NCBI GenBank assembly: GCA_963829255.1
Contig: CAWHIG010000012.1
Coordinates: 23,314 to 87,313 of the forward strand
From: an uncultured Bacteroidales bacterium
GTDB taxonomy: Bacteria; Bacteroidota; Bacteroidia; Bacteroidales; VadinHA17
DNA: 64,000 nt
Direction of reading: 5' to 3'
The notes under the pieces are model-generated. The model was not told where the DNA came from. It searched no databases and worked only from the letters and a program-made list of their open reading frames with translations. Numbering within the stretch: position 1 is the stretch's first letter; the number at the start of each line of letters is the position of its first letter. The translations under genes and the position numbers were made by a program. Below, one piece after another: positions 1 through 64,000 of the stretch.

Positions 1-2
1 AT

Positions 3-326
3 GTCGACGGGGGTGTTCTGGATAATCTTCCCATACGGCCAATTGAAAATAAATGTAAAATTCTTATCGGTTCTTTTGTAAATCCTGTGGGTTATATTGA
101 AAAAATCAGCGGTTTGATCAGCATAGCAGAAAGAACTTTTATGCTCAGCATGTCAAAAGAAATTTACGAAAAATCAAAGAAATTCGATCTTTTTATTGCT
201 CCCCAGGAACTGAGAAATTACAAAATTCTCGATTCGGAAAAAGCTTGTGAGCTTTTTGAGGTCGGCTATAATGCAACTAAAGAAAAATTACAGGGTATTG
301 ACATTGAAAGTATGCTAATTCAATGA
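3..326 (+). CDS. patatin-like phospholipase, C-terminal part (5' end outside window)
   Basis: Frame 3 is open from base 3. Translation begins VDGGVLDNLPIRPIE, the DGG catalytic-Asp motif of patatin-family lipases, and runs into the 87..326 ORF. Confidence 0.55.
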   Translation, partial: VDGGVLDNLPIRPIENKCKILIGSFVNPVGYIEKISGLISIAERTFMLSMSKEIYEKSKKFDLFIAPQELRNYKILDSEKACELFEVGYNATKEKLQGIDIESMLIQ

Positions 327-373
327 TCAGGATTTTGTCCAGGGATATCGCTCTGCACGAACAATAAATTGAA

Positions 374-1222
374 TTATTTTTTATCCACCATCGAATACAA
401 CCGTTTTATTTCTTCCTCCCACAAAGATTCATCCGGTGTTTCAAGAATTAAGGGGAGATTATCAAATCGTGAATCGTTCATCAACATCCTGAATACCTCC
501 TCCCCTAGCAAACCTTTTCCTATATTGTCATGTCTGTCAACTCTCGTAGCTAATTCTTTCCTGGAATCATTTAAATGCATCCCCCGCAAATAATTGAATC
601 CGATAATTTTATCAAATAGTCTGAATGTTTCCGTAAATCCTTCCGGAGTTTTAATGTTATACCCCGAAGTATAAGCATGACATGTATCTATACAAATTCC
701 AACCCTTGATTTATCTTCAACTCTGTCAATAATAAACCTGATCTGTTCGAATTTATATCCAAGATTTGTTCCCTGCCCTGCTGTGTTTTCTATTACTGCC
801 GAAACTCCTTTTGTCTTGTCAAGAGCCATATTTATTGATTCTGCCATTCTGATGAGGCTTTCCTCTTCACTGATTGAATTCAGGTGACTTCCGGGGTGAA
901 AATTCAGTCTGTCAAGTCCCAGTTGTTCACATCGTTGCATTTCATCAAGGAATGATGCTCTTGACTTTTCCAGTGGTTCTTTCTCGGGATGTCCGAGATT
1001 TATCAGATAGCTGTCGTGAGGCAATATCTGAAATGGCATATAGCCATATTTCTCACAATTCTCGCGGAATAATTTAATACTTGCAAAGGTCAGGGGATTT
1101 GAAAACCATTGCCTCTGGTTTTTTGTAAAGAGCGCAAAAGCCTTCGCTCCTATTAAGTTTGCGTTTACCGGGGCATTCTCAACGCCTCCTGACGCACTTA
1201 CATGTGCACCGACGTATTTCAT
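374..1222 (-). CDS. nfo: endonuclease IV (AP endonuclease)
   Basis: 282-aa ORF collinear with E. coli Nfo: [78 protein letters not shown]. Confidence 0.95.
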
Positions 1223-1468
1223 TGTTTTAGTAATTACCTGGTTCTATAATCAAATTTTTCTCAACAGTCTGCTCTTTACCAAATACTCTAACGAATATAA
1301 CAAAAAGCATTCTTTAATGTTTATATCATTGAAGAAGGGATGCTTTATTCAATATAGTCTTTTTCCGACTCAGACGAGTAAAATATTAATCTATAAAGAG
1401 ACATCCGGCTGAATAATATTTAAATAATTGTTTCCTGTTCCCGGTGATCTTAATAATTGAATCGGATA

Positions 1469-1500
1469 TTTGAATTATTATCAGGATATTACTAATTTTG
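1469..1500 (+). promoter_or_regulatory. candidate Bacteroidota-type promoter (-33 TTTG / -7 TAnnTTTG)
   Basis: TTTG at 1469-1472 and TAATTTTG at 1493-1500 with a 20-nt spacer, 30 nt upstream of the ATG at 1531. Confidence 0.35.
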
Positions 1501-1530
1501 TGAGTGAACCTTTTAAACACAATAAAATAA

Positions 1531-2436
1531 ATGACAGAATCAAACAGTAGTATCCCAAATGTTCAGGGAACGAAAAAAAGCGCCCCGGTAGGCATGATTG
1601 TCACTTCAATCATTCTGGGAGTCGCACTGATTTTTCTTATTTACATGTATTTTGATAAGAAAAATAAAATGGTTGAAATGGAGACAATCCTTACCCAGGA
1701 AAAAGATTCCCTGGCAAATGAACTGCGGCATATGGTAGTTGCATATGATACTTTGAAAACCACTAATGATACTCTGAATGCAGGTCTGCAAAAGCAAAAA
1801 AACAAGATAGTCCAGTTATTATCTGTTAATGCATCAAATGTTCAGCTGATAAAAAGATATAAGAACGAGATCACAACAATGAGAGAAATAATGAAAAGTT
1901 ACATTGTTCAGATCGATTCTCTTAATACAAAAAATAAAATGCTTGCCTCCGAAAACACTGAAATCAAGCAGCAAATAACGCAGGTCCGGAATACAAATAC
2001 CGAACTCTCAAAAGTGAAGGAAGAACTAAGTAGCAAAGTGGAAGTTGCCTCTGTTATCCAGGCCAAGGATATTACTGCTGTATCGCTGAATAAAAAGCAA
2101 AAAGTGACAACAAGGATTAATCTCCTTGATAAACTCAGAATATGTTTCACTCTTCGCGAAAATCCACTGGCGAAGTCAGGCCAGAAAGATGTGTATATGA
2201 GAGTGATCAGGCCCGATTCTCTGGTTATTACCAGCAGTCCTGATAATCTGTTTGATTATAAGGGCAATAAAATAATTTATTCTGCCAACCGTCAGATAGA
2301 TTATTTAAATCAGGATATTGAGATGTGCATCTTTTTGGATAATACCGGTGATTTTATTATAGGGAATTACAGTGTGGAACTATACCTCGAGGATAATATA
2401 ATAGGCCGCACAAATTTTATGCTTTCAAAAAAATAG
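1531..2436 (+). CDS. hypothetical membrane-anchored coiled-coil protein
   Basis: 301-aa ORF with an N-terminal TM helix (VGMIVTSIILGVALIFLIYMYF), a long heptad-like K/E/N/T-rich segment and a C-terminal globular part. No family recognised. Confidence 0.55.
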   Translation: MTESNSSIPNVQGTKKSAPVGMIVTSIILGVALIFLIYMYFDKKNKMVEMETILTQEKDSLANELRHMVVAYDTLKTTNDTLNAGLQKQKNKIVQLLSVNASNVQLIKRYKNEITTMREIMKSYIVQIDSLNTKNKMLASENTEIKQQITQVRNTNTELSKVKEELSSKVEVASVIQAKDITAVSLNKKQKVTTRINLLDKLRICFTLRENPLAKSGQKDVYMRVIRPDSLVITSSPDNLFDYKGNKIIYSANRQIDYLNQDIEMCIFLDNTGDFIIGNYSVELYLEDNIIGRTNFMLSKK

Positions 2437-3577
2437 CTATTCGTCACCTGGTGGCATCATAAATTCAGAAATAATATTATCAGATATCATTTTACCCTGG
2501 TTTGTAAGAACCAGGGTTTTTTTATCCTGTTTCATCATACCATATTCTTTGAATTTGCCTGCTAAATTTACAACATAATCATATCCTTCTTTTTCAAACA
2601 TTTTCTCAACATATTCAAGATCAATACCCCACATTGTTCTCAGAGAGGTCATAATATATTCGTTAAAACGGGTTTTTGTGTCGAGTTCTTCCCTGTCAAA
2701 AAAGGATTTTCCGCTGTTCAGAGATTTGATATAACCTTTCAGATCACGGATATTCCACTGCCGGGAATATCCGTTAAAAGAGTGAGCTGATGGTCCGAGT
2801 CCAAGATAACTTATCTGTTTCCAGTAATTTGAATTATGAACTGAGAAAAAACCCGGCTTTCCGAAATTTGAAATTTCATACTGGATAAAACCTGCAGATT
2901 CTGCTTTTTCTATAAGAGTGTTAAACTGGGCTGCACTATCATCTTCATCAATTTCAGAGATCACTCCTTTCTCCAGCATTTTCCCAAAGACTGTTCCCGG
3001 TTCAAAAGTCAGGTGATAGGCTGACAAGTGCTGAATATTAAATGAAAAGGAAAAATCAAGATTTGATGCCCAATCATCAAGGCTCATTCCCGGAAGTCCA
3101 TAAATAAGATCTATTGTCACGTTTTCAAATCCTGCATTCAATGTCTCTTTTAGAGCTGTTACAGCCTGGGCTGAGTCGTGACGTCTGTTCAGCATTTTAA
3201 GATCCGAATCCCTCCACGATTGAATTCCTAAACTTATTCTGTTAATATTATGATCCTTTAAACCGCTTAAATAAGCCGGCTGAATATCATCAGGATTTAG
3301 TTCGATAGTTATTTCGCAATCCTGTGACACGTTGAACAATTTATATATATGATTCGAGTATGGTGCCTAATTCTTTAACTGAAAAAACCGACGGAGTACC
3401 TCCTCCAAGATATATTGTTGATACAGTTTCGTTTCCAAGATAATCCTTCCTCATTAATGCTTCTTTTAGCAGGGCATCAATGAATGCAGAATTATCTTCC
3501 GGCGAAATTATGTGATAGAAATCACAGTAAAAACAAAGCTTTTTGCAAAATGGTACATGTATATATAATCCTGCCAT
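2437..3577 (-). pseudogene. hemW: radical SAM heme chaperone HemW (HemN-like), reading frame broken once
   Basis: ORF 3341..3577 carries the CxxxCxxC motif (HVPFCKKLCFYCDF). ORF 2437..3339 continues the family (DCEITIELNPDD, IQHLSAYHLT) in another frame. The break lies inside ATATATATAAA at about 3339-3349. Confidence 0.8.
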
Positions 3578-3756
3578 TGTTTAAATATTTAACTGCATAT
3601 TCATTCTGAATATTTTTCAATCCCGGAGCTAAAGGGCACAAAGTTACATAAAGGATATGTCATACCTGAAAACCTTTTTGCGAATTCTGATGTCTCTGCA
3701 TCCTGGCGGCACTTGTATTTTTCCTATTTATTAAGGATAATCTCAACAATGAATTT

Positions 3757-3764
3757 TAAATTTG
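3757..3764 (+). promoter_or_regulatory. candidate -7 box TAAATTTG
   Basis: Matches the TAnnTTTG consensus 15 nt upstream of the ATG at 3780. No clear -33 TTTG. Confidence 0.3.
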
Positions 3765-3779
3765 CACGAAACAATATAA

Positions 3780-4157
3780 ATGGTAAAGAAGAATATATTC
3801 TCAATTCTGGTGGCTCTGGCTATAATGTATCTAAGCCTTGCCAACTCTCATACATTCGATAAAGTTTCATTAATTAATATTCCAAATTTCGATAAAATTG
3901 TTCATTTTGGAATGTATTTCAGTTTAATGTCTATAATTATCTTTGAAAACAGAAAAACCATAAAAATATCAGGTCACTGGTTCCTTATCGGGTTGATTCC
4001 TCTATTCTATGGTATCATTATGGAAATATTTCAATCAACTCTTACATCTACCAGAACCGGAAGTCTTTGGGATGCCCTTTTCGATGGTGCAGGCATTCTT
4101 GTTTCAATTTTGTTATGGCTTTGGATTAAACCACCTGAAAAAGAGATACTCAAATAG
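3780..4157 (+). CDS. small integral membrane protein, VanZ-like
   Basis: 125 aa with four predicted TM segments. The FDKIVHFGMYF motif resembles VanZ-family proteins; the assignment is tentative. Confidence 0.4.
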   Translation: MVKKNIFSILVALAIMYLSLANSHTFDKVSLINIPNFDKIVHFGMYFSLMSIIIFENRKTIKISGHWFLIGLIPLFYGIIMEIFQSTLTSTRTGSLWDALFDGAGILVSILLWLWIKPPEKEILK

Positions 4158-4590
4158 TAATTAATTCTGTATTTTTTGACTTTCTTACCATGTCATAAAT
4201 TGTACTGTTACTGAATAATCTGATTAGTTCTGATCTTGTCTTTTCATAATCCTTATGAAGAGGACAACGCTTTTTATCCCCCTCTACTCCTTTGCATGAG
4301 CCATTATGCATTACACAATTAGTGAAAATATCCTTACCGTCAATTGAGTTAACAATATCAAGTAATGTAATTTTTCTCGGATCTTTAAGAAGAGAAAATC
4401 CGCCATGCGGCCCTTTTGAGGAACTTAGAATTTTTTGTTTTGCAAGCTGCTGAAGTATTTTTGCCAGAAAAGGTGTCGGAAGATCAAGATCTCCGCTTAT
4501 TTTTTTTATGCCCGTTTTCCCGCCAGATGACGGCTGACTTGCCAGGTAAATAACAGCCCTTATACCGTATCTGCATGAATTTGAAAGCAT
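4150..4590 (-). CDS. Rrf2 family transcriptional regulator
   Basis: N-terminus MLSNSCRYGIRAVIYLA plus a winged helix (FLAKILQQLAKQKIL), and a C-terminal Cys-rich segment (C..H..SC...CPLH). Confidence 0.85.
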   Translation of the reverse strand: MLSNSCRYGIRAVIYLASQPSSGGKTGIKKISGDLDLPTPFLAKILQQLAKQKILSSSKGPHGGFSLLKDPRKITLLDIVNSIDGKDIFTNCVMHNGSCKGVEGDKKRCPLHKDYEKTRSELIRLFSNSTIYDMVRKSKNTELITI

Positions 4591-4591
4591 T

Positions 4592-5038
4592 TTAATACAT
4601 TTTTAGTGAGATCTTTTCTATTCTTCTCAGGTGCCGTCCACCTTCAAATGATGTGGTGAGGAATGTTTTAACTATCAGATATGCTTCAGATTCCGAAATG
4701 AACCAACCGGGCAGTGTAAGAATATTGGCATCATTATGTGCCCTCGATAAACGGCCTATCTCCTCGTTCCAGCATAATGCTGCCCTTATACCGGGATGCT
4801 TGTTTACTACCATGTTTATTCCATTGCCAGTTCCGCAGATGGATATTCCTAATTCATATTCACCTGCAGAAATTGCGTTTGCAAGAAGATGGCCATAATC
4901 GGGATAATCAACCTTTTCACTGGAAGAACAACCAAAATCTTTGACATCATACTTTTCCTTAATAAGATATTTTAATAACTTTTCCTTAAGGTAAAAACCT
5001 GCGTGGTCAGATACTATTGCTACTTTTTTCTTTTTCAA
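4592..5038 (-). CDS. rpiB: ribose-5-phosphate isomerase B
   Basis: 148 aa with VAIVSDHAGFYLKE, CGTGNGINMVVNKHPGIRAA and RLSRAHNDANIL, typical of the RpiB/LacAB family. Confidence 0.9.
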   Translation of the reverse strand: MKKKKVAIVSDHAGFYLKEKLLKYLIKEKYDVKDFGCSSSEKVDYPDYGHLLANAISAGEYELGISICGTGNGINMVVNKHPGIRAALCWNEEIGRLSRAHNDANILTLPGWFISESEAYLIVKTFLTTSFEGGRHLRRIEKISLKMY

Positions 5039-5714
5039 CTTTTCGACTTTTAATTTTTTTCTGGCAAACAGAGCGCAAATTAATACAATTGATTAATTAA
5101 AAGAAAAAAGTATTCTTATATCTTCAATCAGGTTTTATAATTTAAACAACAAATTCTTCGGTCGATTGTTTAGGAGTAGGATTGTATCAGGGGCTAAAAA
5201 GGCCTTTTTCAACACCTCCCGGGGAGTTCATACTAAGCGTTTGTTAATAACATGTAAATAACCGGCAATAAAGACTCAAAATATTACGTTTTATCAACCA
5301 ATTTAATTGCCCGTGGTATTCTCAAAGAGAATTTATTAAAGTTATCAGAAAATAAAATCAAAATATGAACTTTAAATAAACCTCAAAAACTCTACTTTTG
5401 CTTTTTTGTCAATATCAACAAGTTTATCTTAACAGTTGTTAATTATTTCACTAATTCTCTGATATTCAAAAACGGTATGTTTTTTGAGATGTTGAAAAGA
5501 TGTTGATACGGTAGTAATGATGAGAAATACAATAAATTTCTGATTATTATATCAACACAATTAACAGGATATTATAATCATCATAAATAAATTTAAAATT
5601 AATATATAAGAATACTATGTTGTTAATTAAAGTTCAGTAAGTACAAATCAGAGAAATTCGATAAACAATAATGATTAAGTTTATAGTCAGATTGATTTCA
5701 ATTCTTTTACTAAA

Positions 5715-6668
5715 ATGAAACCACATTCATCAGAACAAAATATTCTGGAAATTAATAAACTGAAAGCTGAAAAAAATGCTATCATTCTTGCTCACTTTTA
5801 CCAGACAGGAGATATTCAGGATATTGCTGATTTTGTAGGTGACAGCCTTGCTCTGTCACAAAAGGCAGCTTCAAATTCAGCTGACATTATACTTTTTGCA
5901 GGAGTTAAGTTTATGGCAGAAACAGCTAAAATACTATCTCCTGAAAAAAAAGTGCTTCTTCCTGATTTAAACGCGGGTTGTTCTCTTGCAGACTCATGTA
6001 AAGCCGTTGATTTTGAGAAATTTTTAAAGGAAAACCCTGGAAGAACAGTTATTTCTTATATAAATACAACTGCAGAAATAAAAGCATTGTCGGATATCAT
6101 ATGCACATCATCAAATGCGGTTCAGATTGTCGAATCTCTTCCTGCTGATGAAAAAATAATATTTGCACCTGACCGGAATCTTGGAAACTATGTCCTTAAT
6201 AAAACAGGACGAGATATGATAATCTGGAACGGAACTTGTCATGTACATGAAGAATTTTCACTTGAAGCAATTCTGCGATTAAAGAAAGAAAATCCCGAAG
6301 CCAGGATTATTGTTCATCCAGAATGTGAATTGCCTGTCAGGATGGTTGCAGACTTTATAGGATCCACATCTTCATTATTACAATTTATCAGGAAAGACCC
6401 CGGAAATTGTTATATTGTAGCAACTGAAGCAGGAATTATTCACCAGATGAAAAAAGAAAATCCGGAGAAAACTTATATTCCGGCCCCGCCAAGAGATTCT
6501 ACCTGTGGATGCAGTGAGTGTAATTTTATGAAACTTATAACTATTGAAAAAATATTAACCTGTCTTAAAAACGAAGAGCCTGAGATTACTTTAGACAGGG
6601 AAATTCTTATAAAAGCACAAAAACCCATTAAAAGGATGATGGAAATTTCTGAAAAACTTGGTCTTTAA
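5715..6668 (+). CDS. nadA: quinolinate synthase
   Basis: 317 aa with ILAHFYQTGDIQDIADFVGDSLALS, FMAETAKIL and HPEC, collinear with NadA. Confidence 0.9.
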   Translation: MKPHSSEQNILEINKLKAEKNAIILAHFYQTGDIQDIADFVGDSLALSQKAASNSADIILFAGVKFMAETAKILSPEKKVLLPDLNAGCSLADSCKAVDFEKFLKENPGRTVISYINTTAEIKALSDIICTSSNAVQIVESLPADEKIIFAPDRNLGNYVLNKTGRDMIIWNGTCHVHEEFSLEAILRLKKENPEARIIVHPECELPVRMVADFIGSTSSLLQFIRKDPGNCYIVATEAGIIHQMKKENPEKTYIPAPPRDSTCGCSECNFMKLITIEKILTCLKNEEPEITLDREILIKAQKPIKRMMEISEKLGL

Positions 6669-6671
6669 ATC

Positions 6672-8225
6672 ATGAAAAAAATTCTTGTTTTCATATTTAT
6701 TGTTTTAACCTGTAAAACAGGTTTTGCACAGGAAAAAGGAACTTTAAATGATGGATATACGATCTTTAAGTATCCAAACGGATCAATATCAAGTGAAGGA
6801 TTGATTAAGAACGGAAAACCGGAAGGATTCTGGAAAAGCTATTATGTTACAGGCGTTAAGAAATCTGAAGGCAAAAGAACAAACTTTCTTCTTGACAGTA
6901 TCTGGATATTTTATGATCAGGCAGGAGATACAACTGAAAAAATAAACTATCTGTACGGCAAGAAGAATGGCTGGTATTTTAAATTTAAAAAGGATCCTTC
7001 GCAGGGCGTTTATATCTGGTCAAAAGAGCTTTTTGCCGCAGACAGGAAAGAGGGTACTGCATATATCTATTTCCCGGATGGAAAAGTGCAACAGACTTTT
7101 GCTTATAACTCAGGTAAAAAGGAAGGGCTTTCAAAGGAATTCGACAAAGAAGGAAATATAATAACACTCTATGAGTATAATAATGATTTTCTTGTCAGCA
7201 GGGAAAAGATTAACAGAACAGACAACAACGGTTTAAAGCAGGGAGAATGGAAAGAGTTCTATCCCAACGGAGGAATCAAATCGGAAAAAACGTTTAAAGA
7301 TGACCTTATACATGGTTATTATAAAGAATACGATAATCGTGGAAGACTTGTACTTACAATGCTTTATGAAAACGGAGCAATAGTGAAATCAAGAGTGGAA
7401 GATGAGCCGGATATTGAAATCGTAAATAAACATGATCAGGATGGGAAATTAATTTACAGCGGACCATACCGCAATAAAATTCCGGTTGGGATTCACAGGG
7501 AGTATGGGAAAGACGGTAAAGTTACTAATGCTTATATATACAATGACAATGGATTACTCCTTCATGAGGGTATTGTCGACGAGGCCGGAAACTTTAATGG
7601 AAAATGGAAAGATCTTTATTCCAATGGAAAAACAGAAGCAGAGGGTCAGTATACCGATAACAGACGTTCAGGGCAATGGAAATTTTATAATACTTCTGAA
7701 AAAATTGAGCAAACCGGTTCTTTTAATAATGGCCGTCCGGATGGATTATGGAAATGGTATTATGAAAACGGAGCACTTCTGAAGGAGGAGGAATACTTTC
7801 AGGGGAAGCGTGACGGATCATCCACAGAATATTCTGTTACGGGCGATATTATTGCCCAGGGACAGTACTCAGACGGTGAGAAAAATGGTGAATGGAAATA
7901 TAAATCAGGCGACGTGACTGAGGAGGGAAAATATATAACAGGATTAAGGGATGGCGCCTGGAAATCATCCTATGAAAACGGAAAACCGAAATTCAAGGGA
8001 AACTATGTTCAGGGCAATCCCGATGGCCTGCAGACTTTCTATTATGAAAACGGCAGGATTAAGGAGGAACAGTACTTTCAGATGGGCATCAGGCAGAAGA
8101 CATGGAAGAAATTTAATGAAGAAGGAATTCCTGTTCTTGTAATATCTTACAAGGATGACGTGGAGAAAAGCATTAACGGCGTTAAAATTAAGCTTCCTGA
8201 GAGTGACACCAGGCTGATAAAATAG
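6672..8225 (+). CDS. secreted MORN-repeat (YwqK-like) protein
   Basis: Signal peptide followed by more than 12 repeats of the G.W..YY.NG....EG.Y..GK..G pattern. Confidence 0.7.
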   Translation: MKKILVFIFIVLTCKTGFAQEKGTLNDGYTIFKYPNGSISSEGLIKNGKPEGFWKSYYVTGVKKSEGKRTNFLLDSIWIFYDQAGDTTEKINYLYGKKNGWYFKFKKDPSQGVYIWSKELFAADRKEGTAYIYFPDGKVQQTFAYNSGKKEGLSKEFDKEGNIITLYEYNNDFLVSREKINRTDNNGLKQGEWKEFYPNGGIKSEKTFKDDLIHGYYKEYDNRGRLVLTMLYENGAIVKSRVEDEPDIEIVNKHDQDGKLIYSGPYRNKIPVGIHREYGKDGKVTNAYIYNDNGLLLHEGIVDEAGNFNGKWKDLYSNGKTEAEGQYTDNRRSGQWKFYNTSEKIEQTGSFNNGRPDGLWKWYYENGALLKEEEYFQGKRDGSSTEYSVTGDIIAQGQYSDGEKNGEWKYKSGDVTEEGKYITGLRDGAWKSSYENGKPKFKGNYVQGNPDGLQTFYYENGRIKEEQYFQMGIRQKTWKKFNEEGIPVLVISYKDDVEKSINGVKIKLPESDTRLIK

Positions 8226-8237
8226 TCACATTATTTT

Positions 8238-9263
8238 ATGGAAGAAAACATTAATATCAGAAAGGATATTCTAACACAAAAGGATAAGGAATTTGAGAAA
8301 CAGTTACGGCCACTGAGTTTCAGCGATTTCAAGGGACAAAAACAGGTAATTGAAAACCTGATGGTTTTTGTTACCGCTGCAAAACAACGTGGTGAATCTC
8401 TCGATCATGTCCTTTTACATGGTCCTCCCGGGTTAGGTAAAACAACACTTGCTACCATAATAGCCAATGAATTGCAGGTTAATCTCAGGGTCACATCCGG
8501 CCCGGTACTGGATAAACCTGGCGATCTGGCAGGACTTCTTACTAACTTGCAGGAAGGAGATGTGCTTTTCATAGATGAGATTCACCGTCTTAGCCCGGTA
8601 GTTGAAGAATATCTCTATTCTGCCATGGAAGATTTTCAGATCGATATAATGATTGACAAGGGCCCAAGCGCCAGAAGTGTCCAATTAACACTTAATAGTT
8701 TTACCCTTATTGGCGCGACAACTCGCTCCGGTCTCCTGACAAGCCCGTTAAGAGCACGATTTGGAATTAAATTCCATCTTGAATATTATGATCATGAAAT
8801 ACTTACAGGTATTGTAAAAAGATCAGCCGGTATACTCAACGTCATAATTGATGACGTGGCAGCTGTAGAAATTGCCAGGAGAAGCAGAGGTACTCCCAGA
8901 ATTGCCAATGCTCTGTTGAGGAGAGTAAGAGATTTTGCACAGGTCAAAGGTTCCGGAGAAATTGATATCGATATAACAAAGTATGGACTAAAAGCTCTGA
9001 ATATCGATCAGCATGGCCTGGATGAGATGGATAACAGAATTCTATCTGTCATAATTGACAAATTCAGTGGTGGTCCTGTAGGGTTAAATACCATATCTAC
9101 TGCGGTAGGAGAAGAAAGCGGTACTATTGAGGAGGTTTATGAACCGTTCCTGATAAAGGAAGGATATCTTAAAAGAACTCCAAGAGGCCGGGAAGCCACA
9201 GAGCATGCTTATAAACATCTTGGAAAACAATTCGGGGTTGATACGACTGGAAGATTGTTTTAG
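8238..9263 (+). CDS. ruvB: Holliday junction branch migration helicase RuvB
   Basis: [12 protein letters not shown], Walker [12 protein letters not shown] and DEIHRL; full-length collinearity with RuvB. Confidence 0.95.
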
Positions 9264-9281
9264 ACCCCTCTGTCGCCGGGG

Positions 9282-10016
9282 TTAATTGAACACATTACTT
9301 ATCTTTTCCAGCCCCTTTTTATTCAGGATCTTAATTTTTCTTCCATTTAATTCAACCAGCTTATCCGATTTAAACTCCGATAATAATCTGATCACAGATT
9401 CAGTTGCCGTGCCTACTATATTTGCAAGCTCTTCTCTTGTAAGAGAAATATTAAGGAATTGCTCTTTGTCAAGACCAAAATCATTTACAAGCAAAAGCAG
9501 TATTTCTGCCAACCTCTCCCTGACAGTTTTCTGAGCAATATCGGTAATGAATGAATTTGCCTCACCTAATTCGTGACAGGCAAGTTTAAGCAATTCCAGA
9601 GCATATGCCGGATTTGTTTTAATAAAAGAAATCAGTATTTCTGAAGGAATGAAGCAAACCTGGCAATCCTCGATAACTTTTGCAGATGTACATGCCAGCT
9701 CATTGCTAAGAACACTCCGGTAGGCAATAATATCTCCTGTTTTTGCAAAGCGTATTATTTGTTCTTTCCCGTCAAAACCAGTTTTAAATACTTTAATGAT
9801 TCCGCTGTTTATACAAAAGAATCCACTGATACGATTTCCCTCCTGATAAAGAATATCACCGCGTTTATATTGCCGGAAGTCCTTTTCGAAGTTAAGAGCC
9901 TCAACTTCATCTGGAGTAAGATACTTAAATATCGATCCGGATTCAAGCGCGCAACTGTCACATAACGGGACATGAATTTCTTGTTGTTTCATTTCGTCTC
10001 CTCTCTCATAGTACAT
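9282..10016 (-). CDS. Crp/Fnr family transcriptional regulator
   Basis: Cyclic-nucleotide-binding beta-roll followed by a C-terminal HTH (TREELANIVGTATESVIRLL). The true start is probably the internal Met at 9992 (MKQQEI). Confidence 0.8.
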   Translation of the reverse strand: MYYERGDEMKQQEIHVPLCDSCALESGSIFKYLTPDEVEALNFEKDFRQYKRGDILYQEGNRISGFFCINSGIIKVFKTGFDGKEQIIRFAKTGDIIAYRSVLSNELACTSAKVIEDCQVCFIPSEILISFIKTNPAYALELLKLACHELGEANSFITDIAQKTVRERLAEILLLLVNDFGLDKEQFLNISLTREELANIVGTATESVIRLLSEFKSDKLVELNGRKIKILNKKGLEKISNVFN

Positions 10017-10053
10017 TGATTAACACTGATATTAATAAAAATGTTCATATAAA

Positions 10054-11094
10054 TCAGAATGCGGTTTTAAATTGATCAAGGAACCGCAGATCATTTTCAA
10101 AATATAGCCTGAGGTCATTAACCCCATATTTTAGCATAGCTGCTCTTTCAATACCCATTCCAAAAGCAAAGCCGGTATATTTTTTACTATCAATATTACA
10201 GGATTCAAGAACATTCGGATGGACCATACCACATCCTAAAATTTCAAGCCAGCCGGTATATTTACATACATTGCAGCCTTTACCGCCACAGATTTTGCAG
10301 CTTACATCCATTTCTGCAGAAGGCTCAGTGAAAGGGAAATATGAAGGTCTTAACCTGATATCAGTTTCTTCTCCAAACATCTCTCTTGCAAAAAATAATA
10401 AAGTCTGCCTGAGATCAGCAAAAGATACATTTTCATCGATATATAATCCCTCAACCTGATGAAAAATACAGTGTGCCCTGGCTGAAATCGCTTCATTACG
10501 GAAAACCCTGCCGGGCGAAATGGTACGGATCGGAGGTTTTTGATTCTGCATAACTCTAACCTGGACTGAGGAGGTATGAGTTCGAAGTAAAATATCTTCA
10601 GGACTCGAATCTTCTGTCGATAATCTTGAAATGTAAAATGTGTCCTGCATATCTCTTGCAGGATGCTCAGGTGCAAAATTAAGTTTTGTAAAAACGTGAT
10701 CGTCATCTTCAATTTCGGGTCCTTCCGAAACAGTGAACCCTATACGGCTGAATATGTCAATAAGCTCATTTCTGACTATTGAAATGGGATGGCGCGACCC
10801 TGTTGAAAAAGGGAAAGAAGGCCTTGTAAGATCGGCACCATCAGCTATTTCTTCTTTATTTTTGAGTTCAGTTTTCAGAAAACTATATTTGTCAAGTGCA
10901 TTCTGCTTTAGCAGATTAAGCTTCTGTCCAACCACTTTCTTGTCGGAAACAGGTACATTTTTGAAATCTTCGAAAAGATCAGAAATTAATCCCTTCTTGC
11001 TGAGGTATTTCAAACGGAATTGCTCCAGTTCTTCAGCGCTTTTTACTGTCAGGGATGAAATATCATTTAACAGATCAGAAATTTTTTGAAGCAT
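10054..11094 (-). CDS. pheS: phenylalanine--tRNA ligase alpha subunit
   Basis: 346 aa with HPARDMQDTFY, LRTHTS, FRNEAIS, YFPFTEPSAE and FGMGIER, the class II motifs. Confidence 0.95.
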   Translation of the reverse strand: MLQKISDLLNDISSLTVKSAEELEQFRLKYLSKKGLISDLFEDFKNVPVSDKKVVGQKLNLLKQNALDKYSFLKTELKNKEEIADGADLTRPSFPFSTGSRHPISIVRNELIDIFSRIGFTVSEGPEIEDDDHVFTKLNFAPEHPARDMQDTFYISRLSTEDSSPEDILLRTHTSSVQVRVMQNQKPPIRTISPGRVFRNEAISARAHCIFHQVEGLYIDENVSFADLRQTLLFFAREMFGEETDIRLRPSYFPFTEPSAEMDVSCKICGGKGCNVCKYTGWLEILGCGMVHPNVLESCNIDSKKYTGFAFGMGIERAAMLKYGVNDLRLYFENDLRFLDQFKTAF

Positions 11095-11121
11095 TAAAAA
11101 GAAGTTTTAAATCAATGTTAA

Positions 11122-11937
11122 TTAATCTCTGGTAATTTTTATTCTGATGATTTTTATATCATTAACAGGTTTGTCGTTGCCGTCAGTTGGAACATTTGCC
11201 ATTCTATCAATAATGTCCAATCCTTCTGTTACTTCACCAAATACGGTGTAGGACCCATCAAGACGAGGTGTTCCACCAATAGTTTTGTAGGTATTACGTT
11301 GTTCATCTGAGAATTTGAAATCTTTATTAACTGTAAGATATTGAAACATTTTAACGGACGCAATTTCCTGAATTTCAGCATCATTTATACTCTTTCCGGA
11401 GGACCTGACGCTGTCAGTGGTTTCCTTTAATAGCTTATTAAACAGAGTTTGTTTTATATTACTGTTAATCCGTTGTTCTGCCTGATTCAGATCGTCATCA
11501 CTTTGTACAACCCCTTCAACAATATAAAACTGAGTTCCGGATGACCTCATTTCAGGATTAACATCGTTTCCCTGACGGGCTGCAGCCAGCGCTCCTTTCT
11601 TGTGAAAATATTGATTATTAAGCTCGGCAGGTATAGTGTATGTTTTAATAGAATCTGGAAGATGCAAAACCGAACCTGATCTGGTTGCCGGATCTCCGGC
11701 CTGTACCATAAAGTTTTTAATAATGCGATGAAACGAGATCCCATCGTAAAAACCGGTGTTAATTAACCTTATAAAATTATCACGGTGAAGGGGCGTTCCA
11801 TCGTATAGTTTTATCCTGATGTCACCAAGTGTGGTCTTAACTGAAACTATGGTGTTCTCATTACCGCCAGGGGCATTGCAGGAGATAATGAGGAAAAGGA
11901 CTGTGAGAAACGATAATTTTTTAATCATACTGTTCAT
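11122..11937 (-). CDS. cyclophilin-type peptidyl-prolyl isomerase (lipoprotein signal)
   Basis: Lipobox LIISC, FHRIIKNFMVQAGDP, GTQFYIV and YTVFGEV, with an internal insertion typical of Bacteroidota PPIases. Confidence 0.85.
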   Translation of the reverse strand: MNSMIKKLSFLTVLFLIISCNAPGGNENTIVSVKTTLGDIRIKLYDGTPLHRDNFIRLINTGFYDGISFHRIIKNFMVQAGDPATRSGSVLHLPDSIKTYTIPAELNNQYFHKKGALAAARQGNDVNPEMRSSGTQFYIVEGVVQSDDDLNQAEQRINSNIKQTLFNKLLKETTDSVRSSGKSINDAEIQEIASVKMFQYLTVNKDFKFSDEQRNTYKTIGGTPRLDGSYTVFGEVTEGLDIIDRMANVPTDGNDKPVNDIKIIRIKITRD

Positions 11938-12214
11938 GAAATTGGAAATTGGTTAATAAAGTTCTGCAAATGTGAGTGCAAAGATATTTAACTTTGGATT
12001 ATACAAGAAAATATTAGTTTTCAAATTACATTATTTTCATCAAAAGGGATATTACAATATATTGATAATTTGATTAGCAGTATATTTGTCAATAAGTTTT
12101 TCAGCTTTTAAAACATAATTGCCCGCCACGGAAAGGCCGAATGGGAACGTACTGAGAGCCTTCCGGAAATAAAAGAGGAAGTGGTGGATTTGGACAAACA
12201 GGTAAAAGATTACT

Positions 12215-13942
12215 ATGAAATCAAAAAACTATTATTTTATTTTTCTGGCGCTTTTTATATTATACTTCACATCGTGTGGAAAGAAAATATATCCGTCGAA
12301 GGATTCAGTAAAAGGGGATAGTAATTATGATGCAGCCGCATTTAATTATGTCTATGTGGAAGCCCTGAAACAAAAATTAGAGGGAAATAGCAGCGACGCA
12401 CTAAGTGCACTGGAACAATGCATTAAAATTAATCCCCAAAGCGATGCCGCGTATTACCAAATGGCACAAATCGTTGTTGCTAATGGAGATCTTAAACACG
12501 GTAAGCAATACGCTATCAAGGCATTATCAATTGATAAGGAAAATATCTGGTATCTCACAATGCTGGCCGGATTATATTATCAGGAAAAGAATCTTGACAG
12601 CGCTATAATTTATTATGAAAAAGCTGTAAAATATTTTCCCGAGAAGGAAAATCTGCAGCTGACTCTGGGAAACCTGTATTCTGAAGATAAAAAGTTTGAA
12701 AAAGCAAATTCAATTTTTGATTCTTTCGATAAGAAATATGGGGTAAATGAAAAATCAACTTTATCCTCAATTAAGAATCTTATGGCTGAGGGTAAATATG
12801 ATGATGCACTGGTTAAAACGTTTTCACTTCTAAAGGAATATCCCGATGAAGTATTGTATAATGGATTGCTGGCAGATATATACCAGAGCAAGGGAGACAG
12901 TGAGAAAGCCCTTGAAGTATACAATGAGCTTCTGGAAAGAAATCCTGATAATCCCCAGATTCAGCTCTCTCTCAGTGACTTACTCTTGGCAGAGAAGAAA
13001 TATGATGATTTATTTTTGCTTTTGAATACAATTATTCTGAACAGTAAAGTAGAACTTGAAGCTAAAATTTCTTTACTGGCCAAATTAATTGAGGTACCCG
13101 ATCTTGATAAGGGATCGGAAGACAAACTGATAATTGCAATGACGGTTTTAGAGGCAAATAATAAAGATAATAATATTGTGCCGCTTCTCCGGCCTGAATT
13201 GATGATAAAGCAAAACAAATTAGCTGATGCTGCATTAAGACTGGAAGAGATCATAAAGGATACCCCTGAAAACTACTATGCATGGGAGAAATTGCTTATT
13301 GTATATCTGCAACTTAAGGATTATAAAAAACTATTTACAGTTGGAGAAGAATGTGCTACAAAGTTTAACCGGTCTTTTCCGGCAAAAATTTTATATGCCA
13401 ACGGAGCTATAGAAACAGGTAAATATTCAATTGCACTGGAAGAATTGAAAAAAGCTGAAATATTGGCTGCTGATAATAAGGAATTTATTGTTCAGGTGCT
13501 TACAATGCGAGCGGATGTTTACTATAGAATGAAAGATTATTTGAAAGCATTTGAAACATTCGAAACTGCACTGAAAACCGACAAAGAGGACCTGACTGTA
13601 ATTAATAACTATGCATATTACCTGGCAGAGCAAAATACAAATCTTAAGGAAGCGGAAGAGATGGCAAAAAAGGTAATTGAGAAAGAAAAGGGAAATACAA
13701 CATTTCTCGACACGTACGGATGGGTACTTTATAAAAGAGGAAAGCTTAATGAAGCTGCAAAAGTTATGGAGTCAATAATAGCAAGCGGAGAAAAGCCTGA
13801 CGCAGTGTGGTACGAACATTACGGCTATATACTAAAAAAGCAAAATAATTGCCCGAAAGCTGTTTATAACTGGAATATTGCCCTGAAACTGGACAGTACA
13901 AAGACTGATTTGATAAAGGAAATTGAAAATTGCAAAAAATAA
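12215..13942 (+). CDS. TPR-repeat lipoprotein
   Basis: Lipobox YFTSC followed by many 34-aa TPR-like repeats (A..YYQ.A, A...YEKAL). Confidence 0.75.
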   Translation: MKSKNYYFIFLALFILYFTSCGKKIYPSKDSVKGDSNYDAAAFNYVYVEALKQKLEGNSSDALSALEQCIKINPQSDAAYYQMAQIVVANGDLKHGKQYAIKALSIDKENIWYLTMLAGLYYQEKNLDSAIIYYEKAVKYFPEKENLQLTLGNLYSEDKKFEKANSIFDSFDKKYGVNEKSTLSSIKNLMAEGKYDDALVKTFSLLKEYPDEVLYNGLLADIYQSKGDSEKALEVYNELLERNPDNPQIQLSLSDLLLAEKKYDDLFLLLNTIILNSKVELEAKISLLAKLIEVPDLDKGSEDKLIIAMTVLEANNKDNNIVPLLRPELMIKQNKLADAALRLEEIIKDTPENYYAWEKLLIVYLQLKDYKKLFTVGEECATKFNRSFPAKILYANGAIETGKYSIALEELKKAEILAADNKEFIVQVLTMRADVYYRMKDYLKAFETFETALKTDKEDLTVINNYAYYLAEQNTNLKEAEEMAKKVIEKEKGNTTFLDTYGWVLYKRGKLNEAAKVMESIIASGEKPDAVWYEHYGYILKKQNNCPKAVYNWNIALKLDSTKTDLIKEIENCKK

Positions 13943-14694
13943 TAGTCATATTAATTCTGGCTGCTTTTAGTGCGGGTTGTTCTGTAACGAGAAACATAGG
14001 CAACCGGGATCCGGAGATTTCTAAAGAGTTACTTTCCGGCAATATTTTAGAAAGTGTAAAGAATCAAAACATCACCAACACTAATTTTTTCATTCAAAAA
14101 GCAGAAATTGAAGTAATAACTCAAAACGGCAAAGAGAAATTAATTGGAAGTGTAAAATTCGAAAATCCGGATAAGTACCTTATAAGCATAAAAAGCAGAG
14201 CGGGAATTGAAGGAGCGAGAATTTACATATCAGAAGATACAATACTGTTTAACGATCGGATAAACAGGAAGATGTATTATGGATCATCAGTATATTTAAA
14301 ACGAAAATATGGACTCACAACGAATTTTCTGCCCTTAATATTTGGTGATATTGTATTGGAAAAGAATTACAGGGAAAGTAAAGAGAAATGTTCGGCAGAT
14401 AAAATCAGTACGGATTGTCTGGTGCAGGGAATTATATTGAACTATGATATCAGCTGTAAAAAGAGGAAATCGATTTCTGTAAGTCAGCTAAATAGTTTTG
14501 TCCAGCGTGGTATAGAATTCAAATACGATAGTTTTATAAAAAGCGGAAAAATTATAATACCAACAAAGATAGAACTAAAAGAAGCTCAGTATAATATAGC
14601 GATAAAGATAAATATAGTAAAAATAGAACTTCCGTGGAACGGGAATATAGAATTTGTACCCGGAAGGAATTATGAAGTAATTGAGCTTTTATGA
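13930..14694 (+). CDS. DUF4292-like (LolB-fold) lipoprotein
   Basis: Lipobox FSAGC. It sits between a TPR protein and an EnvC-like M23 protein, the conserved Bacteroidota arrangement, and overlaps the upstream stop by 13 nt. Confidence 0.55.
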   Translation: MQKIIVILILAAFSAGCSVTRNIGNRDPEISKELLSGNILESVKNQNITNTNFFIQKAEIEVITQNGKEKLIGSVKFENPDKYLISIKSRAGIEGARIYISEDTILFNDRINRKMYYGSSVYLKRKYGLTTNFLPLIFGDIVLEKNYRESKEKCSADKISTDCLVQGIILNYDISCKKRKSISVSQLNSFVQRGIEFKYDSFIKSGKIIIPTKIELKEAQYNIAIKINIVKIELPWNGNIEFVPGRNYEVIELL

Positions 14695-15869
14695 GATATT
14701 TGTTTCTGATAATTTTAATTCTTGTTTTAGATATTGGAGCATTCGCCCAAACAAAAGCAGAGCTGGAAGAAAGAAGAAAAGCGACTCTGAATGAGATTAT
14801 GTATGTAGATAACATGCTTAAATCGACTGCAAAACAGAAAGAGGAAAGTATGAATGCAATAAAAATTATAGGTAATAAATTGAGTTTAAGAGAATCAGTT
14901 ATCAGAGGTATGCGCGATGAAATAAATTTATTTTCAGACCGGATTGACCTGAATTCAATTGCTATTGATATGATGGAAAGTGATCTTAAAGATTTAAAAA
15001 ACGACTATGCAAGAGCAGTTGTCAATTCATATAAGGCTAAAAAGGAAAATCCGGAATTAGTATATATTTTGTCGGCAAAGGATTTCAACCAGGGATACAA
15101 AAGACTGAAATATTTGCAGCAGGTCACAAAGTTCAGACGCAGAGAATCTGAAATTATAATGGAGTTAAAAGATCAGATACAGACTTCAAAGGAAAGATTG
15201 CAAAATGATTTATTAAGGATTTCAGACTTAAAATCAAGGGAAGAAAAGCAAAAGAACCTCCTGCAATCAGAACAGAATAAAAAGCAGGCAATGGTTCAAT
15301 CATTAAGCAAGAAGGAACGGCAACTAAGGAAGGAGCTGGAGGAAAAGAAAAGAGTTGCAAGTAAAATTGAAAGTGAAATAGCCAGAATTATAGAAGAAGA
15401 GAAAAAGAAGGTTATTAAATCTGATAAAACACCGGAACAAAAACTGATAGGAGAAAGCTTTGCGGAAAATAAGGGAAAATTACCATGGCCTGTAGAGAAA
15501 GGAATAATTACCAGTCAATTTGGAATTCAAAAGCATCCGGTGCTAAAATATGTTACGGAAGACAATATTGGAATTGAAATAACAAGTTTAGGGAAAACAA
15601 GTGTAAGAAGCATTTTTAAGGGTGAAGTGGCAAGAGTATATTCTATACGTGGCGCCAACATGGGGATTATTATAAGACATGGTAAATACCTGACAGTTTA
15701 TCAAAATATCGTAGATTTAAAGGTTAAATTAGGAGATAAGGTTGAAACAAAGCAGGAAATAGGAAACGTTTATTGTGAGACAAATAATGGGAATAAAGCA
15801 ATCTTAAAATTTATGATCTTTGAGGAAAAGGAAAAACTGGATCCGGAATCATGGATTTCGAAAAATTAA
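14691..15869 (+). CDS. M23 peptidase family / murein hydrolase activator EnvC-like
   Basis: Signal peptide, about 240 aa of coiled coil, then a C-terminal LytM/M23 fold (GKLPWPV, GIEI, IIRHG.YLTVY). Confidence 0.8.
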   Translation: MRYLFLIILILVLDIGAFAQTKAELEERRKATLNEIMYVDNMLKSTAKQKEESMNAIKIIGNKLSLRESVIRGMRDEINLFSDRIDLNSIAIDMMESDLKDLKNDYARAVVNSYKAKKENPELVYILSAKDFNQGYKRLKYLQQVTKFRRRESEIIMELKDQIQTSKERLQNDLLRISDLKSREEKQKNLLQSEQNKKQAMVQSLSKKERQLRKELEEKKRVASKIESEIARIIEEEKKKVIKSDKTPEQKLIGESFAENKGKLPWPVEKGIITSQFGIQKHPVLKYVTEDNIGIEITSLGKTSVRSIFKGEVARVYSIRGANMGIIIRHGKYLTVYQNIVDLKVKLGDKVETKQEIGNVYCETNNGNKAILKFMIFEEKEKLDPESWISKN

Positions 15870-15925
15870 TGAATTATGTAACAAATATTGAATAATTTAG
15901 TATAAGGATTGGCAATTAAGAATGT

Positions 15926-16330
15926 ATGTATAAAACAATCAGGATAGGATCTACATCAGAAAACTTGCGAATTGTAGAAAATGCAATTGATGAAGCAACA
16001 ACTAATCTGGGAATTACTCAGGATAGTTATGGGAAAATTATGGTTTCTACAATGGAGGCTGTGAATAATGCAATATTGCATGGAAATAAGTCAGATCCGG
16101 CGAAAATTGTCAATATTGATATAAGCTTTAAAAGCAGGGAACTTAAAATAAAAGTAGCAGATGAAGGTCCTGGTTTCAGGCCGGAAAATATTCCTGATCC
16201 CACGATTCCGGAAAATATTGAAGCGCTCAATGGGAGAGGAGTGTACCTTATGTCGCACCTTGCTGATAAAATCAGCTTTAATAAGAAAGGTAATGCTGTT
16301 ACAATGACTTTTAAAAACATTACTGTTTGA
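15926..16330 (+). CDS. HATPase-type anti-sigma regulatory kinase (RsbW-like)
   Basis: 134 aa with [17 protein letters not shown] and GRGVYLM, the GHKL ATPase motifs. Confidence 0.65.
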
Positions 16331-16743
16331 GCATCAGAATATTTTATGATGAAACAGACTTCAGGCTTAATGGATGGAGAAAAGCTGTGAAGGTTATTGC
16401 CAGGGTCATCGAGAAAGAACATAAAATTTCAGGTGACCTTAACTTTATAATCACTAATGATGAAAGGCTGAGAGAAATTAATGTTCAGTTTCTTGAACAT
16501 GATTACTATACTGATGTTATTACTTTTGATTACAGTTCAGGAAATGTAATAAATGGTGAGGTATATATCAGCCTTGAGAGAGTTAAAGAAAACGCAATAA
16601 ACTATAAAGTTAGTTTAAAGCTCGAGATGCTGAGGGTATTAATCCATGGGGTTTTACATCTTGTAGGATATAACGATTTAAATGATGTAGAAAAAGTTGA
16701 AATGAAGAAGATGGAGGATTACTGGTTAAGCAGGGCAGATTAG
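16327..16743 (+). CDS. ybeY: rRNA maturation endoribonuclease YbeY
   Basis: [11 protein letters not shown] zinc motif. TTG start overlaps the upstream stop. Confidence 0.85.
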
Positions 16744-16750
16744 CAAAATT

Positions 16751-18625
16751 ATGGATTTTCAGTTTGATATAATAGTTGTAGGCGGAGGTCATGCAGGTTG
16801 CGAAGCAGCTCATGCGGCTGCAGTAATGGGTGCCAGGACATTGCTTATTACTATGGATATGACCAAGCTGGCGCAAATGTCGTGTAATCCGGCAATGGGA
16901 GGAATAGCAAAGGGACAGATAGTAAGGGAAATAGATGCACTGGGGGGCATGAGCGGGATAGTTACAGACAGAAGCATGATCCAGTTCAGGATGCTTAACA
17001 AGTCAAAAGGACCGGCAATGTGGAGTCCGCGTGCACAATGCGATCGTCAACGATTTACTATTGAATGGAGAAAAATTCTGGAGCAGACAGATAATCTGGC
17101 AATCTGGCAGGAGCAGGCTAATTATTTAGTGATGGAAGGAATGGAGGTTATTGGTGTCGAGACCTCATTTGGAACCAGATTCTATTCAAAGGGAGTGATT
17201 CTGACTAACGGGACATTTTTGAATGGACTGATGCATATTGGATTAAAAAACATTAAAGGAGGAAGATCCGGTGATCAGGCATCAACAGGATTAAGCGAAC
17301 AGCTTGGAAAACTGGGATTTTCAGTAGAAAGGATGAAAACAGGGACAAGCGCCCGAATCGATGGCAGATCAATAGACTTTAATTCAATGATAGAACAGCG
17401 AGGGGATAATGAGGGAAGGTCATTTTCATTTATGGAAGAAAAGGCCGTTCTGCTGGACCAGAGAAGTTGTTACATTACACATACTAATGAAGAAGTTCAC
17501 GAGGAAATAAGAAAGGGTTTAAAATATAGTCCTCTTTTTACAGGAAAAATTAAAGGCAGAGGCCCAAGATATTGCCCTAGTATTGAAGATAAGGTAGTAA
17601 CGTTTAAGGACAAGATATCGCACCAGTTATTTATTGAACCGGAAGGTATAGATACTGTGGAATATTATATAAACGGTTTTTCAAGCAGCCTTCCTCTTGA
17701 AGTACAGCTGAAAGCTCTCAGGAAGGTTAAAGGATTGGAAAAAGTTGAAATGTTCCGCCCAGGCTATGCAATCGAATATGACTTTTTCCAGCCAACACAG
17801 CTGAAACACACTTTAGAAACGAAAGCAATAAAGAATCTGTATTTTGCAGGACAGATTAACGGAACAACCGGTTATGAAGAAGCAGCGGCTCAAGGATTGA
17901 TGGCAGGAATTAATTCTGTTTTGAAAACACGAAATAATGAAGCTTTCATTTTAGGAAGAGAAGAATCATATATAGGAGTGCTGATAGATGATTTGGTTAC
18001 CAAAGGTGTTGATGAACCGTACAGGATGTTTACATCGAGGGCAGAATACAGAATACTGTTGCGTCAGGATAATGCCGATGAAAGACTCACAAGAAAGGCC
18101 TTTGAGATAGGCATGGCAAAAAAAGAAAGGGTAACACATCTGGAGGAAAAGGAAGCGATGATAAATGAAGTTGTAACCTTTCTTTCAGATACGAGCGTAA
18201 GTCCGGATGAAATAAACGGATTCCTGGAAACTGTTCAAACCAATAAAATTTCACAGAAATTAAAAGCAATCACAATAGCTGCCAGACCGCAGGTAGAAAT
18301 AAAAGAGCTTTTGAAAGTATTAAAGGGAGGGGAAAAACTGAAAACAGTTAATTCAATACGACTGAATGAAGTTGCAGAATCTGCAGAGATTAAAATTAAG
18401 TATGAAGGATACATTCAAAGGGAAAAGATTGTAGCAGATAAAATTAAAAGACTGGAAAGTTTAAAGATTCCTGAGGATATTAATTTTAGTGAATTACTGT
18501 CAATCTCTACGGAAGCACGACAAAAGCTCAGTAAAATTAAACCGGCAAATATCGGACAGGCAGGTAGAATAAGCGGAGTATCACCTTCCGACATTAATAT
18601 ATTATTAATGTATCTTGGAAGATAA
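16751..18625 (+). CDS. mnmG: tRNA uridine 5-carboxymethylaminomethyl modification enzyme MnmG
   Basis: FDIIVVGGGHAGCEAA FAD motif and SCNPAMGG; 624 aa collinear with GidA/MnmG. Confidence 0.95.
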   Translation: MDFQFDIIVVGGGHAGCEAAHAAAVMGARTLLITMDMTKLAQMSCNPAMGGIAKGQIVREIDALGGMSGIVTDRSMIQFRMLNKSKGPAMWSPRAQCDRQRFTIEWRKILEQTDNLAIWQEQANYLVMEGMEVIGVETSFGTRFYSKGVILTNGTFLNGLMHIGLKNIKGGRSGDQASTGLSEQLGKLGFSVERMKTGTSARIDGRSIDFNSMIEQRGDNEGRSFSFMEEKAVLLDQRSCYITHTNEEVHEEIRKGLKYSPLFTGKIKGRGPRYCPSIEDKVVTFKDKISHQLFIEPEGIDTVEYYINGFSSSLPLEVQLKALRKVKGLEKVEMFRPGYAIEYDFFQPTQLKHTLETKAIKNLYFAGQINGTTGYEEAAAQGLMAGINSVLKTRNNEAFILGREESYIGVLIDDLVTKGVDEPYRMFTSRAEYRILLRQDNADERLTRKAFEIGMAKKERVTHLEEKEAMINEVVTFLSDTSVSPDEINGFLETVQTNKISQKLKAITIAARPQVEIKELLKVLKGGEKLKTVNSIRLNEVAESAEIKIKYEGYIQREKIVADKIKRLESLKIPEDINFSELLSISTEARQKLSKIKPANIGQAGRISGVSPSDINILLMYLGR

Positions 18626-18647
18626 AATGTTCCACGTGGAACATTTT
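18624..18647 (+). terminator. 24-bp perfect palindrome AAAATGTTCCAC|GTGGAACATTTT followed by a T-run
   Basis: Overlaps the mnmG stop codon and is followed by TTTTTTAA, so it can fold as an intrinsic terminator hairpin. Confidence 0.5.
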
Positions 18648-18671
18648 TTAATTAAATAAAAAAAATATTTT

Positions 18672-20288
18672 ATGGAAGTCTCAGGACAATTGGTTGATAT
18701 CCATTTGAGCGATATTTATCCTGCAAGAGTTAGCATTCTGAACGGTAAAATTTCGGGTGTGGAAAAACTGGTATCAGCACCACCGATTTTTATTTTACCG
18801 GGACTGATTGATTCGCATATTCATATTGAAAGCTCAATGATTACCCCCGGTGCATTTGCAATGGCTTCAGTAAAGCATGGTACATGTGCGGTTGTTTCAG
18901 ATCCGCATGAAATTGCTAATGTGCTTGGAACAGGCGGAGTTGAATTCATGATAAATGACGCAGCGAAAGTGCCAGTGAAGTTCTTTTTCGGAGCCCCATC
19001 GTGTGTGCCTGCAACCAGGTTTGAAAGCAGCGGGGCAGAGCTTAATCATCACGAGGTAAAAAAGCTACTCGAAAGGAAGGAGATTAATTATCTTTCTGAA
19101 ATGATGAACTATCCTGGAGTGATTTATAACGATACGGAAGTTCATAATAAATTGGATTCTGCACGGAAGCTCGGTAAACCGGTAGATGGGCATGCTCCTG
19201 GATTAAGTGGTAAAATGCTCAGGAAGTACGTTGCAGCCGGAATATCAACAGATCATGAATGCAGCAGCCTGGATGAAGCTTTGGAAAAGATATCTCTTGG
19301 AATGAAGATTCTGATCAGGGAAGGAAGTGCAGCAAGGAATCTCGATGCACTTAAAGATCTGTTTACTACTAATCCGGAAATGGTGATGCTGTGCAGCGAT
19401 GATCTGCATCCTGAAATGTTAAGGGAAAGACATATAAATAAATTAATTGCACGACTTATTTCAGAAGGATATAACCCATTTGATGTTATACGAAGCGCCA
19501 CAATCAATCCTTCTGATCATTACAATCTTAATGCAGGGCTTTTAAGGCCGGGAGATAAAGCAGATTTTATTTTGGTGGACAGTCTCAAAGAGATGAACGT
19601 AACAGAGACATGGATAGATGGGGAAAAAGTTTTTGCAAACGGTAATGTCCTTTTTACATATGGGGAAAGCAATCCTGTAAATCATTTCAATTGCGGGCCT
19701 GTGAAAGAAAAAGATATCATGGTCAGGAACCAGCATGGAGATATGAGAATAATTGTTGCAACAGAAGGAGAACTTTTGACAGGTGAGATCCGACATTCTG
19801 CGGGAGAATCCGGCTTTGTAATGCCTGATCTGAAAAATGACATACTGAAAATTGTAGTTAAAGACCGGTATAACGATTCGCCACCAGCCATAGGATTTAT
19901 CAAAGGATTCGGATTGAAAAAAGGTGCATTCGCAAGCTCAATTGCACATGACAGTCATAATATAATATCAGTGGGAACGAACGATGAGGATATAATTAAA
20001 GCCATTAACGAGATTGTCAGACTAAAAGGCGGTCTGTCTGTCTCTTCTGAAAACTCTATAGAATCAATTAAACTGGATATAGCAGGAATAATGAGCACCC
20101 GGTCATGCGAAGCCATAGCCAGTGATTATGAGAACCTGAACAGGTTGGTGAAATCGATGGGTTGTACGATGAAAGCTCCATTTATGACATTGTCCTTTAT
20201 GGCATTGCTTGTTATACCGGATTTGAAAATCGGTGATCGCGGATTGTTTGATGTTAAGAAATTCGAGATGGTTTCGCTGTTTGTTTAA
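18672..20288 (+). CDS. ade: adenine deaminase
   Basis: PGLIDSHIHIESSM and VVSDPHEIANV amidohydrolase motifs; 538 aa collinear with Ade. Confidence 0.85.
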   Translation: MEVSGQLVDIHLSDIYPARVSILNGKISGVEKLVSAPPIFILPGLIDSHIHIESSMITPGAFAMASVKHGTCAVVSDPHEIANVLGTGGVEFMINDAAKVPVKFFFGAPSCVPATRFESSGAELNHHEVKKLLERKEINYLSEMMNYPGVIYNDTEVHNKLDSARKLGKPVDGHAPGLSGKMLRKYVAAGISTDHECSSLDEALEKISLGMKILIREGSAARNLDALKDLFTTNPEMVMLCSDDLHPEMLRERHINKLIARLISEGYNPFDVIRSATINPSDHYNLNAGLLRPGDKADFILVDSLKEMNVTETWIDGEKVFANGNVLFTYGESNPVNHFNCGPVKEKDIMVRNQHGDMRIIVATEGELLTGEIRHSAGESGFVMPDLKNDILKIVVKDRYNDSPPAIGFIKGFGLKKGAFASSIAHDSHNIISVGTNDEDIIKAINEIVRLKGGLSVSSENSIESIKLDIAGIMSTRSCEAIASDYENLNRLVKSMGCTMKAPFMTLSFMALLVIPDLKIGDRGLFDVKKFEMVSLFV

Positions 20289-20310
20289 TAGAATCTTGAT
20301 TGTTACCATA

Positions 20311-20420
20311 GACCCCCTCAGCCGCTACGCGGCATCTCGCCCAGGGGATGAAAATACTCGTCATACAGATGGTTTTCTCCCCCCATGGCGGGAGTGCCCG
20401 TAGGGCAAGGGGGTTTACGA
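20311..20420. repeat. GC-rich palindromic (REP-like) module
   Basis: GACCCCCTCAGCCGCTACGCGGCATC ... GGGAGTGCCCGTAGGGCAAGGGGGTT. Shares GACCCCCTC..CGCTACGCGG with 63820 and GAGTGCCCG(A/T)AG with 40806 and 58439. Lies 23 nt after the ade stop. Confidence 0.7.
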
Positions 20421-20466
20421 ACGTGGACATTTTTGTTATCTTTGCCTTTATTATTTTCAGTATTTC

Positions 20467-22260
20467 ATGACAACTGAACTAAAATCTAAAACAATTCTTT
20501 CTTTACTTCCGGATAATCCGGGAGTGTACCAGTTTATTGATTCTTCGGGAACAGTAATTTATGTCGGGAAAGCAAAGAATCTGAAAAAGAGAGTTACCTC
20601 ATACTTTTCAAAAAACCAATCCGGAAAAACTATTGCTCTTCTGAAAAAGACATTTGACATAAGGCACATTGTTGTCGATAACGAATCAGATGCCCTGCTA
20701 CTTGAGAATAACCTGATTAAAAAGCACCAGCCCAGATATAATATTCTCCTGAAAGATGATAAAACATTTCCCTGGATATGCATAAAAAATGAGCCTTTTC
20801 CAAGAGTCTTTAGTACCAGAAATCCGGTAAGAGACGGATCAGCTTATTTTGGTCCGTATACTTCGGGATTGATGGTTAAAACATTAATCGGTTTTATCAG
20901 GCAATTATATAAGCTGAGAACATGTACTCATAATCTGACAGAATCAAATATCGCCGCTTTAAAATTCAAGGTGTGCCTGGAATACCATCTGGGTAACTGC
21001 AAAGCACCGTGTGTGGCCAAACAGACTGAAATTGATTATCTCGAGAATATCGAACAGATAAGAAATATTCTGAAAGGTAATATCTCAACTGTAATTGACC
21101 ATCTGAAAAAGACGATGACTAAAAATTCTGCTGAGCTTCGCTTCGAGGATGCACAATTAATCAAGGAGAAAATAGAGATTCTTTCACGGTTCAAAAGCCG
21201 GTCAACAATTGTAAGCAACACTATTAAAAATGTAGATGTATTCGCCATTACGCAGGAGTCTGATAATGCTTATGTAAACTATCTGAAAGTAGTCGAAGGA
21301 GCTGTAATACAGGCTCTTACAATTGAATTAAAGATCAGGGCGGATGAAGAAAAAGAAGCTATTCTTGGTTTTGCCATAACAGAAATCAGGCAAAGACTTT
21401 TGAGTGATTCCCCTGAAATAATTTTACCCTTTAAACCGGATATTCTCATTGATAAAGTAAAATATACGGTACCAAAGGCTGGTGAAAAGCAGAAACTTCT
21501 GGAACTCGCGGAGCGGAATGCAATCTATTATAAACTGGAACAGAAGAAGAAAAGACTGGACCACTCCCCTCAGATGCGTACGGGTAAAAACCTCGAAAAA
21601 CTAAAAAATGATCTTCATATGCCCGATATGCCGGTACATATTGAATGCTTCGATAACTCAAATATTATGGGAACCAGTCCGGTTGCGGCATGCGTTGTTT
21701 TCAGGAATGCCAGACCGAGTAAAAAGGAGTATCGCCATTTTAATATTAAAACTGTTACCGGACCTGATGATTTCACTTCAATGGAGGAAATAGTTTACAG
21801 GAGATATAAAAGAATGACGGAAGAAAATCAAAAACTGCCTCAACTGGTTATTATCGACGGAGGAAAAGGACAGCTCTCCTCAGCAATGAAAAGTATAGAT
21901 AAACTTGGTTTAAGAGAAAAGATTACAGTTATTGGGATTGCAAAAAAACTTGAAGAAATTTATTTTCCGGGAGACAGCATCCCGATTTACCTGGATAAAA
22001 ACTCAATTAGTCTTAAAATCATACAACAGTTGAGAAATGAAGCGCACCGGTTTGGGATTAACTTTCATCGTGACAAACGTTCCTCCGAAATGATTAAATC
22101 AGATCTGGATCAGATTAAAAGAATCGGACCAAAGACAAAAGAGATTTTACTTAAACATTTTGGATCTGTTGATCAGATAAAAAACGCTTCTGATGAAGAG
22201 CTGAAAAATCTTGTCGGCTCAGCTAAAAGCGCCATTTTGTCGGAATATTTCAGAAAGTAG
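20467..22260 (+). CDS. uvrC: excinuclease ABC subunit C
   Basis: GIY-YIG N-terminus (PGVYQF.D..GTVIYVGKAKNLKKRV), UvrBC-binding and endonuclease V-like domains, and a C-terminal HhH. Confidence 0.95.
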   Translation: MTTELKSKTILSLLPDNPGVYQFIDSSGTVIYVGKAKNLKKRVTSYFSKNQSGKTIALLKKTFDIRHIVVDNESDALLLENNLIKKHQPRYNILLKDDKTFPWICIKNEPFPRVFSTRNPVRDGSAYFGPYTSGLMVKTLIGFIRQLYKLRTCTHNLTESNIAALKFKVCLEYHLGNCKAPCVAKQTEIDYLENIEQIRNILKGNISTVIDHLKKTMTKNSAELRFEDAQLIKEKIEILSRFKSRSTIVSNTIKNVDVFAITQESDNAYVNYLKVVEGAVIQALTIELKIRADEEKEAILGFAITEIRQRLLSDSPEIILPFKPDILIDKVKYTVPKAGEKQKLLELAERNAIYYKLEQKKKRLDHSPQMRTGKNLEKLKNDLHMPDMPVHIECFDNSNIMGTSPVAACVVFRNARPSKKEYRHFNIKTVTGPDDFTSMEEIVYRRYKRMTEENQKLPQLVIIDGGKGQLSSAMKSIDKLGLREKITVIGIAKKLEEIYFPGDSIPIYLDKNSISLKIIQQLRNEAHRFGINFHRDKRSSEMIKSDLDQIKRIGPKTKEILLKHFGSVDQIKNASDEELKNLVGSAKSAILSEYFRK

Positions 22261-22265
22261 CTCTG

Positions 22266-22282
22266 GTTTCCACGTGGAACAT
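22266..22282 (+). terminator. palindrome with the same TTCCACGTGGAA core as 18624..18647
   Basis: GGTTTCCACGTGGAACA starts 6 nt after the uvrC stop. The arms are imperfect and there is no clear T-run. Confidence 0.3.
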
Positions 22283-22440
22283 ATTTAGATTAATTTATAT
22301 TAAATACCTCATAATGTGACACATAAATACCATTATCAGATCTCTTAAGTCAGTGAGGATTGAATATTTTAAATGACATGATCAAAGGGGCATGAATTTT
22401 ACCGGCAAAAACAGGCAAAATATGAAACCCCCTTTTTATT

Positions 22441-22566
22441 CCCCCCTGTGGGGGATAGCCGTCAAGTTAAGGATTTGAATTTAGTAAAAAATGGAGAAAG
22501 CTTAGTATAAAACAGAATGTGAAATATTGAATATATGCCTGATACATTTCCCCTCCTTTTGAAGGA
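22441..22566. repeat. about 125-bp dispersed repeat, copy A (homologous to 38489..38627)
   Basis: CCCCCCTGTGGGGGATAGCCGTCAAGTTAAGGA...AAAACAGAATGTGAAATATTGAATATATGCCTGATACATTTCCCC aligns with 38489..38590 at roughly 80-85% identity by eye. Confidence 0.75.
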
Positions 22567-23992
22567 CTACCCTTTATACACATCTTTTCCTTTTAAGTAT
22601 TCTAGGGCCATTTGGAAGCCGTCTGCCTTATCATAGAACCTGTCAGTTCCATCTTTTATTGATATATATCCAGGTGGTCCCTGAGATTGATAACCACTCC
22701 ATCCGCCTAGTCTTCCCATAGCCCAAGAGGCCCATTGAAGGGAACCAGTTTCAAATGGGTTTTTGAGTTTTTCCGTTTTCCCCTCAAGCTTTTCCATATA
22801 AATTGAAAGGAAGTGTAATTGTCCCTTTGAAAAAATTATGTTGGCATTAATTTTATGAGAGTTCGTGAGTGACAGCTTCAATATCATAGTAGTCAATGCT
22901 ACTTGTAAAGCCATGATAGCAAGCTTTTTAAGTCCTCCGCCTGTTTCTAATTGTGATTCTTCAATAGCTAAACCCTTACTCTTTAAAACACGGAATAACT
23001 CTTCAATAAACCACCTTTGACTGTACCATTCAATGCATTTAAGCGCATCCTCAGCGCATTCAATTGGATGCGTTGTTAGCAATCTCCATAATACAGGATC
23101 TTCTTTCCCAGGTACACTCTCTGGGAGTTCTCTTGCTTCAATGGCCCACATCTCAACATAGCTCGGTCTATTCTCAAGAGGCCTATTCTTAGGATGCCTT
23201 ATTTTTACTTTCTCATACCTTAAGGACATCTTTGCTTTTCGCTTTACCCTTTTCCGATTATTGCGGATATCAAGAGTATAAGTGGGTTTCTGCTCTGACG
23301 AACTTAGCTTTTAAAATAAATTGTAATTTTCTCCCCACAACTTTCTATTGATCTTTGCCCTTATCAACAAGTGAGTCTGATTGTCTGGAACCGTCACAAA
23401 TTCATCATAAATATCAGATTCTCTGTCACCTATAATTGTAAGGAAAGTTGCCTTTGTGAAAAATTTCTTAGTCGCTTGAGCACTTGTGATCCACCTGTAT
23501 GATTCTTTATCTTCTATGTTCTGATTATGGTAATCCCGTTCATACTTATCGGGGCTATCCCAGGGTCGGTTCCATATCTCTACTGAAGATATGCCTATAG
23601 GAAGTTGATTTTCAGAATCTATTACTAAAACTGGATGACAAAAAAAGCCTGCATTGTTCTTTTTTGTAACAGGTCCGATATCTTCATCATTCATTAATCT
23701 GCCCATATGATTACTGAAGTTTACTTCACTAGTATCCTGAAAAGCAAGCATATGCACAGGACGGTCATTGTTTTTGCATGCCCGGTACACCCCCTCGGCT
23801 AGATCCTTATGGTCAATACTGTCGTTTCCCAGCATTCTGTAGGCTCCAATTTTTTCTGTGCTTGTTGCACAGAATTTATTAACTACAACATTACCAAAAT
23901 CTAACATATCTACCATAACTTTTTCTGCTCGTTTTTCAATTCTTGAATGTGGTAAAATTCCGTTAAAAAAACGTTGAACGTTTGTCTTTCAT
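22567..23992 (-). pseudogene. Tn5-like DDE transposase, inactivated
   Basis: ORFs 23311..23916 and 22567..23229 are in the same frame, separated by an in-frame TAA at 23311-23313. The first 9 codons (ATG at 23992) are out of frame across an A7/T7 run at 23965-23971. The stop codon lies inside the terminal repeat. Confidence 0.8.
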
Positions 23993-24123
23993 GCAAAGGA
24001 TCACAAAGGACATCACAAAGGAACACAAAGGAGTGAAATCATGATATAGACTACTTATATTACAATAGCAACTAACTTATCAACACCTAAATCCCCTCCC
24101 AAAAAGATGTGTATAAAGGGTAG
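22567..24123 (-). mobile_element. IS4-family (Tn5/IS50-like) insertion sequence, 1557 bp, defective
   Basis: Perfect 19-bp terminal inverted repeats: CTACCCTTTATACACATCT (22567-22585) and AGATGTGTATAAAGGGTAG (24105-24123). Perfect 9-bp direct repeat TTTGAAGGA at 22558-22566 and 24124-24132. Confidence 0.85.
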
Positions 24124-24173
24124 TTTGAAGGAGGGGTGCCGGACCACTTTGTAATTATATACAAATGTTGATA

Positions 24174-24361
24174 CCGGCCGGGGTGGTTGATTGTTGTGGA
24201 TTTACATCAAGCTCAATTACTGTCCATAACTCAGCCTCAGCAGAAGTGGACTTGTTCCTAAGTGATGATCTGAAGAATTTAAGACTTTTCCTGTTAAAGA
24301 GGTTTTTGTTTTTCATCCAATAAAGGTAAGAAGAAATGAATCAATCAACCACCCCGGTCGG
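24174..24361. repeat. 188-bp element bounded by 20-bp inverted repeats
   Basis: CCGGCCGGGGTGGTTGATTG (24174-24193) against CAATCAACCACCCCGGTCGG (24342-24361), 19/20 complementary. Confidence 0.6.
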
Positions 24362-24420
24362 GAAATAAAATATCTGTATATATAAGATAATCATCGACCG
24401 ACCACCCCTCCTTCAAAAGG

Positions 24421-24711
24421 CTAATCTTACATCACATCTCAATTAAAGTGAATTGCAGACAGAGAGAAGGAGATCCCTCGCTGGCGCTCGGGATGACAGG
24501 TATATAGTTGATTAACAGGAGGAAGAAGCGGCGATTCGCACTGAAAACTTCATCAATAATGTCGTTGCGAATCGCCGCTTCTTCCTCCTGTGTCCAACAA
24601 AATAACCTGTCATCCCGAATTCCGACAAATCGGAGCTTGCGGAGATTTGGAGGAATGAGGGATCTCCTCTCACAGCAGGAACTTATTAAAAAAGATGTGA
24701 TGTAAGATGAG
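24421..24711. mobile_element. 291-bp MITE with Tn5-like ends
   Basis: CTAATCTTACATCACATCT (24421-24439) against AGATGTGATGTAAGATGAG (24693-24711), 18/19 complementary. Flanked by 9-bp TTCAAAAGG / TTGAAAAGG. No coding capacity; the interior is a nested palindrome. Confidence 0.75.
24516..24590. repeat. perfect 25-bp-stem hairpin inside the MITE
   Basis: CAGGAGGAAGAAGCGGCGATTCGCA (24516-24540), a 25-nt loop, then TGCGAATCGCCGCTTCTTCCTCCTG (24566-24590). Confidence 0.9.
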
Positions 24712-24765
24712 TTGAAAAGGAGGGGAAATGTCCCTTGGGCCAGTTGCCCGAAGGGCAGAGGGATT

Positions 24766-25380
24766 TTACAAACCCAGGTTAATCCCTAAAGCTTTTTCAA
24801 TCTCTCTGGAAATCTCCGGTGAACCATGGGTAACCAGACCAGTCATACCTAAGGCTTCTGCAGCCCTGACATTTATTTCAAGATCATCAATAAAAAGACA
24901 CTCCCGAGGAATAAGAGAATATTTTTCGAGGAGAATTTCATAAATCCGGCTTTCGGGCTTTGAAAATTTTGCTTCAGCAGAAATTAATCCTCCGTCGAAA
25001 TGTTTGAAAAAGTAATATCCTGTACTTATCTCTTCAAAAATGTCTGCAGGGAAGTTGGAAAGATAGTATAGCATAAAACCCCCTTTTTTTAATTCAGGAA
25101 GCAGTTTGACGTTCTGATCGAGGGGAAACATCACATCAGTGCGTAAATTGAAAATATGGGCTATTTCTTCCCTTTTGAGCGATGATTTGGATGCAATAGA
25201 ATCTAAAGCTTCAGAAATAGTGATTTCACCTTTATCGAGCTGAAGCCATTCGCTGCTCTGGAAAATATCTGAAAGAATTGTGGACTTGAGGGTTACAGGA
25301 TATTTATGCTTATCAAGATATTCCGACGGTTTGAAACTGATCAATACATTTCCAAGGTCAAAAATTATATTCTTCAGCAT
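24766..25380 (-). CDS. HAD superfamily hydrolase
   Basis: Motif I IIFDLGNVL and motif IV FIDDLEINV; 204 aa. Confidence 0.8.
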   Translation of the reverse strand: MLKNIIFDLGNVLISFKPSEYLDKHKYPVTLKSTILSDIFQSSEWLQLDKGEITISEALDSIASKSSLKREEIAHIFNLRTDVMFPLDQNVKLLPELKKGGFMLYYLSNFPADIFEEISTGYYFFKHFDGGLISAEAKFSKPESRIYEILLEKYSLIPRECLFIDDLEINVRAAEALGMTGLVTHGSPEISREIEKALGINLGL

Positions 25381-25381
25381 A

Positions 25382-26707
25382 TCAGGGGTTTTTCATGCTT
25401 ATTGGTTGTCCGGTTGCTTCAAGGACATTCCACCATAATTCTCCTTCTACATCAATTTTCTTACGTTTTGCAACCACTATTGGTATTGGCATGAGGGTGA
25501 ACTGATTATTCCAGAATCCGACAACAAAATCAGTTTTTCCCGAAAGAGCTGCGTGAACAGCATTCTGGGCCAGCAGGTTACAGAATTTACTGTCGTTTGC
25601 ATTAGCCGGAGAACTTCTGATAATATAACTTGGATCAATATATTTTATAGAATGCGGAAAGCCTTTATGTTTAAACTCTTCTGAAATTTTTTCTTTCAGG
25701 TAGAGGCCAATATCTTTATGTTTTATGTTGCCTGAGGCATCAATATCTTTATCCGGTGTTTCGAAAAATTCCTGTCCGGCTCCTTCGGCAACCACTATAA
25801 CAGAATGTTGTCTCTCTTCAAGGCGTTTTTTGAGAACCCGGAGAAAACCACGCTGGCCATATAGATCAAATGATATTTCCGGGATAAGAACAAAATTCAC
25901 CTCCTGAATCGCCAGTGCAGCGCTGGCTGCAATAAAGCCGGAATCGCGGCCCATTAATTTGACCAGGGCGATTCCATTAAAGGCGCCTGATGCCTCATTA
26001 TGAGCATTTTTGATTATATCGTTTGCAATAGAAAAAGCCGTTTCGAAGCCAAATGATTTTTGAATCAGGTCAATATCATTATCAATTGTTTTCGGAATCC
26101 CGGCAACACCGATTTTTAATTTCCGTTTTTCAATTTCTTTATGAATATCGTGAGCTCCACGGAGAGTTCCGTCGCCGCCGATACAAAAGAGCAGGTTAAT
26201 ATTCATAATCTCGAGGGTGTCAACAATTTTTTCAGTATCCTGTTCCCCTCGCGAGGATCCGAGGAATGTACCTCCATTTAAGTGTATTTCACTGACCATT
26301 GGTGCGGTAAGCTCTATAACAGGATGGTTGTATTTTGAAATAAATCCTTCAAATCCGTATTTAAAACCCAGAACACGACTGATCCCGTACCTGTAGTATA
26401 GTTCATTTACCAGGCTGCGGATAACATTGTTTAATCCCGGACATAATCCGCCGCAGGTAACAATTCCGACTTTGGTTTTTGCAGGTTCAAAATAGATATT
26501 CTCTCTGGGGCCGGCTTTTTCAAAAGATACCGGTATATCACCAGTCCCTTTACATTTGTTGAAATTTTCCAGAGAAACATCATAAAGAATCCTTTCATTG
26601 TCGTTGACAAATTTATAGACCGGACTATTTTCCCTTTGAGTGTTTTTAAGAGGGGATATTACGCTTCTTTTACCCAGGGAGGAGACAAGAAAATCCTCGT
26701 ATTTCAT
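25382..26707 (-). CDS. 6-phosphofructokinase, long form (phosphoryl donor not decidable)
   Basis: TCGGLCPGLNNVIR, IGGDGTLRGA and IPKTIDNDI, the PFK family A motifs; 441 aa. Confidence 0.85.
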   Translation of the reverse strand: MKYEDFLVSSLGKRSVISPLKNTQRENSPVYKFVNDNERILYDVSLENFNKCKGTGDIPVSFEKAGPRENIYFEPAKTKVGIVTCGGLCPGLNNVIRSLVNELYYRYGISRVLGFKYGFEGFISKYNHPVIELTAPMVSEIHLNGGTFLGSSRGEQDTEKIVDTLEIMNINLLFCIGGDGTLRGAHDIHKEIEKRKLKIGVAGIPKTIDNDIDLIQKSFGFETAFSIANDIIKNAHNEASGAFNGIALVKLMGRDSGFIAASAALAIQEVNFVLIPEISFDLYGQRGFLRVLKKRLEERQHSVIVVAEGAGQEFFETPDKDIDASGNIKHKDIGLYLKEKISEEFKHKGFPHSIKYIDPSYIIRSSPANANDSKFCNLLAQNAVHAALSGKTDFVVGFWNNQFTLMPIPIVVAKRKKIDVEGELWWNVLEATGQPISMKNP

Positions 26708-26741
26708 TTTTTATTGATTTGAAATGTAGTTAATACAGCAA

Positions 26742-26767
26742 ATATGAAAACGGCGTTGTTTTCATAT
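26742..26767 (-). terminator. hairpin downstream of the ywbE-like gene
   Basis: ATATGAAAAC-GGCGTT-GTTTTCATAT, a 10-bp stem lying 47 nt after the stop at 26814. The T-tract is weak. Confidence 0.35.
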
Positions 26768-26813
26768 AGTTCAAATTTAAAGAAATTTATGATTGATTGC
26801 CAAATATGAAGAA

Positions 26814-27005
26814 TCAGATTATCTGCTTGATTCTTCCTATAAGACCATTCTCCAGCATGACTTTAATTCCATGAGGATGATTTGGAGATGAGGTAATGAC
26901 CTCCTTTACTTTACCTTCTGTGAGACGTCCGGTACGCTTATCTTGAGTCAATTCTACTTTAACATCAATTCCCGGCTTAACATCAGCCCTACGGGTTCCT
27001 TCCAT
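26814..27005 (-). CDS. YwbE-family small protein (DUF2196)
   Basis: 63 aa with G..V.V.L.QDKRTGRLTEG.V..I.TSS.NHPHGIKV.LENG.IGR. Confidence 0.7.
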   Translation of the reverse strand: MEGTRRADVKPGIDVKVELTQDKRTGRLTEGKVKEVITSSPNHPHGIKVMLENGLIGRIKQII

Positions 27006-27146
27006 AAAAACCAGTTTTTAAAACATTCAAATAAACAGAAACAATCAGGTTCTGATAATAAAATATCAGACTGCAATAATAAAAAATATTATTACAGAAA
27101 ATATAAAAACAAATAAATGTTTTGACCAGTGCGAAAATTCCGGAGA

Positions 27147-28064
27147 TCAATAAACTCCTTTTATCTGTGTCCGGATCCTGTAAAGACTTTTACTTGCGGT
27201 TATAAATAAACTTTTCATATCCTTTCCGCCAAAACAGACATTTGCTGTCCAATCTTCAGGAACTGCGATATTTCCGACTTGTATGCCACTCTTATCAAAA
27301 ATGGTTACTCCTTTCCCGGTAAGATAAATGTTTCCATCAGTATCAATGGTCATTCCATCAGAGCCCATTTCACAAAACAGTTTCTTATTGTTCAGGCTAC
27401 CATCCTTGTTTATTGAATATGACCAGGTCTTATTTCCCCCGATATCAGCAATAAAGAGTGTTTTACCATCAGGTGTACCAACTATCCCATTGGGTTGAAC
27501 AAGATCATCAATTACCCGGATAATTGTTTTGTGGTCAGGTTCAAGATAATAAACACCCTGACATGCCTGTGGCATGGTATTATGATCCCACCATGTCCTT
27601 TTATAGAACGGATCAGTAAAATACACTCCGCCATCAGGAGTATTCCACAGATCATTCGGGCCATTAAGTGGTTTATCCTGATATTTTGAAGGAATAATTG
27701 TCACTTTTTTGTCAGGGGCAATAAGCCATAATTCATTTTTCTCGTCTGCACAGGCCCACAAATTACCCTCTTTATCAAAAGAAAGACCATTTGAACGTCC
27801 GCAAGGCTGCATAAATGTTGAGAGCTCACCTGCATTATTCCATACCATTATCCTGTCATTCGGCTGATCGGTGAAATAGACATTTCCTTTTGCATCAGCA
27901 GCCGGACCCTCAGTAAAGAGAAATCCGTCGGCCAGCTTTTCAAGCCGGGCCCCGGGTTGTATAATTTCATCCAACCCTTTTTTTTGAATAAAGGCTGCAC
28001 TAATACATACTATAAGGATCGTAATCAGTAATTTATACAGTTTCATATTTTCATAAATTTGCAC
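27147..28064 (-). CDS. SMP-30/gluconolactonase/LRE-like beta-propeller protein
   Basis: Signal peptide, FTEGPA near the N-terminus and repeated PNG/DG..Y.TD blades; 305 aa. Confidence 0.7.
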   Translation of the reverse strand: MQIYENMKLYKLLITILIVCISAAFIQKKGLDEIIQPGARLEKLADGFLFTEGPAADAKGNVYFTDQPNDRIMVWNNAGELSTFMQPCGRSNGLSFDKEGNLWACADEKNELWLIAPDKKVTIIPSKYQDKPLNGPNDLWNTPDGGVYFTDPFYKRTWWDHNTMPQACQGVYYLEPDHKTIIRVIDDLVQPNGIVGTPDGKTLFIADIGGNKTWSYSINKDGSLNNKKLFCEMGSDGMTIDTDGNIYLTGKGVTIFDKSGIQVGNIAVPEDWTANVCFGGKDMKSLFITASKSLYRIRTQIKGVY

Positions 28065-28117
28065 AATAGTACACTAAGGCTTACTCTAAGTATCACAAAG
28101 GATTTTTAATTTTTATG

Positions 28118-29038
28118 CTAACCTTTTGAAATAAGGGCATTCTTAATTCTTCCGATATAATTATCGATCTGTTCCGGTAATTCAAATCCGACAATAATCA
28201 TATTAACAGTCCCTAATCCAAGTACATATCTAAGCGAGGCATCTATTTTTTCCGAATCGTTTTTAAAATTGCCGTTGCCTATCAGTTTCATGCCAATAAT
28301 ACCCTTGCCCGCTTTATGGAGTTTTGCGATTACAGGAATTATTTTCCCGGGATCCTTTTTATCCATTGCATCTCCGAATGGATTAATCCTGACGTGGACA
28401 ACATCAACCCAGGGGCTTTCAGCACAAGCCTCCATTGCTTCCAGTGAATGAACTGAGACACCATGTGCCCTTATTATTTTTTTAGCCTTCAGATTTTCGA
28501 GGATATCCATCTGTTTTTTTTGTTTGTCGTTCCAATGAGGATCTGTCATGCAATGAATCTGTACAAGATCAAGAAAATCGGTATTGAGCTCTTTCCTGAA
28601 GCGCTCAATGACAACATCAGCATCAGGCCGTTCTGGTTCGGGAATACCGCCCTGACCGACCCATATTTTGGAACTGAGCGTATAGGATTCTCTTGGAATG
28701 CCTTTAAGAGCTGCCGCAGTAAATGGATGAGTGCCATAGGTGTCAGCACAGTCAAAAAAGCGGATTCCTTTTTCATATGCCTGATGAATGATTGATTCGG
28801 CTACACCTGCCCTGGTTATATTTGATGACCGGTTATAACCGCTGAATCCGGTCCCCATTCCGAGAAGTGTTGATTTAATTCCCGATTTTCCGAGAGTAAC
28901 AATCTGTAATGGATCTGCAGATAACCCTGCTGGTGGGGCTGTAAAACCAAAAGCAGCTTTTCCAAGTAAGACCGAGCCTGCCCCTGCAGTAATGGTCGTT
29001 GTAACGAATTGTCTGCGTGTCAGAATTCTTTTTGCCAT
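28118..29038 (-). CDS. aldo/keto reductase with Tat signal
   Basis: Twin-arginine N-terminus (TRRQFVTTTITAGAG) and the AKR motif FFDCADTYG. Confidence 0.8.
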   Translation of the reverse strand: MAKRILTRRQFVTTTITAGAGSVLLGKAAFGFTAPPAGLSADPLQIVTLGKSGIKSTLLGMGTGFSGYNRSSNITRAGVAESIIHQAYEKGIRFFDCADTYGTHPFTAAALKGIPRESYTLSSKIWVGQGGIPEPERPDADVVIERFRKELNTDFLDLVQIHCMTDPHWNDKQKKQMDILENLKAKKIIRAHGVSVHSLEAMEACAESPWVDVVHVRINPFGDAMDKKDPGKIIPVIAKLHKAGKGIIGMKLIGNGNFKNDSEKIDASLRYVLGLGTVNMIIVGFELPEQIDNYIGRIKNALISKG

Positions 29039-29057
29039 AATAGTCTTTTATAAATAG

Positions 29058-31241
29058 TTACTTTAAAACTGTGATTTTTATATTGGAAGCATGTTGTGCA
29101 TCATGATAAATTCTCTGAGTTGCTTTTTGAAAATCACTTTCTGAACATGTGTAAATATCGACAAATTTTTGCGGATTTCTGTCAACCAGGGGGAACCATG
29201 AATTCTGCACCTGAATCATAATTCGATGTCCCTTCTTAAAGGTATGAGCCACATCAGGTATTCCATATTTAACTTCTGTCACTTTTCCCGGAATAAAAGG
29301 TTGCGGTTTTTCAAAGCTGTTACGGTATTTTCCTCTGAATACTTCACCGCGAACAAGCATCTGGTATCCTCCCAGCGGAACTTTAACATCGGTTGATTCT
29401 TCTGCTTTGGTGTCGGGGGGGAAAACATCAATTAATTTTACTATATAGTCAGCATCCGTTCCTGTTGTTGAAACAAACAGATCAGCGGTAAGTGGACCGG
29501 TTAAGGTAATATCTTCAGTGAGAATATCTGTCTGATAAACAGTAACATCCGGCCGGCGGGATGCAAATCTTTGATCATCTGTCATATATTCCGCAGTCCG
29601 GTGGGTATGAACAGCATCTGCATATGGAACCGGTTTCATGGGATCGGAAATATATTCGTCAAAACTGCTTTTTCCCCCTGGTGCTGTAAATGAAATTGCG
29701 CCGGCTGGTTGAAAATATAGATTTTTTTCTACGACATTTTTGGGTGGCCAGGTATCAAAGCTTCTCCATTCGTTTGAGCCTGTGACAAATATCTCTGCTT
29801 CAGGAATATCGGAAGATCCTTCTCCTTTTAAGTAATAATCAAAGAATTGCTTTTCCTCCACCTGAAATTTCTTATTGGCATCGAGGCCCCAGTAAATATT
29901 CCCCAGATTATTTGCTTTTCCAAAAGCCCACTGGCCATGGGACCAGGGACCCATAACAAGATAGTTCTTTGTTGTTGAGGGGTTTTGTTTCTCTATTGCC
30001 TCGTAAGTATGTAAAGCACCATAAAGATCTTCAGCATCGAACCATCCGCCGACTGTCATGACTGCCGGAGTCACATTTTTCAGAAACTGTCGCGGATCTC
30101 TGGCTTTCCAGAAATCATCATAATCGGGATGAGCAAAAGCATCATTCCAGAATTTGATACTGTCTCCAAAGTATTTTAAGGCTATATTTTTGTCTGCTCC
30201 AAGGGAAAGAAAAAACTCATAATTATCCGGGACAGGCCATTTGAATGAAGGGTAGCCTTTTCTGGTCTGGGCCCTGTGAGGCTGCCCGTTGCTATAGTAA
30301 AAACTGAAACAATCAAGAAGGAAAAATGCCCCGTTATGATGAAAATCGTCGCCCAGGAACCAGGCAGTTACCGGAGCCTGGGGAGAAACCGCCTTAACAG
30401 CAGGATGTGCATTAATCAGCCCCATTGTAGAATAAAAACCCGGATATGAAATGCCAAAAATTCCTAAATTCCCATTATTATTTTTAATATGTTTAATAAG
30501 CCAATCCACTGTATCCCATGTATCTGTCGATTCATCAATATCTTTATTGCTCTTTTTTTCGGGAATAACAGGACGAATATCTTCATATACTCCTCCGCTC
30601 ATATATTTTCCTCTGACATCCTGAAAAACCATAATATATTCTGCTTCGGTATATCTTTCATAAAGCTGCATGAAGATATTAAAGTTTGCGGGACCCCCGG
30701 GTTCTATATTGTAAGGTGTTCTGTTAAGAAGCATCGGATGGGCAACCGAATTATCTTTAGGTGTATATATTGAAGTAAACAACTTTACACTATCCCGCAT
30801 TGTAATATAGATTTCCTTTTTATCATATTTCTGTTTCAATGCTTCAGGACTGTTTGGGGCAGGAGCAATAGGTGCTCTTCCAAAAGTTATTGGCAGGTTG
30901 AGACCATTTTGTGCAAGATTACCTGAAATCTCAGTGTAAGAAGCATTTACCTGGCCCGTATATTTGAATCCTGCACCGGCATGACTGAATGAAAAATCGG
31001 GAAACTTAAAAATTGTTGCTGTACTCGGGATAGCGAAAGAGCTCTGATCGGGGCTATCGAATGTTGACGTATATCCCTGATCAGATGCCTTAACATGAAT
31101 GGTGAGGCGAAGCTCCATGCCCTGAATATTTGCTTTCCCGTACCAGTCGCCTTCAATTGATTGTGAATACAAAGAGGAAAAAGATGAGATAATCAGAAAA
31201 AGCATACACAAACTAACTGAGAAAAGTGATTTTGATTTCAT
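29058..31241 (-). CDS. S15-family Xaa-Pro dipeptidyl-peptidase / CocE-NonD hydrolase
   Basis: Signal peptide, nucleophile elbow GIFGISYPG and a C-terminal beta-sandwich (H.F.KGHRIMIQVQ.SWFP); 727 aa. Confidence 0.8.
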   Translation of the reverse strand: MKSKSLFSVSLCMLFLIISSFSSLYSQSIEGDWYGKANIQGMELRLTIHVKASDQGYTSTFDSPDQSSFAIPSTATIFKFPDFSFSHAGAGFKYTGQVNASYTEISGNLAQNGLNLPITFGRAPIAPAPNSPEALKQKYDKKEIYITMRDSVKLFTSIYTPKDNSVAHPMLLNRTPYNIEPGGPANFNIFMQLYERYTEAEYIMVFQDVRGKYMSGGVYEDIRPVIPEKKSNKDIDESTDTWDTVDWLIKHIKNNNGNLGIFGISYPGFYSTMGLINAHPAVKAVSPQAPVTAWFLGDDFHHNGAFFLLDCFSFYYSNGQPHRAQTRKGYPSFKWPVPDNYEFFLSLGADKNIALKYFGDSIKFWNDAFAHPDYDDFWKARDPRQFLKNVTPAVMTVGGWFDAEDLYGALHTYEAIEKQNPSTTKNYLVMGPWSHGQWAFGKANNLGNIYWGLDANKKFQVEEKQFFDYYLKGEGSSDIPEAEIFVTGSNEWRSFDTWPPKNVVEKNLYFQPAGAISFTAPGGKSSFDEYISDPMKPVPYADAVHTHRTAEYMTDDQRFASRRPDVTVYQTDILTEDITLTGPLTADLFVSTTGTDADYIVKLIDVFPPDTKAEESTDVKVPLGGYQMLVRGEVFRGKYRNSFEKPQPFIPGKVTEVKYGIPDVAHTFKKGHRIMIQVQNSWFPLVDRNPQKFVDIYTCSESDFQKATQRIYHDAQHASNIKITVLK

Positions 31242-31270
31242 TTTGTCGATTTTTCTTTTTGCATTTAGAA

Positions 31271-31675
31271 TTATAATCCCAATCTGTAAACCAGGTCTCC
31301 GGGAGGAACAGGTTTGCCTTTTTTTGTTGCCACTCCGGTCACCTTAGCATGGACAATAAGCTTTAAATCAGGCAGCCTGTAAATATCCTGAATGAAAAGG
31401 ATCCTGGCATTTCCTTCTCTTTGAATATTCACAGTGACAATGAACTCATCGCGACTCTTAAGAGGATACTTATAGTCAATTTCCACTTTAGTAACGATAA
31501 GATCTACTCCCTCTTCATGGAGCTGAAAGAAACTGACACCTTTAGAGATAAGAAACTCATGTCTGGCATGCTCAAGATAGTGCTGGTAATTAGCATTGTT
31601 TACAACACCCTGAAGATCACATTCATAATCCCTGACAACAAACTTATAACTATATGGTTCTTTATCTTCAGTCAT
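31271..31675 (-). CDS. acyl-CoA thioesterase (4HBT/YbgC-like)
   Basis: 134 aa with VRDYECDLQGVVNNANYQHYLE, a hot-dog fold signature. Confidence 0.75.
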   Translation of the reverse strand: MTEDKEPYSYKFVVRDYECDLQGVVNNANYQHYLEHARHEFLISKGVSFFQLHEEGVDLIVTKVEIDYKYPLKSRDEFIVTVNIQREGNARILFIQDIYRLPDLKLIVHAKVTGVATKKGKPVPPGDLVYRLGL

Positions 31676-32124
31676 TACTTCGGAAATCGGCCAAAGAACT
31701 TTTTCAAACCTCCATGAAACTTATGGATACTGTTCGGTTTGTAATGCATCAGTATGCATTCTCCGGTAATAAAATTTATTCCGGAATCTTTAAGTTCATC
31801 AAGGGCCTCTTTGCTGTCGGCCATCTGCTGTATCCAGATCTGCTTTATCCCTCTTTCTTTGGCATCCCGTATCACTGATGCCGTTTGATTTTTTTTTGTA
31901 AAGACAATTATGCTTTGAACTTCCGGGGGAAGCATTTTAACATTGGGATACGTTTTTTCCCCCATTATTTCTTCGGCATTTGGATTTACCGGAATAAGTT
32001 TCATTCCCTTTTCCTTAAGCTCTTTGAAAACAGCATAACCAAATTTTTTAGGATTACGTGACACACCTACAAGTGCAATGGGCTGTGAATCAAGAAATTC
32101 ATTAATTTGTTTTAAAGTTGTCAT
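31675..32124 (-). CDS. CoA-binding domain protein
   Basis: IALVGVSRNPKKFGY Rossmann-like motif; 149 aa. Its stop overlaps the downstream start. Confidence 0.7.
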   Translation of the reverse strand: MTTLKQINEFLDSQPIALVGVSRNPKKFGYAVFKELKEKGMKLIPVNPNAEEIMGEKTYPNVKMLPPEVQSIIVFTKKNQTASVIRDAKERGIKQIWIQQMADSKEALDELKDSGINFITGECILMHYKPNSIHKFHGGLKKFFGRFPK

Positions 32125-32174
32125 AGCTTCTGATAATTTTAAAATTGAACAATGAAAAATAGTAAAATTATTTT

Positions 32175-32210
32175 AAAGTGCCTAAAGTGCCTAAAGTGCC
32201 TAAAGTGCCT
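32175..32210. repeat. tandem repeat, 4 perfect copies of the 9-mer AAAGTGCCT
   Basis: Read directly: four consecutive identical units. Confidence 0.95.
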
Positions 32211-32219
32211 ATAAGTTTT

Positions 32220-32270
32220 GACCCCCTGCCCCCCCTTCGCTTCGCTCAGGGCAAGCTCTAAAGGGGGGTT
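32220..32270. repeat. GC-rich REP-like module (variant with an insert)
   Basis: GACCCCCTGCCCCCCC-[TTCGCTTCGCTCAGGGCAAGCTC]-TAAAGGGGGGTT. The arms match the family at 56526, 38914, 58401 and 63905. Confidence 0.7.
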
Positions 32271-32313
32271 AAAAGTTTTGTACTCCAGACTTCTTCTAAC
32301 TCTAAAATTCCTT

Positions 32314-32416
32314 CAACTTTTCAACTTTTTCAACCTTTCAACTTTAGGCACTCCAAACTTTAGCTCACTTCAAACTTTTCTTTTACTTTAGGCACTCCAA
32401 ACTTTAGGCACTCCAA
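32314..32416. repeat. tandem 8-9-mers (CAACTTTT x4) and 16-mers (ACTTTAGGCACTCCAA x3-4), inverted relative to 32175..32210
   Basis: CAACTTTT units at 32314, 32322, 32331 and 32339. ACTTTAGGCACTCCAA at 32341, 32385 and 32401. TTTAGGCAC is the reverse complement of GTGCCTAAA. Confidence 0.85.
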
Positions 32417-32518
32417 ACTTCTTCTCCTAAGTATAAAGACTTAAAATTACATTAAAAAAACAAACTGACATTTATTTTTATTTACTTGGTATTGAGGTTT
32501 TATAAATATTAAATCAGA

Positions 32519-33805
32519 ATGAAAAAGCCAGAAGACCGCAGTGGGTACCTGTTTTCAAAGGGGTACTCTAATTATGTGTTCATGCTTCTCTTTTTGCTTT
32601 ATGTGTTTGACTATGCCGACCGGATGGTGGTAACCTCAATGTTTACTTCAATTCAAAAGGACTGGCTTATTACTGATACGCAATGCGGATGGCTTGTTTC
32701 TGTAATTTATCTGGCTATAGGTATTCTTACATTTCCCGTATCGATCCTGATTGATCGCTGGAGCAGGACTAAAACGATCGGCCTGATGGCAATTGTGTGG
32801 AGTCTTGCTACTGCATTATGCGCTATTACAGGAAGTTACGTTCAGTTGTTTATGGCAAGGATAATGATAGGATTTGGAGAAGCGGGCTATGCGCCCGGAG
32901 GAAGCGCACTGATTTCAGGAATGTACCCTCTGGAAAAGAGATCGAAAATGATGGGCCTGTGGAATGCTTCTATACCACTTGGCTCTGCAATCGGAGTCGG
33001 CATGGGTGGTATTATTGCACAATCTCTTGGATGGAAACATGCTTTTGGTATTGTTGCCGTTCCAGGCCTTATCATAGCAATATTGTTTCTTTTTGTAAAG
33101 GACTATAAGACTGTTGATCTTTCTTTCATTGACAGAAGCAATAACAAAATAAGAATGGAAAAGAAAGATATGATCAGGGAGTTCCTGTCAAAACCGTCAG
33201 TTATGTATACTTATTTTGGGATGGCTGCAGTTGTATTTGTAACGACAGCAATAATAGTCTGGTTACCAAAATATTTTGAGATTGAAAGACATATGGAACC
33301 AAAAACAGCCGGATCGCTTGCCGGAGCTGTTATGCTACTGGCTCTTGTCGGCGCGCCTCTTGGCGGATTCCTGATCGATAAATGGAGAATGTCGGAACCA
33401 AGGGCAAGGTTGTTATTCCCTGCACTCTCAACACTGGGTTCAGGAATTCTATTATTCATAGCCCTTGCTCTTTTAAAAGGAAACGGTCAGCTTATCGTTC
33501 TTTTCGCCTTTGGGATTATGATCATGACTTTTATCGCCGGAGCAGCGGCAGTTACTCAGGATGTGATCCATCCGGGATTAAGAGCAACCTCATATGCCAT
33601 AGCAGTGGCAGTTCAAAACTTAATAGGATCTTTTACAGCCCCGATTGTACTGGGTAAAATTTCGGATCTGTCGAATATAAAGACAGCGTTATCAATTCTG
33701 CCATTCGTTCTGATGTTGGGAGCATTACTGTTTTACCTGGGATCGAGGCATTACGTAAGTGATATGGGAAGGGTGACAAAAATAAATCTTGAAACTGCAG
33801 CTTAA
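32519..33805 (+). CDS. MFS transporter
   Basis: 428 aa, about 12 TM helices, with the D-R-x-x-R-like loop (LIDRWSRTKTIG). Confidence 0.85.
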   Translation: MKKPEDRSGYLFSKGYSNYVFMLLFLLYVFDYADRMVVTSMFTSIQKDWLITDTQCGWLVSVIYLAIGILTFPVSILIDRWSRTKTIGLMAIVWSLATALCAITGSYVQLFMARIMIGFGEAGYAPGGSALISGMYPLEKRSKMMGLWNASIPLGSAIGVGMGGIIAQSLGWKHAFGIVAVPGLIIAILFLFVKDYKTVDLSFIDRSNNKIRMEKKDMIREFLSKPSVMYTYFGMAAVVFVTTAIIVWLPKYFEIERHMEPKTAGSLAGAVMLLALVGAPLGGFLIDKWRMSEPRARLLFPALSTLGSGILLFIALALLKGNGQLIVLFAFGIMIMTFIAGAAAVTQDVIHPGLRATSYAIAVAVQNLIGSFTAPIVLGKISDLSNIKTALSILPFVLMLGALLFYLGSRHYVSDMGRVTKINLETAA

Positions 33806-33813
33806 AATCCTGA

Positions 33814-34788
33814 CTATTGCTGTCTGGATGTTGTATACTGAACGAATTCCCAGAGGGATTCTTTAATTTCTGATTCGGGATAAGAATCAAGGATCGCGAG
33901 GGCTTTATCGCGATATTGATTCATTTTAAGTTCTGCATATTCAATACCTCCATAATCCATTACAAAGCTTATTACCTCATTAATTTCAGACTTTGTCTTC
34001 TTTTTGCTTTTTACTATATTAAGAATATGTCTCTTTTTGGAGTTGGCGGATTGCTCGAGAGCATGTATTAAAGGAAGAGTGATCTTTTTTTCTTTAATAT
34101 CATTTCCCACTGTTTTTCCTGTTAAGCCGGTTCCTTCATAATCCAGGATATCATCCCTGATCTGAAAAGCAATCCCGATATTCTCTCCAAAGTCCTTCAT
34201 TAATTGGATTGTCTCAGTATCTTCAGATACGGATCTTGCCCCACATGCTGTACATGCAGAAAGTAATGCGGCTGTTTTACTAATTATGATCTTATAATAA
34301 TCTTCTTCTTTAATGTTTAATTTTCTTGCTTTCTGAAGTTGCAATAGCTCCCCTTCCGACATTGACTTAACTGCTTCGGAAATAATTTCGAGCATATCGT
34401 AACGCGATTTTTCAACACAAATATGCATTCCTGTTGAAAGCAGATAATCACCAAGAAGAACGGCTATTTTAGAATTCCAAAGTGCATTTATTGAAAGAAA
34501 CCCGCGTCTTTCATGAGCGTCGTCTACTACATCATCGTGGACAAGGGATGCAGTATGAAGAAGTTCGATACAGGTTGCCGCAATATATGTTGATTCAACT
34601 ATTTCACCGTTTAGTCTTGCTGTAAGGAAGACAAGCAAAGGCCTCATCTGTTTGCCCTTACGACGCAGAATATAGTTCAGAATGATATTCAGTAAAGGGA
34701 TCTCACTTTGCATAGTCCTGCTAAAGTAGGCTTCAAATTCAGCCATCTCAATTTCAACGGGTTTCTTTATTCCGGAGAGAGCAGACAT
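33814..34788 (-). CDS. polyprenyl diphosphate synthase (IspB-like)
   Basis: FARM LVHDDVVDD and SARM FQIRDDILD; 324 aa. Confidence 0.85.
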   Translation of the reverse strand: MSALSGIKKPVEIEMAEFEAYFSRTMQSEIPLLNIILNYILRRKGKQMRPLLVFLTARLNGEIVESTYIAATCIELLHTASLVHDDVVDDAHERRGFLSINALWNSKIAVLLGDYLLSTGMHICVEKSRYDMLEIISEAVKSMSEGELLQLQKARKLNIKEEDYYKIIISKTAALLSACTACGARSVSEDTETIQLMKDFGENIGIAFQIRDDILDYEGTGLTGKTVGNDIKEKKITLPLIHALEQSANSKKRHILNIVKSKKKTKSEINEVISFVMDYGGIEYAELKMNQYRDKALAILDSYPESEIKESLWEFVQYTTSRQQ

Positions 34789-34825
34789 ACGTTTTTATTT
34801 CGGTCAAATATAATAAAATCAAAGG

Positions 34826-34911
34826 AATCAGTAATCAGTAATCAGTAATCGGTAATCGGTAATCAGAGATCAGAAAGCAGATTCAGAAAAAGCACCCAGC
34901 ACCCAGCACCT
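34826..34911. repeat. heptanucleotide tandem arrays
   Basis: Nine 7-nt units from 34826 to 34888 (AATCAGT x3, AATCGGT x2, then degenerating). AGCACCC x3 at 34891-34911. Confidence 0.9.
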
Positions 34912-34945
34912 ATCTTCCGGCTTCTATCATATCAACATATTTATA

Positions 34946-34953
34946 TATATTTG
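34946..34953 (+). promoter_or_regulatory. candidate -7 box TATATTTG
   Basis: Matches TAnnTTTG 20 nt upstream of the ATG at 34974. Confidence 0.3.
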
Positions 34954-34973
34954 TCAGATGAAATTTATTAAGC

Positions 34974-35276
34974 ATGGAATTCAAAGAACTTAATCCCGAA
35001 AGTTTGGAAAGGGCAGCAGGAATGCTAAAAGCAATTGCACATCCTGTACGTATAAAAATTGTTGGGTGTCTCGAAGACGGGCAAAAAAAAACGGTAACAG
35101 AAATTCATAAACAGCTTGGAATAGAACAATCAACTGCATCGCATCATCTGGGAATACTTAAAGACAAGGGAGTATTGGCTTCAAAAAGAGAAGGAAAGAA
35201 CACGTGGTACTTTTTGAAACACGAAAACCTGAAAACAATACTGAATTGTGTCAGTAGCTGTTGCCAGCCGTCATAG
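34974..35276 (+). CDS. ArsR/SmtB family transcriptional regulator
   Basis: LKAIAHPVRIKIVGCL and QSTASHHLGILKDKGV, a wHTH signature. Confidence 0.85.
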   Translation: MEFKELNPESLERAAGMLKAIAHPVRIKIVGCLEDGQKKTVTEIHKQLGIEQSTASHHLGILKDKGVLASKREGKNTWYFLKHENLKTILNCVSSCCQPS

Positions 35277-35304
35277 TCTGATTTGTCCCGGATTATAAGT
35301 GGTT

Positions 35305-35913
35305 TCAGGAAAGGTTCCTGAACATCCGCTTCTGAAATAATAAGATTGCTGCAACTCCGCAGGTTATCGAAGAATCCGCGATATTAAAAACCGGTCTGAA
35401 AAACACAAATGATTCACCCGGCCTGAATGGTGACCATTGAGGCCAGTGAGTATCAATTATCGGAAAGTAGAACATATCAACCACTCTTCCATGCAGAAAT
35501 GAAGAATAACCGCCCCCCGGAGGGAAAAGTATCGCATGCTGGTTAAAACTTTCACTGAAAATCATACCATAGAATGCACTGTCTATAATATTCCCGATTG
35601 CACCTGCCATAATTGCACTCACGGCAAGAATAAGTCCCAGGTTTGCCTTTTTTCTGATTAGTGACACAAGGAACCAGCCTATGCCAAAGATCGCAACAAC
35701 TCTGAAGACACTTAAAATGAGCTTGCCGGGCTTGCCTCCCATTTCCATGCCGAAAGCCATCCCGTTATTCTCAATGAAATGAAGCATGCCCCAATTGCCA
35801 AAAAGATGAATTTCCTGTCCGATCTGCATATGGGTTTTGACCCATATTTTCAGGATCTGATCAACTATAAGGATCAGAAGTATAAGCAATACAGCTTTTT
35901 TTCCAGTTGACAT
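35305..35913 (-). CDS. lspA: lipoprotein signal peptidase II
   Basis: ENNGMAFGM and VFNIADSSI catalytic Asp motifs; four TM helices. Confidence 0.85.
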   Translation of the reverse strand: MSTGKKAVLLILLILIVDQILKIWVKTHMQIGQEIHLFGNWGMLHFIENNGMAFGMEMGGKPGKLILSVFRVVAIFGIGWFLVSLIRKKANLGLILAVSAIMAGAIGNIIDSAFYGMIFSESFNQHAILFPPGGGYSSFLHGRVVDMFYFPIIDTHWPQWSPFRPGESFVFFRPVFNIADSSITCGVAAILLFQKRMFRNLS

Positions 35914-36079
35914 TAATTAAATTATTAAAAATGAGGAGCGCAAAATAGTAAAAAAAAGAAGACCGCACATCAGCTTGCCAAAAAAGAAGAACAGCAGTGA
36001 CCAGATATCAGGTTTACTGCTGTCCGACTAATGATTTAAAAAGCTCTCAGGAACAGAATATGACTCCTGTTCCCGGCTG

Positions 36080-37388
36080 TCAGTTCCCTTTAGGATCTGC
36101 GAATAGATCAAGTTTTACCGAAAGCCTCATTGTTAATGCCAGCAAAACAAAAAGTCCGATATTTCCAGCCAGATAGGCATAATCATTCAGGGTCAGTAAT
36201 ATGAAGATGAATGAATATAGGAAAACAAGTAATCCTGAAATTAAAAGAAATGTCAGCCGTTTTTTGAAAAGCGTCCGGAGAAAGTACGAAATAAGAATTA
36301 TGGTTGAAGATGCCGATATAAGATATGCAAGATTGAATCCGGTATACTCACTAAGCGCGTTTAGAAGAGAAAAGAACAGGATCAGGGCAAGTGATACCAG
36401 GAGATACTGGAAGACATGGATATTTTCCTTAATTGTCAATTCTGCAAAAATCAGGGCAAGAAAGGTAAGTGCAATAAAAAGTATCCCGTATTTTGCACTT
36501 CTCAAAGACTTCTGATAATGATCTACCGGTAGTATAAAATCAACGCCAAATGAATCATTGACCGGATTATAGGAATGCCCTGACCATATCTGGGGAAAGT
36601 TTCTGTTAAGATTGGTAACAAGCCATTTTGCATTAAATCCTGAATCGGCTATGGTTCTGTCGACCGGAAGGAAGTTTCCCTTGAAACCCGGAGAATTCCA
36701 TTCTGACGTAAGAAAGACTTCTGTTGTCTTTCCGACAGGGGTAAAACTCAATCCTTCAGAGCCGGAAACCTTCAAATTTATTGAAAAGGGAACTGATTTT
36801 TTCATGACAGAAAGATCTGCAGGAAAGCTGATGCCGGAACTGAAAAGATCAGCATCCTTCAATCCGGGGACAGCCTCAAGATTGGCAGAATCTGTCTTCA
36901 GAAAGAACCCTTCCTTTTAATCCCCTGTTATCGCTTATTCCCATGGTAAAATACGAAGCATTCCAGAGGATTTCGCTTTTTTCCCCGGTAGTTATTTCAG
37001 GAATGATAAAATCTCCGGAAATATTAAGGCCGGCAGTATAAACTACTGCCTGATAAATACTTCTGTGTCTCTTTTCAGTTTCAATATTCCCTTTGATAAT
37101 AAGCGATTCAGGCATCAGGTGAAAAAGGGAAATATAAGGTTCTTTATCCTTTTGTGAAGGGAAAATCCTTACGGGAATATTCAGCACAGGTCCTGAAATA
37201 ACCTGAAGTCCGGCCCACTGAACGGCAATTTCTTTCTTTACATCTTCTGAGTTTTTCTGTCTTTCCCTGATAATTGATTTTATCATTTCAAGCGGGATGA
37301 GCAAAAACAGACCCAGAAATGCGAGCAACATCATCTTTATTGTCAATGAATGTTGCCATTTTTTGTTGTCATCGATTTCGATTTTCAT
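36080..37388 (-). pseudogene. creD: cell envelope integrity protein CreD, one frame break
   Basis: The N-terminal ORF (TM helix plus periplasmic part, ...MGISDNRGLK) and the C-terminal ORF (EGFFLKTDSANLEAVPGLKDADLF... plus 5 TM helices) join if one T is removed from the T4 run at 36915-36918. Confidence 0.75.
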
Positions 37389-37444
37389 AGCGGTAAATAT
37401 TAATTTAAAAGTACTTTGAATTACAAAGCAAGAGGATAAAAAAA

Positions 37445-37741
37445 TTATTGTAATCTGATAATATCTTCAAGAGCCTTGATATGACTTCTGAATAAGTTAA
37501 TACCTGTTTCCGTTATCGAATAGCTTGTATTAGGCTTTCTTCCGATAAATTGCTTATTCACCTTTATCAGATTGTTCTCCTCCAGGGCCTTAAGGTGACT
37601 TGCCAGGTTACCGTCTGTTACGCCAAGTGTCTCCTTTAGATTATTGAAATCATAAGAATCATTTACACTCAGGACAGACATGATCCCCAGCCGGACCCTG
37701 TTCTCAAATAGCTTATTTAAGCTGGATATATCGGCTTTCAT
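37445..37741 (-). CDS. small winged-helix transcriptional regulator
   Basis: 98 aa with RLGIMSVL....YDFN.LKE.LGVTDGNLASHLKALE. Its start overlaps the upstream gene's stop by 4 nt. Confidence 0.6.
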   Translation of the reverse strand: MKADISSLNKLFENRVRLGIMSVLSVNDSYDFNNLKETLGVTDGNLASHLKALEENNLIKVNKQFIGRKPNTSYSITETGINLFRSHIKALEDIIRLQ

Positions 37742-38430
37742 CCTTTGTATTTTCTATACATGATAAGGCCATAAGCAAGATGAAGAATTCCAAAACCCAG
37801 AATCCAGAAAAAAATTGTTGATCCCTGAAAAACAGCAGCGGAAAATCCTGTCAATAATTCTGCCAGCCCAAGATAAAAAACTTCACTATAAGTAAATTTA
37901 CCTGCACTGATAAGTGCGAGGCCATAGAAAATCAGCATTGCCGGTACAATGAGTTGCCACTGGCTTTCAATATAAAAAATTATAATAAAAAACGCGCCTG
38001 CAATCAGGGGAATGCAAAGGCTGAGCATCAACCTTTTTGATACAGGAGTCCATATTTTTTGCCCTTTGCGATGGGCATTTCTGTATGAAAAATAGAAAGA
38101 TCCTGCAAGAGCAAGAATAAGCACAACGAGAGCATCCGTTATAAGCTGTATTTTAACAGAGCTTATATCCTGCATTGAGAGGTTTATCAGGGGCTCATTA
38201 TTAAAGAAAGTCTTACTTTTAAGGATACCAAAATGAGCAATACAACCCCCCAGAATGGCTACAAATCCTGCAAAAAGCCCGGACAATCCACTCAGTGAAA
38301 GAAACCGCGAAGATTCTTCCATGATCTTCTTGATGGTTTTAATATCATCAGAATAGTCTAGTTTGTTTTCCATAGAATGAGTTAAAAGTACTTTGAAATA
38401 CAAAGTAAAAAATAAATATTCAATAATCAA
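37738..38430 (-). CDS. integral membrane protein, unknown function
   Basis: About 6 TM helices. The likely start is the internal MENKLDY. Co-directional with the regulator and creD. Confidence 0.5.
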   Translation of the reverse strand: MIIEYLFFTLYFKVLLTHSMENKLDYSDDIKTIKKIMEESSRFLSLSGLSGLFAGFVAILGGCIAHFGILKSKTFFNNEPLINLSMQDISSVKIQLITDALVVLILALAGSFYFSYRNAHRKGQKIWTPVSKRLMLSLCIPLIAGAFFIIIFYIESQWQLIVPAMLIFYGLALISAGKFTYSEVFYLGLAELLTGFSAAVFQGSTIFFWILGFGILHLAYGLIMYRKYKG

Positions 38431-38488
38431 AATATAATATTAAAAATGAAATAATTATTAAGATTGGTTCTACAGATAAGGGACCACC

Positions 38489-38627
38489 GGGGCATAGCCG
38501 TCAACCTAAGGAGTTAAATATAGTAAAATAGTGAGAGAGTCTTATTACAAAACAGAATGTAAAGTATTGAATATATGTCTGATACATTTCCCCCCGCCAA
38601 AAGCGGGACAGGCTATCCTTTTGAAGA
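38489..38627. repeat. dispersed repeat copy B, left arm (22-bp terminal inverted repeat plus body)
   Basis: GGGGCATAGCCGTCAACCTAAG (38489-38510) is 21/22 complementary to CTTAAGTTGACGGCTATGCCCC (40775-40796). The body is homologous to 22441..22566. Confidence 0.7.
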
Positions 38628-39036
38628 CTAATCTTTATACACATCTTTGATCATATTTGAGGAGATTTCTCATTCCTGCTTTTTTACCCCCAAACCCCTA
38701 AAGGGCTTACTCTCATGTATTTTGCCCCCCTGCTCCCGCCTAAGCGGGATTAATTATCGTAACAGCATTCCCATTGTTATGTTCACAGTTGACTTCTACT
38801 GTCATGTATATAAACTAGTGATTTGGCTTAAAAGTAATCCGCTTTACCAATGATGAAGTTGTCTATAATATCAACTCTGTAATAACTACGATCCAAAGGG
38901 CTATCGACAAATTAACCCCCCTTTAGGGGGGCAGGGGGGCAAAAACCCACCGAAGACCGAGACCTTGGAGTAGAAAGGGGGCAGGGGGTAAACAACAAGG
39001 AATGAGATACATTCAATAAATGTGTATAAAGATTAG
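38628..39036. mobile_element. 409-bp MITE-like derivative with Tn5-like ends
   Basis: CTAATCTTTATACACATCT (38628-38646) and AAATGTGTATAAAGATTAG (39018-39036). Non-coding interior with GC-rich REP modules. Flanks are inverted (CTTTTGAAG / CTTCAAAAG) rather than direct. Confidence 0.65.
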
Positions 39037-39087
39037 CTTCAAAAGGAGGGGAAACTTTTTTATGCAGTTTCTCATTCATCCACAAAG

Positions 39088-40780
39088 CTTAAGAGGCTGT
39101 GTGAAAATAGATTGGTTAATAATTTTGCAAAATTGTTAAAAATTCGTTGTTAGATTGTTTATCTAATATGCTTTAAATATCTATCTTACAATTAGATAAG
39201 ATGTTGTTTCAAAGCATATTTAGTAACTGACAATGCACTATAAAAAACCAAAAGACAGAAACGAACTTCTACTCTACCCGAACATTGAGCTATGGGTTGA
39301 ACAGAATAGTCCAGTACGGTTAATAGATCTAGTTATAGAAAAGTTCGTCGAAGAAAATCCGACTGTTTGTTCCTGGGGAGGCCATAGTGATCAAGGCTGT
39401 ACTAGTTACTCCCCATCAACAATGCTCAAATTATTAATGTATTGTTATTTCAACTGGATTCCTGGAAGTCGCCGGATGGAAAATGAAACATACAGAAACA
39501 TTGAGGTAATCTGGTTGCTGGGAGAATTGAAACCAGATCACTGGACAATCTGTAAGTTCCGTCGGGAAAACTTGGCTATGATACGCTCAGTAGCTATTGA
39601 GTTCAGAAAGTTTTTAAAAAAGAGTGGTTATATTGAAGGTAAATCAATTGTGTTTGATGGAAGCAAAATGAAGGCTTATGCTGGCCGTGATGTTTATTCA
39701 GTAGATAGATTAAAAAACAGGATAGAGAACATTGAGCAGACTCTTGAAAAATATCTGGATAATGTGGAAGAGACAGATGAATTAGAGGACAGACTGGAAC
39801 AAGACTCAAATGAGAAGGTTGATTTGAAGAAAAAGATCAGGAAGCTTGAAGATGAGAAAGAGAAACTGGAAGAATTTAAAAAACAACTAAAGGAAACCAA
39901 GAAAGGAAAGTTATCACCAAGTGATCCTGATGCAAACGTGATGAAATGCAGGGATGGGAAGATGCCTTGTTATAATATACAAACCGGGGTAGATACGAAA
40001 CATCACATGATTGCACTGGCAGAGGTTACTACTGATGAATGTGATATCAATTTATTAAAACCCGATCTGGAAAATTTAACACAGCAGTTGGGCTTTACTC
40101 CCGATGAAATTGAAGCTGACAAGGGTTATGGCAACGCAACTCAAATCAGAGAGATACAGGAAACATCAGGTACAACATGTTATATTCCAATGCCAGAACC
40201 ACCAACAAAAAGACAGGACAGAGAAAATGGAATAAAATTTATATATAATCCAGATAACGACACTTTTACATGTCTAAACAATAAAACATTACAAAAACAC
40301 TCAAGAAATTACAAACAGGACGATCAAACTTATAATGTTTATAAATGCCATGATTGTAAAGAGTGCCCGATAAAGGGTAAGTGTACAATATCAAAAACGG
40401 GGAGGGCAATAAAAGCAAACGTAAATCATATATGGATAGATAATTACAGGGAATGGATAGGCAAGATAGAAAATATGGAAAAAGTCCAGCATCGAAAAAC
40501 AGTAGTTGAACATCCCTTTGGAACAATAAAAACAATGATGGGAAAATTTTGCTTCCTATTAAGGAAAAAACACAAAGTGCAGATTGAAATTGACCTATAT
40601 ACAACCGCATACAATCTAAAAAGGCTCATAAACATAGAAAATATGGAGAACTTACTCCAGAAAGTGGGAAAATTTAACTGGAAGATCGAATAGATCTCCT
40701 AACTTCAATTTTAAAATCTGCAAAAAGAGTAGCATAAGACAAGAAGAATTGAAGAGTTGATTATCACACAGCCTCTTAAG
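39088..40780 (+). mobile_element. IS1182-family insertion sequence, apparently intact
   Basis: 17-bp perfect inverted repeats CTTAAGAGGCTGTGTGA (39088-39104) and TCACACAGCCTCTTAAG (40764-40780). The palindromic CTTAAG may be the target duplication, in which case the element is 39094..40774. Confidence 0.8.
39233..40693 (+). CDS. IS1182-family (IS5-like) DDE transposase
   Basis: Uninterrupted 486 aa: N-terminal DUF772-like domain, central coiled coil, and a C-terminal VEHPFGTIK...AYNLKRL signature. Confidence 0.9.
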   Translation: MHYKKPKDRNELLLYPNIELWVEQNSPVRLIDLVIEKFVEENPTVCSWGGHSDQGCTSYSPSTMLKLLMYCYFNWIPGSRRMENETYRNIEVIWLLGELKPDHWTICKFRRENLAMIRSVAIEFRKFLKKSGYIEGKSIVFDGSKMKAYAGRDVYSVDRLKNRIENIEQTLEKYLDNVEETDELEDRLEQDSNEKVDLKKKIRKLEDEKEKLEEFKKQLKETKKGKLSPSDPDANVMKCRDGKMPCYNIQTGVDTKHHMIALAEVTTDECDINLLKPDLENLTQQLGFTPDEIEADKGYGNATQIREIQETSGTTCYIPMPEPPTKRQDRENGIKFIYNPDNDTFTCLNNKTLQKHSRNYKQDDQTYNVYKCHDCKECPIKGKCTISKTGRAIKANVNHIWIDNYREWIGKIENMEKVQHRKTVVEHPFGTIKTMMGKFCFLLRKKHKVQIEIDLYTTAYNLKRLINIENMENLLQKVGKFNWKIE

Positions 40781-40840
40781 TTGACGGCTATGCCCCTCCG
40801 GGGGAGTGCCCGAAGGACGGTTGAGCGAGAGGATCCCGCT
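40775..40840. repeat. right terminal repeat of repeat B plus a GC-rich module
   Basis: CTTAAGTTGACGGCTATGCCCCTCCGGGGGAGTGCCCGAAGGACGG..., immediately 3' of the lipoprotein gene that ends at 40850. Confidence 0.65.
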
Positions 40841-40849
40841 TATACTTAT

Positions 40850-41662
40850 TTACGGACAAACAATATTCAGCTTATTCGCATCCCAGCAATACCAATTGGC
40901 ATCTCCCAGATAATCAACAGATTTTACATGACCATTATGGGTTGTCGTATTCCATTCAATATTTACATCCGAAAACTTTACACTATTATAGTAATGAATT
41001 GTATAATAGGCATTCAGGTCGCTGGATGTTAAGCCATACTCGATAAAGCTATTTTTGAAGGAGTTGTTTTTCGTATAGGTATATTTTACGCTTCCAACTG
41101 TTGTACCGGTTTTTGTCCAGTCAATCTGAAGTATTGCTTCAGGCACCTGAGCACTTTCATACAGAATCCACTGCCCTCCGGTCCCATCGAGCAAGGAAGT
41201 ACCTTCAAACCAGAGAAATTCTGCAAAGCCACCTGTTCCCTCCCTGGTAATATACATTTTCCATTGAACATCACTGCTCCTTATAAGTCCGGTGAGCCTT
41301 GCTTTATATGTAACATTTAAGTAAGTTACATTATAACTCCATTGCCAGTTTTTTGTTGAGATATACACGGGAACCTGACTTACTGCCAGATTAAATGCAG
41401 CTACAGGAACTGCGAGATTCAGATTTATTATCACGTTCCAGACTCCTGCAACTGTTGCAGCATACTCCCAATTGCTGTTTTCTGTCCCTTTCTGGACCGA
41501 TATCAGCTCCCCTGATTTTTTCGCTGAGGTAAAATTACTGAAATCGATTACCATAGATTCCCGGGGAGGCAGAGTAGGAGCAACACCCTTATCCTTTTTA
41601 CAGTCAGTAAAAAAAGGTGCGGTAAGGATTAATATCAATGTAAGAGAAATGATCTTTTTCAT
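40850..41662 (-). CDS. hypothetical lipoprotein
   Basis: Signal peptide with lipobox FFTDC; 270 aa, beta-rich and W/Y/N/T-rich. No family recognised. Confidence 0.6.
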   Translation of the reverse strand: MKKIISLTLILILTAPFFTDCKKDKGVAPTLPPRESMVIDFSNFTSAKKSGELISVQKGTENSNWEYAATVAGVWNVIINLNLAVPVAAFNLAVSQVPVYISTKNWQWSYNVTYLNVTYKARLTGLIRSSDVQWKMYITREGTGGFAEFLWFEGTSLLDGTGGQWILYESAQVPEAILQIDWTKTGTTVGSVKYTYTKNNSFKNSFIEYGLTSSDLNAYYTIHYYNSVKFSDVNIEWNTTTHNGHVKSVDYLGDANWYCWDANKLNIVCP

Positions 41663-41970
41663 GTTATAACAGGTTAGTAATTAAAAGTAAACGATAATGG
41701 TGCAAACAAATTGCAGATAAAGTGCAAAGATATAAAGACAGAATCTAAAAACCCTGTTTTAATAATTTATTATTATACTGAATTCCCTGACAAATTGTTT
41801 CATTTATCCGGGAAAAGAAGGCAAGATAGTTTTTTAATTTAATGCAAGAAAAAGCTGTCAACGATAAGAATATATCAATCATTTTTATATTTTTGAGTTT
41901 GTTGGAGATTGTAGGGGAGAGTTGATTAAATTCTGATAGGTAAATATTTAATATTCTATATTAAATTACT

Positions 41971-43268
41971 ATGCGCAAATACTCCCTGGCAGGAAATATA
42001 AAATATTTACTTTCTCTTATTTTCCTTTCTGTTATTATTTTTCCGGCTCTGTCAAATTCACAACAGGTACCGGATACCTCGAAAGGTCAGAAAAAAGATA
42101 CAACCACGACCCAGAAAAAAGATACAACCAGAATTCAGGTAAAAGACACAACGAAAATTCAGGGGAAGGATAGCCTTAATCTTCATGCAACAGATACTGT
42201 AAAACAGGAGTTACCTGATTCAATAATCTTTAAACAGACTGTTTTTAGTGCTGAAGAGCTAATACGGGGTGAACGGCTCTTCAATGGCCTTGTCTACCTT
42301 GGAGACAAATCAATTAATTGTGCAGCTTGTCACAATACAAGCGTATCTGATACTTTGAACTGGAATCCTGATGCCCTGGAGATTTCGAGGAAGTATCTTG
42401 ACAAAAATGCCCGTGATTTAAACGGGGTGCTGCTTAAGCCTTTAGGCCAGAAAATGAAGCTGGTACATAAAGGATTTCAGCTGACGCCGAAGATATAGTA
42501 CTGATCAAAGCCTACATGGATAAATTTGTGGGAATCGGGCTAAAAAAGGATAAGCCGGTTATTACATATCTTTTATTACTTATCATTGCCTCGTTATTAT
42601 TTCTTTTGTCAACAGTTGATCTTATAATTAAAAGAATTTTTAAAAATCAGAGGATTAACTGGGTCATACTTACGATTACCGGAATTTTTATAACCTGGAT
42701 TCTTGCTGTTAATGCAATTGCATTCGGACGTTCAAAGGGATATTCACCGGCTCAGCCGATTAAATTTTCACATGCCGTTCATGCCGGACAAAACAAGACA
42801 GATTGTAACTATTGTCATTATACTGCAAAAATCAGCAAAACCGCAGGAATTCCCCCGGGCAGTGTCTGCATGAATTGCCATTTCCTTGTACGCAACGGAA
42901 CACGGTCAGGGGCAACGGAGATAGATAAAGTTTTAAAAGCTTTAGAAGATAATAAAGCTGTCCAGTGGGTAAGGATTTACAGACTTCCTGATTTTGTTTT
43001 TTTCAGTCATGAACAGCATGTAAGTGCAGGGGGAATCACCTGTGAAGCCTGTCATGGGAATGTAAAAGAAATGAACAGACTTTATCAGGTACCTGACCTG
43101 TCAATGGGATGGTGTATCAATTGTCATAAAACCAGGAAAGTAAATCTGTCAAACGAATACTATAAAACTTATTATCCGGGATTTTACGACTCTCTGAAAG
43201 CCGGGAAGATCGACAGTGTTATGGTCGCAGGTATCGGAGGCAGGGATTGCGGTAAATGTCATTACTAA
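41971..43268 (+). pseudogene. actA: alternative complex III subunit ActA (mono-heme plus penta-heme cytochrome c), one frame break
   Basis: CAACH in the first ORF. CNYCH, CMNCH, CEACH, CINCH and CGKCH in the second. The frames join as ...QLTP|EDIVLIKAYMDKF... if a G is added at 42489. Confidence 0.8.
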
Positions 43269-43293
43269 TAATAATCAATATAATTCCTAAGGG

Positions 43294-46250
43294 ATGAAAA
43301 AATATTGGAAAGATATTGAGTCAAAAAACAGTAACGGAGAAGTCAGAAGTATCGAAAAAACATCTGATGAAAATGCAATTTTCGACCTTTTTAATGAGGA
43401 AATAAAAGACATCTCCGCATCAAGAAGAGACTTTCTGAAATTGTGCGGATTCAGCTTTGCAGTATCAGCCCTTTCAGCCTGCCGGTCAAAAATATCCAAA
43501 GCAGTTCCCTATGTTATTGCTCCGAATGAGATAACACCCGGTGAGGCTCTTTATTATGCTTCAAGCTATGTTAATGGCAATGATTATTGCAGCATCATTG
43601 TAAAGACCAGGGATGGACGGCCTATTAAGATTGAGGGTAATCCTGAATCGTGTATTACCAGAGGAGGAACGAGTGCAAGAGTCCAGGCTTCAGTGCTGGA
43701 CCTGTATGACGGAGCAGATTCCGCGGACCGCTGAAAAATGGAGTATCCGCAGGATGGGAATCGCTGGATGATGAAATCATCCAGAAACTTCAGAAAATAT
43801 CAGAAGAGAAGGGACTCATAGTCCTTCTCACCCCCACAATATTCAGCCCCTCAACCGAAGCTGTAATTTCAGGGTTTCTCAGAAAATACAAAGGCTCGGA
43901 ATGGATACAGTATGATGCTATTTCATATTCTGCAATCCTTGAAGCCAATAAGATAACCTTCGGAAAGCAGGTAATTCCTGACTACCGGTTTGACAAGGCA
44001 GAAATGATATTAAGCCTTGGAGCCGATTTTCTTGGCACGTGGCTTTCTCCTACTGAATATACAAGACAATTCAGTTCCCGAAGAGATCCTGAACACGATA
44101 TGAACCACCTTATTCAGCTGGAATCCAATATTAGCCTTACCGGCAGCAATGCCGACCAAAGAATTCAGATAAAGCCATCCCAGGAACCTGCAATACTGAT
44201 GAATATTTATAAAGAGATTATGAAAGCTGTTGAAAACCGGAATTTCATGCTCCTGCTTCACCTGTTGATGTAACCGAAATATCAGAAAGCCTTCTTTCTC
44301 ACAAGGCAGATCAATTGTAATTTCAGGTTCAAATGTGAAACAGATACAACTTATTGTAAATGAGATCAACCGAATGCTGGGAAATATCGGACAGACAATA
44401 TTATTCGATTCATACCTGAGGACACACAATGCTCTTGACAGCAAGATGGAAGCTCTTGTCAGAAAGATGCAGAAAGGCAGGGTTAATGCGCTTTTAGTCT
44501 GGAATGTAAACCCTGGTTATACATGGTACAACAGAGAAGGTTTTAAGAAGGAGCTTAAAAAGGTTGGCCTGACAGTATCACTTTCAGGTTCTCCCGATGA
44601 AACCAACAATCTTGTTCAGTATATCTGTCCCGATCACCATTACCTTGAAAGCTGGAATGATGCTGAAGCAAAAAAAGAACATTTCAGTCTGATGCAACCT
44701 GCAATCAGCCCTATCTTTGATACCCGTCAGATGACCGATTCCCTGTTAAAATGGTCAGGATCGAGTTAGGATTCTATGATTTTATCAAGGATTACTGGGC
44801 TAACAATATGATGCAGCGGCAAACGGAGTTCACAGACCCGGTTTCTTTTTTTGATCACACTTTGCAAAAGGGATCTTTGAACCCGGTCCCGGGCATTGGA
44901 AAATGCGACCATGAAGAACAAATCCGCACATTTCCTTTTGATCCTCAGTCATTTAAAACTGAAGGCAGCAAAGATAAAAACAGCATTGAAGTTATACTTT
45001 ATGAAACTGTTACTGTTGGTGAGGGAGGCAGGCAAATAACCCCTGGCTCCAGGAATTACCCGATCCGGTAGCAAGGATCTGCTGGGATAATTTTGCATCA
45101 GTTCTCCTGTACAGGCAAAGGAAAATGATTTGAAGGACAGTGATATAATCAATCTTGAGGGATTGAATTACCGGTACATATTCAGCCCGGCCAGGCATAT
45201 GGCACAATCGGAATTGCCCTTGGATATGGTCGTAAAATATGTGGAAAGGTAGGTAATGGGTTGGAACAGATGTATGGCCAATGTTGTCTCTGAGGGATGG
45301 GAATATAATCTATATTGGAAAATCTGACGGTTTGTCAAAAACAGGAAAGATTTACCTCTTTGCGCAGACACAAACTCATCATAGCATGGAAGGCAGGGCA
45401 TTTGTGCGGGAAGCAGAGCTTACTGAATACAGAAAGAATCCTTCAGCCGGCAATGAACTGCATACATATAATCTTGAACATAATAAAAGTCTGTATAAGG
45501 ACAGGACATATCCTCATCATCACTGGGGAATGGCAATTGATCTCAACAAATGTACAGGATGTGCAAATGTGTTATAGCCTGCCAGGCAGAAAACAATGTT
45601 CCGGTTGTCGGAAAGGAAGAGGTACACCGGGTTCATGAAATGCAATGGATAAGGATTGACAGGTATTACACCGGCAATGAAGATAATCCGGAGGTTGTTT
45701 TTCAGCCTGTTTTATGCCAGCATTGCCAGAATGCGCCATGTGAAAATGTTTGTCCGGTTGCAGCAACAAATCATAGTTCCGAAGGTCTGAACCAGATGAT
45801 ATATAATCGTTGCTTTGGTACCCGGTACTGCAATAATAACTGTCCCTATAAAGTCAGAAGATTTAACTGGTTCAATTATACTGCTGCAGGCACACTTTCC
45901 GGCAATCTGAGGGAAAGAGGGAATGACAGGTGATCTCCGGCGGATGGTCCTTAATCCTGATGTAACTATCCGGGCACAGGGAGTCATTGAAAAATGTTCA
46001 TTCTGTATTCAGCGGATACAGGCAGCAAAGCTGAAAGCTAAAAACGAGAACGGGCGATTCCTGAAAATGAGATTCAGACAGCCTGTTCACAGAGCTGCCC
46101 GGCAAATGCAATTGTATTTGGAGATATGAATGACAAGGATAGTGAATTAGCAGGCTGATCAGCAGCGGAAGGAGATATAATCTTCTCGAGGAATTATATA
46201 CCAGGCCTTCGGTTAATTATCTGACAAAAATAAAAAACAAGATTATTTAA
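43294..46250 (+). pseudogene. actB: ACIII subunit ActB (Tat-exported molybdopterin-like plus 4Fe-4S subunit), at least 8 frame breaks
   Basis: Tat motif SRRDFLKLCGF. Collinear fragments at 43294-43734, 43731-44273, 44305-44769, 44751-45071, 45281-45577, 45550-45933 ([28 protein letters not shown]) and 45923-46129, with a tail to 46250 (...LEELYTRPSVNYLTKIKNK). Confidence 0.85.
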
Positions 46251-46268
46251 ATACCAATTCTTAATAAT

Positions 46269-47633
46269 ATGTTTCAATCTCCCCTGCGGAAGCCTTTAAT
46301 AGAAGGGACAAAAACTTACCGGAGCATTACCAGCGACATCCTTAATCCGATGATGAAAAGGCTGGTAAATATTGGTATTTGGGGATGACTTTATCCGGTC
46401 TGGCAATGATGTTTGGAGTATCATGATGTTCTGGACGGTCTGGCAGGGGATAGGAACCTGGGGAGAAAACAGAACAGTCGGCTGGGCATTTGAAATAACA
46501 ACTTTTGTCTGGTGGATCGGAATAGGACATGCCGGCACATTTATCTCAGCAATACTTCTTCTTTTCCGGCAGAAATGGAGAAACAGCATCAACCGTTCGG
46601 CTGAGGCAATGACAATCTTTGCAGTTATCTGTGCTGCACTTTTTCCTCTGATACATCTTGGGCGTCCGTTACTGACATTTTTCATTTTTCCTTACCCGAA
46701 TACACGGGGAGTATGGGTGAATTTTAATTCTCCGCTGGTATGGGATGTATTTGCAATTTCAACTTATTTTACAATTTCACTGGTATTCTGGTATGTGGGA
46801 CTGATTCCGGATATCGGAACTGTGCGCGATAAGCTTAAAAAGGGATTTAAAAAGAGCATTTATAATTTTCTGAGCTTCAGCTGGAAAGGATCTGCAAGAG
46901 ACTGGCACAGGCATGAGATCACATCAATCATGCTTGCAGCAATTGCCACTCCTCTGGTATTATCAGTACATAGTATAGTAAGTATGGACTTTGCCACATC
47001 AATACTTCCGGGCTGGCATACCACAATTTTTCCTCCTTACTTTGTTGCAGGGGCAATATTACTCCGGATTTGCAATGGTTCTGACCCTGCTGATAATTGC
47101 CAGAAAGGCAATGAAGCTCGAGGATTATATAACTGTGGAGACATGTGGAAAGCATGAATAAAATACTTATTGCTACAGGATCAATCGTGGCACTGGCATA
47201 TATGGCGGAGATATTTATTGCCTGGTATTCTGGGGATGAATATGAACATTATAATTTATGAACCGTGCAACAGGTCCTTACAACTGGGCATATCTGATAA
47301 TGATTATCTGTAATGTAGTCTCATCCCAGTTACTATGGATTAAGAACTCAGAACAACCTGGCATTTACATTCTTCCTCTCGATTGTAATAAATATCGGAA
47401 TGTGGTTCGAACGTTTTGTGATAATTGTAATTTCACTTCACAGGGACTTTCTGACATCAAGCTGGACAATGTATAAACCGACAATTGTTGAGTACGGTTT
47501 ATTGATCGGGACACTGGGGATTTTCTTCACATCATTTCTTCTCTTCATACGTGTTTTCCCGGTAATTTCAATCTTTGAAGTAAAATCAATCCTTAAAACG
47601 GGAGAAAACATAAGCATAATTCAGATTCAAGCC
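46269..47633 (+). pseudogene. actC: ACIII subunit ActC (NrfD-like quinol-binding membrane subunit), at least 3 frame breaks
   Basis: Polytopic fragments at 46269-46386, 46372-47157 ([23 protein letters not shown]), 47258-47476 and 47400-47633. Confidence 0.8.
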
Positions 47634-48079
47634 ATGAGAAAACGGAATAATATATCAATATTTTTTGATGATGAGAACCATTGCTCCAGGCTGTCAGAAA
47701 ATTGCGTGACAGTAAGGAGATCATAAATGATGTCCTGTCTCCTTTCCCGGTTCATGGACTTGATGAAGCTCTATCAATTAAGCGATCACGGATCCCGGTT
47801 GGTGGTTTTATTTTCGGTGCTCTTGGCGCAATATTGGCATTTGGTTTTCAGGCATGGGTCTTCACAGTCAGTTACCCTCTGATAATTGGCGGAAAGCCAT
47901 TTTTTGCAGCACCTGCCTTTATCCCTATAACTTTTGAATTTACCGTTCTTTTTGCAGGACTGTCGATGGTTGCTGCATTGCTGATAAGATCGAAGTTAAA
48001 ACCCGATATTAGATTTAATCCGGTTGATAAGAGAATTACTGATGACAGATTTGTAATTCTGGTTGATGCAGAAGAATAG
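47634..48079 (+). pseudogene. actD: ACIII subunit ActD (DUF3341), one frame break
   Basis: MRKRNNISIFFDDENH is in one frame and LLQAVRKLRDSKEIINDVLSPFPVHGLDEAL... in the next. The break is near 47680. Confidence 0.75.
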
Positions 48080-48156
48080 AAACGACTTGAAAAGAGTAAG
48101 ATCGCTTTTATCAGGAATTCAAACAGTAGAAATCAGATAATAAGAATACTGCAACC

Positions 48157-49317
48157 ATGGATGAACAATTTGATTTCAAAAAGAAGTACCGCAATATCCT
48201 GTTAATCTTGATGACCGGAGGTATTCTGCTTTCTTTGCGGCAATACTGATATCAAAACCCGGTGCTTCAAGGATCTGGGCAAATATACTGCTCAATAATC
48301 AATATTTATGGGCATCTCCCTGGGTGCAGCATTTTTTCTGGCTGTTCACAGGGTTTCCCAGTCGGGTTGGCATACTCTCCTCCAGAGAATACCTGATGCC
48401 ATGACAACTTTTCTTCCGGTGGCATTTGTTCTGATGCTACTTATATATTTTGGTATGCACGATCTTTACAGCTGGACGGATAATAATGTATCTGACAAGG
48501 TGATAGCAGGGAAAAGAGCCTGGCTTAATATTCCGTTTTTCTTTATCAGGATGGTATTTTATTTCGCGGGCTGGATAATCCTTACCCGGCGATGAAGAAA
48601 AATTCAGGTGCTCTTATGACTTCTTCAGATATAAAATTTCATAACCGGAAAATATTATTTGCTGGTCTTTTCCTTGTTTTTTATGGTATAACTGTTTCAG
48701 CAAGCAGCTGGGACTGGATTATGTCTCTTGATCCACATTGGTACAGCACAATTTTCGGATGGTATGTTCTGATCGGGATGTTTGTGACATCTCTGGCATT
48801 CATTACATTGCTTATATGGTTTCTAAAGAGGTTGGGGTACCTTAAATATATCAGGGCAGATCATGTTCACGACATGGCTATCCTGATGTTCTCCTTCAGT
48901 ATATTCTGGACTTACCAGTGGTTTGCTCAGTACGAGCTGATATGGTATGGACACCTTCCTGAAGAAACATCTTATTATATTACAAGAGTCCATCATTTTA
49001 AGGCTGTTTTCTTTATTAATCTTGGAGTTAATTTTATAGTTCCGTTCTTCGGTCTGATCACTTTCAGATCGAAACGGCAAATTGGCTGGGTGGCCATAAT
49101 CGCTGCTATTGTACTGGTCGGTCACTGGATAGATTACTGGCTGATGATAATGCCTGCTGCGGCAGGTGAAAAAGCAGGCATAGGCGTTCTTGAAATTTGC
49201 ATGACGATGATTTATGCCGGTTTATTCATATTTATTGTATTAAGATCTCTTTCAACCGGTCCGCTTGTTGTTAAAAATGATCCTTATCTTGAAGAAAGCC
49301 TGAATTATGAATCATGA
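48157..49317 (+). pseudogene. actF: ACIII subunit ActF-like membrane subunit, at least 2 frame breaks
   Basis: Fragments at 48157-48246, 48308-48595 and 48592-49317, all polytopic and consecutive. Confidence 0.7.
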
Positions 49318-49948
49318 AAGCTATTCAAAAATGAAAATGTCCATTGAAAAACGAATATCAATCAAAATCCTGGTTCTTCTGCTGACGGGATTAATTCTTT
49401 GGTCATGTGACAGAAAAAAGAATATGCGCGGATATGACTTTATTCCGGATATGGTTTATTCACAGGCTTATGAGACATTTTCAAAAAATCCGAATTTTAG
49501 GGACAGTGCCACAATGAGAGTTCCGGTTAGTGGAACAGTCCCCATAGGATTTACTCCTTTCAGATATACAATTGATTCGGCATCACGCATCAAGGCCGGA
49601 AAAGAGCTCCTTAATCCGTTTTTACCGACAGAGGATGTTCTTGCAAGGGGGAAGCTCATATTTACGACATTCTGCATTGGCTGCCATGGGGCTCTCGGTA
49701 AAGGTGATGGCCAGCTTTTCAGCAGCGGACTCTATCCATTAAAACCTCGGGATATTTCAGCTGCCCCGACTGCTAAGTTAAAAGATGGGCAGATATATCA
49801 TACAATCACCCTCGGATTTGGGTCTATGATGCCGCACGGAGCTCAGATAAGACCTGATGACAGGTGGAAGCTCGTCCTGTATGTAAGAGTGCTCCAGAAA
49901 GAAGCGCAGCTGGCAAAGGACACAATTCCAGCGGGGAAGTCAAAGTAG
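49307..49948 (+). CDS. mono-heme c-type cytochrome lipoprotein (ActE-like)
   Basis: Lipobox LILWSC and a single CIGCH heme motif; 213 aa, intact. Confidence 0.75.
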   Translation: MNHESYSKMKMSIEKRISIKILVLLLTGLILWSCDRKKNMRGYDFIPDMVYSQAYETFSKNPNFRDSATMRVPVSGTVPIGFTPFRYTIDSASRIKAGKELLNPFLPTEDVLARGKLIFTTFCIGCHGALGKGDGQLFSSGLYPLKPRDISAAPTAKLKDGQIYHTITLGFGSMMPHGAQIRPDDRWKLVLYVRVLQKEAQLAKDTIPAGKSK

Positions 49949-50005
49949 AATATCATTGATGGCGTGGATCTGAAATTACAATTCCGCAAAACCGATTTCG
50001 GATCT

Positions 50006-50876
50006 TTACATTATTATCCTGTCCGAAATCAACAAAACCAGTATCAGCAGAAAGTAAGAATCAAGGAATATTGAATATCTTCTGAAGTTATTATTTTCAT
50101 GCTGTATCTTCAGCAGATCAATAAATTGCCAGATCAGATAGATAGAGACCACAACGAGAATCACATTTATAACCGGGCTTTGAATAATTTCAAAATAGCA
50201 CAGGAATAGCGCTGCAACCACAGAGGAAACTACCCAGATAAATGTTAACCTTTTAATCTGTGAGCTGTTAAAGATTTCCGTAAGACTTGGAATCCCTGCC
50301 TGCTTATATTCTTCCCCATATTTCAGGATCAGAAGCCAGAAATGAGGAATTTGCCCGATAAAAAACAGAAATTCAATGAAAATAATGGGTTTATCCCATA
50401 TCCGCCACCGGCGGCTACCCATCCAATAAGCGGTGGCAATGCACCGGTAACAGCGCCAGGGACAACCGCAAAAGCAGTAATCCTTTTGGAATAAGTATAT
50501 ATCCCGTTGTACCAGATAATAGTAATCAATCCAATCAGCATTGCTTTAAGGTTCCTGCAAAATAAGTAAGTGCAATGCCTCCGATAAGATTAATAAGCAA
50601 AAAAAGTATTGCATGTTGAATCCTGATCTTTTTGAGGAAGCGGGCGATTGCATGTCCTGTTCATTTTTTTGTCCGCTTCTATTTCCTGTATCTGGTTTAG
50701 AACTGATGAGGAGATTGCCATCAGAAGAATTCCTAAACTAGTAAGAAAACTTTCGAAGAAAAATGAGGATCAAATGCAAAATAGCCGGTGAATCCTGTCA
50801 GACTTACCGGAATCATAATTTTAAGCTTTGTTAATTCCAGCCAAACCTTAAGATTATTTTCCGGTTTATTTGTCAT
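50006..50876 (-). pseudogene. ctaB: protoheme IX farnesyltransferase (heme O synthase), at least 3 frame breaks
   Basis: MTNKPENNLKVWLELTKLKIMIPV... (ATG at 50876, overlapping the coxII stop), ...[38 protein letters not shown] and [26 protein letters not shown] lie in different frames. Confidence 0.8.
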
Positions 50877-51815
50877 TAAGAGTTTTCAGGTATTCAATTA
50901 TTTTCAGAATATCATCATCACTTAAAGTGCCACGGTAACTTTGCATGAGGTTTGCAGGGAATCCTTTAGTAATATCAGCATTGGGTTCAAGAATGGATCT
51001 TTTTACGTACACGGGATCAACAGTAACCGTCACTTCTTTTCCATCTCTTAATACTACTTGTTGTGAGCCGTACAGGTTTAAATAACTGGGGCCGATCAGT
51101 TTCGTTCCGTCAGGTGTATGACATGCAAAACATCCCTGGGCCCTCATGATAGCTTCTCCTGCTGCACCAGGACCACTTCCGGTCACAACAACAGGTTTGG
51201 CGCTTTCAGCATACCAGACCTTGAATTTATCCTGTGTCATAACATTAACTGTTGAATGCATATAAGAGTGCTGCAGTCCACAATATTCAGCACAAAATAT
51301 TTTATACTTTCCTTCCATTTCTGGCAGAAACCACATAAATTTTTGTCTTCCGGGTACTATATCGGACTTTATTCTGAAATCAGGAATGAACAGACTATGA
51401 ATCACATCTAAAGAAATAAGGTTTACTTTAACAGGAGTATTCACGGGAACTACCAGATCGGGACTTTGTTTTCCATTTTCATATATGAACATGAAAACTC
51501 CACATTCTTGCAACTGCTTGTAATATTCATTGCATCTTTCGGAGGTTTGGCCGTAGGTTTCCAACCTGCCCATCCCAGATGAAACATAAACAATGCCAGT
51601 ATAACCGGAATAACTGTCCAGGTAATCTCCAGAGCAGTATTTCCTTCGATCTGTGTTGCTACCGGATTCTTCTTCTTGTTGTACCTGAAGACAAAATAGA
51701 TCATTGTAATAGTAAGCCCTATCAGAAGCAACAACGATACGCCGGCAATAAAGTAAAACGCAGTATTGTACGTTGACACATAATTTGAAGCTTCAATTCC
51801 GGTAGTTGAATACAT
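50866..51815 (-). pseudogene. cytochrome c oxidase subunit II with fused cytochrome c domain (caa3 type), frame-broken
   Basis: The N-terminal two-TM fragment (51450..51815) and the cupredoxin part (50866..51573) are in different frames. CuA motif CAEYCGLQHSYM and C-terminal CFACH. Confidence 0.85.
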
Positions 51816-51820
51816 ACAGA

Positions 51821-52100
51821 TTATCTATTGAGGTAGTCCAGAAGTGTTATAGTTATTACAGCACAAAACAGCAATATGACACCTATAACCGCTCTTGAAA
51901 ACATTTTATTTTCAAATTTAAGATGCATGAAAATGCGCAATACAAACGAGGATTTAACTGCGGCTATAATGAGGGCGATAGTAACCGTCAGTAGCACCCA
52001 GGGAAATTTGTGTAAGAGTTACAGAGGTAAGGGTAAGTGCAATTAATCCTGCCAGTACATACAGAAATGTTCTATAAGGGATTATATGAGTTTTTTTCAT
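51821..52100 (-). pseudogene. cytochrome c oxidase subunit IV-like small membrane protein, one frame break
   Basis: My translation: MKKTHIIPYRTFLYVLAGLIALTLTSVTLTQISLG..., then a shifted frame gives ...LTVTIALIIAAVKSSFVLRIFMHLKFENK.... No ORF of 60 aa or more survives. Confidence 0.6.
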
Positions 52101-52121
52101 TTTCCATAGTCTGCATCGGAT

Positions 52122-52715
52122 TCAGGTGATGAGATAAAACAGTGGAAAGAGGAAGATCCAGATGAGGTCAACAAGATGCCAGTACAATCCGCTGTTTTCA
52201 AGTAAAACATAATTTTCGGAGTTAATTTTATCTCTGAAAATTGACACTGCAATAACCGTAATAAAAACCAGTCCGATAATAATATGAAGGGCATGAAGTC
52301 CGGTCATAAAAAAGTAAAGACCATAGAACAGCACATCCCCATGACCACGCAGAGCGAGAACAGCAGATCCCGGATAGATATGTTCCTTAAGATGTTCTCC
52401 CCATTCAAAGTATTTATTTACAAGAAAAGCCAGGCCGAGAAAGATAGTTATGCCCAGAAGCAGAAGTGCGAATCTTTTGTTATTTTTCTGAAGCGCCGTT
52501 ATCGACATTGCAATTGTTGTACTGCTTATAAGAAGAATAATTGTATTGATTGTACCGATAAAAACACTTAATTCCTTAGCTGCCAGATGAAATGCGATTG
52601 GATTTCTGTACCTGTAAACGGAGTAAACAATAAAAAGCCCTCCGAACAGCAGCATTTCAGTAAACAGAAATAACCACATCCCGGTTTTAGATGTCAGATC
52701 GTCTCGGTGTGTCAC
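52122..52715 (-). CDS. cytochrome c oxidase subunit III
   Basis: 197 aa with GMWLFLFTEMLLFGGLF and HALHIIIG. Apparently intact from a GTG start. An upstream ATG at 52731 is out of frame. Confidence 0.8.
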   Translation of the reverse strand: MTHRDDLTSKTGMWLFLFTEMLLFGGLFIVYSVYRYRNPIAFHLAAKELSVFIGTINTIILLISSTTIAMSITALQKNNKRFALLLLGITIFLGLAFLVNKYFEWGEHLKEHIYPGSAVLALRGHGDVLFYGLYFFMTGLHALHIIIGLVFITVIAVSIFRDKINSENYVLLENSGLYWHLVDLIWIFLFPLFYLIT

Positions 52716-52727
52716 TAAAATCTGTAT

Positions 52728-54334
52728 TCATTTATAGTCATATGGTCCTTTGGTTATTACAGGGATTTCTTCAAAATTTTCAACCGGTGGCGGGGAAGTG
52801 AATAGTCCATTCCAGGGTTTTGCCGCCCCAGGGATCTGAAGGTGCTTTGGTTCCGCTTCTTAATGAAGAAATCAGGTTAATTATAATTACAGCCAGTCCG
52901 AAGTACATTACCATAGCTCCAAATGAGGAAAAAATATTTCCGGTGTGAAATATTTCATCATAATCATAATACCTTCTGGGCATACCTTTCATTCCAAGGA
53001 AAAACATTTCACCGTAAAGCGTGATAAATCCGGCAAAGAAAATAAGTAAACCTATATTGGCCCATCGGGAATCATACATTTTACCGGTAATTTTCGGATA
53101 CCAGTAATGCATAGCGCCAAAAAAGGCAAAACCGGTTCCTCCGAAAACAATAAAATGGAAGTGGGCAACAACAAAATGTGTGTTATGCAGATGAATATCG
53201 GTAGCAAGTGACCCCAGAATAAGTCCTGAAAATCCTCCAATCATGAATACAAAGAGGAACCCGACTGCCCAATAAAAAGGAGTTTGCAGATCAATTGAAC
53301 CTTTATGCATGGTAGCTATCCAGTTAAATACTTTTATCGCACTGGGGATTGCTACAATAAATGTCAGCAGTGAAAAAGTATAAAGAGCTGTTCCGCTCAT
53401 TCCGGAAGTGAACATGTGATGGCCCCAGATAAAATAACCGACAAACGCAATAGCAATGCTTGAAGCAACAATGAATTTATAACCGAATATTGTTTTGTGA
53501 CAAAAGTTGGTATAATTTCAGAAATTGCCCCCATTGCAGGCAAGATCATAATATAAACTGCCGGATGGCTGTAAGTCCAGAATAAATGCTGATAAAGAAG
53601 AGGATCTCCTCCCAGTGTCGGATCGAAAAAACCAATATGTAAAGTTCTTTCAGCAACTATCATAAGCAATGTGATCCCGATTATTGGAGTGGCAAGCAGT
53701 TGTACCCATCCTGTAGCATATAGTGTCCAGGGAAATAAAGGCATTTTCAGCCAGGTCATTCCGGGAGCACGCATCCTGTGAATAGTCACTAAAAAATTCA
53801 GTCCGGTAAGTATGGATGAAAACCCAAGGACAAATGCCCCAAAAACTGCCGGAAGCATATTCCGGTTGTTCTGAAACTGTATGGAGCATAGAATGTCCAT
53901 CCGGTATCCGGAGGTCCCTGCCCTGTAAATTGTGAGATCAGCACTAGTGAAACACCGGTAACATAGAAATACCAGGAAAGGAGATTAAGTCTTGGAAAAG
54001 CAACATCTTTTGCCCCGATCATAATCGGAAGGAGGAAATTGCCGAATACGGCAGGCAGTCCGGGAATGACAACTGCAAAAATCATTATAATGCCATGGAG
54101 AGTAAAAAACGCATTATATGTCTGTGCGGTCATAATAGTTTTGCCCGGGGCAATGAGCTCAAACTTCATTAATAAACCAAGAGTAGCTCCTACGGCAAAG
54201 AATGTAAGTAAAGAAAAGAGATACAATAAAGCAATTCGTTTATGATCAGTGGAGAGTATCCAGGAAAATATTCCTTTATATTTTCCTTTATAATCCAGAT
54301 AACTGGGTTCAACATTATTCTTTTGTCTGATCAT
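52728..54334 (-). pseudogene. cytochrome c oxidase subunit I, at least 3 frame breaks
   Basis: Consecutive fragments at 53798..54334, 53397..53900 ([19 protein letters not shown]) and 52780..53415 (MFTSGMS...HFHFIVFGG), plus a shifted C-terminal tail ending at 52728. Confidence 0.85.
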
Positions 54335-55124
54335 CTATTGATCCTTGATTTTGATTTTACACGGGAAAATGCCAGAACAATAAATACCAATACCATTATG
54401 AACGAAATAACAATTGCTGAGACTCTCGTTACATTAAAAACAAACTGGTTTCCTTTGGTATCATACGAATAGCAAACTGCAAGCAGGCGGTTTATACTTG
54501 GCCCGATTTTTCCTTTTGCAGCTTCAACCATAGTGATTTTGATGTCAAATGGCAGAAATTCAATTCCCCTCAGGTAACGTATAATCTTTCCATCAGAACC
54601 AAGAGCGATCAGCCCTGTAGGATGCACATACTGATTGTTTATCTTTTGATAATTGAATCCAACGGATTTGGTTAATTTGGCAATGTTCAGACTGTCGGAT
54701 ACAAAAAAATGCCAGTCTTTTGCTGCCTCTTTATTCTTCATCGTACTGACGTAAGCAGCTTTCTTTTTAATACCCAGATCGATTTTTTCAGTAGGATCAA
54801 AACTGATTGTAATAACTTCATAGTCCTTACCCAGTTTAAGATCGACATCCATCTATGAATTTGGAGATTCCCCACATCAGAGGACTGCACGTTCCGGCAC
54901 ATTCAAAATAAACCAGATTGAGAATTGCTGGTTTATTAATAACATCTTTTAATAAGAACTGTATCCCCATTCTCATTAACAAGTTTTGTATCAAGGGCAG
55001 CAACTGGCCTTGTTTCTCGTCAAAACTAACCTGCATCTGCTTGTCAAACAGAGGCTGTCTGAGAAAATGAGTCAATGCTGATCAGACAAATAAATAATGC
55101 CAGAAACAATTTGAGTTAATTCAT
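54331..55124 (-). pseudogene. SCO1/SenC copper chaperone, at least 2 frame breaks
   Basis: Signal-like LKLFLALFICLIS after an ATG at 55124 with TAA as codon 3. KPAILNLVYFECAGTCSPL (CxxxC) in ORF 54836..55075. DYEVITISFDP... in ORF 54331..54852. Confidence 0.7.
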
Positions 55125-55215
55125 AGTAATACATAAGGATATTATTGTTATAAAGATATTATAAATTTCGTCAGGTTAAATCAAATATAATCTTCGTTTC
55201 TCTACACCGGATATC

Positions 55216-55596
55216 TTATTTTTTTTGTTCTTCTTCCTCGGAATATATACCTGCAATCATCAATGATCCTCCCATAAGTGAGATATCTTTTAAAAGTGCA
55301 ATTATTGTAGAAGTTTTGTCGGCATCAATAAAAAGGTGCGGAATGTGAATTGTTACGATAAAAATAAATAACAGTATTGCCAGCAGAATTGTTGACAATT
55401 TCACAAACTTTTTTGTAATTATACTGATACTGGCAGCTATCAGCATTATACCTGTAAGAATTATTGTGTATGCCCCGAGCGGTATAAAGGAAGTCAGCAC
55501 TCCCAGATAATAATCTGTCATCAGGAAATGGTTAATCCCGAAAAGTGCAAATGGAATTGCAAAAAGAATTCTTCCGAGAGCAGTGATTTTTTTCAT
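55216..55596 (-). CDS. DoxX-family membrane protein
   Basis: 126 aa, four TM helices, N-terminus GRILFAIPFALFGINHF. Confidence 0.6.
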   Translation of the reverse strand: MKKITALGRILFAIPFALFGINHFLMTDYYLGVLTSFIPLGAYTIILTGIMLIAASISIITKKFVKLSTILLAILLFIFIVTIHIPHLFIDADKTSTIIALLKDISLMGGSLMIAGIYSEEEEQKK

Positions 55597-55761
55597 ATTT
55601 AACGAATTTAATACTAAGCGGTTGCATGCAAAAAGTCTACCATAAATGTAAGAATTATTTGGGATATAATTAAATACTTAATATATTATCAGATATCTTT
55701 TTCCGTTGGCTGAAGTGTGAACAAAAACTGATTATAAATGTTCTAAAGAGAAAAAATAATC

Positions 55762-56490
55762 ATGGAAAGAAGAAAATTTTTTAAGTCAGTTGGGTTGTTA
55801 ACTGCAGCTGCCTACATCGGCCCCAGAGTCTTAGGTAACATCCAGGAACCTGTAAAATCTTCAAAAATTGAAGGTGTTCCGGCAACGGAATTTCCCCCTT
55901 TGCCTTTTGCATACAATGCTTTGGAACCCTATATTGATGCAAGAACTATGGAGATACATTATGACAAGCACCACCGTGCCTACTATACCAATTTTATGGC
56001 TGCGATCAAAGGCACTCCACTTGCAGGGAAGCCGCTAAGTGACATTTTTACGGTAATGTCAAAACAAACTGATGCAGTAAGAAACAATGGCGGAGGTTAT
56101 TATAACCATTTGTTCTTCTGGAATAATCTGAGTGCCAAATCTTCAGGGCCATCCGGTGACTTGTCTGCTGCTCTGACAAAATCGTTTGGTTCAGTTGATA
56201 AATTTAAAGAGACATTTAACACTGCTGCCAAAACACGGTTTGGCAGCGGGTGGGCCTGGTTATTTCTTGGAGCCGACAAAAATTTAGCTGTAGCAAGCTC
56301 GCCAAATCAGGATAACCCACTAATGGATCTGTCACCTGTAAAAGGCACTCCTTTATTAACACTGGATGTATGGGAGCACGCGTATTATCTTAAATATCAG
56401 AATAAGAGGCCTGATTATATTGATGCCTTCTGGAATGTAGTGAACTGGGAGGAAGTAAACAGGAGATATCAGGTGGCTGTGAAAGGGTAA
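55762..56490 (+). CDS. Fe/Mn superoxide dismutase with Tat-type signal
   Basis: MERRKFFKSVGLLTAAA, then LPFAYNALEPYIDARTMEIHYDKHH and DVWEHAYYLKYQNKRPDY. Confidence 0.9.
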   Translation: MERRKFFKSVGLLTAAAYIGPRVLGNIQEPVKSSKIEGVPATEFPPLPFAYNALEPYIDARTMEIHYDKHHRAYYTNFMAAIKGTPLAGKPLSDIFTVMSKQTDAVRNNGGGYYNHLFFWNNLSAKSSGPSGDLSAALTKSFGSVDKFKETFNTAAKTRFGSGWAWLFLGADKNLAVASSPNQDNPLMDLSPVKGTPLLTLDVWEHAYYLKYQNKRPDYIDAFWNVVNWEEVNRRYQVAVKG

Positions 56491-56525
56491 TACTTCTTTC
56501 CGGGAACTGCTTATTTTCCTTGAGT

Positions 56526-56556
56526 TTGCCCCCCTGCCCCCCTAAAGAGGGGTTCG
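56526..56556. repeat. GC-rich REP-like module (inverted orientation)
   Basis: TTGCCCCCCTGCCCCCCTAAAGAGGGGTTCG is the reverse complement type of 58401..58432. Lies 36 nt after the SOD stop. Confidence 0.8.
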
Positions 56557-56587
56557 TTCAGCTATATCTCTTTGGATTGCCCCCCTG

Positions 56588-56602
56588 CCATCTTTATACA
56601 CA
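56588..56602. repeat. solitary Tn5-like IS end remnant
   Basis: CCATCTTTATACACA matches the ATCTTTATACACA core of the end at 38628. No partner end or adjacent matching interior. Confidence 0.45.
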
Positions 56603-56753
56603 ATTTTTTTCATAAAACTAGTTAGAGAAGCGGTGTTGTTATTTTTCAGTAGAAGCTGCGAGCCAGTGCTGGTTTGGGATATAGCATACAGATGGCAAAT
56701 TCGGCACCGCTTCTTATTTACCGCGATGTCAGTTATCCTATTATGTTTGTTTA

Positions 56754-58249
56754 TTAGCGGTGAAATTCGCCACTAATTCTCAGTGCCATCTTGTGCAAGT
56801 AGTCTTTGTCAATGTATTTTGACATAAAATCAAATCCATCCATTTTACTATAAAAGTCCACCAATCCGTTTTTCATTGTAATATAGCCGGGAGGTCCGTG
56901 CGATTTGTATCCGCTCCAACTGCCCATTCTGGCAATACCCCATGCTGCCCATTGTATAGTTCCTTTATCGTATGGATTCTTCTGCTTTTCAGTTTTACCT
57001 TCAAGCTCATTCATATAGATATTCATGAACTCTAACTCTTGTTCAGAAAAAATTATGTTTGCTTTTACTTTATGACTGCTGTCAAGAGAAAGTCTTAAGG
57101 TCATTATCCTTAGTCCTACCTGAAGGGCAAGTACAATCAGCTTCTTCAGTCCTGCTCCCGATTCAAGCTGGGCCTCCTCAAAGCAAAGACCTTTAGTTTT
57201 GAGTAAATGAAAAAGTTCTTCTATTAACCATCTCTGACTGTACCATTTAACGTATTTAAGTGCATCATCCGCATTTTTGACTTTATGAGTAGTAACTAAT
57301 GTCCATGAGATCGGATCTTCTCCAGGTTTAACACTCACGGGAAGTTCCCTGGCTTCTATTACCGTTACTTCGTATAAAAGGCGGAATACCATCCTTTATA
57401 GGCCTTTTTGAAGGGTGACCAAGCTTTACTTTCTCCCATTTGAGAGACATCTTCGCTGTATGTTTTGTCCTGTTTTTACCCTTTGGATACATCGAACTCG
57501 TACATGGATCGAACACTTGAAGAGGATATCTTTTTATTTAATTTAATTCCTTCGGATAGCACTCTATCAATATGGGCTCTTATTAACAGATGTGTTCTGC
57601 TGTCTGGTACTGTTGCAAATATTTCATATATATCGCTTTCCCTATCTCCGATTATCGTTATACTATCGGCTTCGCTTAAAGATTCTTTGGTTTTTAGGGC
57701 ACTCGCAATCCATCTATAGGACTCTTTCTCGGTTATATCCAACTTCTTATAATCACGCTCATGCTTGTTTTCCTTATCCCATGATCTATTCCATAGAATC
57801 ATTGATGAAAAGCCAACTGGCATGTCAGTTGAAGGATCAATCACAAGTGTCGGATGGAGGAAAAATCCTGCATTAGTCCACTCTTTTCCAGGATCTTCTT
57901 TCGTAACAGGACCGATATCTCTATCCTCCTTGCCAATCCGTCCCATGTGAGATGTAAAATTATTCTCTGTAGTGTCTTGAATACAAAGATAATGGCCACC
58001 ATTGACATTTTTCTTTAACTGTCTAATGGCCCCTTCTGTCAAATCATCATAATCAAAGCTGTCGTTGAGAAGCATCCTGTAAGCTCCTTCCTTTTCGGCT
58101 AAGGTTTTGCAACTTTTATTTATTACTGCACTACCTCTGTTTAACAAAGCTAACATTAATCCTTCAACTCGCTTTTCTAATCTGGCATCTGGGAGTAAAC
58201 CCTGATAGGTGCCTGTAAAATAATTTTCTTCCATGTATATAATATACAT
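56754..58249 (-). pseudogene. Tn5-like DDE transposase, split over three frames
   Basis: ORFs 57476..58249, 57328..57516 and 56754..57392 are collinear with the 22567..23992 transposase (for example GAYRML, ESYRWI, IIGDRESDIYE, WYSQRW.IEELF, GPPGYI). Confidence 0.8.
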
Positions 58250-58360
58250 GAAAAACTATAGTTATATATCTGATAATCAGCTATATATATCAACAAAACA
58301 GCATAAGTTATTAACATTCAATCACATAGCTAATATATAAATAAATGTGAAATGACGTAG
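56754..58360 (-). mobile_element. second, diverged Tn5-like IS4-family copy, degenerate (left boundary undefined)
   Basis: Candidate right end AAATGTGAAATGACGTAG (58343-58360) lies 126 bp beyond the transposase start, against 131 bp in the first copy. No matching left end found. Confidence 0.55.
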
Positions 58361-58400
58361 CAACATCTCAAATATAGAAAACCCGGGTAAACACCGATTG

Positions 58401-58482
58401 CGAACCCCCCTTTAGGGGGGCAGGGGGGCAAAAAAGGGGGAGTGCCCGAAGAGCCTGCCCCGCAAAGCGGGGGCGAGGGGGT
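58401..58482. repeat. GC-rich REP-like modules
   Basis: CGAACCCCCCTTTAGGGGGGCAGGGGGGCAAAAAAGGGGGAGTGCCCGAAGAGCCTGCCCCGCAAAGCGGGGGCGAGGGGG, ending 4 nt from the acyl-CoA ligase stop. Confidence 0.8.
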
Positions 58483-58485
58483 ATA

Positions 58486-60153
58486 TCAGGTATACAGAAA
58501 CCTTTTAATCTTCATTGTTGCGGTTTTCTGAAAAGGAACCGGGTGTGATACAACTTTCTGGATCTGGCTGAATTTATTTACCTGGGAATTCACGTAATCT
58601 TGTAACTCAGTCAGTACTTCATCAACTTTATCCTCGACATGCCGTGTCATGTCCTGTTTCTGCCGGGTCATATCCTGCTTCAGAATCTGGTATTTCTTTT
58701 CCAGTTCTTCCCTGTTGATATGAACTAATGCCACCAGTTTTCCCTTCTGCTGAACAACCACTGATTCGACAACAAACCTGAAGTTATTTATAATCGATTC
58801 GATTTCTTCAGGATAGATATTTTCACCGCTGGCACCAACGATCATGTTTTTTAACCTTCCTTTTATATACAGGTTGTTATTATGGTCAAGCGTGCCAAGA
58901 TCACCTGTTTTGAACCACCCCTCCGGTGTAAGAACCTCTTTCGTCATTTCAGGTTCTTTATAATAACCCTTCATCACACAAGGTCCTTTAGCCCATATTT
59001 CGCCTTCCCCGGTTTTTGCATCCGGATTATTTATTTTAAGTTCCATGCCTTCCAAAACAGGACCAGTTGACTCAAATACAGCTTTTTGGGCATTAGATCC
59101 TGCGAGAAGCGGGGCTGTTTCGGTAAGTCCGTATCCGATTGCATACGGGAATTTTGCTTCAATAAGGAATTTTTCAACTGTCTTATTTAGTTTTGCTCCA
59201 CCAATACCATAAAACTTCAACTCCCCACCAAACGTTTTCAATAGTTTCTTGCCGGCAGCAGCATTAAGTTTTTTTCTGATCAAAGGGATCTTATAAAGTA
59301 ACTTAAGTATCATTTTGTCCCTGAATGTCGGCATGATCTTATTAAAATAAATTTTTTCAATGATCAGCGGAACAGTCAGCATCATTGTCGGCTTTACTTC
59401 TGCAAGAGCCGGGATCAGGACGGCTGGCGTCGGCGGTTTACGGAGGTAATATATACACGAACCGGCAAGCATAGGTAAAATCAGGCCAAGAGTATTCTCG
59501 TAAGTATGTGACAATGGGAGAACAGAAAGAAACCGATCTGTCTCGTCAAACGACTGTATGGTTCTGCCCTTCAGTGCATTAAAAGTTATATTCTTGTGCG
59601 TAAGCATAACCCCTTTTGAACGACCTGTTGTTCCTGAAGTGTAGATGATTGATGCAAGGTTCTCTTCTTCAACATTATATTTCTTTACAGGAAGCGCAGA
59701 AGAATCGAACTTAGCGGACCCTTTTTCAGAGAAGATCATTGAAAAGTCCTCAATAAGAATAGCGGTCCTCAGATTTTCTGATTTAAATCCTTCTATCCGG
59801 GATAATAATGAGGTAGAAATAAAAATAGCTTTGGCGCCTGAGTGTTCAAGTATATTGGCGACTTCAGTATTTGAAAAATCCGGAAGAATAGGCACGGCAA
59901 CGGCACCCATAAAAGTAATTGAAAAGTAAGCAACTCCCCAGTTTGGCATGTTTAAACTCAGGATTGCCACTTTGTCGCCGGGGCAAATCCCGTTTTTCTC
60001 AAGAAAAGCGATTAAAGCCTGAATCTCCTTATTTGCTGTTTCATAAGTCTTTGGTTCTTCACCGGCAAATGCAAATGCATTACGTTTACCAAACTTCCTT
60101 AATGTCTCATTAAACATCCCAGGGAAAGTGAGCCTGATTCCATTTTCTTCCAT
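58486..60153 (-). CDS. long-chain-fatty-acid--CoA ligase (AMP-binding family)
   Basis: IIYTSGTTGRSKGVMLTHKN and GWFKTGDLG motifs; 555 aa. Confidence 0.85.
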   Translation of the reverse strand: MEENGIRLTFPGMFNETLRKFGKRNAFAFAGEEPKTYETANKEIQALIAFLEKNGICPGDKVAILSLNMPNWGVAYFSITFMGAVAVPILPDFSNTEVANILEHSGAKAIFISTSLLSRIEGFKSENLRTAILIEDFSMIFSEKGSAKFDSSALPVKKYNVEEENLASIIYTSGTTGRSKGVMLTHKNITFNALKGRTIQSFDETDRFLSVLPLSHTYENTLGLILPMLAGSCIYYLRKPPTPAVLIPALAEVKPTMMLTVPLIIEKIYFNKIMPTFRDKMILKLLYKIPLIRKKLNAAAGKKLLKTFGGELKFYGIGGAKLNKTVEKFLIEAKFPYAIGYGLTETAPLLAGSNAQKAVFESTGPVLEGMELKINNPDAKTGEGEIWAKGPCVMKGYYKEPEMTKEVLTPEGWFKTGDLGTLDHNNNLYIKGRLKNMIVGASGENIYPEEIESIINNFRFVVESVVVQQKGKLVALVHINREELEKKYQILKQDMTRQKQDMTRHVEDKVDEVLTELQDYVNSQVNKFSQIQKVVSHPVPFQKTATMKIKRFLYT

Positions 60154-60361
60154 TATCCCCTATTCTTAAGCCAATTATAAAATGCAAAGGTACGGAATTA
60201 TTACGTTCAGTAGTTTAATTGAAATATTTATTACATGAATATCAGAAAAGCAGATTCAAAGTTTGAACTTTTTGTCGGTCAGAATGGTTAATTTTGTTTA
60301 TTAATTTTTGCAGGACATTTCCCCTTTAAACTGAATTGCGGCAGTTGAAAAAGTCTTCTTT

Positions 60362-60462
60362 AACCGCAAAGTACTCGAAGAAGGCACAAAGTACACAAAG
60401 TTAAACACCCATATATCAGCGCTTTGTGACCTTTGAGAAATTGCTTTGTGATCTTTGTGGTT
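60362..60462. repeat. imperfect 100-bp palindrome built from CACAAAG / CTTTGTG units
   Basis: AACCGCAAAGTACTCGAAGAAGGCACAAAGTACACAAAG ... GCTTTGTGACCTTTGAGAAATTGCTTTGTGATCTTTGTGGTT. Confidence 0.7.
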
Positions 60463-60538
60463 AATGGATTTGAAGGGGGTAATAAGACATTATAAATGAG
60501 ATACGGTTACTAATTAAAAGTCTCTGATAAATTTAATT

Positions 60539-61002
60539 TTGAATTTTATGAGTAATATAATAAGAGTTACGAAGGAATTCCCTTTTGAAATGGCACATGT
60601 ACTATGGAATTACGATGGTCCCTGCAAAAATGTTCATGGCCATTCATATCGGTTTTTTGTAACAATATCAGGAATCCCGGAAGACAATCCTGACAATCCA
60701 AAGAATGGAATGGTGATAGATTTTAGCGATCTTAAAAAGTATAGTTAAAAAGGAGATAGTCAATGTCTTTGATCATTCGGTGGTAGTTAAGCAATATGGT
60801 AGACAGGGAAAAGACAGAGATGTTTAAAAAGATGTTCGGAAATACTGTGCTGGTAGGCTATCAGCCGACCTGTGAAAATCTGGTAGCTGATTTTGCCGGA
60901 AGGATTACACCTCAACTTCCTTCCCGGGTTAAATTACACAGTCTTAAACTTTATGAAACAGCAACTTCGTTCGCCGAATGGTTTGCTTCAGATAACCAAT
61001 AA
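60539..61002 (+). pseudogene. queD: 6-carboxytetrahydropterin synthase QueD, two frame breaks
   Basis: FEMAHVLWNYDGPCKNVHGHSY in frame 1. SIVKKEIVNVFDHSVVV in frame 2, after the A5 run at 60734-60738. VLVGYQPTCENL in frame 3, with the break at 60790-60830. Confidence 0.8.
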
Positions 61003-61010
61003 AATCCACT

Positions 61011-63813
61011 ATGGTTCAGAATGATACTAAAAGGCTTTTCTTACTGGACGCATATGCGCTAATTTTCCGTGCCTATTATGCATTTATTAAAAATCCAAGG
61101 ATAACTTCGAAAGGTCTGAATACTTCAGCGATTTTCGGATTCCTGCTGGCTCTTGAAGAGGTTCTTCAGAAGCAGAAACCAACACACATTGCTGTAGTTT
61201 TTGATACTCCTACACCGACCTTCAGGCATGAGATGTTTAAGGATTACAAAGCTCATCGTGATGCAACTCCTGAAGATATTATAAAAGCTGTTCCTTACAT
61301 AAAAAGACTTATCGAAGCATATAAAATTCCAGTTATTGATTATCCGGGATTTGAAGCTGATGATGTAATTGGTACCCTTGCCAGGAAGGCTTCAGAGAAG
61401 GGTTTTACAACTTTTATGATGACGCCTGATAAAGATTATGCCCAGCTGGTCTCCGGAAGGATTTTTATGTTGAAACCTTCAAGAAGCGGAAATGATTCGG
61501 TTTTATGGGGGGTTGAAGATATAAAAAAGGAATACAGTGTTCAGCGTCCGGAACAGGTAATTGATGTTCTTGCTCTGATGGGCGACACAGCCGATAACAT
61601 TCCCGGAGCACCTGGAGTTGGCCCTAAAACCGCAATGAAACTGATTTCCGAATATGGAAGCATTGAAGAGCTTTTCAACAATACAGATAAGCTGAAGGGA
61701 AAGCTTAAAGAGATAATTGAGAATAACAGGGAGCAGATTGAGTTTTCGAAAAAACTGGTTACAATAGAACAGAATGTGCCCATTGAATTAAATGAAACTG
61801 CTCTTGAACTGGAAGTACCGGATACTGGCAAACTAAAAATTCTATTCGATGAGCTCGAATTCAAAACAGTTGCAGCCAGAATATTTTCGGAAATCAATAA
61901 ATCTGAAAAACCGAGGGAGTCTCAACAACTGTTTGCCACTCAAACAGAGTCATCTCAGGGTACTCTTTTCGGAGATGAGGCAATTGGGACATAATACCGG
62001 AAAAGAAACAATAGAAAGTGTTGATCACACTTATATCCATCTCGAAACAGATTCAGACATTCGGGAATTTGTCCAAAGGATTAACAAACTTAAAGAGTTT
62101 TGCTTTGACAGTGAAACAACAAGCATAAATCCTCTTGAAGCTGAGCTTGTTGCCCTGACTTTTTCATGGGGAAAAGGATCAGGATACCTTATTCATTTCC
62201 CTGAATCACTAAAGGAAACAAAAGCAATTCTGGAAATAGTCAGACCGGTGTTTGAGAATCCCGACACTCTGAAAATAGGGCAGAACATGAAATTTGATAT
62301 CCAGGTTCTGGCGAATTATGGAATCGATGTAAAGGGACCCCTGTTCGACACAATGATAGCCCATTATCTTCTGGAACCCGATATGAGACATAATATGAAT
62401 TTATTGTCGGAAACTTATCTTGGCTACAGTCCGGTGCATATAGAATCACTTATCGGAGAAAAGGGAAACAGTCAGAAAAACATGAGGTCGGTTCCTGTGG
62501 ATAAGCTTATGGAGTATGCCGTTGAGGATGCAGATGTAACGTATCAGCTTGAGAAAGTTTTTGAACCCAGGATTAAAGCAGAAGGATTGAATGATCTTGC
62601 CCGGGAGATTGAGATGCCTCTTATAAGAGTGCTGGCGGCAATCGAAAGAAATGGTGTGATATTGGATCTGGAAGATTTGAAAGCCATAACCATAAACCTT
62701 CGTGAAGATATTATCTCGCTTGAAAAAGAGATTTATGCCATGGCCGGAACAGAATTTAATATTTCATCTCCAAAACAGCTTGGCGATATTCTTTTTATCC
62801 GACTGAAACTTGATGATAATGCGAGGGTTACAAAAACCAAACAGTTTATTACCAATGAAGAGCGGTTGCAGCGGCTCACAAGTAAACATCCCATCGTCGA
62901 CAAAGTGTTGGAATACAGAGGGCTCAGGAAACTCTTGTCAACCTATGTTGAAGCACTCCCCCTGCTTGTAGATAAGAAAACCGGCAGGATTCATACTTCT
63001 TTCAACCAGGCTGTTGCCGCAACCGGCAGGCTAAGTTCAAACAACCCTAATCTTCAGAATATTCCCGTAAGAGACGAAAGGGGAAGAGAAATAAGGAAAG
63101 CTTTTGTTCCGGCGAAAGGACATGTTTTCTTATCTGCAGACTATTCACAAATTGAACTGAGGTTGATGGCTCATCTAAGCAAGGATAAGAGCATGATTGC
63201 AGACTTTCTTTCGGGAAATGATATACATGCGGCGACAGCTGCTAAAATATTTGGGGTAGATATAAAGGATGTTACCCGCGAGATGCGCAGCAGAGCAAAA
63301 ACAGCTAATTTCGGGATCATTTACGGAATTTCTTCTTTCGGACTTTCAGAAAGGCTGACAATCGGGAGAAAAGAGGCAAAAGAGTTGATTGATGGCTATT
63401 TCAATTCCTATCCGGGCGTTAAGGTTTATATGGATGAGAGTATCAAGAAGGCCAGGGAGGCAGGATATGTTACAACAATGTTTGGTCGGAGACGGTATTT
63501 ACGTGATATTCATTCACGGAACCAGGTGGTAAGAGGAAACGCCGAGAGAAACGCAATTAATGCGCCCATTCAGGGGAGTGCTGCGGACATTATCAAGATC
63601 GCAATGGTAAGAATATATGACAGGATGAAATCCGGGAAATTCCTGTCAAAAATGATCCTTCAGGTGCATGACGAACTAATATTTGAAGTTCCGATCGCTG
63701 AACTGGAAAAGCTGAAGACTATAGTTCTTCATGAAATGTCAAATGCTGTTAAGCTGGATGTACCTCTGAATGTTGATGCGGGAACAGGCAATAATTGGTT
63801 TGAGGCACATTAA
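61011..63813 (+). pseudogene. polA: DNA polymerase I with a single frame break between the 5'-nuclease and the 3'-5' exo/polymerase parts (or consensus error)
   Basis: ORF 61011..61994 is the 5'-3' exonuclease domain. ORF 61849..63813 is the Klenow-like part (RLSSNNPNLQNIP, QVHDELIFE). Removing one G from GGG at 61986-61988 gives ...LFGDEAIGHNTGKETIESV.... Confidence 0.85.
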
Positions 63814-63819
63814 AGAATG

Positions 63820-63934
63820 GACCCCCTCCCGCTACGCGGGATCCCCCTAAAGGGGGACTAATAATCGTTTTTAATTGTAATTCAACTATATATATAAGAG
63901 CTTTAACCCCCCTTTAGGGGGGAAGGGGGGCAAA
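63820..63934. repeat. two GC-rich REP-like modules
   Basis: GACCCCCTCCCGCTACGCGGGATCCCCCTAAAGGGGGAC (63820-63858) and AACCCCCCTTTAGGGGGGAAGGGGGGCAAA (63905-63934), starting 7 nt after the polA stop. Confidence 0.8.
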
Positions 63935-63958
63935 CGGAGAAGGTAAAAAATATTTATT

Positions 63959-64000
63959 ATGGAAGTTAAAGTATTATTCTTCGGTGTTCTGGCTGAGATT
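63959..64000 (+). CDS. start of a MoaD/ThiS-like sulfur-carrier gene (truncated by window end)
   Basis: ATG at 63959. MEVKVLFFGVLAEI resembles MoaD N-termini, but only 14 codons are visible. Confidence 0.3.
   Translation, partial: MEVKVLFFGVLAEI

Follow-up and report, generated by a model that had tools for sequence, protein, structure and literature searches.

The approximately 45 frame breaks in the ACIII-caa3 respiratory genes of an uncultured Bacteroidales bacterium (VadinHA17) are best explained by a locally poor long-read consensus and not by evolutionary decay. We put the probability of this reading at about 70%, and the broken genes are probably not a biological discovery. The window, that is, the whole stretch of DNA that was analyzed, comprises 64,000 nt (GCA_963829255.1, contig CAWHIG010000012.1, positions 23,314-87,313 of the forward strand). 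Positions 41971-55124 contain ActABCDF with a cytochrome c gene and a convergent set of CtaB, CoxII (fused to cytochrome c), CoxIV, CoxIII, CoxI, and SCO. A sequence-only reading had suggested that the lineage recently abandoned aerobic respiration and that the whole module is eroding, with a locally poor consensus as the alternative. Consensus error is favored because of the lesion spectrum, the lack of substitution decay, the lesions in housekeeping genes, and the pattern found in Nanopore MAGs.

The lesions were placed by frameshift-aware protein-to-DNA alignment of intact orthologues to the window, and nucleotide alignments were made to the closest relatives, L083 (90% identical), L085 (87%), and L081 (94%). 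The genes of the block and their lesions (+1, insertion; -1 or -2, deletion) are:

41971..43268 (+), ActA, multiheme cytochrome c subunit of ACIII; 432 aa when repaired; 1-nt deletion at 42491
43294..46250 (+), ActB, Tat signal, molybdopterin-like and 4Fe-4S; ~990 aa; 15 deletions, of which 14 remove 1 nt and one (45913) removes 2 nt
46269..47640 (+), ActC, NrfD-like membrane subunit; 7 lesions, -1 at 46357, 46419, 47253, and 47608 (C-terminal), +1 at 47061 and 47135, -2 at 47346
47634..48142 (+), ActD, with PF11821 matched by the orthologues in relatives; deletions at 47678, 48078, and 48087
48157..49317 (+), ActF, second NrfD-like membrane subunit; 387 aa; 1-nt deletions at 48236, 48307, and 48588
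49307..49948 (+), ActE-like monoheme cytochrome c; intact, the sole untouched gene of the block
50006..50876 (-), CtaB/CyoE heme O synthase; 290 aa; deletions at 50399, 50553, 50634 (2 nt), and 50744
50866..51815 (-), CoxII, CuA site and C-terminal cytochrome c domain (caa3 type); +1 at 51492 and 51518
51821..52116 (-), CoxIV; 97 aa; +1 at 51991 and 52090
52122..52731 (-), CoxIII; 202 aa; +1 at 52723, parting the native start from the remainder
52728..54334 (-), CoxI; 535 aa; +1 at 52799, -1 at 53505 and 53859
54331..55124 (-), SCO/SenC copper chaperone with CxxxC motif; +1 at 54849, 54957, and 55055, -1 at 55001

The block is a normal, recently functional ACIII-caa3 respiratory module that occupies the same place in close relatives. 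Intact operons syntenic with it are present in related Bacteroidales metagenome assemblies at 80-94% DNA identity, with the identical gene order (ActA-B-C-D-F, then the cytochrome c). The window fragments were collinear with the orthologous operons of L082 and L083, which are annotated with PF03916 (NrfD), PF11821 (ActD), and cytochrome c families. All the motifs quoted from the sequence were found: CAACH in ActA, SRRDFLKLCGF and a 14-letter motif in ActB, and CAEYCGLQHSYM and CFACH in CoxII. A single operon thus holds two NrfD-like subunits (ActC and ActF), ActD, a multiheme ActA, and a monoheme ActE, as expected of ACIII, together with an ActB-like subunit with Tat signal, molybdopterin-like and 4Fe-4S ferredoxin parts. 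In the sequence as given, 29 frameshifts in ActA-F prevent full-length translation of the subunits that they hit.

Repaired ActA had 95.6% amino-acid identity to its counterpart in L083 and a weak NCBIfam match to QrcA. Three of the ActB deletions (44872, 44891, and 44923) jointly restore the frame, and the repaired protein has 987 aa with SRRDFLKL and the Fe-S motifs. Its matches to QrcB- and QrcC-like models fell short of the cut-offs; full-length 990-aa ActB homologues carry PF13247 and PF12838, and some also PF00384. The oxidase has the composition of a caa3-type (A-family) heme-copper oxidase, with a CtaD-family CoxI, a CoxII with CuA and CxxCH sites, CoxIII, and CoxIV. CoxII scored above the cut-off of TIGR02866 (158.8 bits vs 147.7), and repaired CoxI, which contains X residues, fell just below that of TIGR02891 (650 bits vs 670.75). 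PF00510 and PF03626 were detected in the oxidase orthologues, and repaired CoxIV was 96.9% identical to that of L085. Neither Rfam families nor tRNAs were found in scans of the entire window.

In Rhodothermus marinus and Flavobacterium johnsoniae, ACIII (ActABCDEF) lies beside the operon for a caa3-type cytochrome c oxidase. The window resembles these systems in its subunit set (multiheme ActA, Tat-signal ActB, NrfD-like ActC and ActF, ActD, and a monoheme cytochrome c) and in the oxidase genes alongside, including the CoxII-cytochrome c fusion, SCO, and heme O synthase. It differs from them in that 11 of its 12 genes are frame-broken.

The orthologue alignments upheld the earlier naming of the genes, the collinear order of their fragments, and a local excess of frame breaks, and they extended the count. 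More than 20 disruptions in 10 of 12 genes had been reported; the disruptions are real but were understated, at 45 indels in 11 genes. ActE and CoxIII had been described as the only intact genes, which holds for ActE but not for CoxIII, where the insertion removes the first three or four codons and leaves a 197-aa ORF with a GTG start. The single-nucleotide loss in ActA is at 42491 instead of 42489. The minimum of eight frame changes in ActB proved to be 15, and the lower bounds for ActC (at least 3), ActF (at least 2), CtaB (at least 3), CoxI (at least 3), and SCO (at least 2) are consistent with the 7, 3, 4, 3, and 4 that we placed. One or two had been counted in CoxII, where there are two, and one each in ActD and CoxIV, where there are three and two.

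The frame-shifting indels lie across 42491-55055, at approximately 1 per 286 bp, and are accompanied by one nonsense codon, a TAC to TAA change at codon 3 of SCO (55116-55118). The neighboring 270-aa gene (40850-41662) and the genes for DoxX, Tat-signal SOD, an AMP-dependent ligase, and LspA are frame-intact, as had been noted for SOD and DoxX. Outside the block, IS elements aside, five breaks had been reported; five genes are indeed broken, by six lesions (approximately 1 per 8-9 kb). They include:

near 3340, HemN/HemW-like radical SAM gene; frame-broken
near 36870, CreD; frame-broken
within 60536..63813 (+), queD-like gene; +1 at 60734 and 60789
within 60536..63813 (+), polA; +1 at 61989

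The HemN/HemW-like gene is heme-related, and its breakage would fit a loss of respiration. The lesion density in the block is approximately 30 times that of the remaining window; the excess had been recognized, at an estimated ten-fold. An equally high frameshift density over the entire assembly had been named as grounds for dismissing decay, and within the window the rates are 1 per 8-9 kb outside and 1 per 286 bp inside. Almost no lesions lie in the window's first 34 kb, so poor quality is not uniform across the assembly. Next to the dense stretch, 2.43 kb of coding sequence (the first 174 ActA codons, upstream of the first lesion, the 270-aa gene, DoxX, and SOD) is lesion-free, which has a probability of 2e-4 at the block's rate, so the local enrichment is real. 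Within the block an uneven spread was not established: a clean stretch of 1.8 kb (48589-50398) was not significant (P = 0.054).

This distribution argues against an artefact. The dense patch (42491-55055) nearly coincides with a functional module, which is unexplained by consensus error, and the coincidence argues for biology because an error process should ignore gene function. The corresponding alternative is genuine, very recent pseudogenization, in which oxygen respiration was dropped and the ACIII-caa3-SCO-CtaB genes are decaying, mostly by single-base indels. In its favor are the match between patch and module beside intact DoxX, SOD, and 270-aa genes, the 30-fold density, and the additional break in the heme-related HemN/HemW-like gene. 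Lineage-specific IS and MITE insertions, often seen in degrading genomes, point the same way. Any such decay would be recent, because the 50399 deletion in CtaB is absent from the 94%-identical contig L081. For the reasons developed below we consider this alternative unlikely; among them, identical lesions are present in polA and the queD-like gene.

The block lies between stretches of mobile DNA, as the sequence-only reading had stated:

38489..40796, mobile DNA absent from relatives; MITE plus IS1182-like element
38720-38944, MITE of 225 nt; inverted ends the same as those of the IS4-like element
39088-40780, IS1182-like element; 486-aa transposase intact
56525..58432 (-), IS4-like element absent from relatives; 32-nt terminal inverted repeats, transposase split over two frames

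Just the 32-nt inverted-repeat motif of the IS4-like element recurs, at the MITE and as a solo end at 63905. An IS-mediated deletion, or a low-copy interval between two elements, was rejected since the IS1182-like and IS4-like elements belong to different families. The lesion patch also ends approximately 1.7 kb and 1.5 kb short of the elements.

The lesion spectrum does not resemble that of natural pseudogenes, with their nonsense mutations and many indel sizes. The 45 lesions comprise 34 deletions and 11 insertions, all of 1 nt except three of 2 nt, and no in-frame or larger indels were found in the block against the 87-90% identical relatives. The size distribution of indels in bacterial pseudogenes is a long-tailed power law; in free-living Burkholderia, 42 deletions total 1,662 bp (PMC6054270). 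Even if 70% of natural indels were as short as 2 nt, the probability that all 45 would be is 1e-7. Premature stops account for 131 of 346 gene inactivations in Salmonella (PMC2916853), and at that share the probability of at most one nonsense change in 46 lesions is 9e-9. Most young Salmonella pseudogenes also have just one lesion (346 of 378; PMC2916853), which counts against decay in the block. Pseudogene clusters of Salmonella Typhi, Sodalis, and leaf-nodule Burkholderia are similar to the block in that a whole module is disrupted with IS elements near. They differ in their many nonsense mutations, power-law indel sizes, and faster non-synonymous change (PMC2916853, PMC6054270).

The sequence context of the lesions is not a signature of replication slippage. 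The base removed had no identical neighbor in 21 of 31 single-base deletions (50% expected at a random position), and 8 of the 11 insertions added a base with no identical neighbor. Runs of four or more bases hold just one lesion, and none is in a long homopolymer. Replication slippage and homopolymer-type errors (454, Ion Torrent, or the homopolymer deletions typical of Nanopore) were both rejected as sources, most lesions being at non-repeated bases. No common sequence motif, such as a methylation site, was apparent by eye in the listed contexts. Along the DNA the order is 18 deletions, 2 insertions, 13 deletions, 6 insertions, 2 deletions, 2 insertions, 1 deletion, and 1 insertion. The two types thus cluster spatially (8 runs; permutation p = 1.5e-4), which counts for error because mutation is not expected to give a position-dependent error type. 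Small indel size, the lack of slippage context, and this clustering all weigh against pseudogenization.

The context also bears on whether programmed ribosomal frameshifting or transcriptional slippage could allow the genes to be expressed despite the breaks. In favor of such recoding, conservation of the repaired proteins is perfect, as under continuing selection. The lesions, however, lack a slippery motif in common and any poly(A) or poly(T) tract, 15 events in one gene would be unprecedented, and the relatives encode the same proteins in a single frame. We regard recoding as extremely improbable.

After frame repair, the genes showed no sign of relaxed selection, either as raised dN/dS or as an excess of lineage-specific replacements. 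The dN/dS of repaired genes against relatives was 0.04-0.15, the same as for the intact flanking genes, and amino-acid identity likewise agreed with that of these neighbors. Replacements specific to the window numbered 115 vs 94 specific to the sister, and 80 vs 90 without ActC. At sites invariant among relatives, replacements were found at 0 of 265 in ActF, 1 of 426 in CoxI, 2 of 137 in CtaB, and 20 of 629 in ActB; repeating the ActB count with each relative in turn gave 11-37. Random substitutions in the block genes would give a stop codon in approximately 4.4% of cases and change the amino acid in 73%. Real decay producing 45 indels should also have brought many neutral substitutions, but there is one stop and no replacement excess. 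With one nonsense codon, no larger deletion, and no rise in replacements or dN/dS, the proposal that the lineage abandoned aerobic respiration was not supported.

In ActC the raw counts were 35 vs 4 lineage-specific replacements, of which 26 fell at positions that do not vary among eight relatives. Relaxed selection in ActC was rejected: the same residues are present in the intact 458-aa ActC proteins P0241-P0246, which belong to another lineage, and the excess therefore reflects mosaic ancestry and not decay. The central and C-terminal part of ActC has an ancestry different from L083. The dS to L083 is 0.14 for ActA and 0.57-0.69 for ActB and ActC, and the locus is a recombination mosaic.

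Such a mosaic is compatible with a mixed cause, in which the island would be carried by part of the population or vary among co-assembled strains, leaving low or conflicting read support and a failed consensus there; the indels would be artefacts, and their location would mirror a real heterogeneity of the population. This would explain why a patch of technical error follows a functional module, and the patchy errors in the metagenome-derived L006 (below) are in keeping with it. Against it, the different flanking IS families offer no simple recombination-deletion route, the patch ends short of both elements, and lesion density has no consistent tie to divergence (SOD has a dS of 1.2 and zero lesions). 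We consider a mixed cause quite improbable.

Consensus error of the kind that we favor was found at the same locus in other assemblies. L006 is a Microflora Danica MAG of the same clade; the MAGs of that set were built from Nanopore reads alone with Flye and given one round of Medaka polishing (PMC12313526). Compared with L008, to which it is 92% identical and whose genes are unbroken at the locus, L006 has 50 single-base insertions, 36 of them not beside an identical base. They are patchy (21 in 2.2 kb vs 6 in 9.2 kb) and break DoxX, SOD, and the ligase as well as ActB, ActF, CoxI, and SCO. Another such MAG, L012, is shattered too. L001-L004, L007, and L011, judged short-read-assembled by their contig naming, are intact at the locus, as are L082-L085, which are not among the loci judged short-read. 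The pattern is thus present in long-read-only assemblies and absent from short-read-style loci. Against pseudogenization, the same appearance arises artefactually in Nanopore MAGs of this clade.

The block shares with long-read indel artefacts its single-base indels, their patchiness, the hits to essential genes, and the lack of a substitution signature. Lesions of this kind also split polA, the queD-like gene, the HemN-like gene, and CreD, although the block's immediate neighbors are spared. Two differences from L006 are that the window's patch is confined to 12.6 kb near the operon limits, whereas the L006 flanks are also hit, and that deletions dominate the ACIII half of the window's block, whereas insertions dominate L006. 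No assembly of the same species was present in the collections searched, the best matches being 94% identical in DNA and 95% in protein. The best ActE match (95%) was on a 1.2-kb contig, an exact-protein look-up of an ActF fragment gave no match, and a metagenome scan with CoxI gave no relative above 87% DNA identity.

We suggest that single-base insertion and deletion errors accumulated in a poorly supported stretch of consensus, from a source that would be long-read and probably Nanopore, and that similar errors are spread more thinly over other parts of the window. Local read support would be low, owing perhaps to low coverage or to collapsed strain variation. A locally poor consensus, offered earlier as the alternative, fits the evidence much better than erosion does, given the polA and queD-like lesions and the pattern in Nanopore relatives. 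It is rather unlikely that the frameshifts are instead real and that a free-living Bacteroidales has just shut down its entire ACIII-caa3 chain by non-slippage single-base indels, perhaps linked to its own broken polA, with no substitution signal yet.

If erosion were real, the block would capture a soil or wetland Bacteroidales in the act of giving up oxygen respiration, within a few per cent divergence. As a consensus artefact its value is cautionary: a neatly bounded 'pseudogene' block can stem from patchy long-read errors, and lesion spectrum, substitution symmetry, and cross-technology comparison can together separate error from decay without reads. Taken at face value by annotation pipelines, the block would yield 11 pseudogenes, and aerobic respiration would be wrongly scored as absent from the organism.

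Dozens of short ORFs occupied the ORF listing at 41971-55124, with long ORFs in the remainder of the window. A scan restricted to one genome for each species found syntenic loci in Bacteroidales MAGs of fen, permafrost and Danish soil origin, at about 74-82% DNA identity to the window. Protein look-ups and a metagenome scan gave closer contigs:

L081: spans 49245-50422, 94% DNA identity to the window
L083: spans 40848-49772, 90%
L085: spans 50016-63814, 87%
L082: 85%

In the relatives, the genes for alternative complex III (ACIII) are full length (ActA, 424-448 aa; ActB, 990; ActC, 449-461; ActD, 169; ActF, 387), as are the accompanying cytochrome c (203-213 aa) and the convergent set of haem O synthase (290 aa), CoxII (315, with a cytochrome c domain), CoxIV (97), CoxIII (202), CoxI (535) and SCO (263). 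Gene identities were confirmed by NCBIfam and Pfam matches, and the cluster is an unremarkable example of the ACIII-caa3 arrangement known in Bacteroidota.

Using frameshift-aware protein-to-DNA alignment and nucleotide alignments to L083 and L085, we placed 45 frame-shifting indels at 42491-55055, with a mean spacing of 286 bp (31 1-nt deletions, three 2-nt deletions and 11 1-nt insertions), and a single nonsense change at SCO codon 3. The sequence-only reading had described this island as shattered, and alignment to intact orthologues bears this out; its coordinates are correct, and the break counts it gave are minimum values. It had taken only the ActE-like cytochrome c and CoxIII to be intact. 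The former is the sole block gene without a lesion, but CoxIII has lost its native start to a +1 insertion at 52723.

The local excess of breaks that had been noticed is real, roughly 30-fold for the block over the remainder of the window, because splits outside the block are few and the remaining housekeeping genes at 1-34 kb span their Pfam models end to end. The 270-aa gene, DoxX, Tat-signal SOD, AMP-dependent ligase and LspA are frame-intact neighbours; for Tat-SOD and DoxX, alignment to orthologues agrees with what had been proposed. The splits outside the block are in the IS4-like transposase and the following genes:

2437-3577, minus strand: HemN/HemW-like radical SAM gene, split into a 78-aa and a 300-aa piece that lie in different frames
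36080-37388, minus strand: CreD, two frames (170 aa and 260 aa); intact (435 aa) in L082
60536-60999, plus strand: queD-like gene (6-carboxytetrahydropterin synthase-like), upstream of polA, two +1 insertions
61011-63813, plus strand: polA (933 aa in L085), split at 61989 by a single +1 insertion that separates the 5'-nuclease from the 3'-5' exonuclease domain

Within the first 34 kb, no break was found other than the HemN/HemW-like split, in a haem-related gene. The segment containing CreD, an HxlR-like regulator and a 230-aa gene is present in L082 and absent from the relatives' loci L002 and L004.

The block is, as had been noted, bracketed by mobile DNA, at 38489-40796 (MITE and IS1182-like element) and 56525-58432 (IS4-like element), which the relatives lack:

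38720-38944: MITE, 225 nt, with the same ends as the IS4-like element
39088-40780: IS1182/IS5-like element, 21-nt inverted ends, intact 486-aa transposase (DUF772 + DDE_Tnp_1_6); adjoins the MITE, absent from L002 and L082
56525-58432: IS4-like element, 32-nt G/C-rich terminal inverted repeats (TTTGCCCCCCTGCCCCCCTAAAG...), transposase in two frames
63905-63936: solo end of IS4-like type, directly after polA

A third mobile element probably lies at 22501-24060. ORFs 23311-23916 and 22567-23229 resemble two in-frame pieces of a DDE transposase, and neither had a Pfam hit. About 150 nt at 22501-22587 recur at 38541-38648 (83-91% identical), and 63 nt at 23994-24056 match an intergenic stretch of L083.

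The sequence-only reading preferred erosion of the respiratory module and gave a locally poor consensus as its alternative. The breaks themselves stand, and we now consider a locally poor consensus their best explanation, with a probability of roughly 0.7, given the lesion spectrum, the lack of substitution decay and the Nanopore control described below. Real, very recent decay of the module is unlikely. The spectrum speaks against it: none of the 45 indels exceeded 2 nt, and no in-frame indels relative to close relatives were found in the block. Natural pseudogene indels have a long-tailed power-law distribution of sizes, and free-living Burkholderia lost 1,662 bp across 42 deletions (PMC6054270); in Salmonella, 131 of 346 inactivations were premature stops (PMC2916853). 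Assuming that at most 70% of natural indels are that short, 45 of 45 at ≤2 nt has P = 1e-7 or less, and one nonsense change among 46 events has P = 9e-9 at the Salmonella share. Nor is the sequence context that of slippage: in most single-base deletions (21 of 31) and insertions (8 of 11) the affected base had no identical neighbour, and only one lesion lay inside a run of 4 or more. Deletions and insertions formed 8 spatial runs (permutation p = 1.5e-4), and this clustering by type points to a position-dependent error process. In addition, polA and the queD-like gene, outside the module, bear lesions like those of the block.

Substitutions also argue against decay. After frame repair, the block proteins were 79-97% identical to those of relatives, and dN/dS was 0.04-0.15, equal to that of intact flanking genes. 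In a relative-rate count, window-specific and sister-specific replacements numbered 115 vs 94 in the block, 80 vs 90 without ActC, and 27 vs 25 in the flanks. Changes at sites invariant in relatives were few in ActF (0/265), CoxI (1/426) and CtaB (2/137); ActB had 20/629, against 11-37 when each relative was counted in this way. Of random substitutions in these genes, about 73% would alter the encoded residue and 4.4% would introduce a stop codon. The 45 indels thus came with essentially no neutral substitutions. We know of no natural mutation regime with this outcome.

ActC was an apparent exception (35 vs 4 lineage-specific replacements). Relaxed selection was rejected there, as another lineage has intact 458-aa ActC proteins (P0241-P0246) with the same residues, and the central and C-terminal part of the window's ActC (46700-47620) groups with them. 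The locus is a recombination mosaic, with mosaic ancestry in the ACIII operon at 43294-47640. Along the locus, dS to the closest relative, L083, varies from 0.14 to 0.69 (0.14-0.23 in ActA, ActF and the neighbouring gene; 0.57-0.69 in ActB and ActC).

A control at the same locus came from Microflora Danica MAGs, which are Nanopore-only assemblies made in Flye and polished once with Medaka (PMC12313526). In L006 (CAWFKG010000016.1) and L012 (CAVPGA010000009.1) the locus is likewise shattered, by dozens of single-base indels, and L005 and L010 have one split gene each. All loci judged from contig naming to be short-read-assembled (L001-L004, L007 and L011) are intact, and L082-L085 are intact as well. 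Compared with L008, which is 92% identical and has unbroken genes at this locus, L006 shows 50 inserted single bases, of which 36 have no identical base beside them. Their distribution is patchy, with 21 in 2.2 kb but 6 in 9.2 kb, and they fall in respiratory genes but also in DoxX, SOD and ligase. L006 shares lesion type, patchiness and clustering by type with the window, and module erosion cannot explain its pattern.

Some tension remains. The dense patch almost coincides with the module, whereas a purely technical process should ignore gene function, and 2.43 kb of adjoining coding sequence (ActA up to codon 174, the 270-aa gene, DoxX and SOD) is lesion-free (P = 2e-4 at the block's rate); this favors real decay. 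The thinner scatter of lesions near 36.9 kb and at 57-62 kb suggests that quality is lowered over a wider region, of which the patch is the dense core. Another possibility is low or conflicting read support over the patch, through strain variation or an island present in part of the population; a hybrid of this kind, with population heterogeneity as the cause of the patch, seems somewhat less probable still than decay. These two proposals answer the match between patch and module in part. Taken at face value, the public records L006 and L012 would be read as carrying eroded respiratory operons, and inference of gene content from these records needs care.
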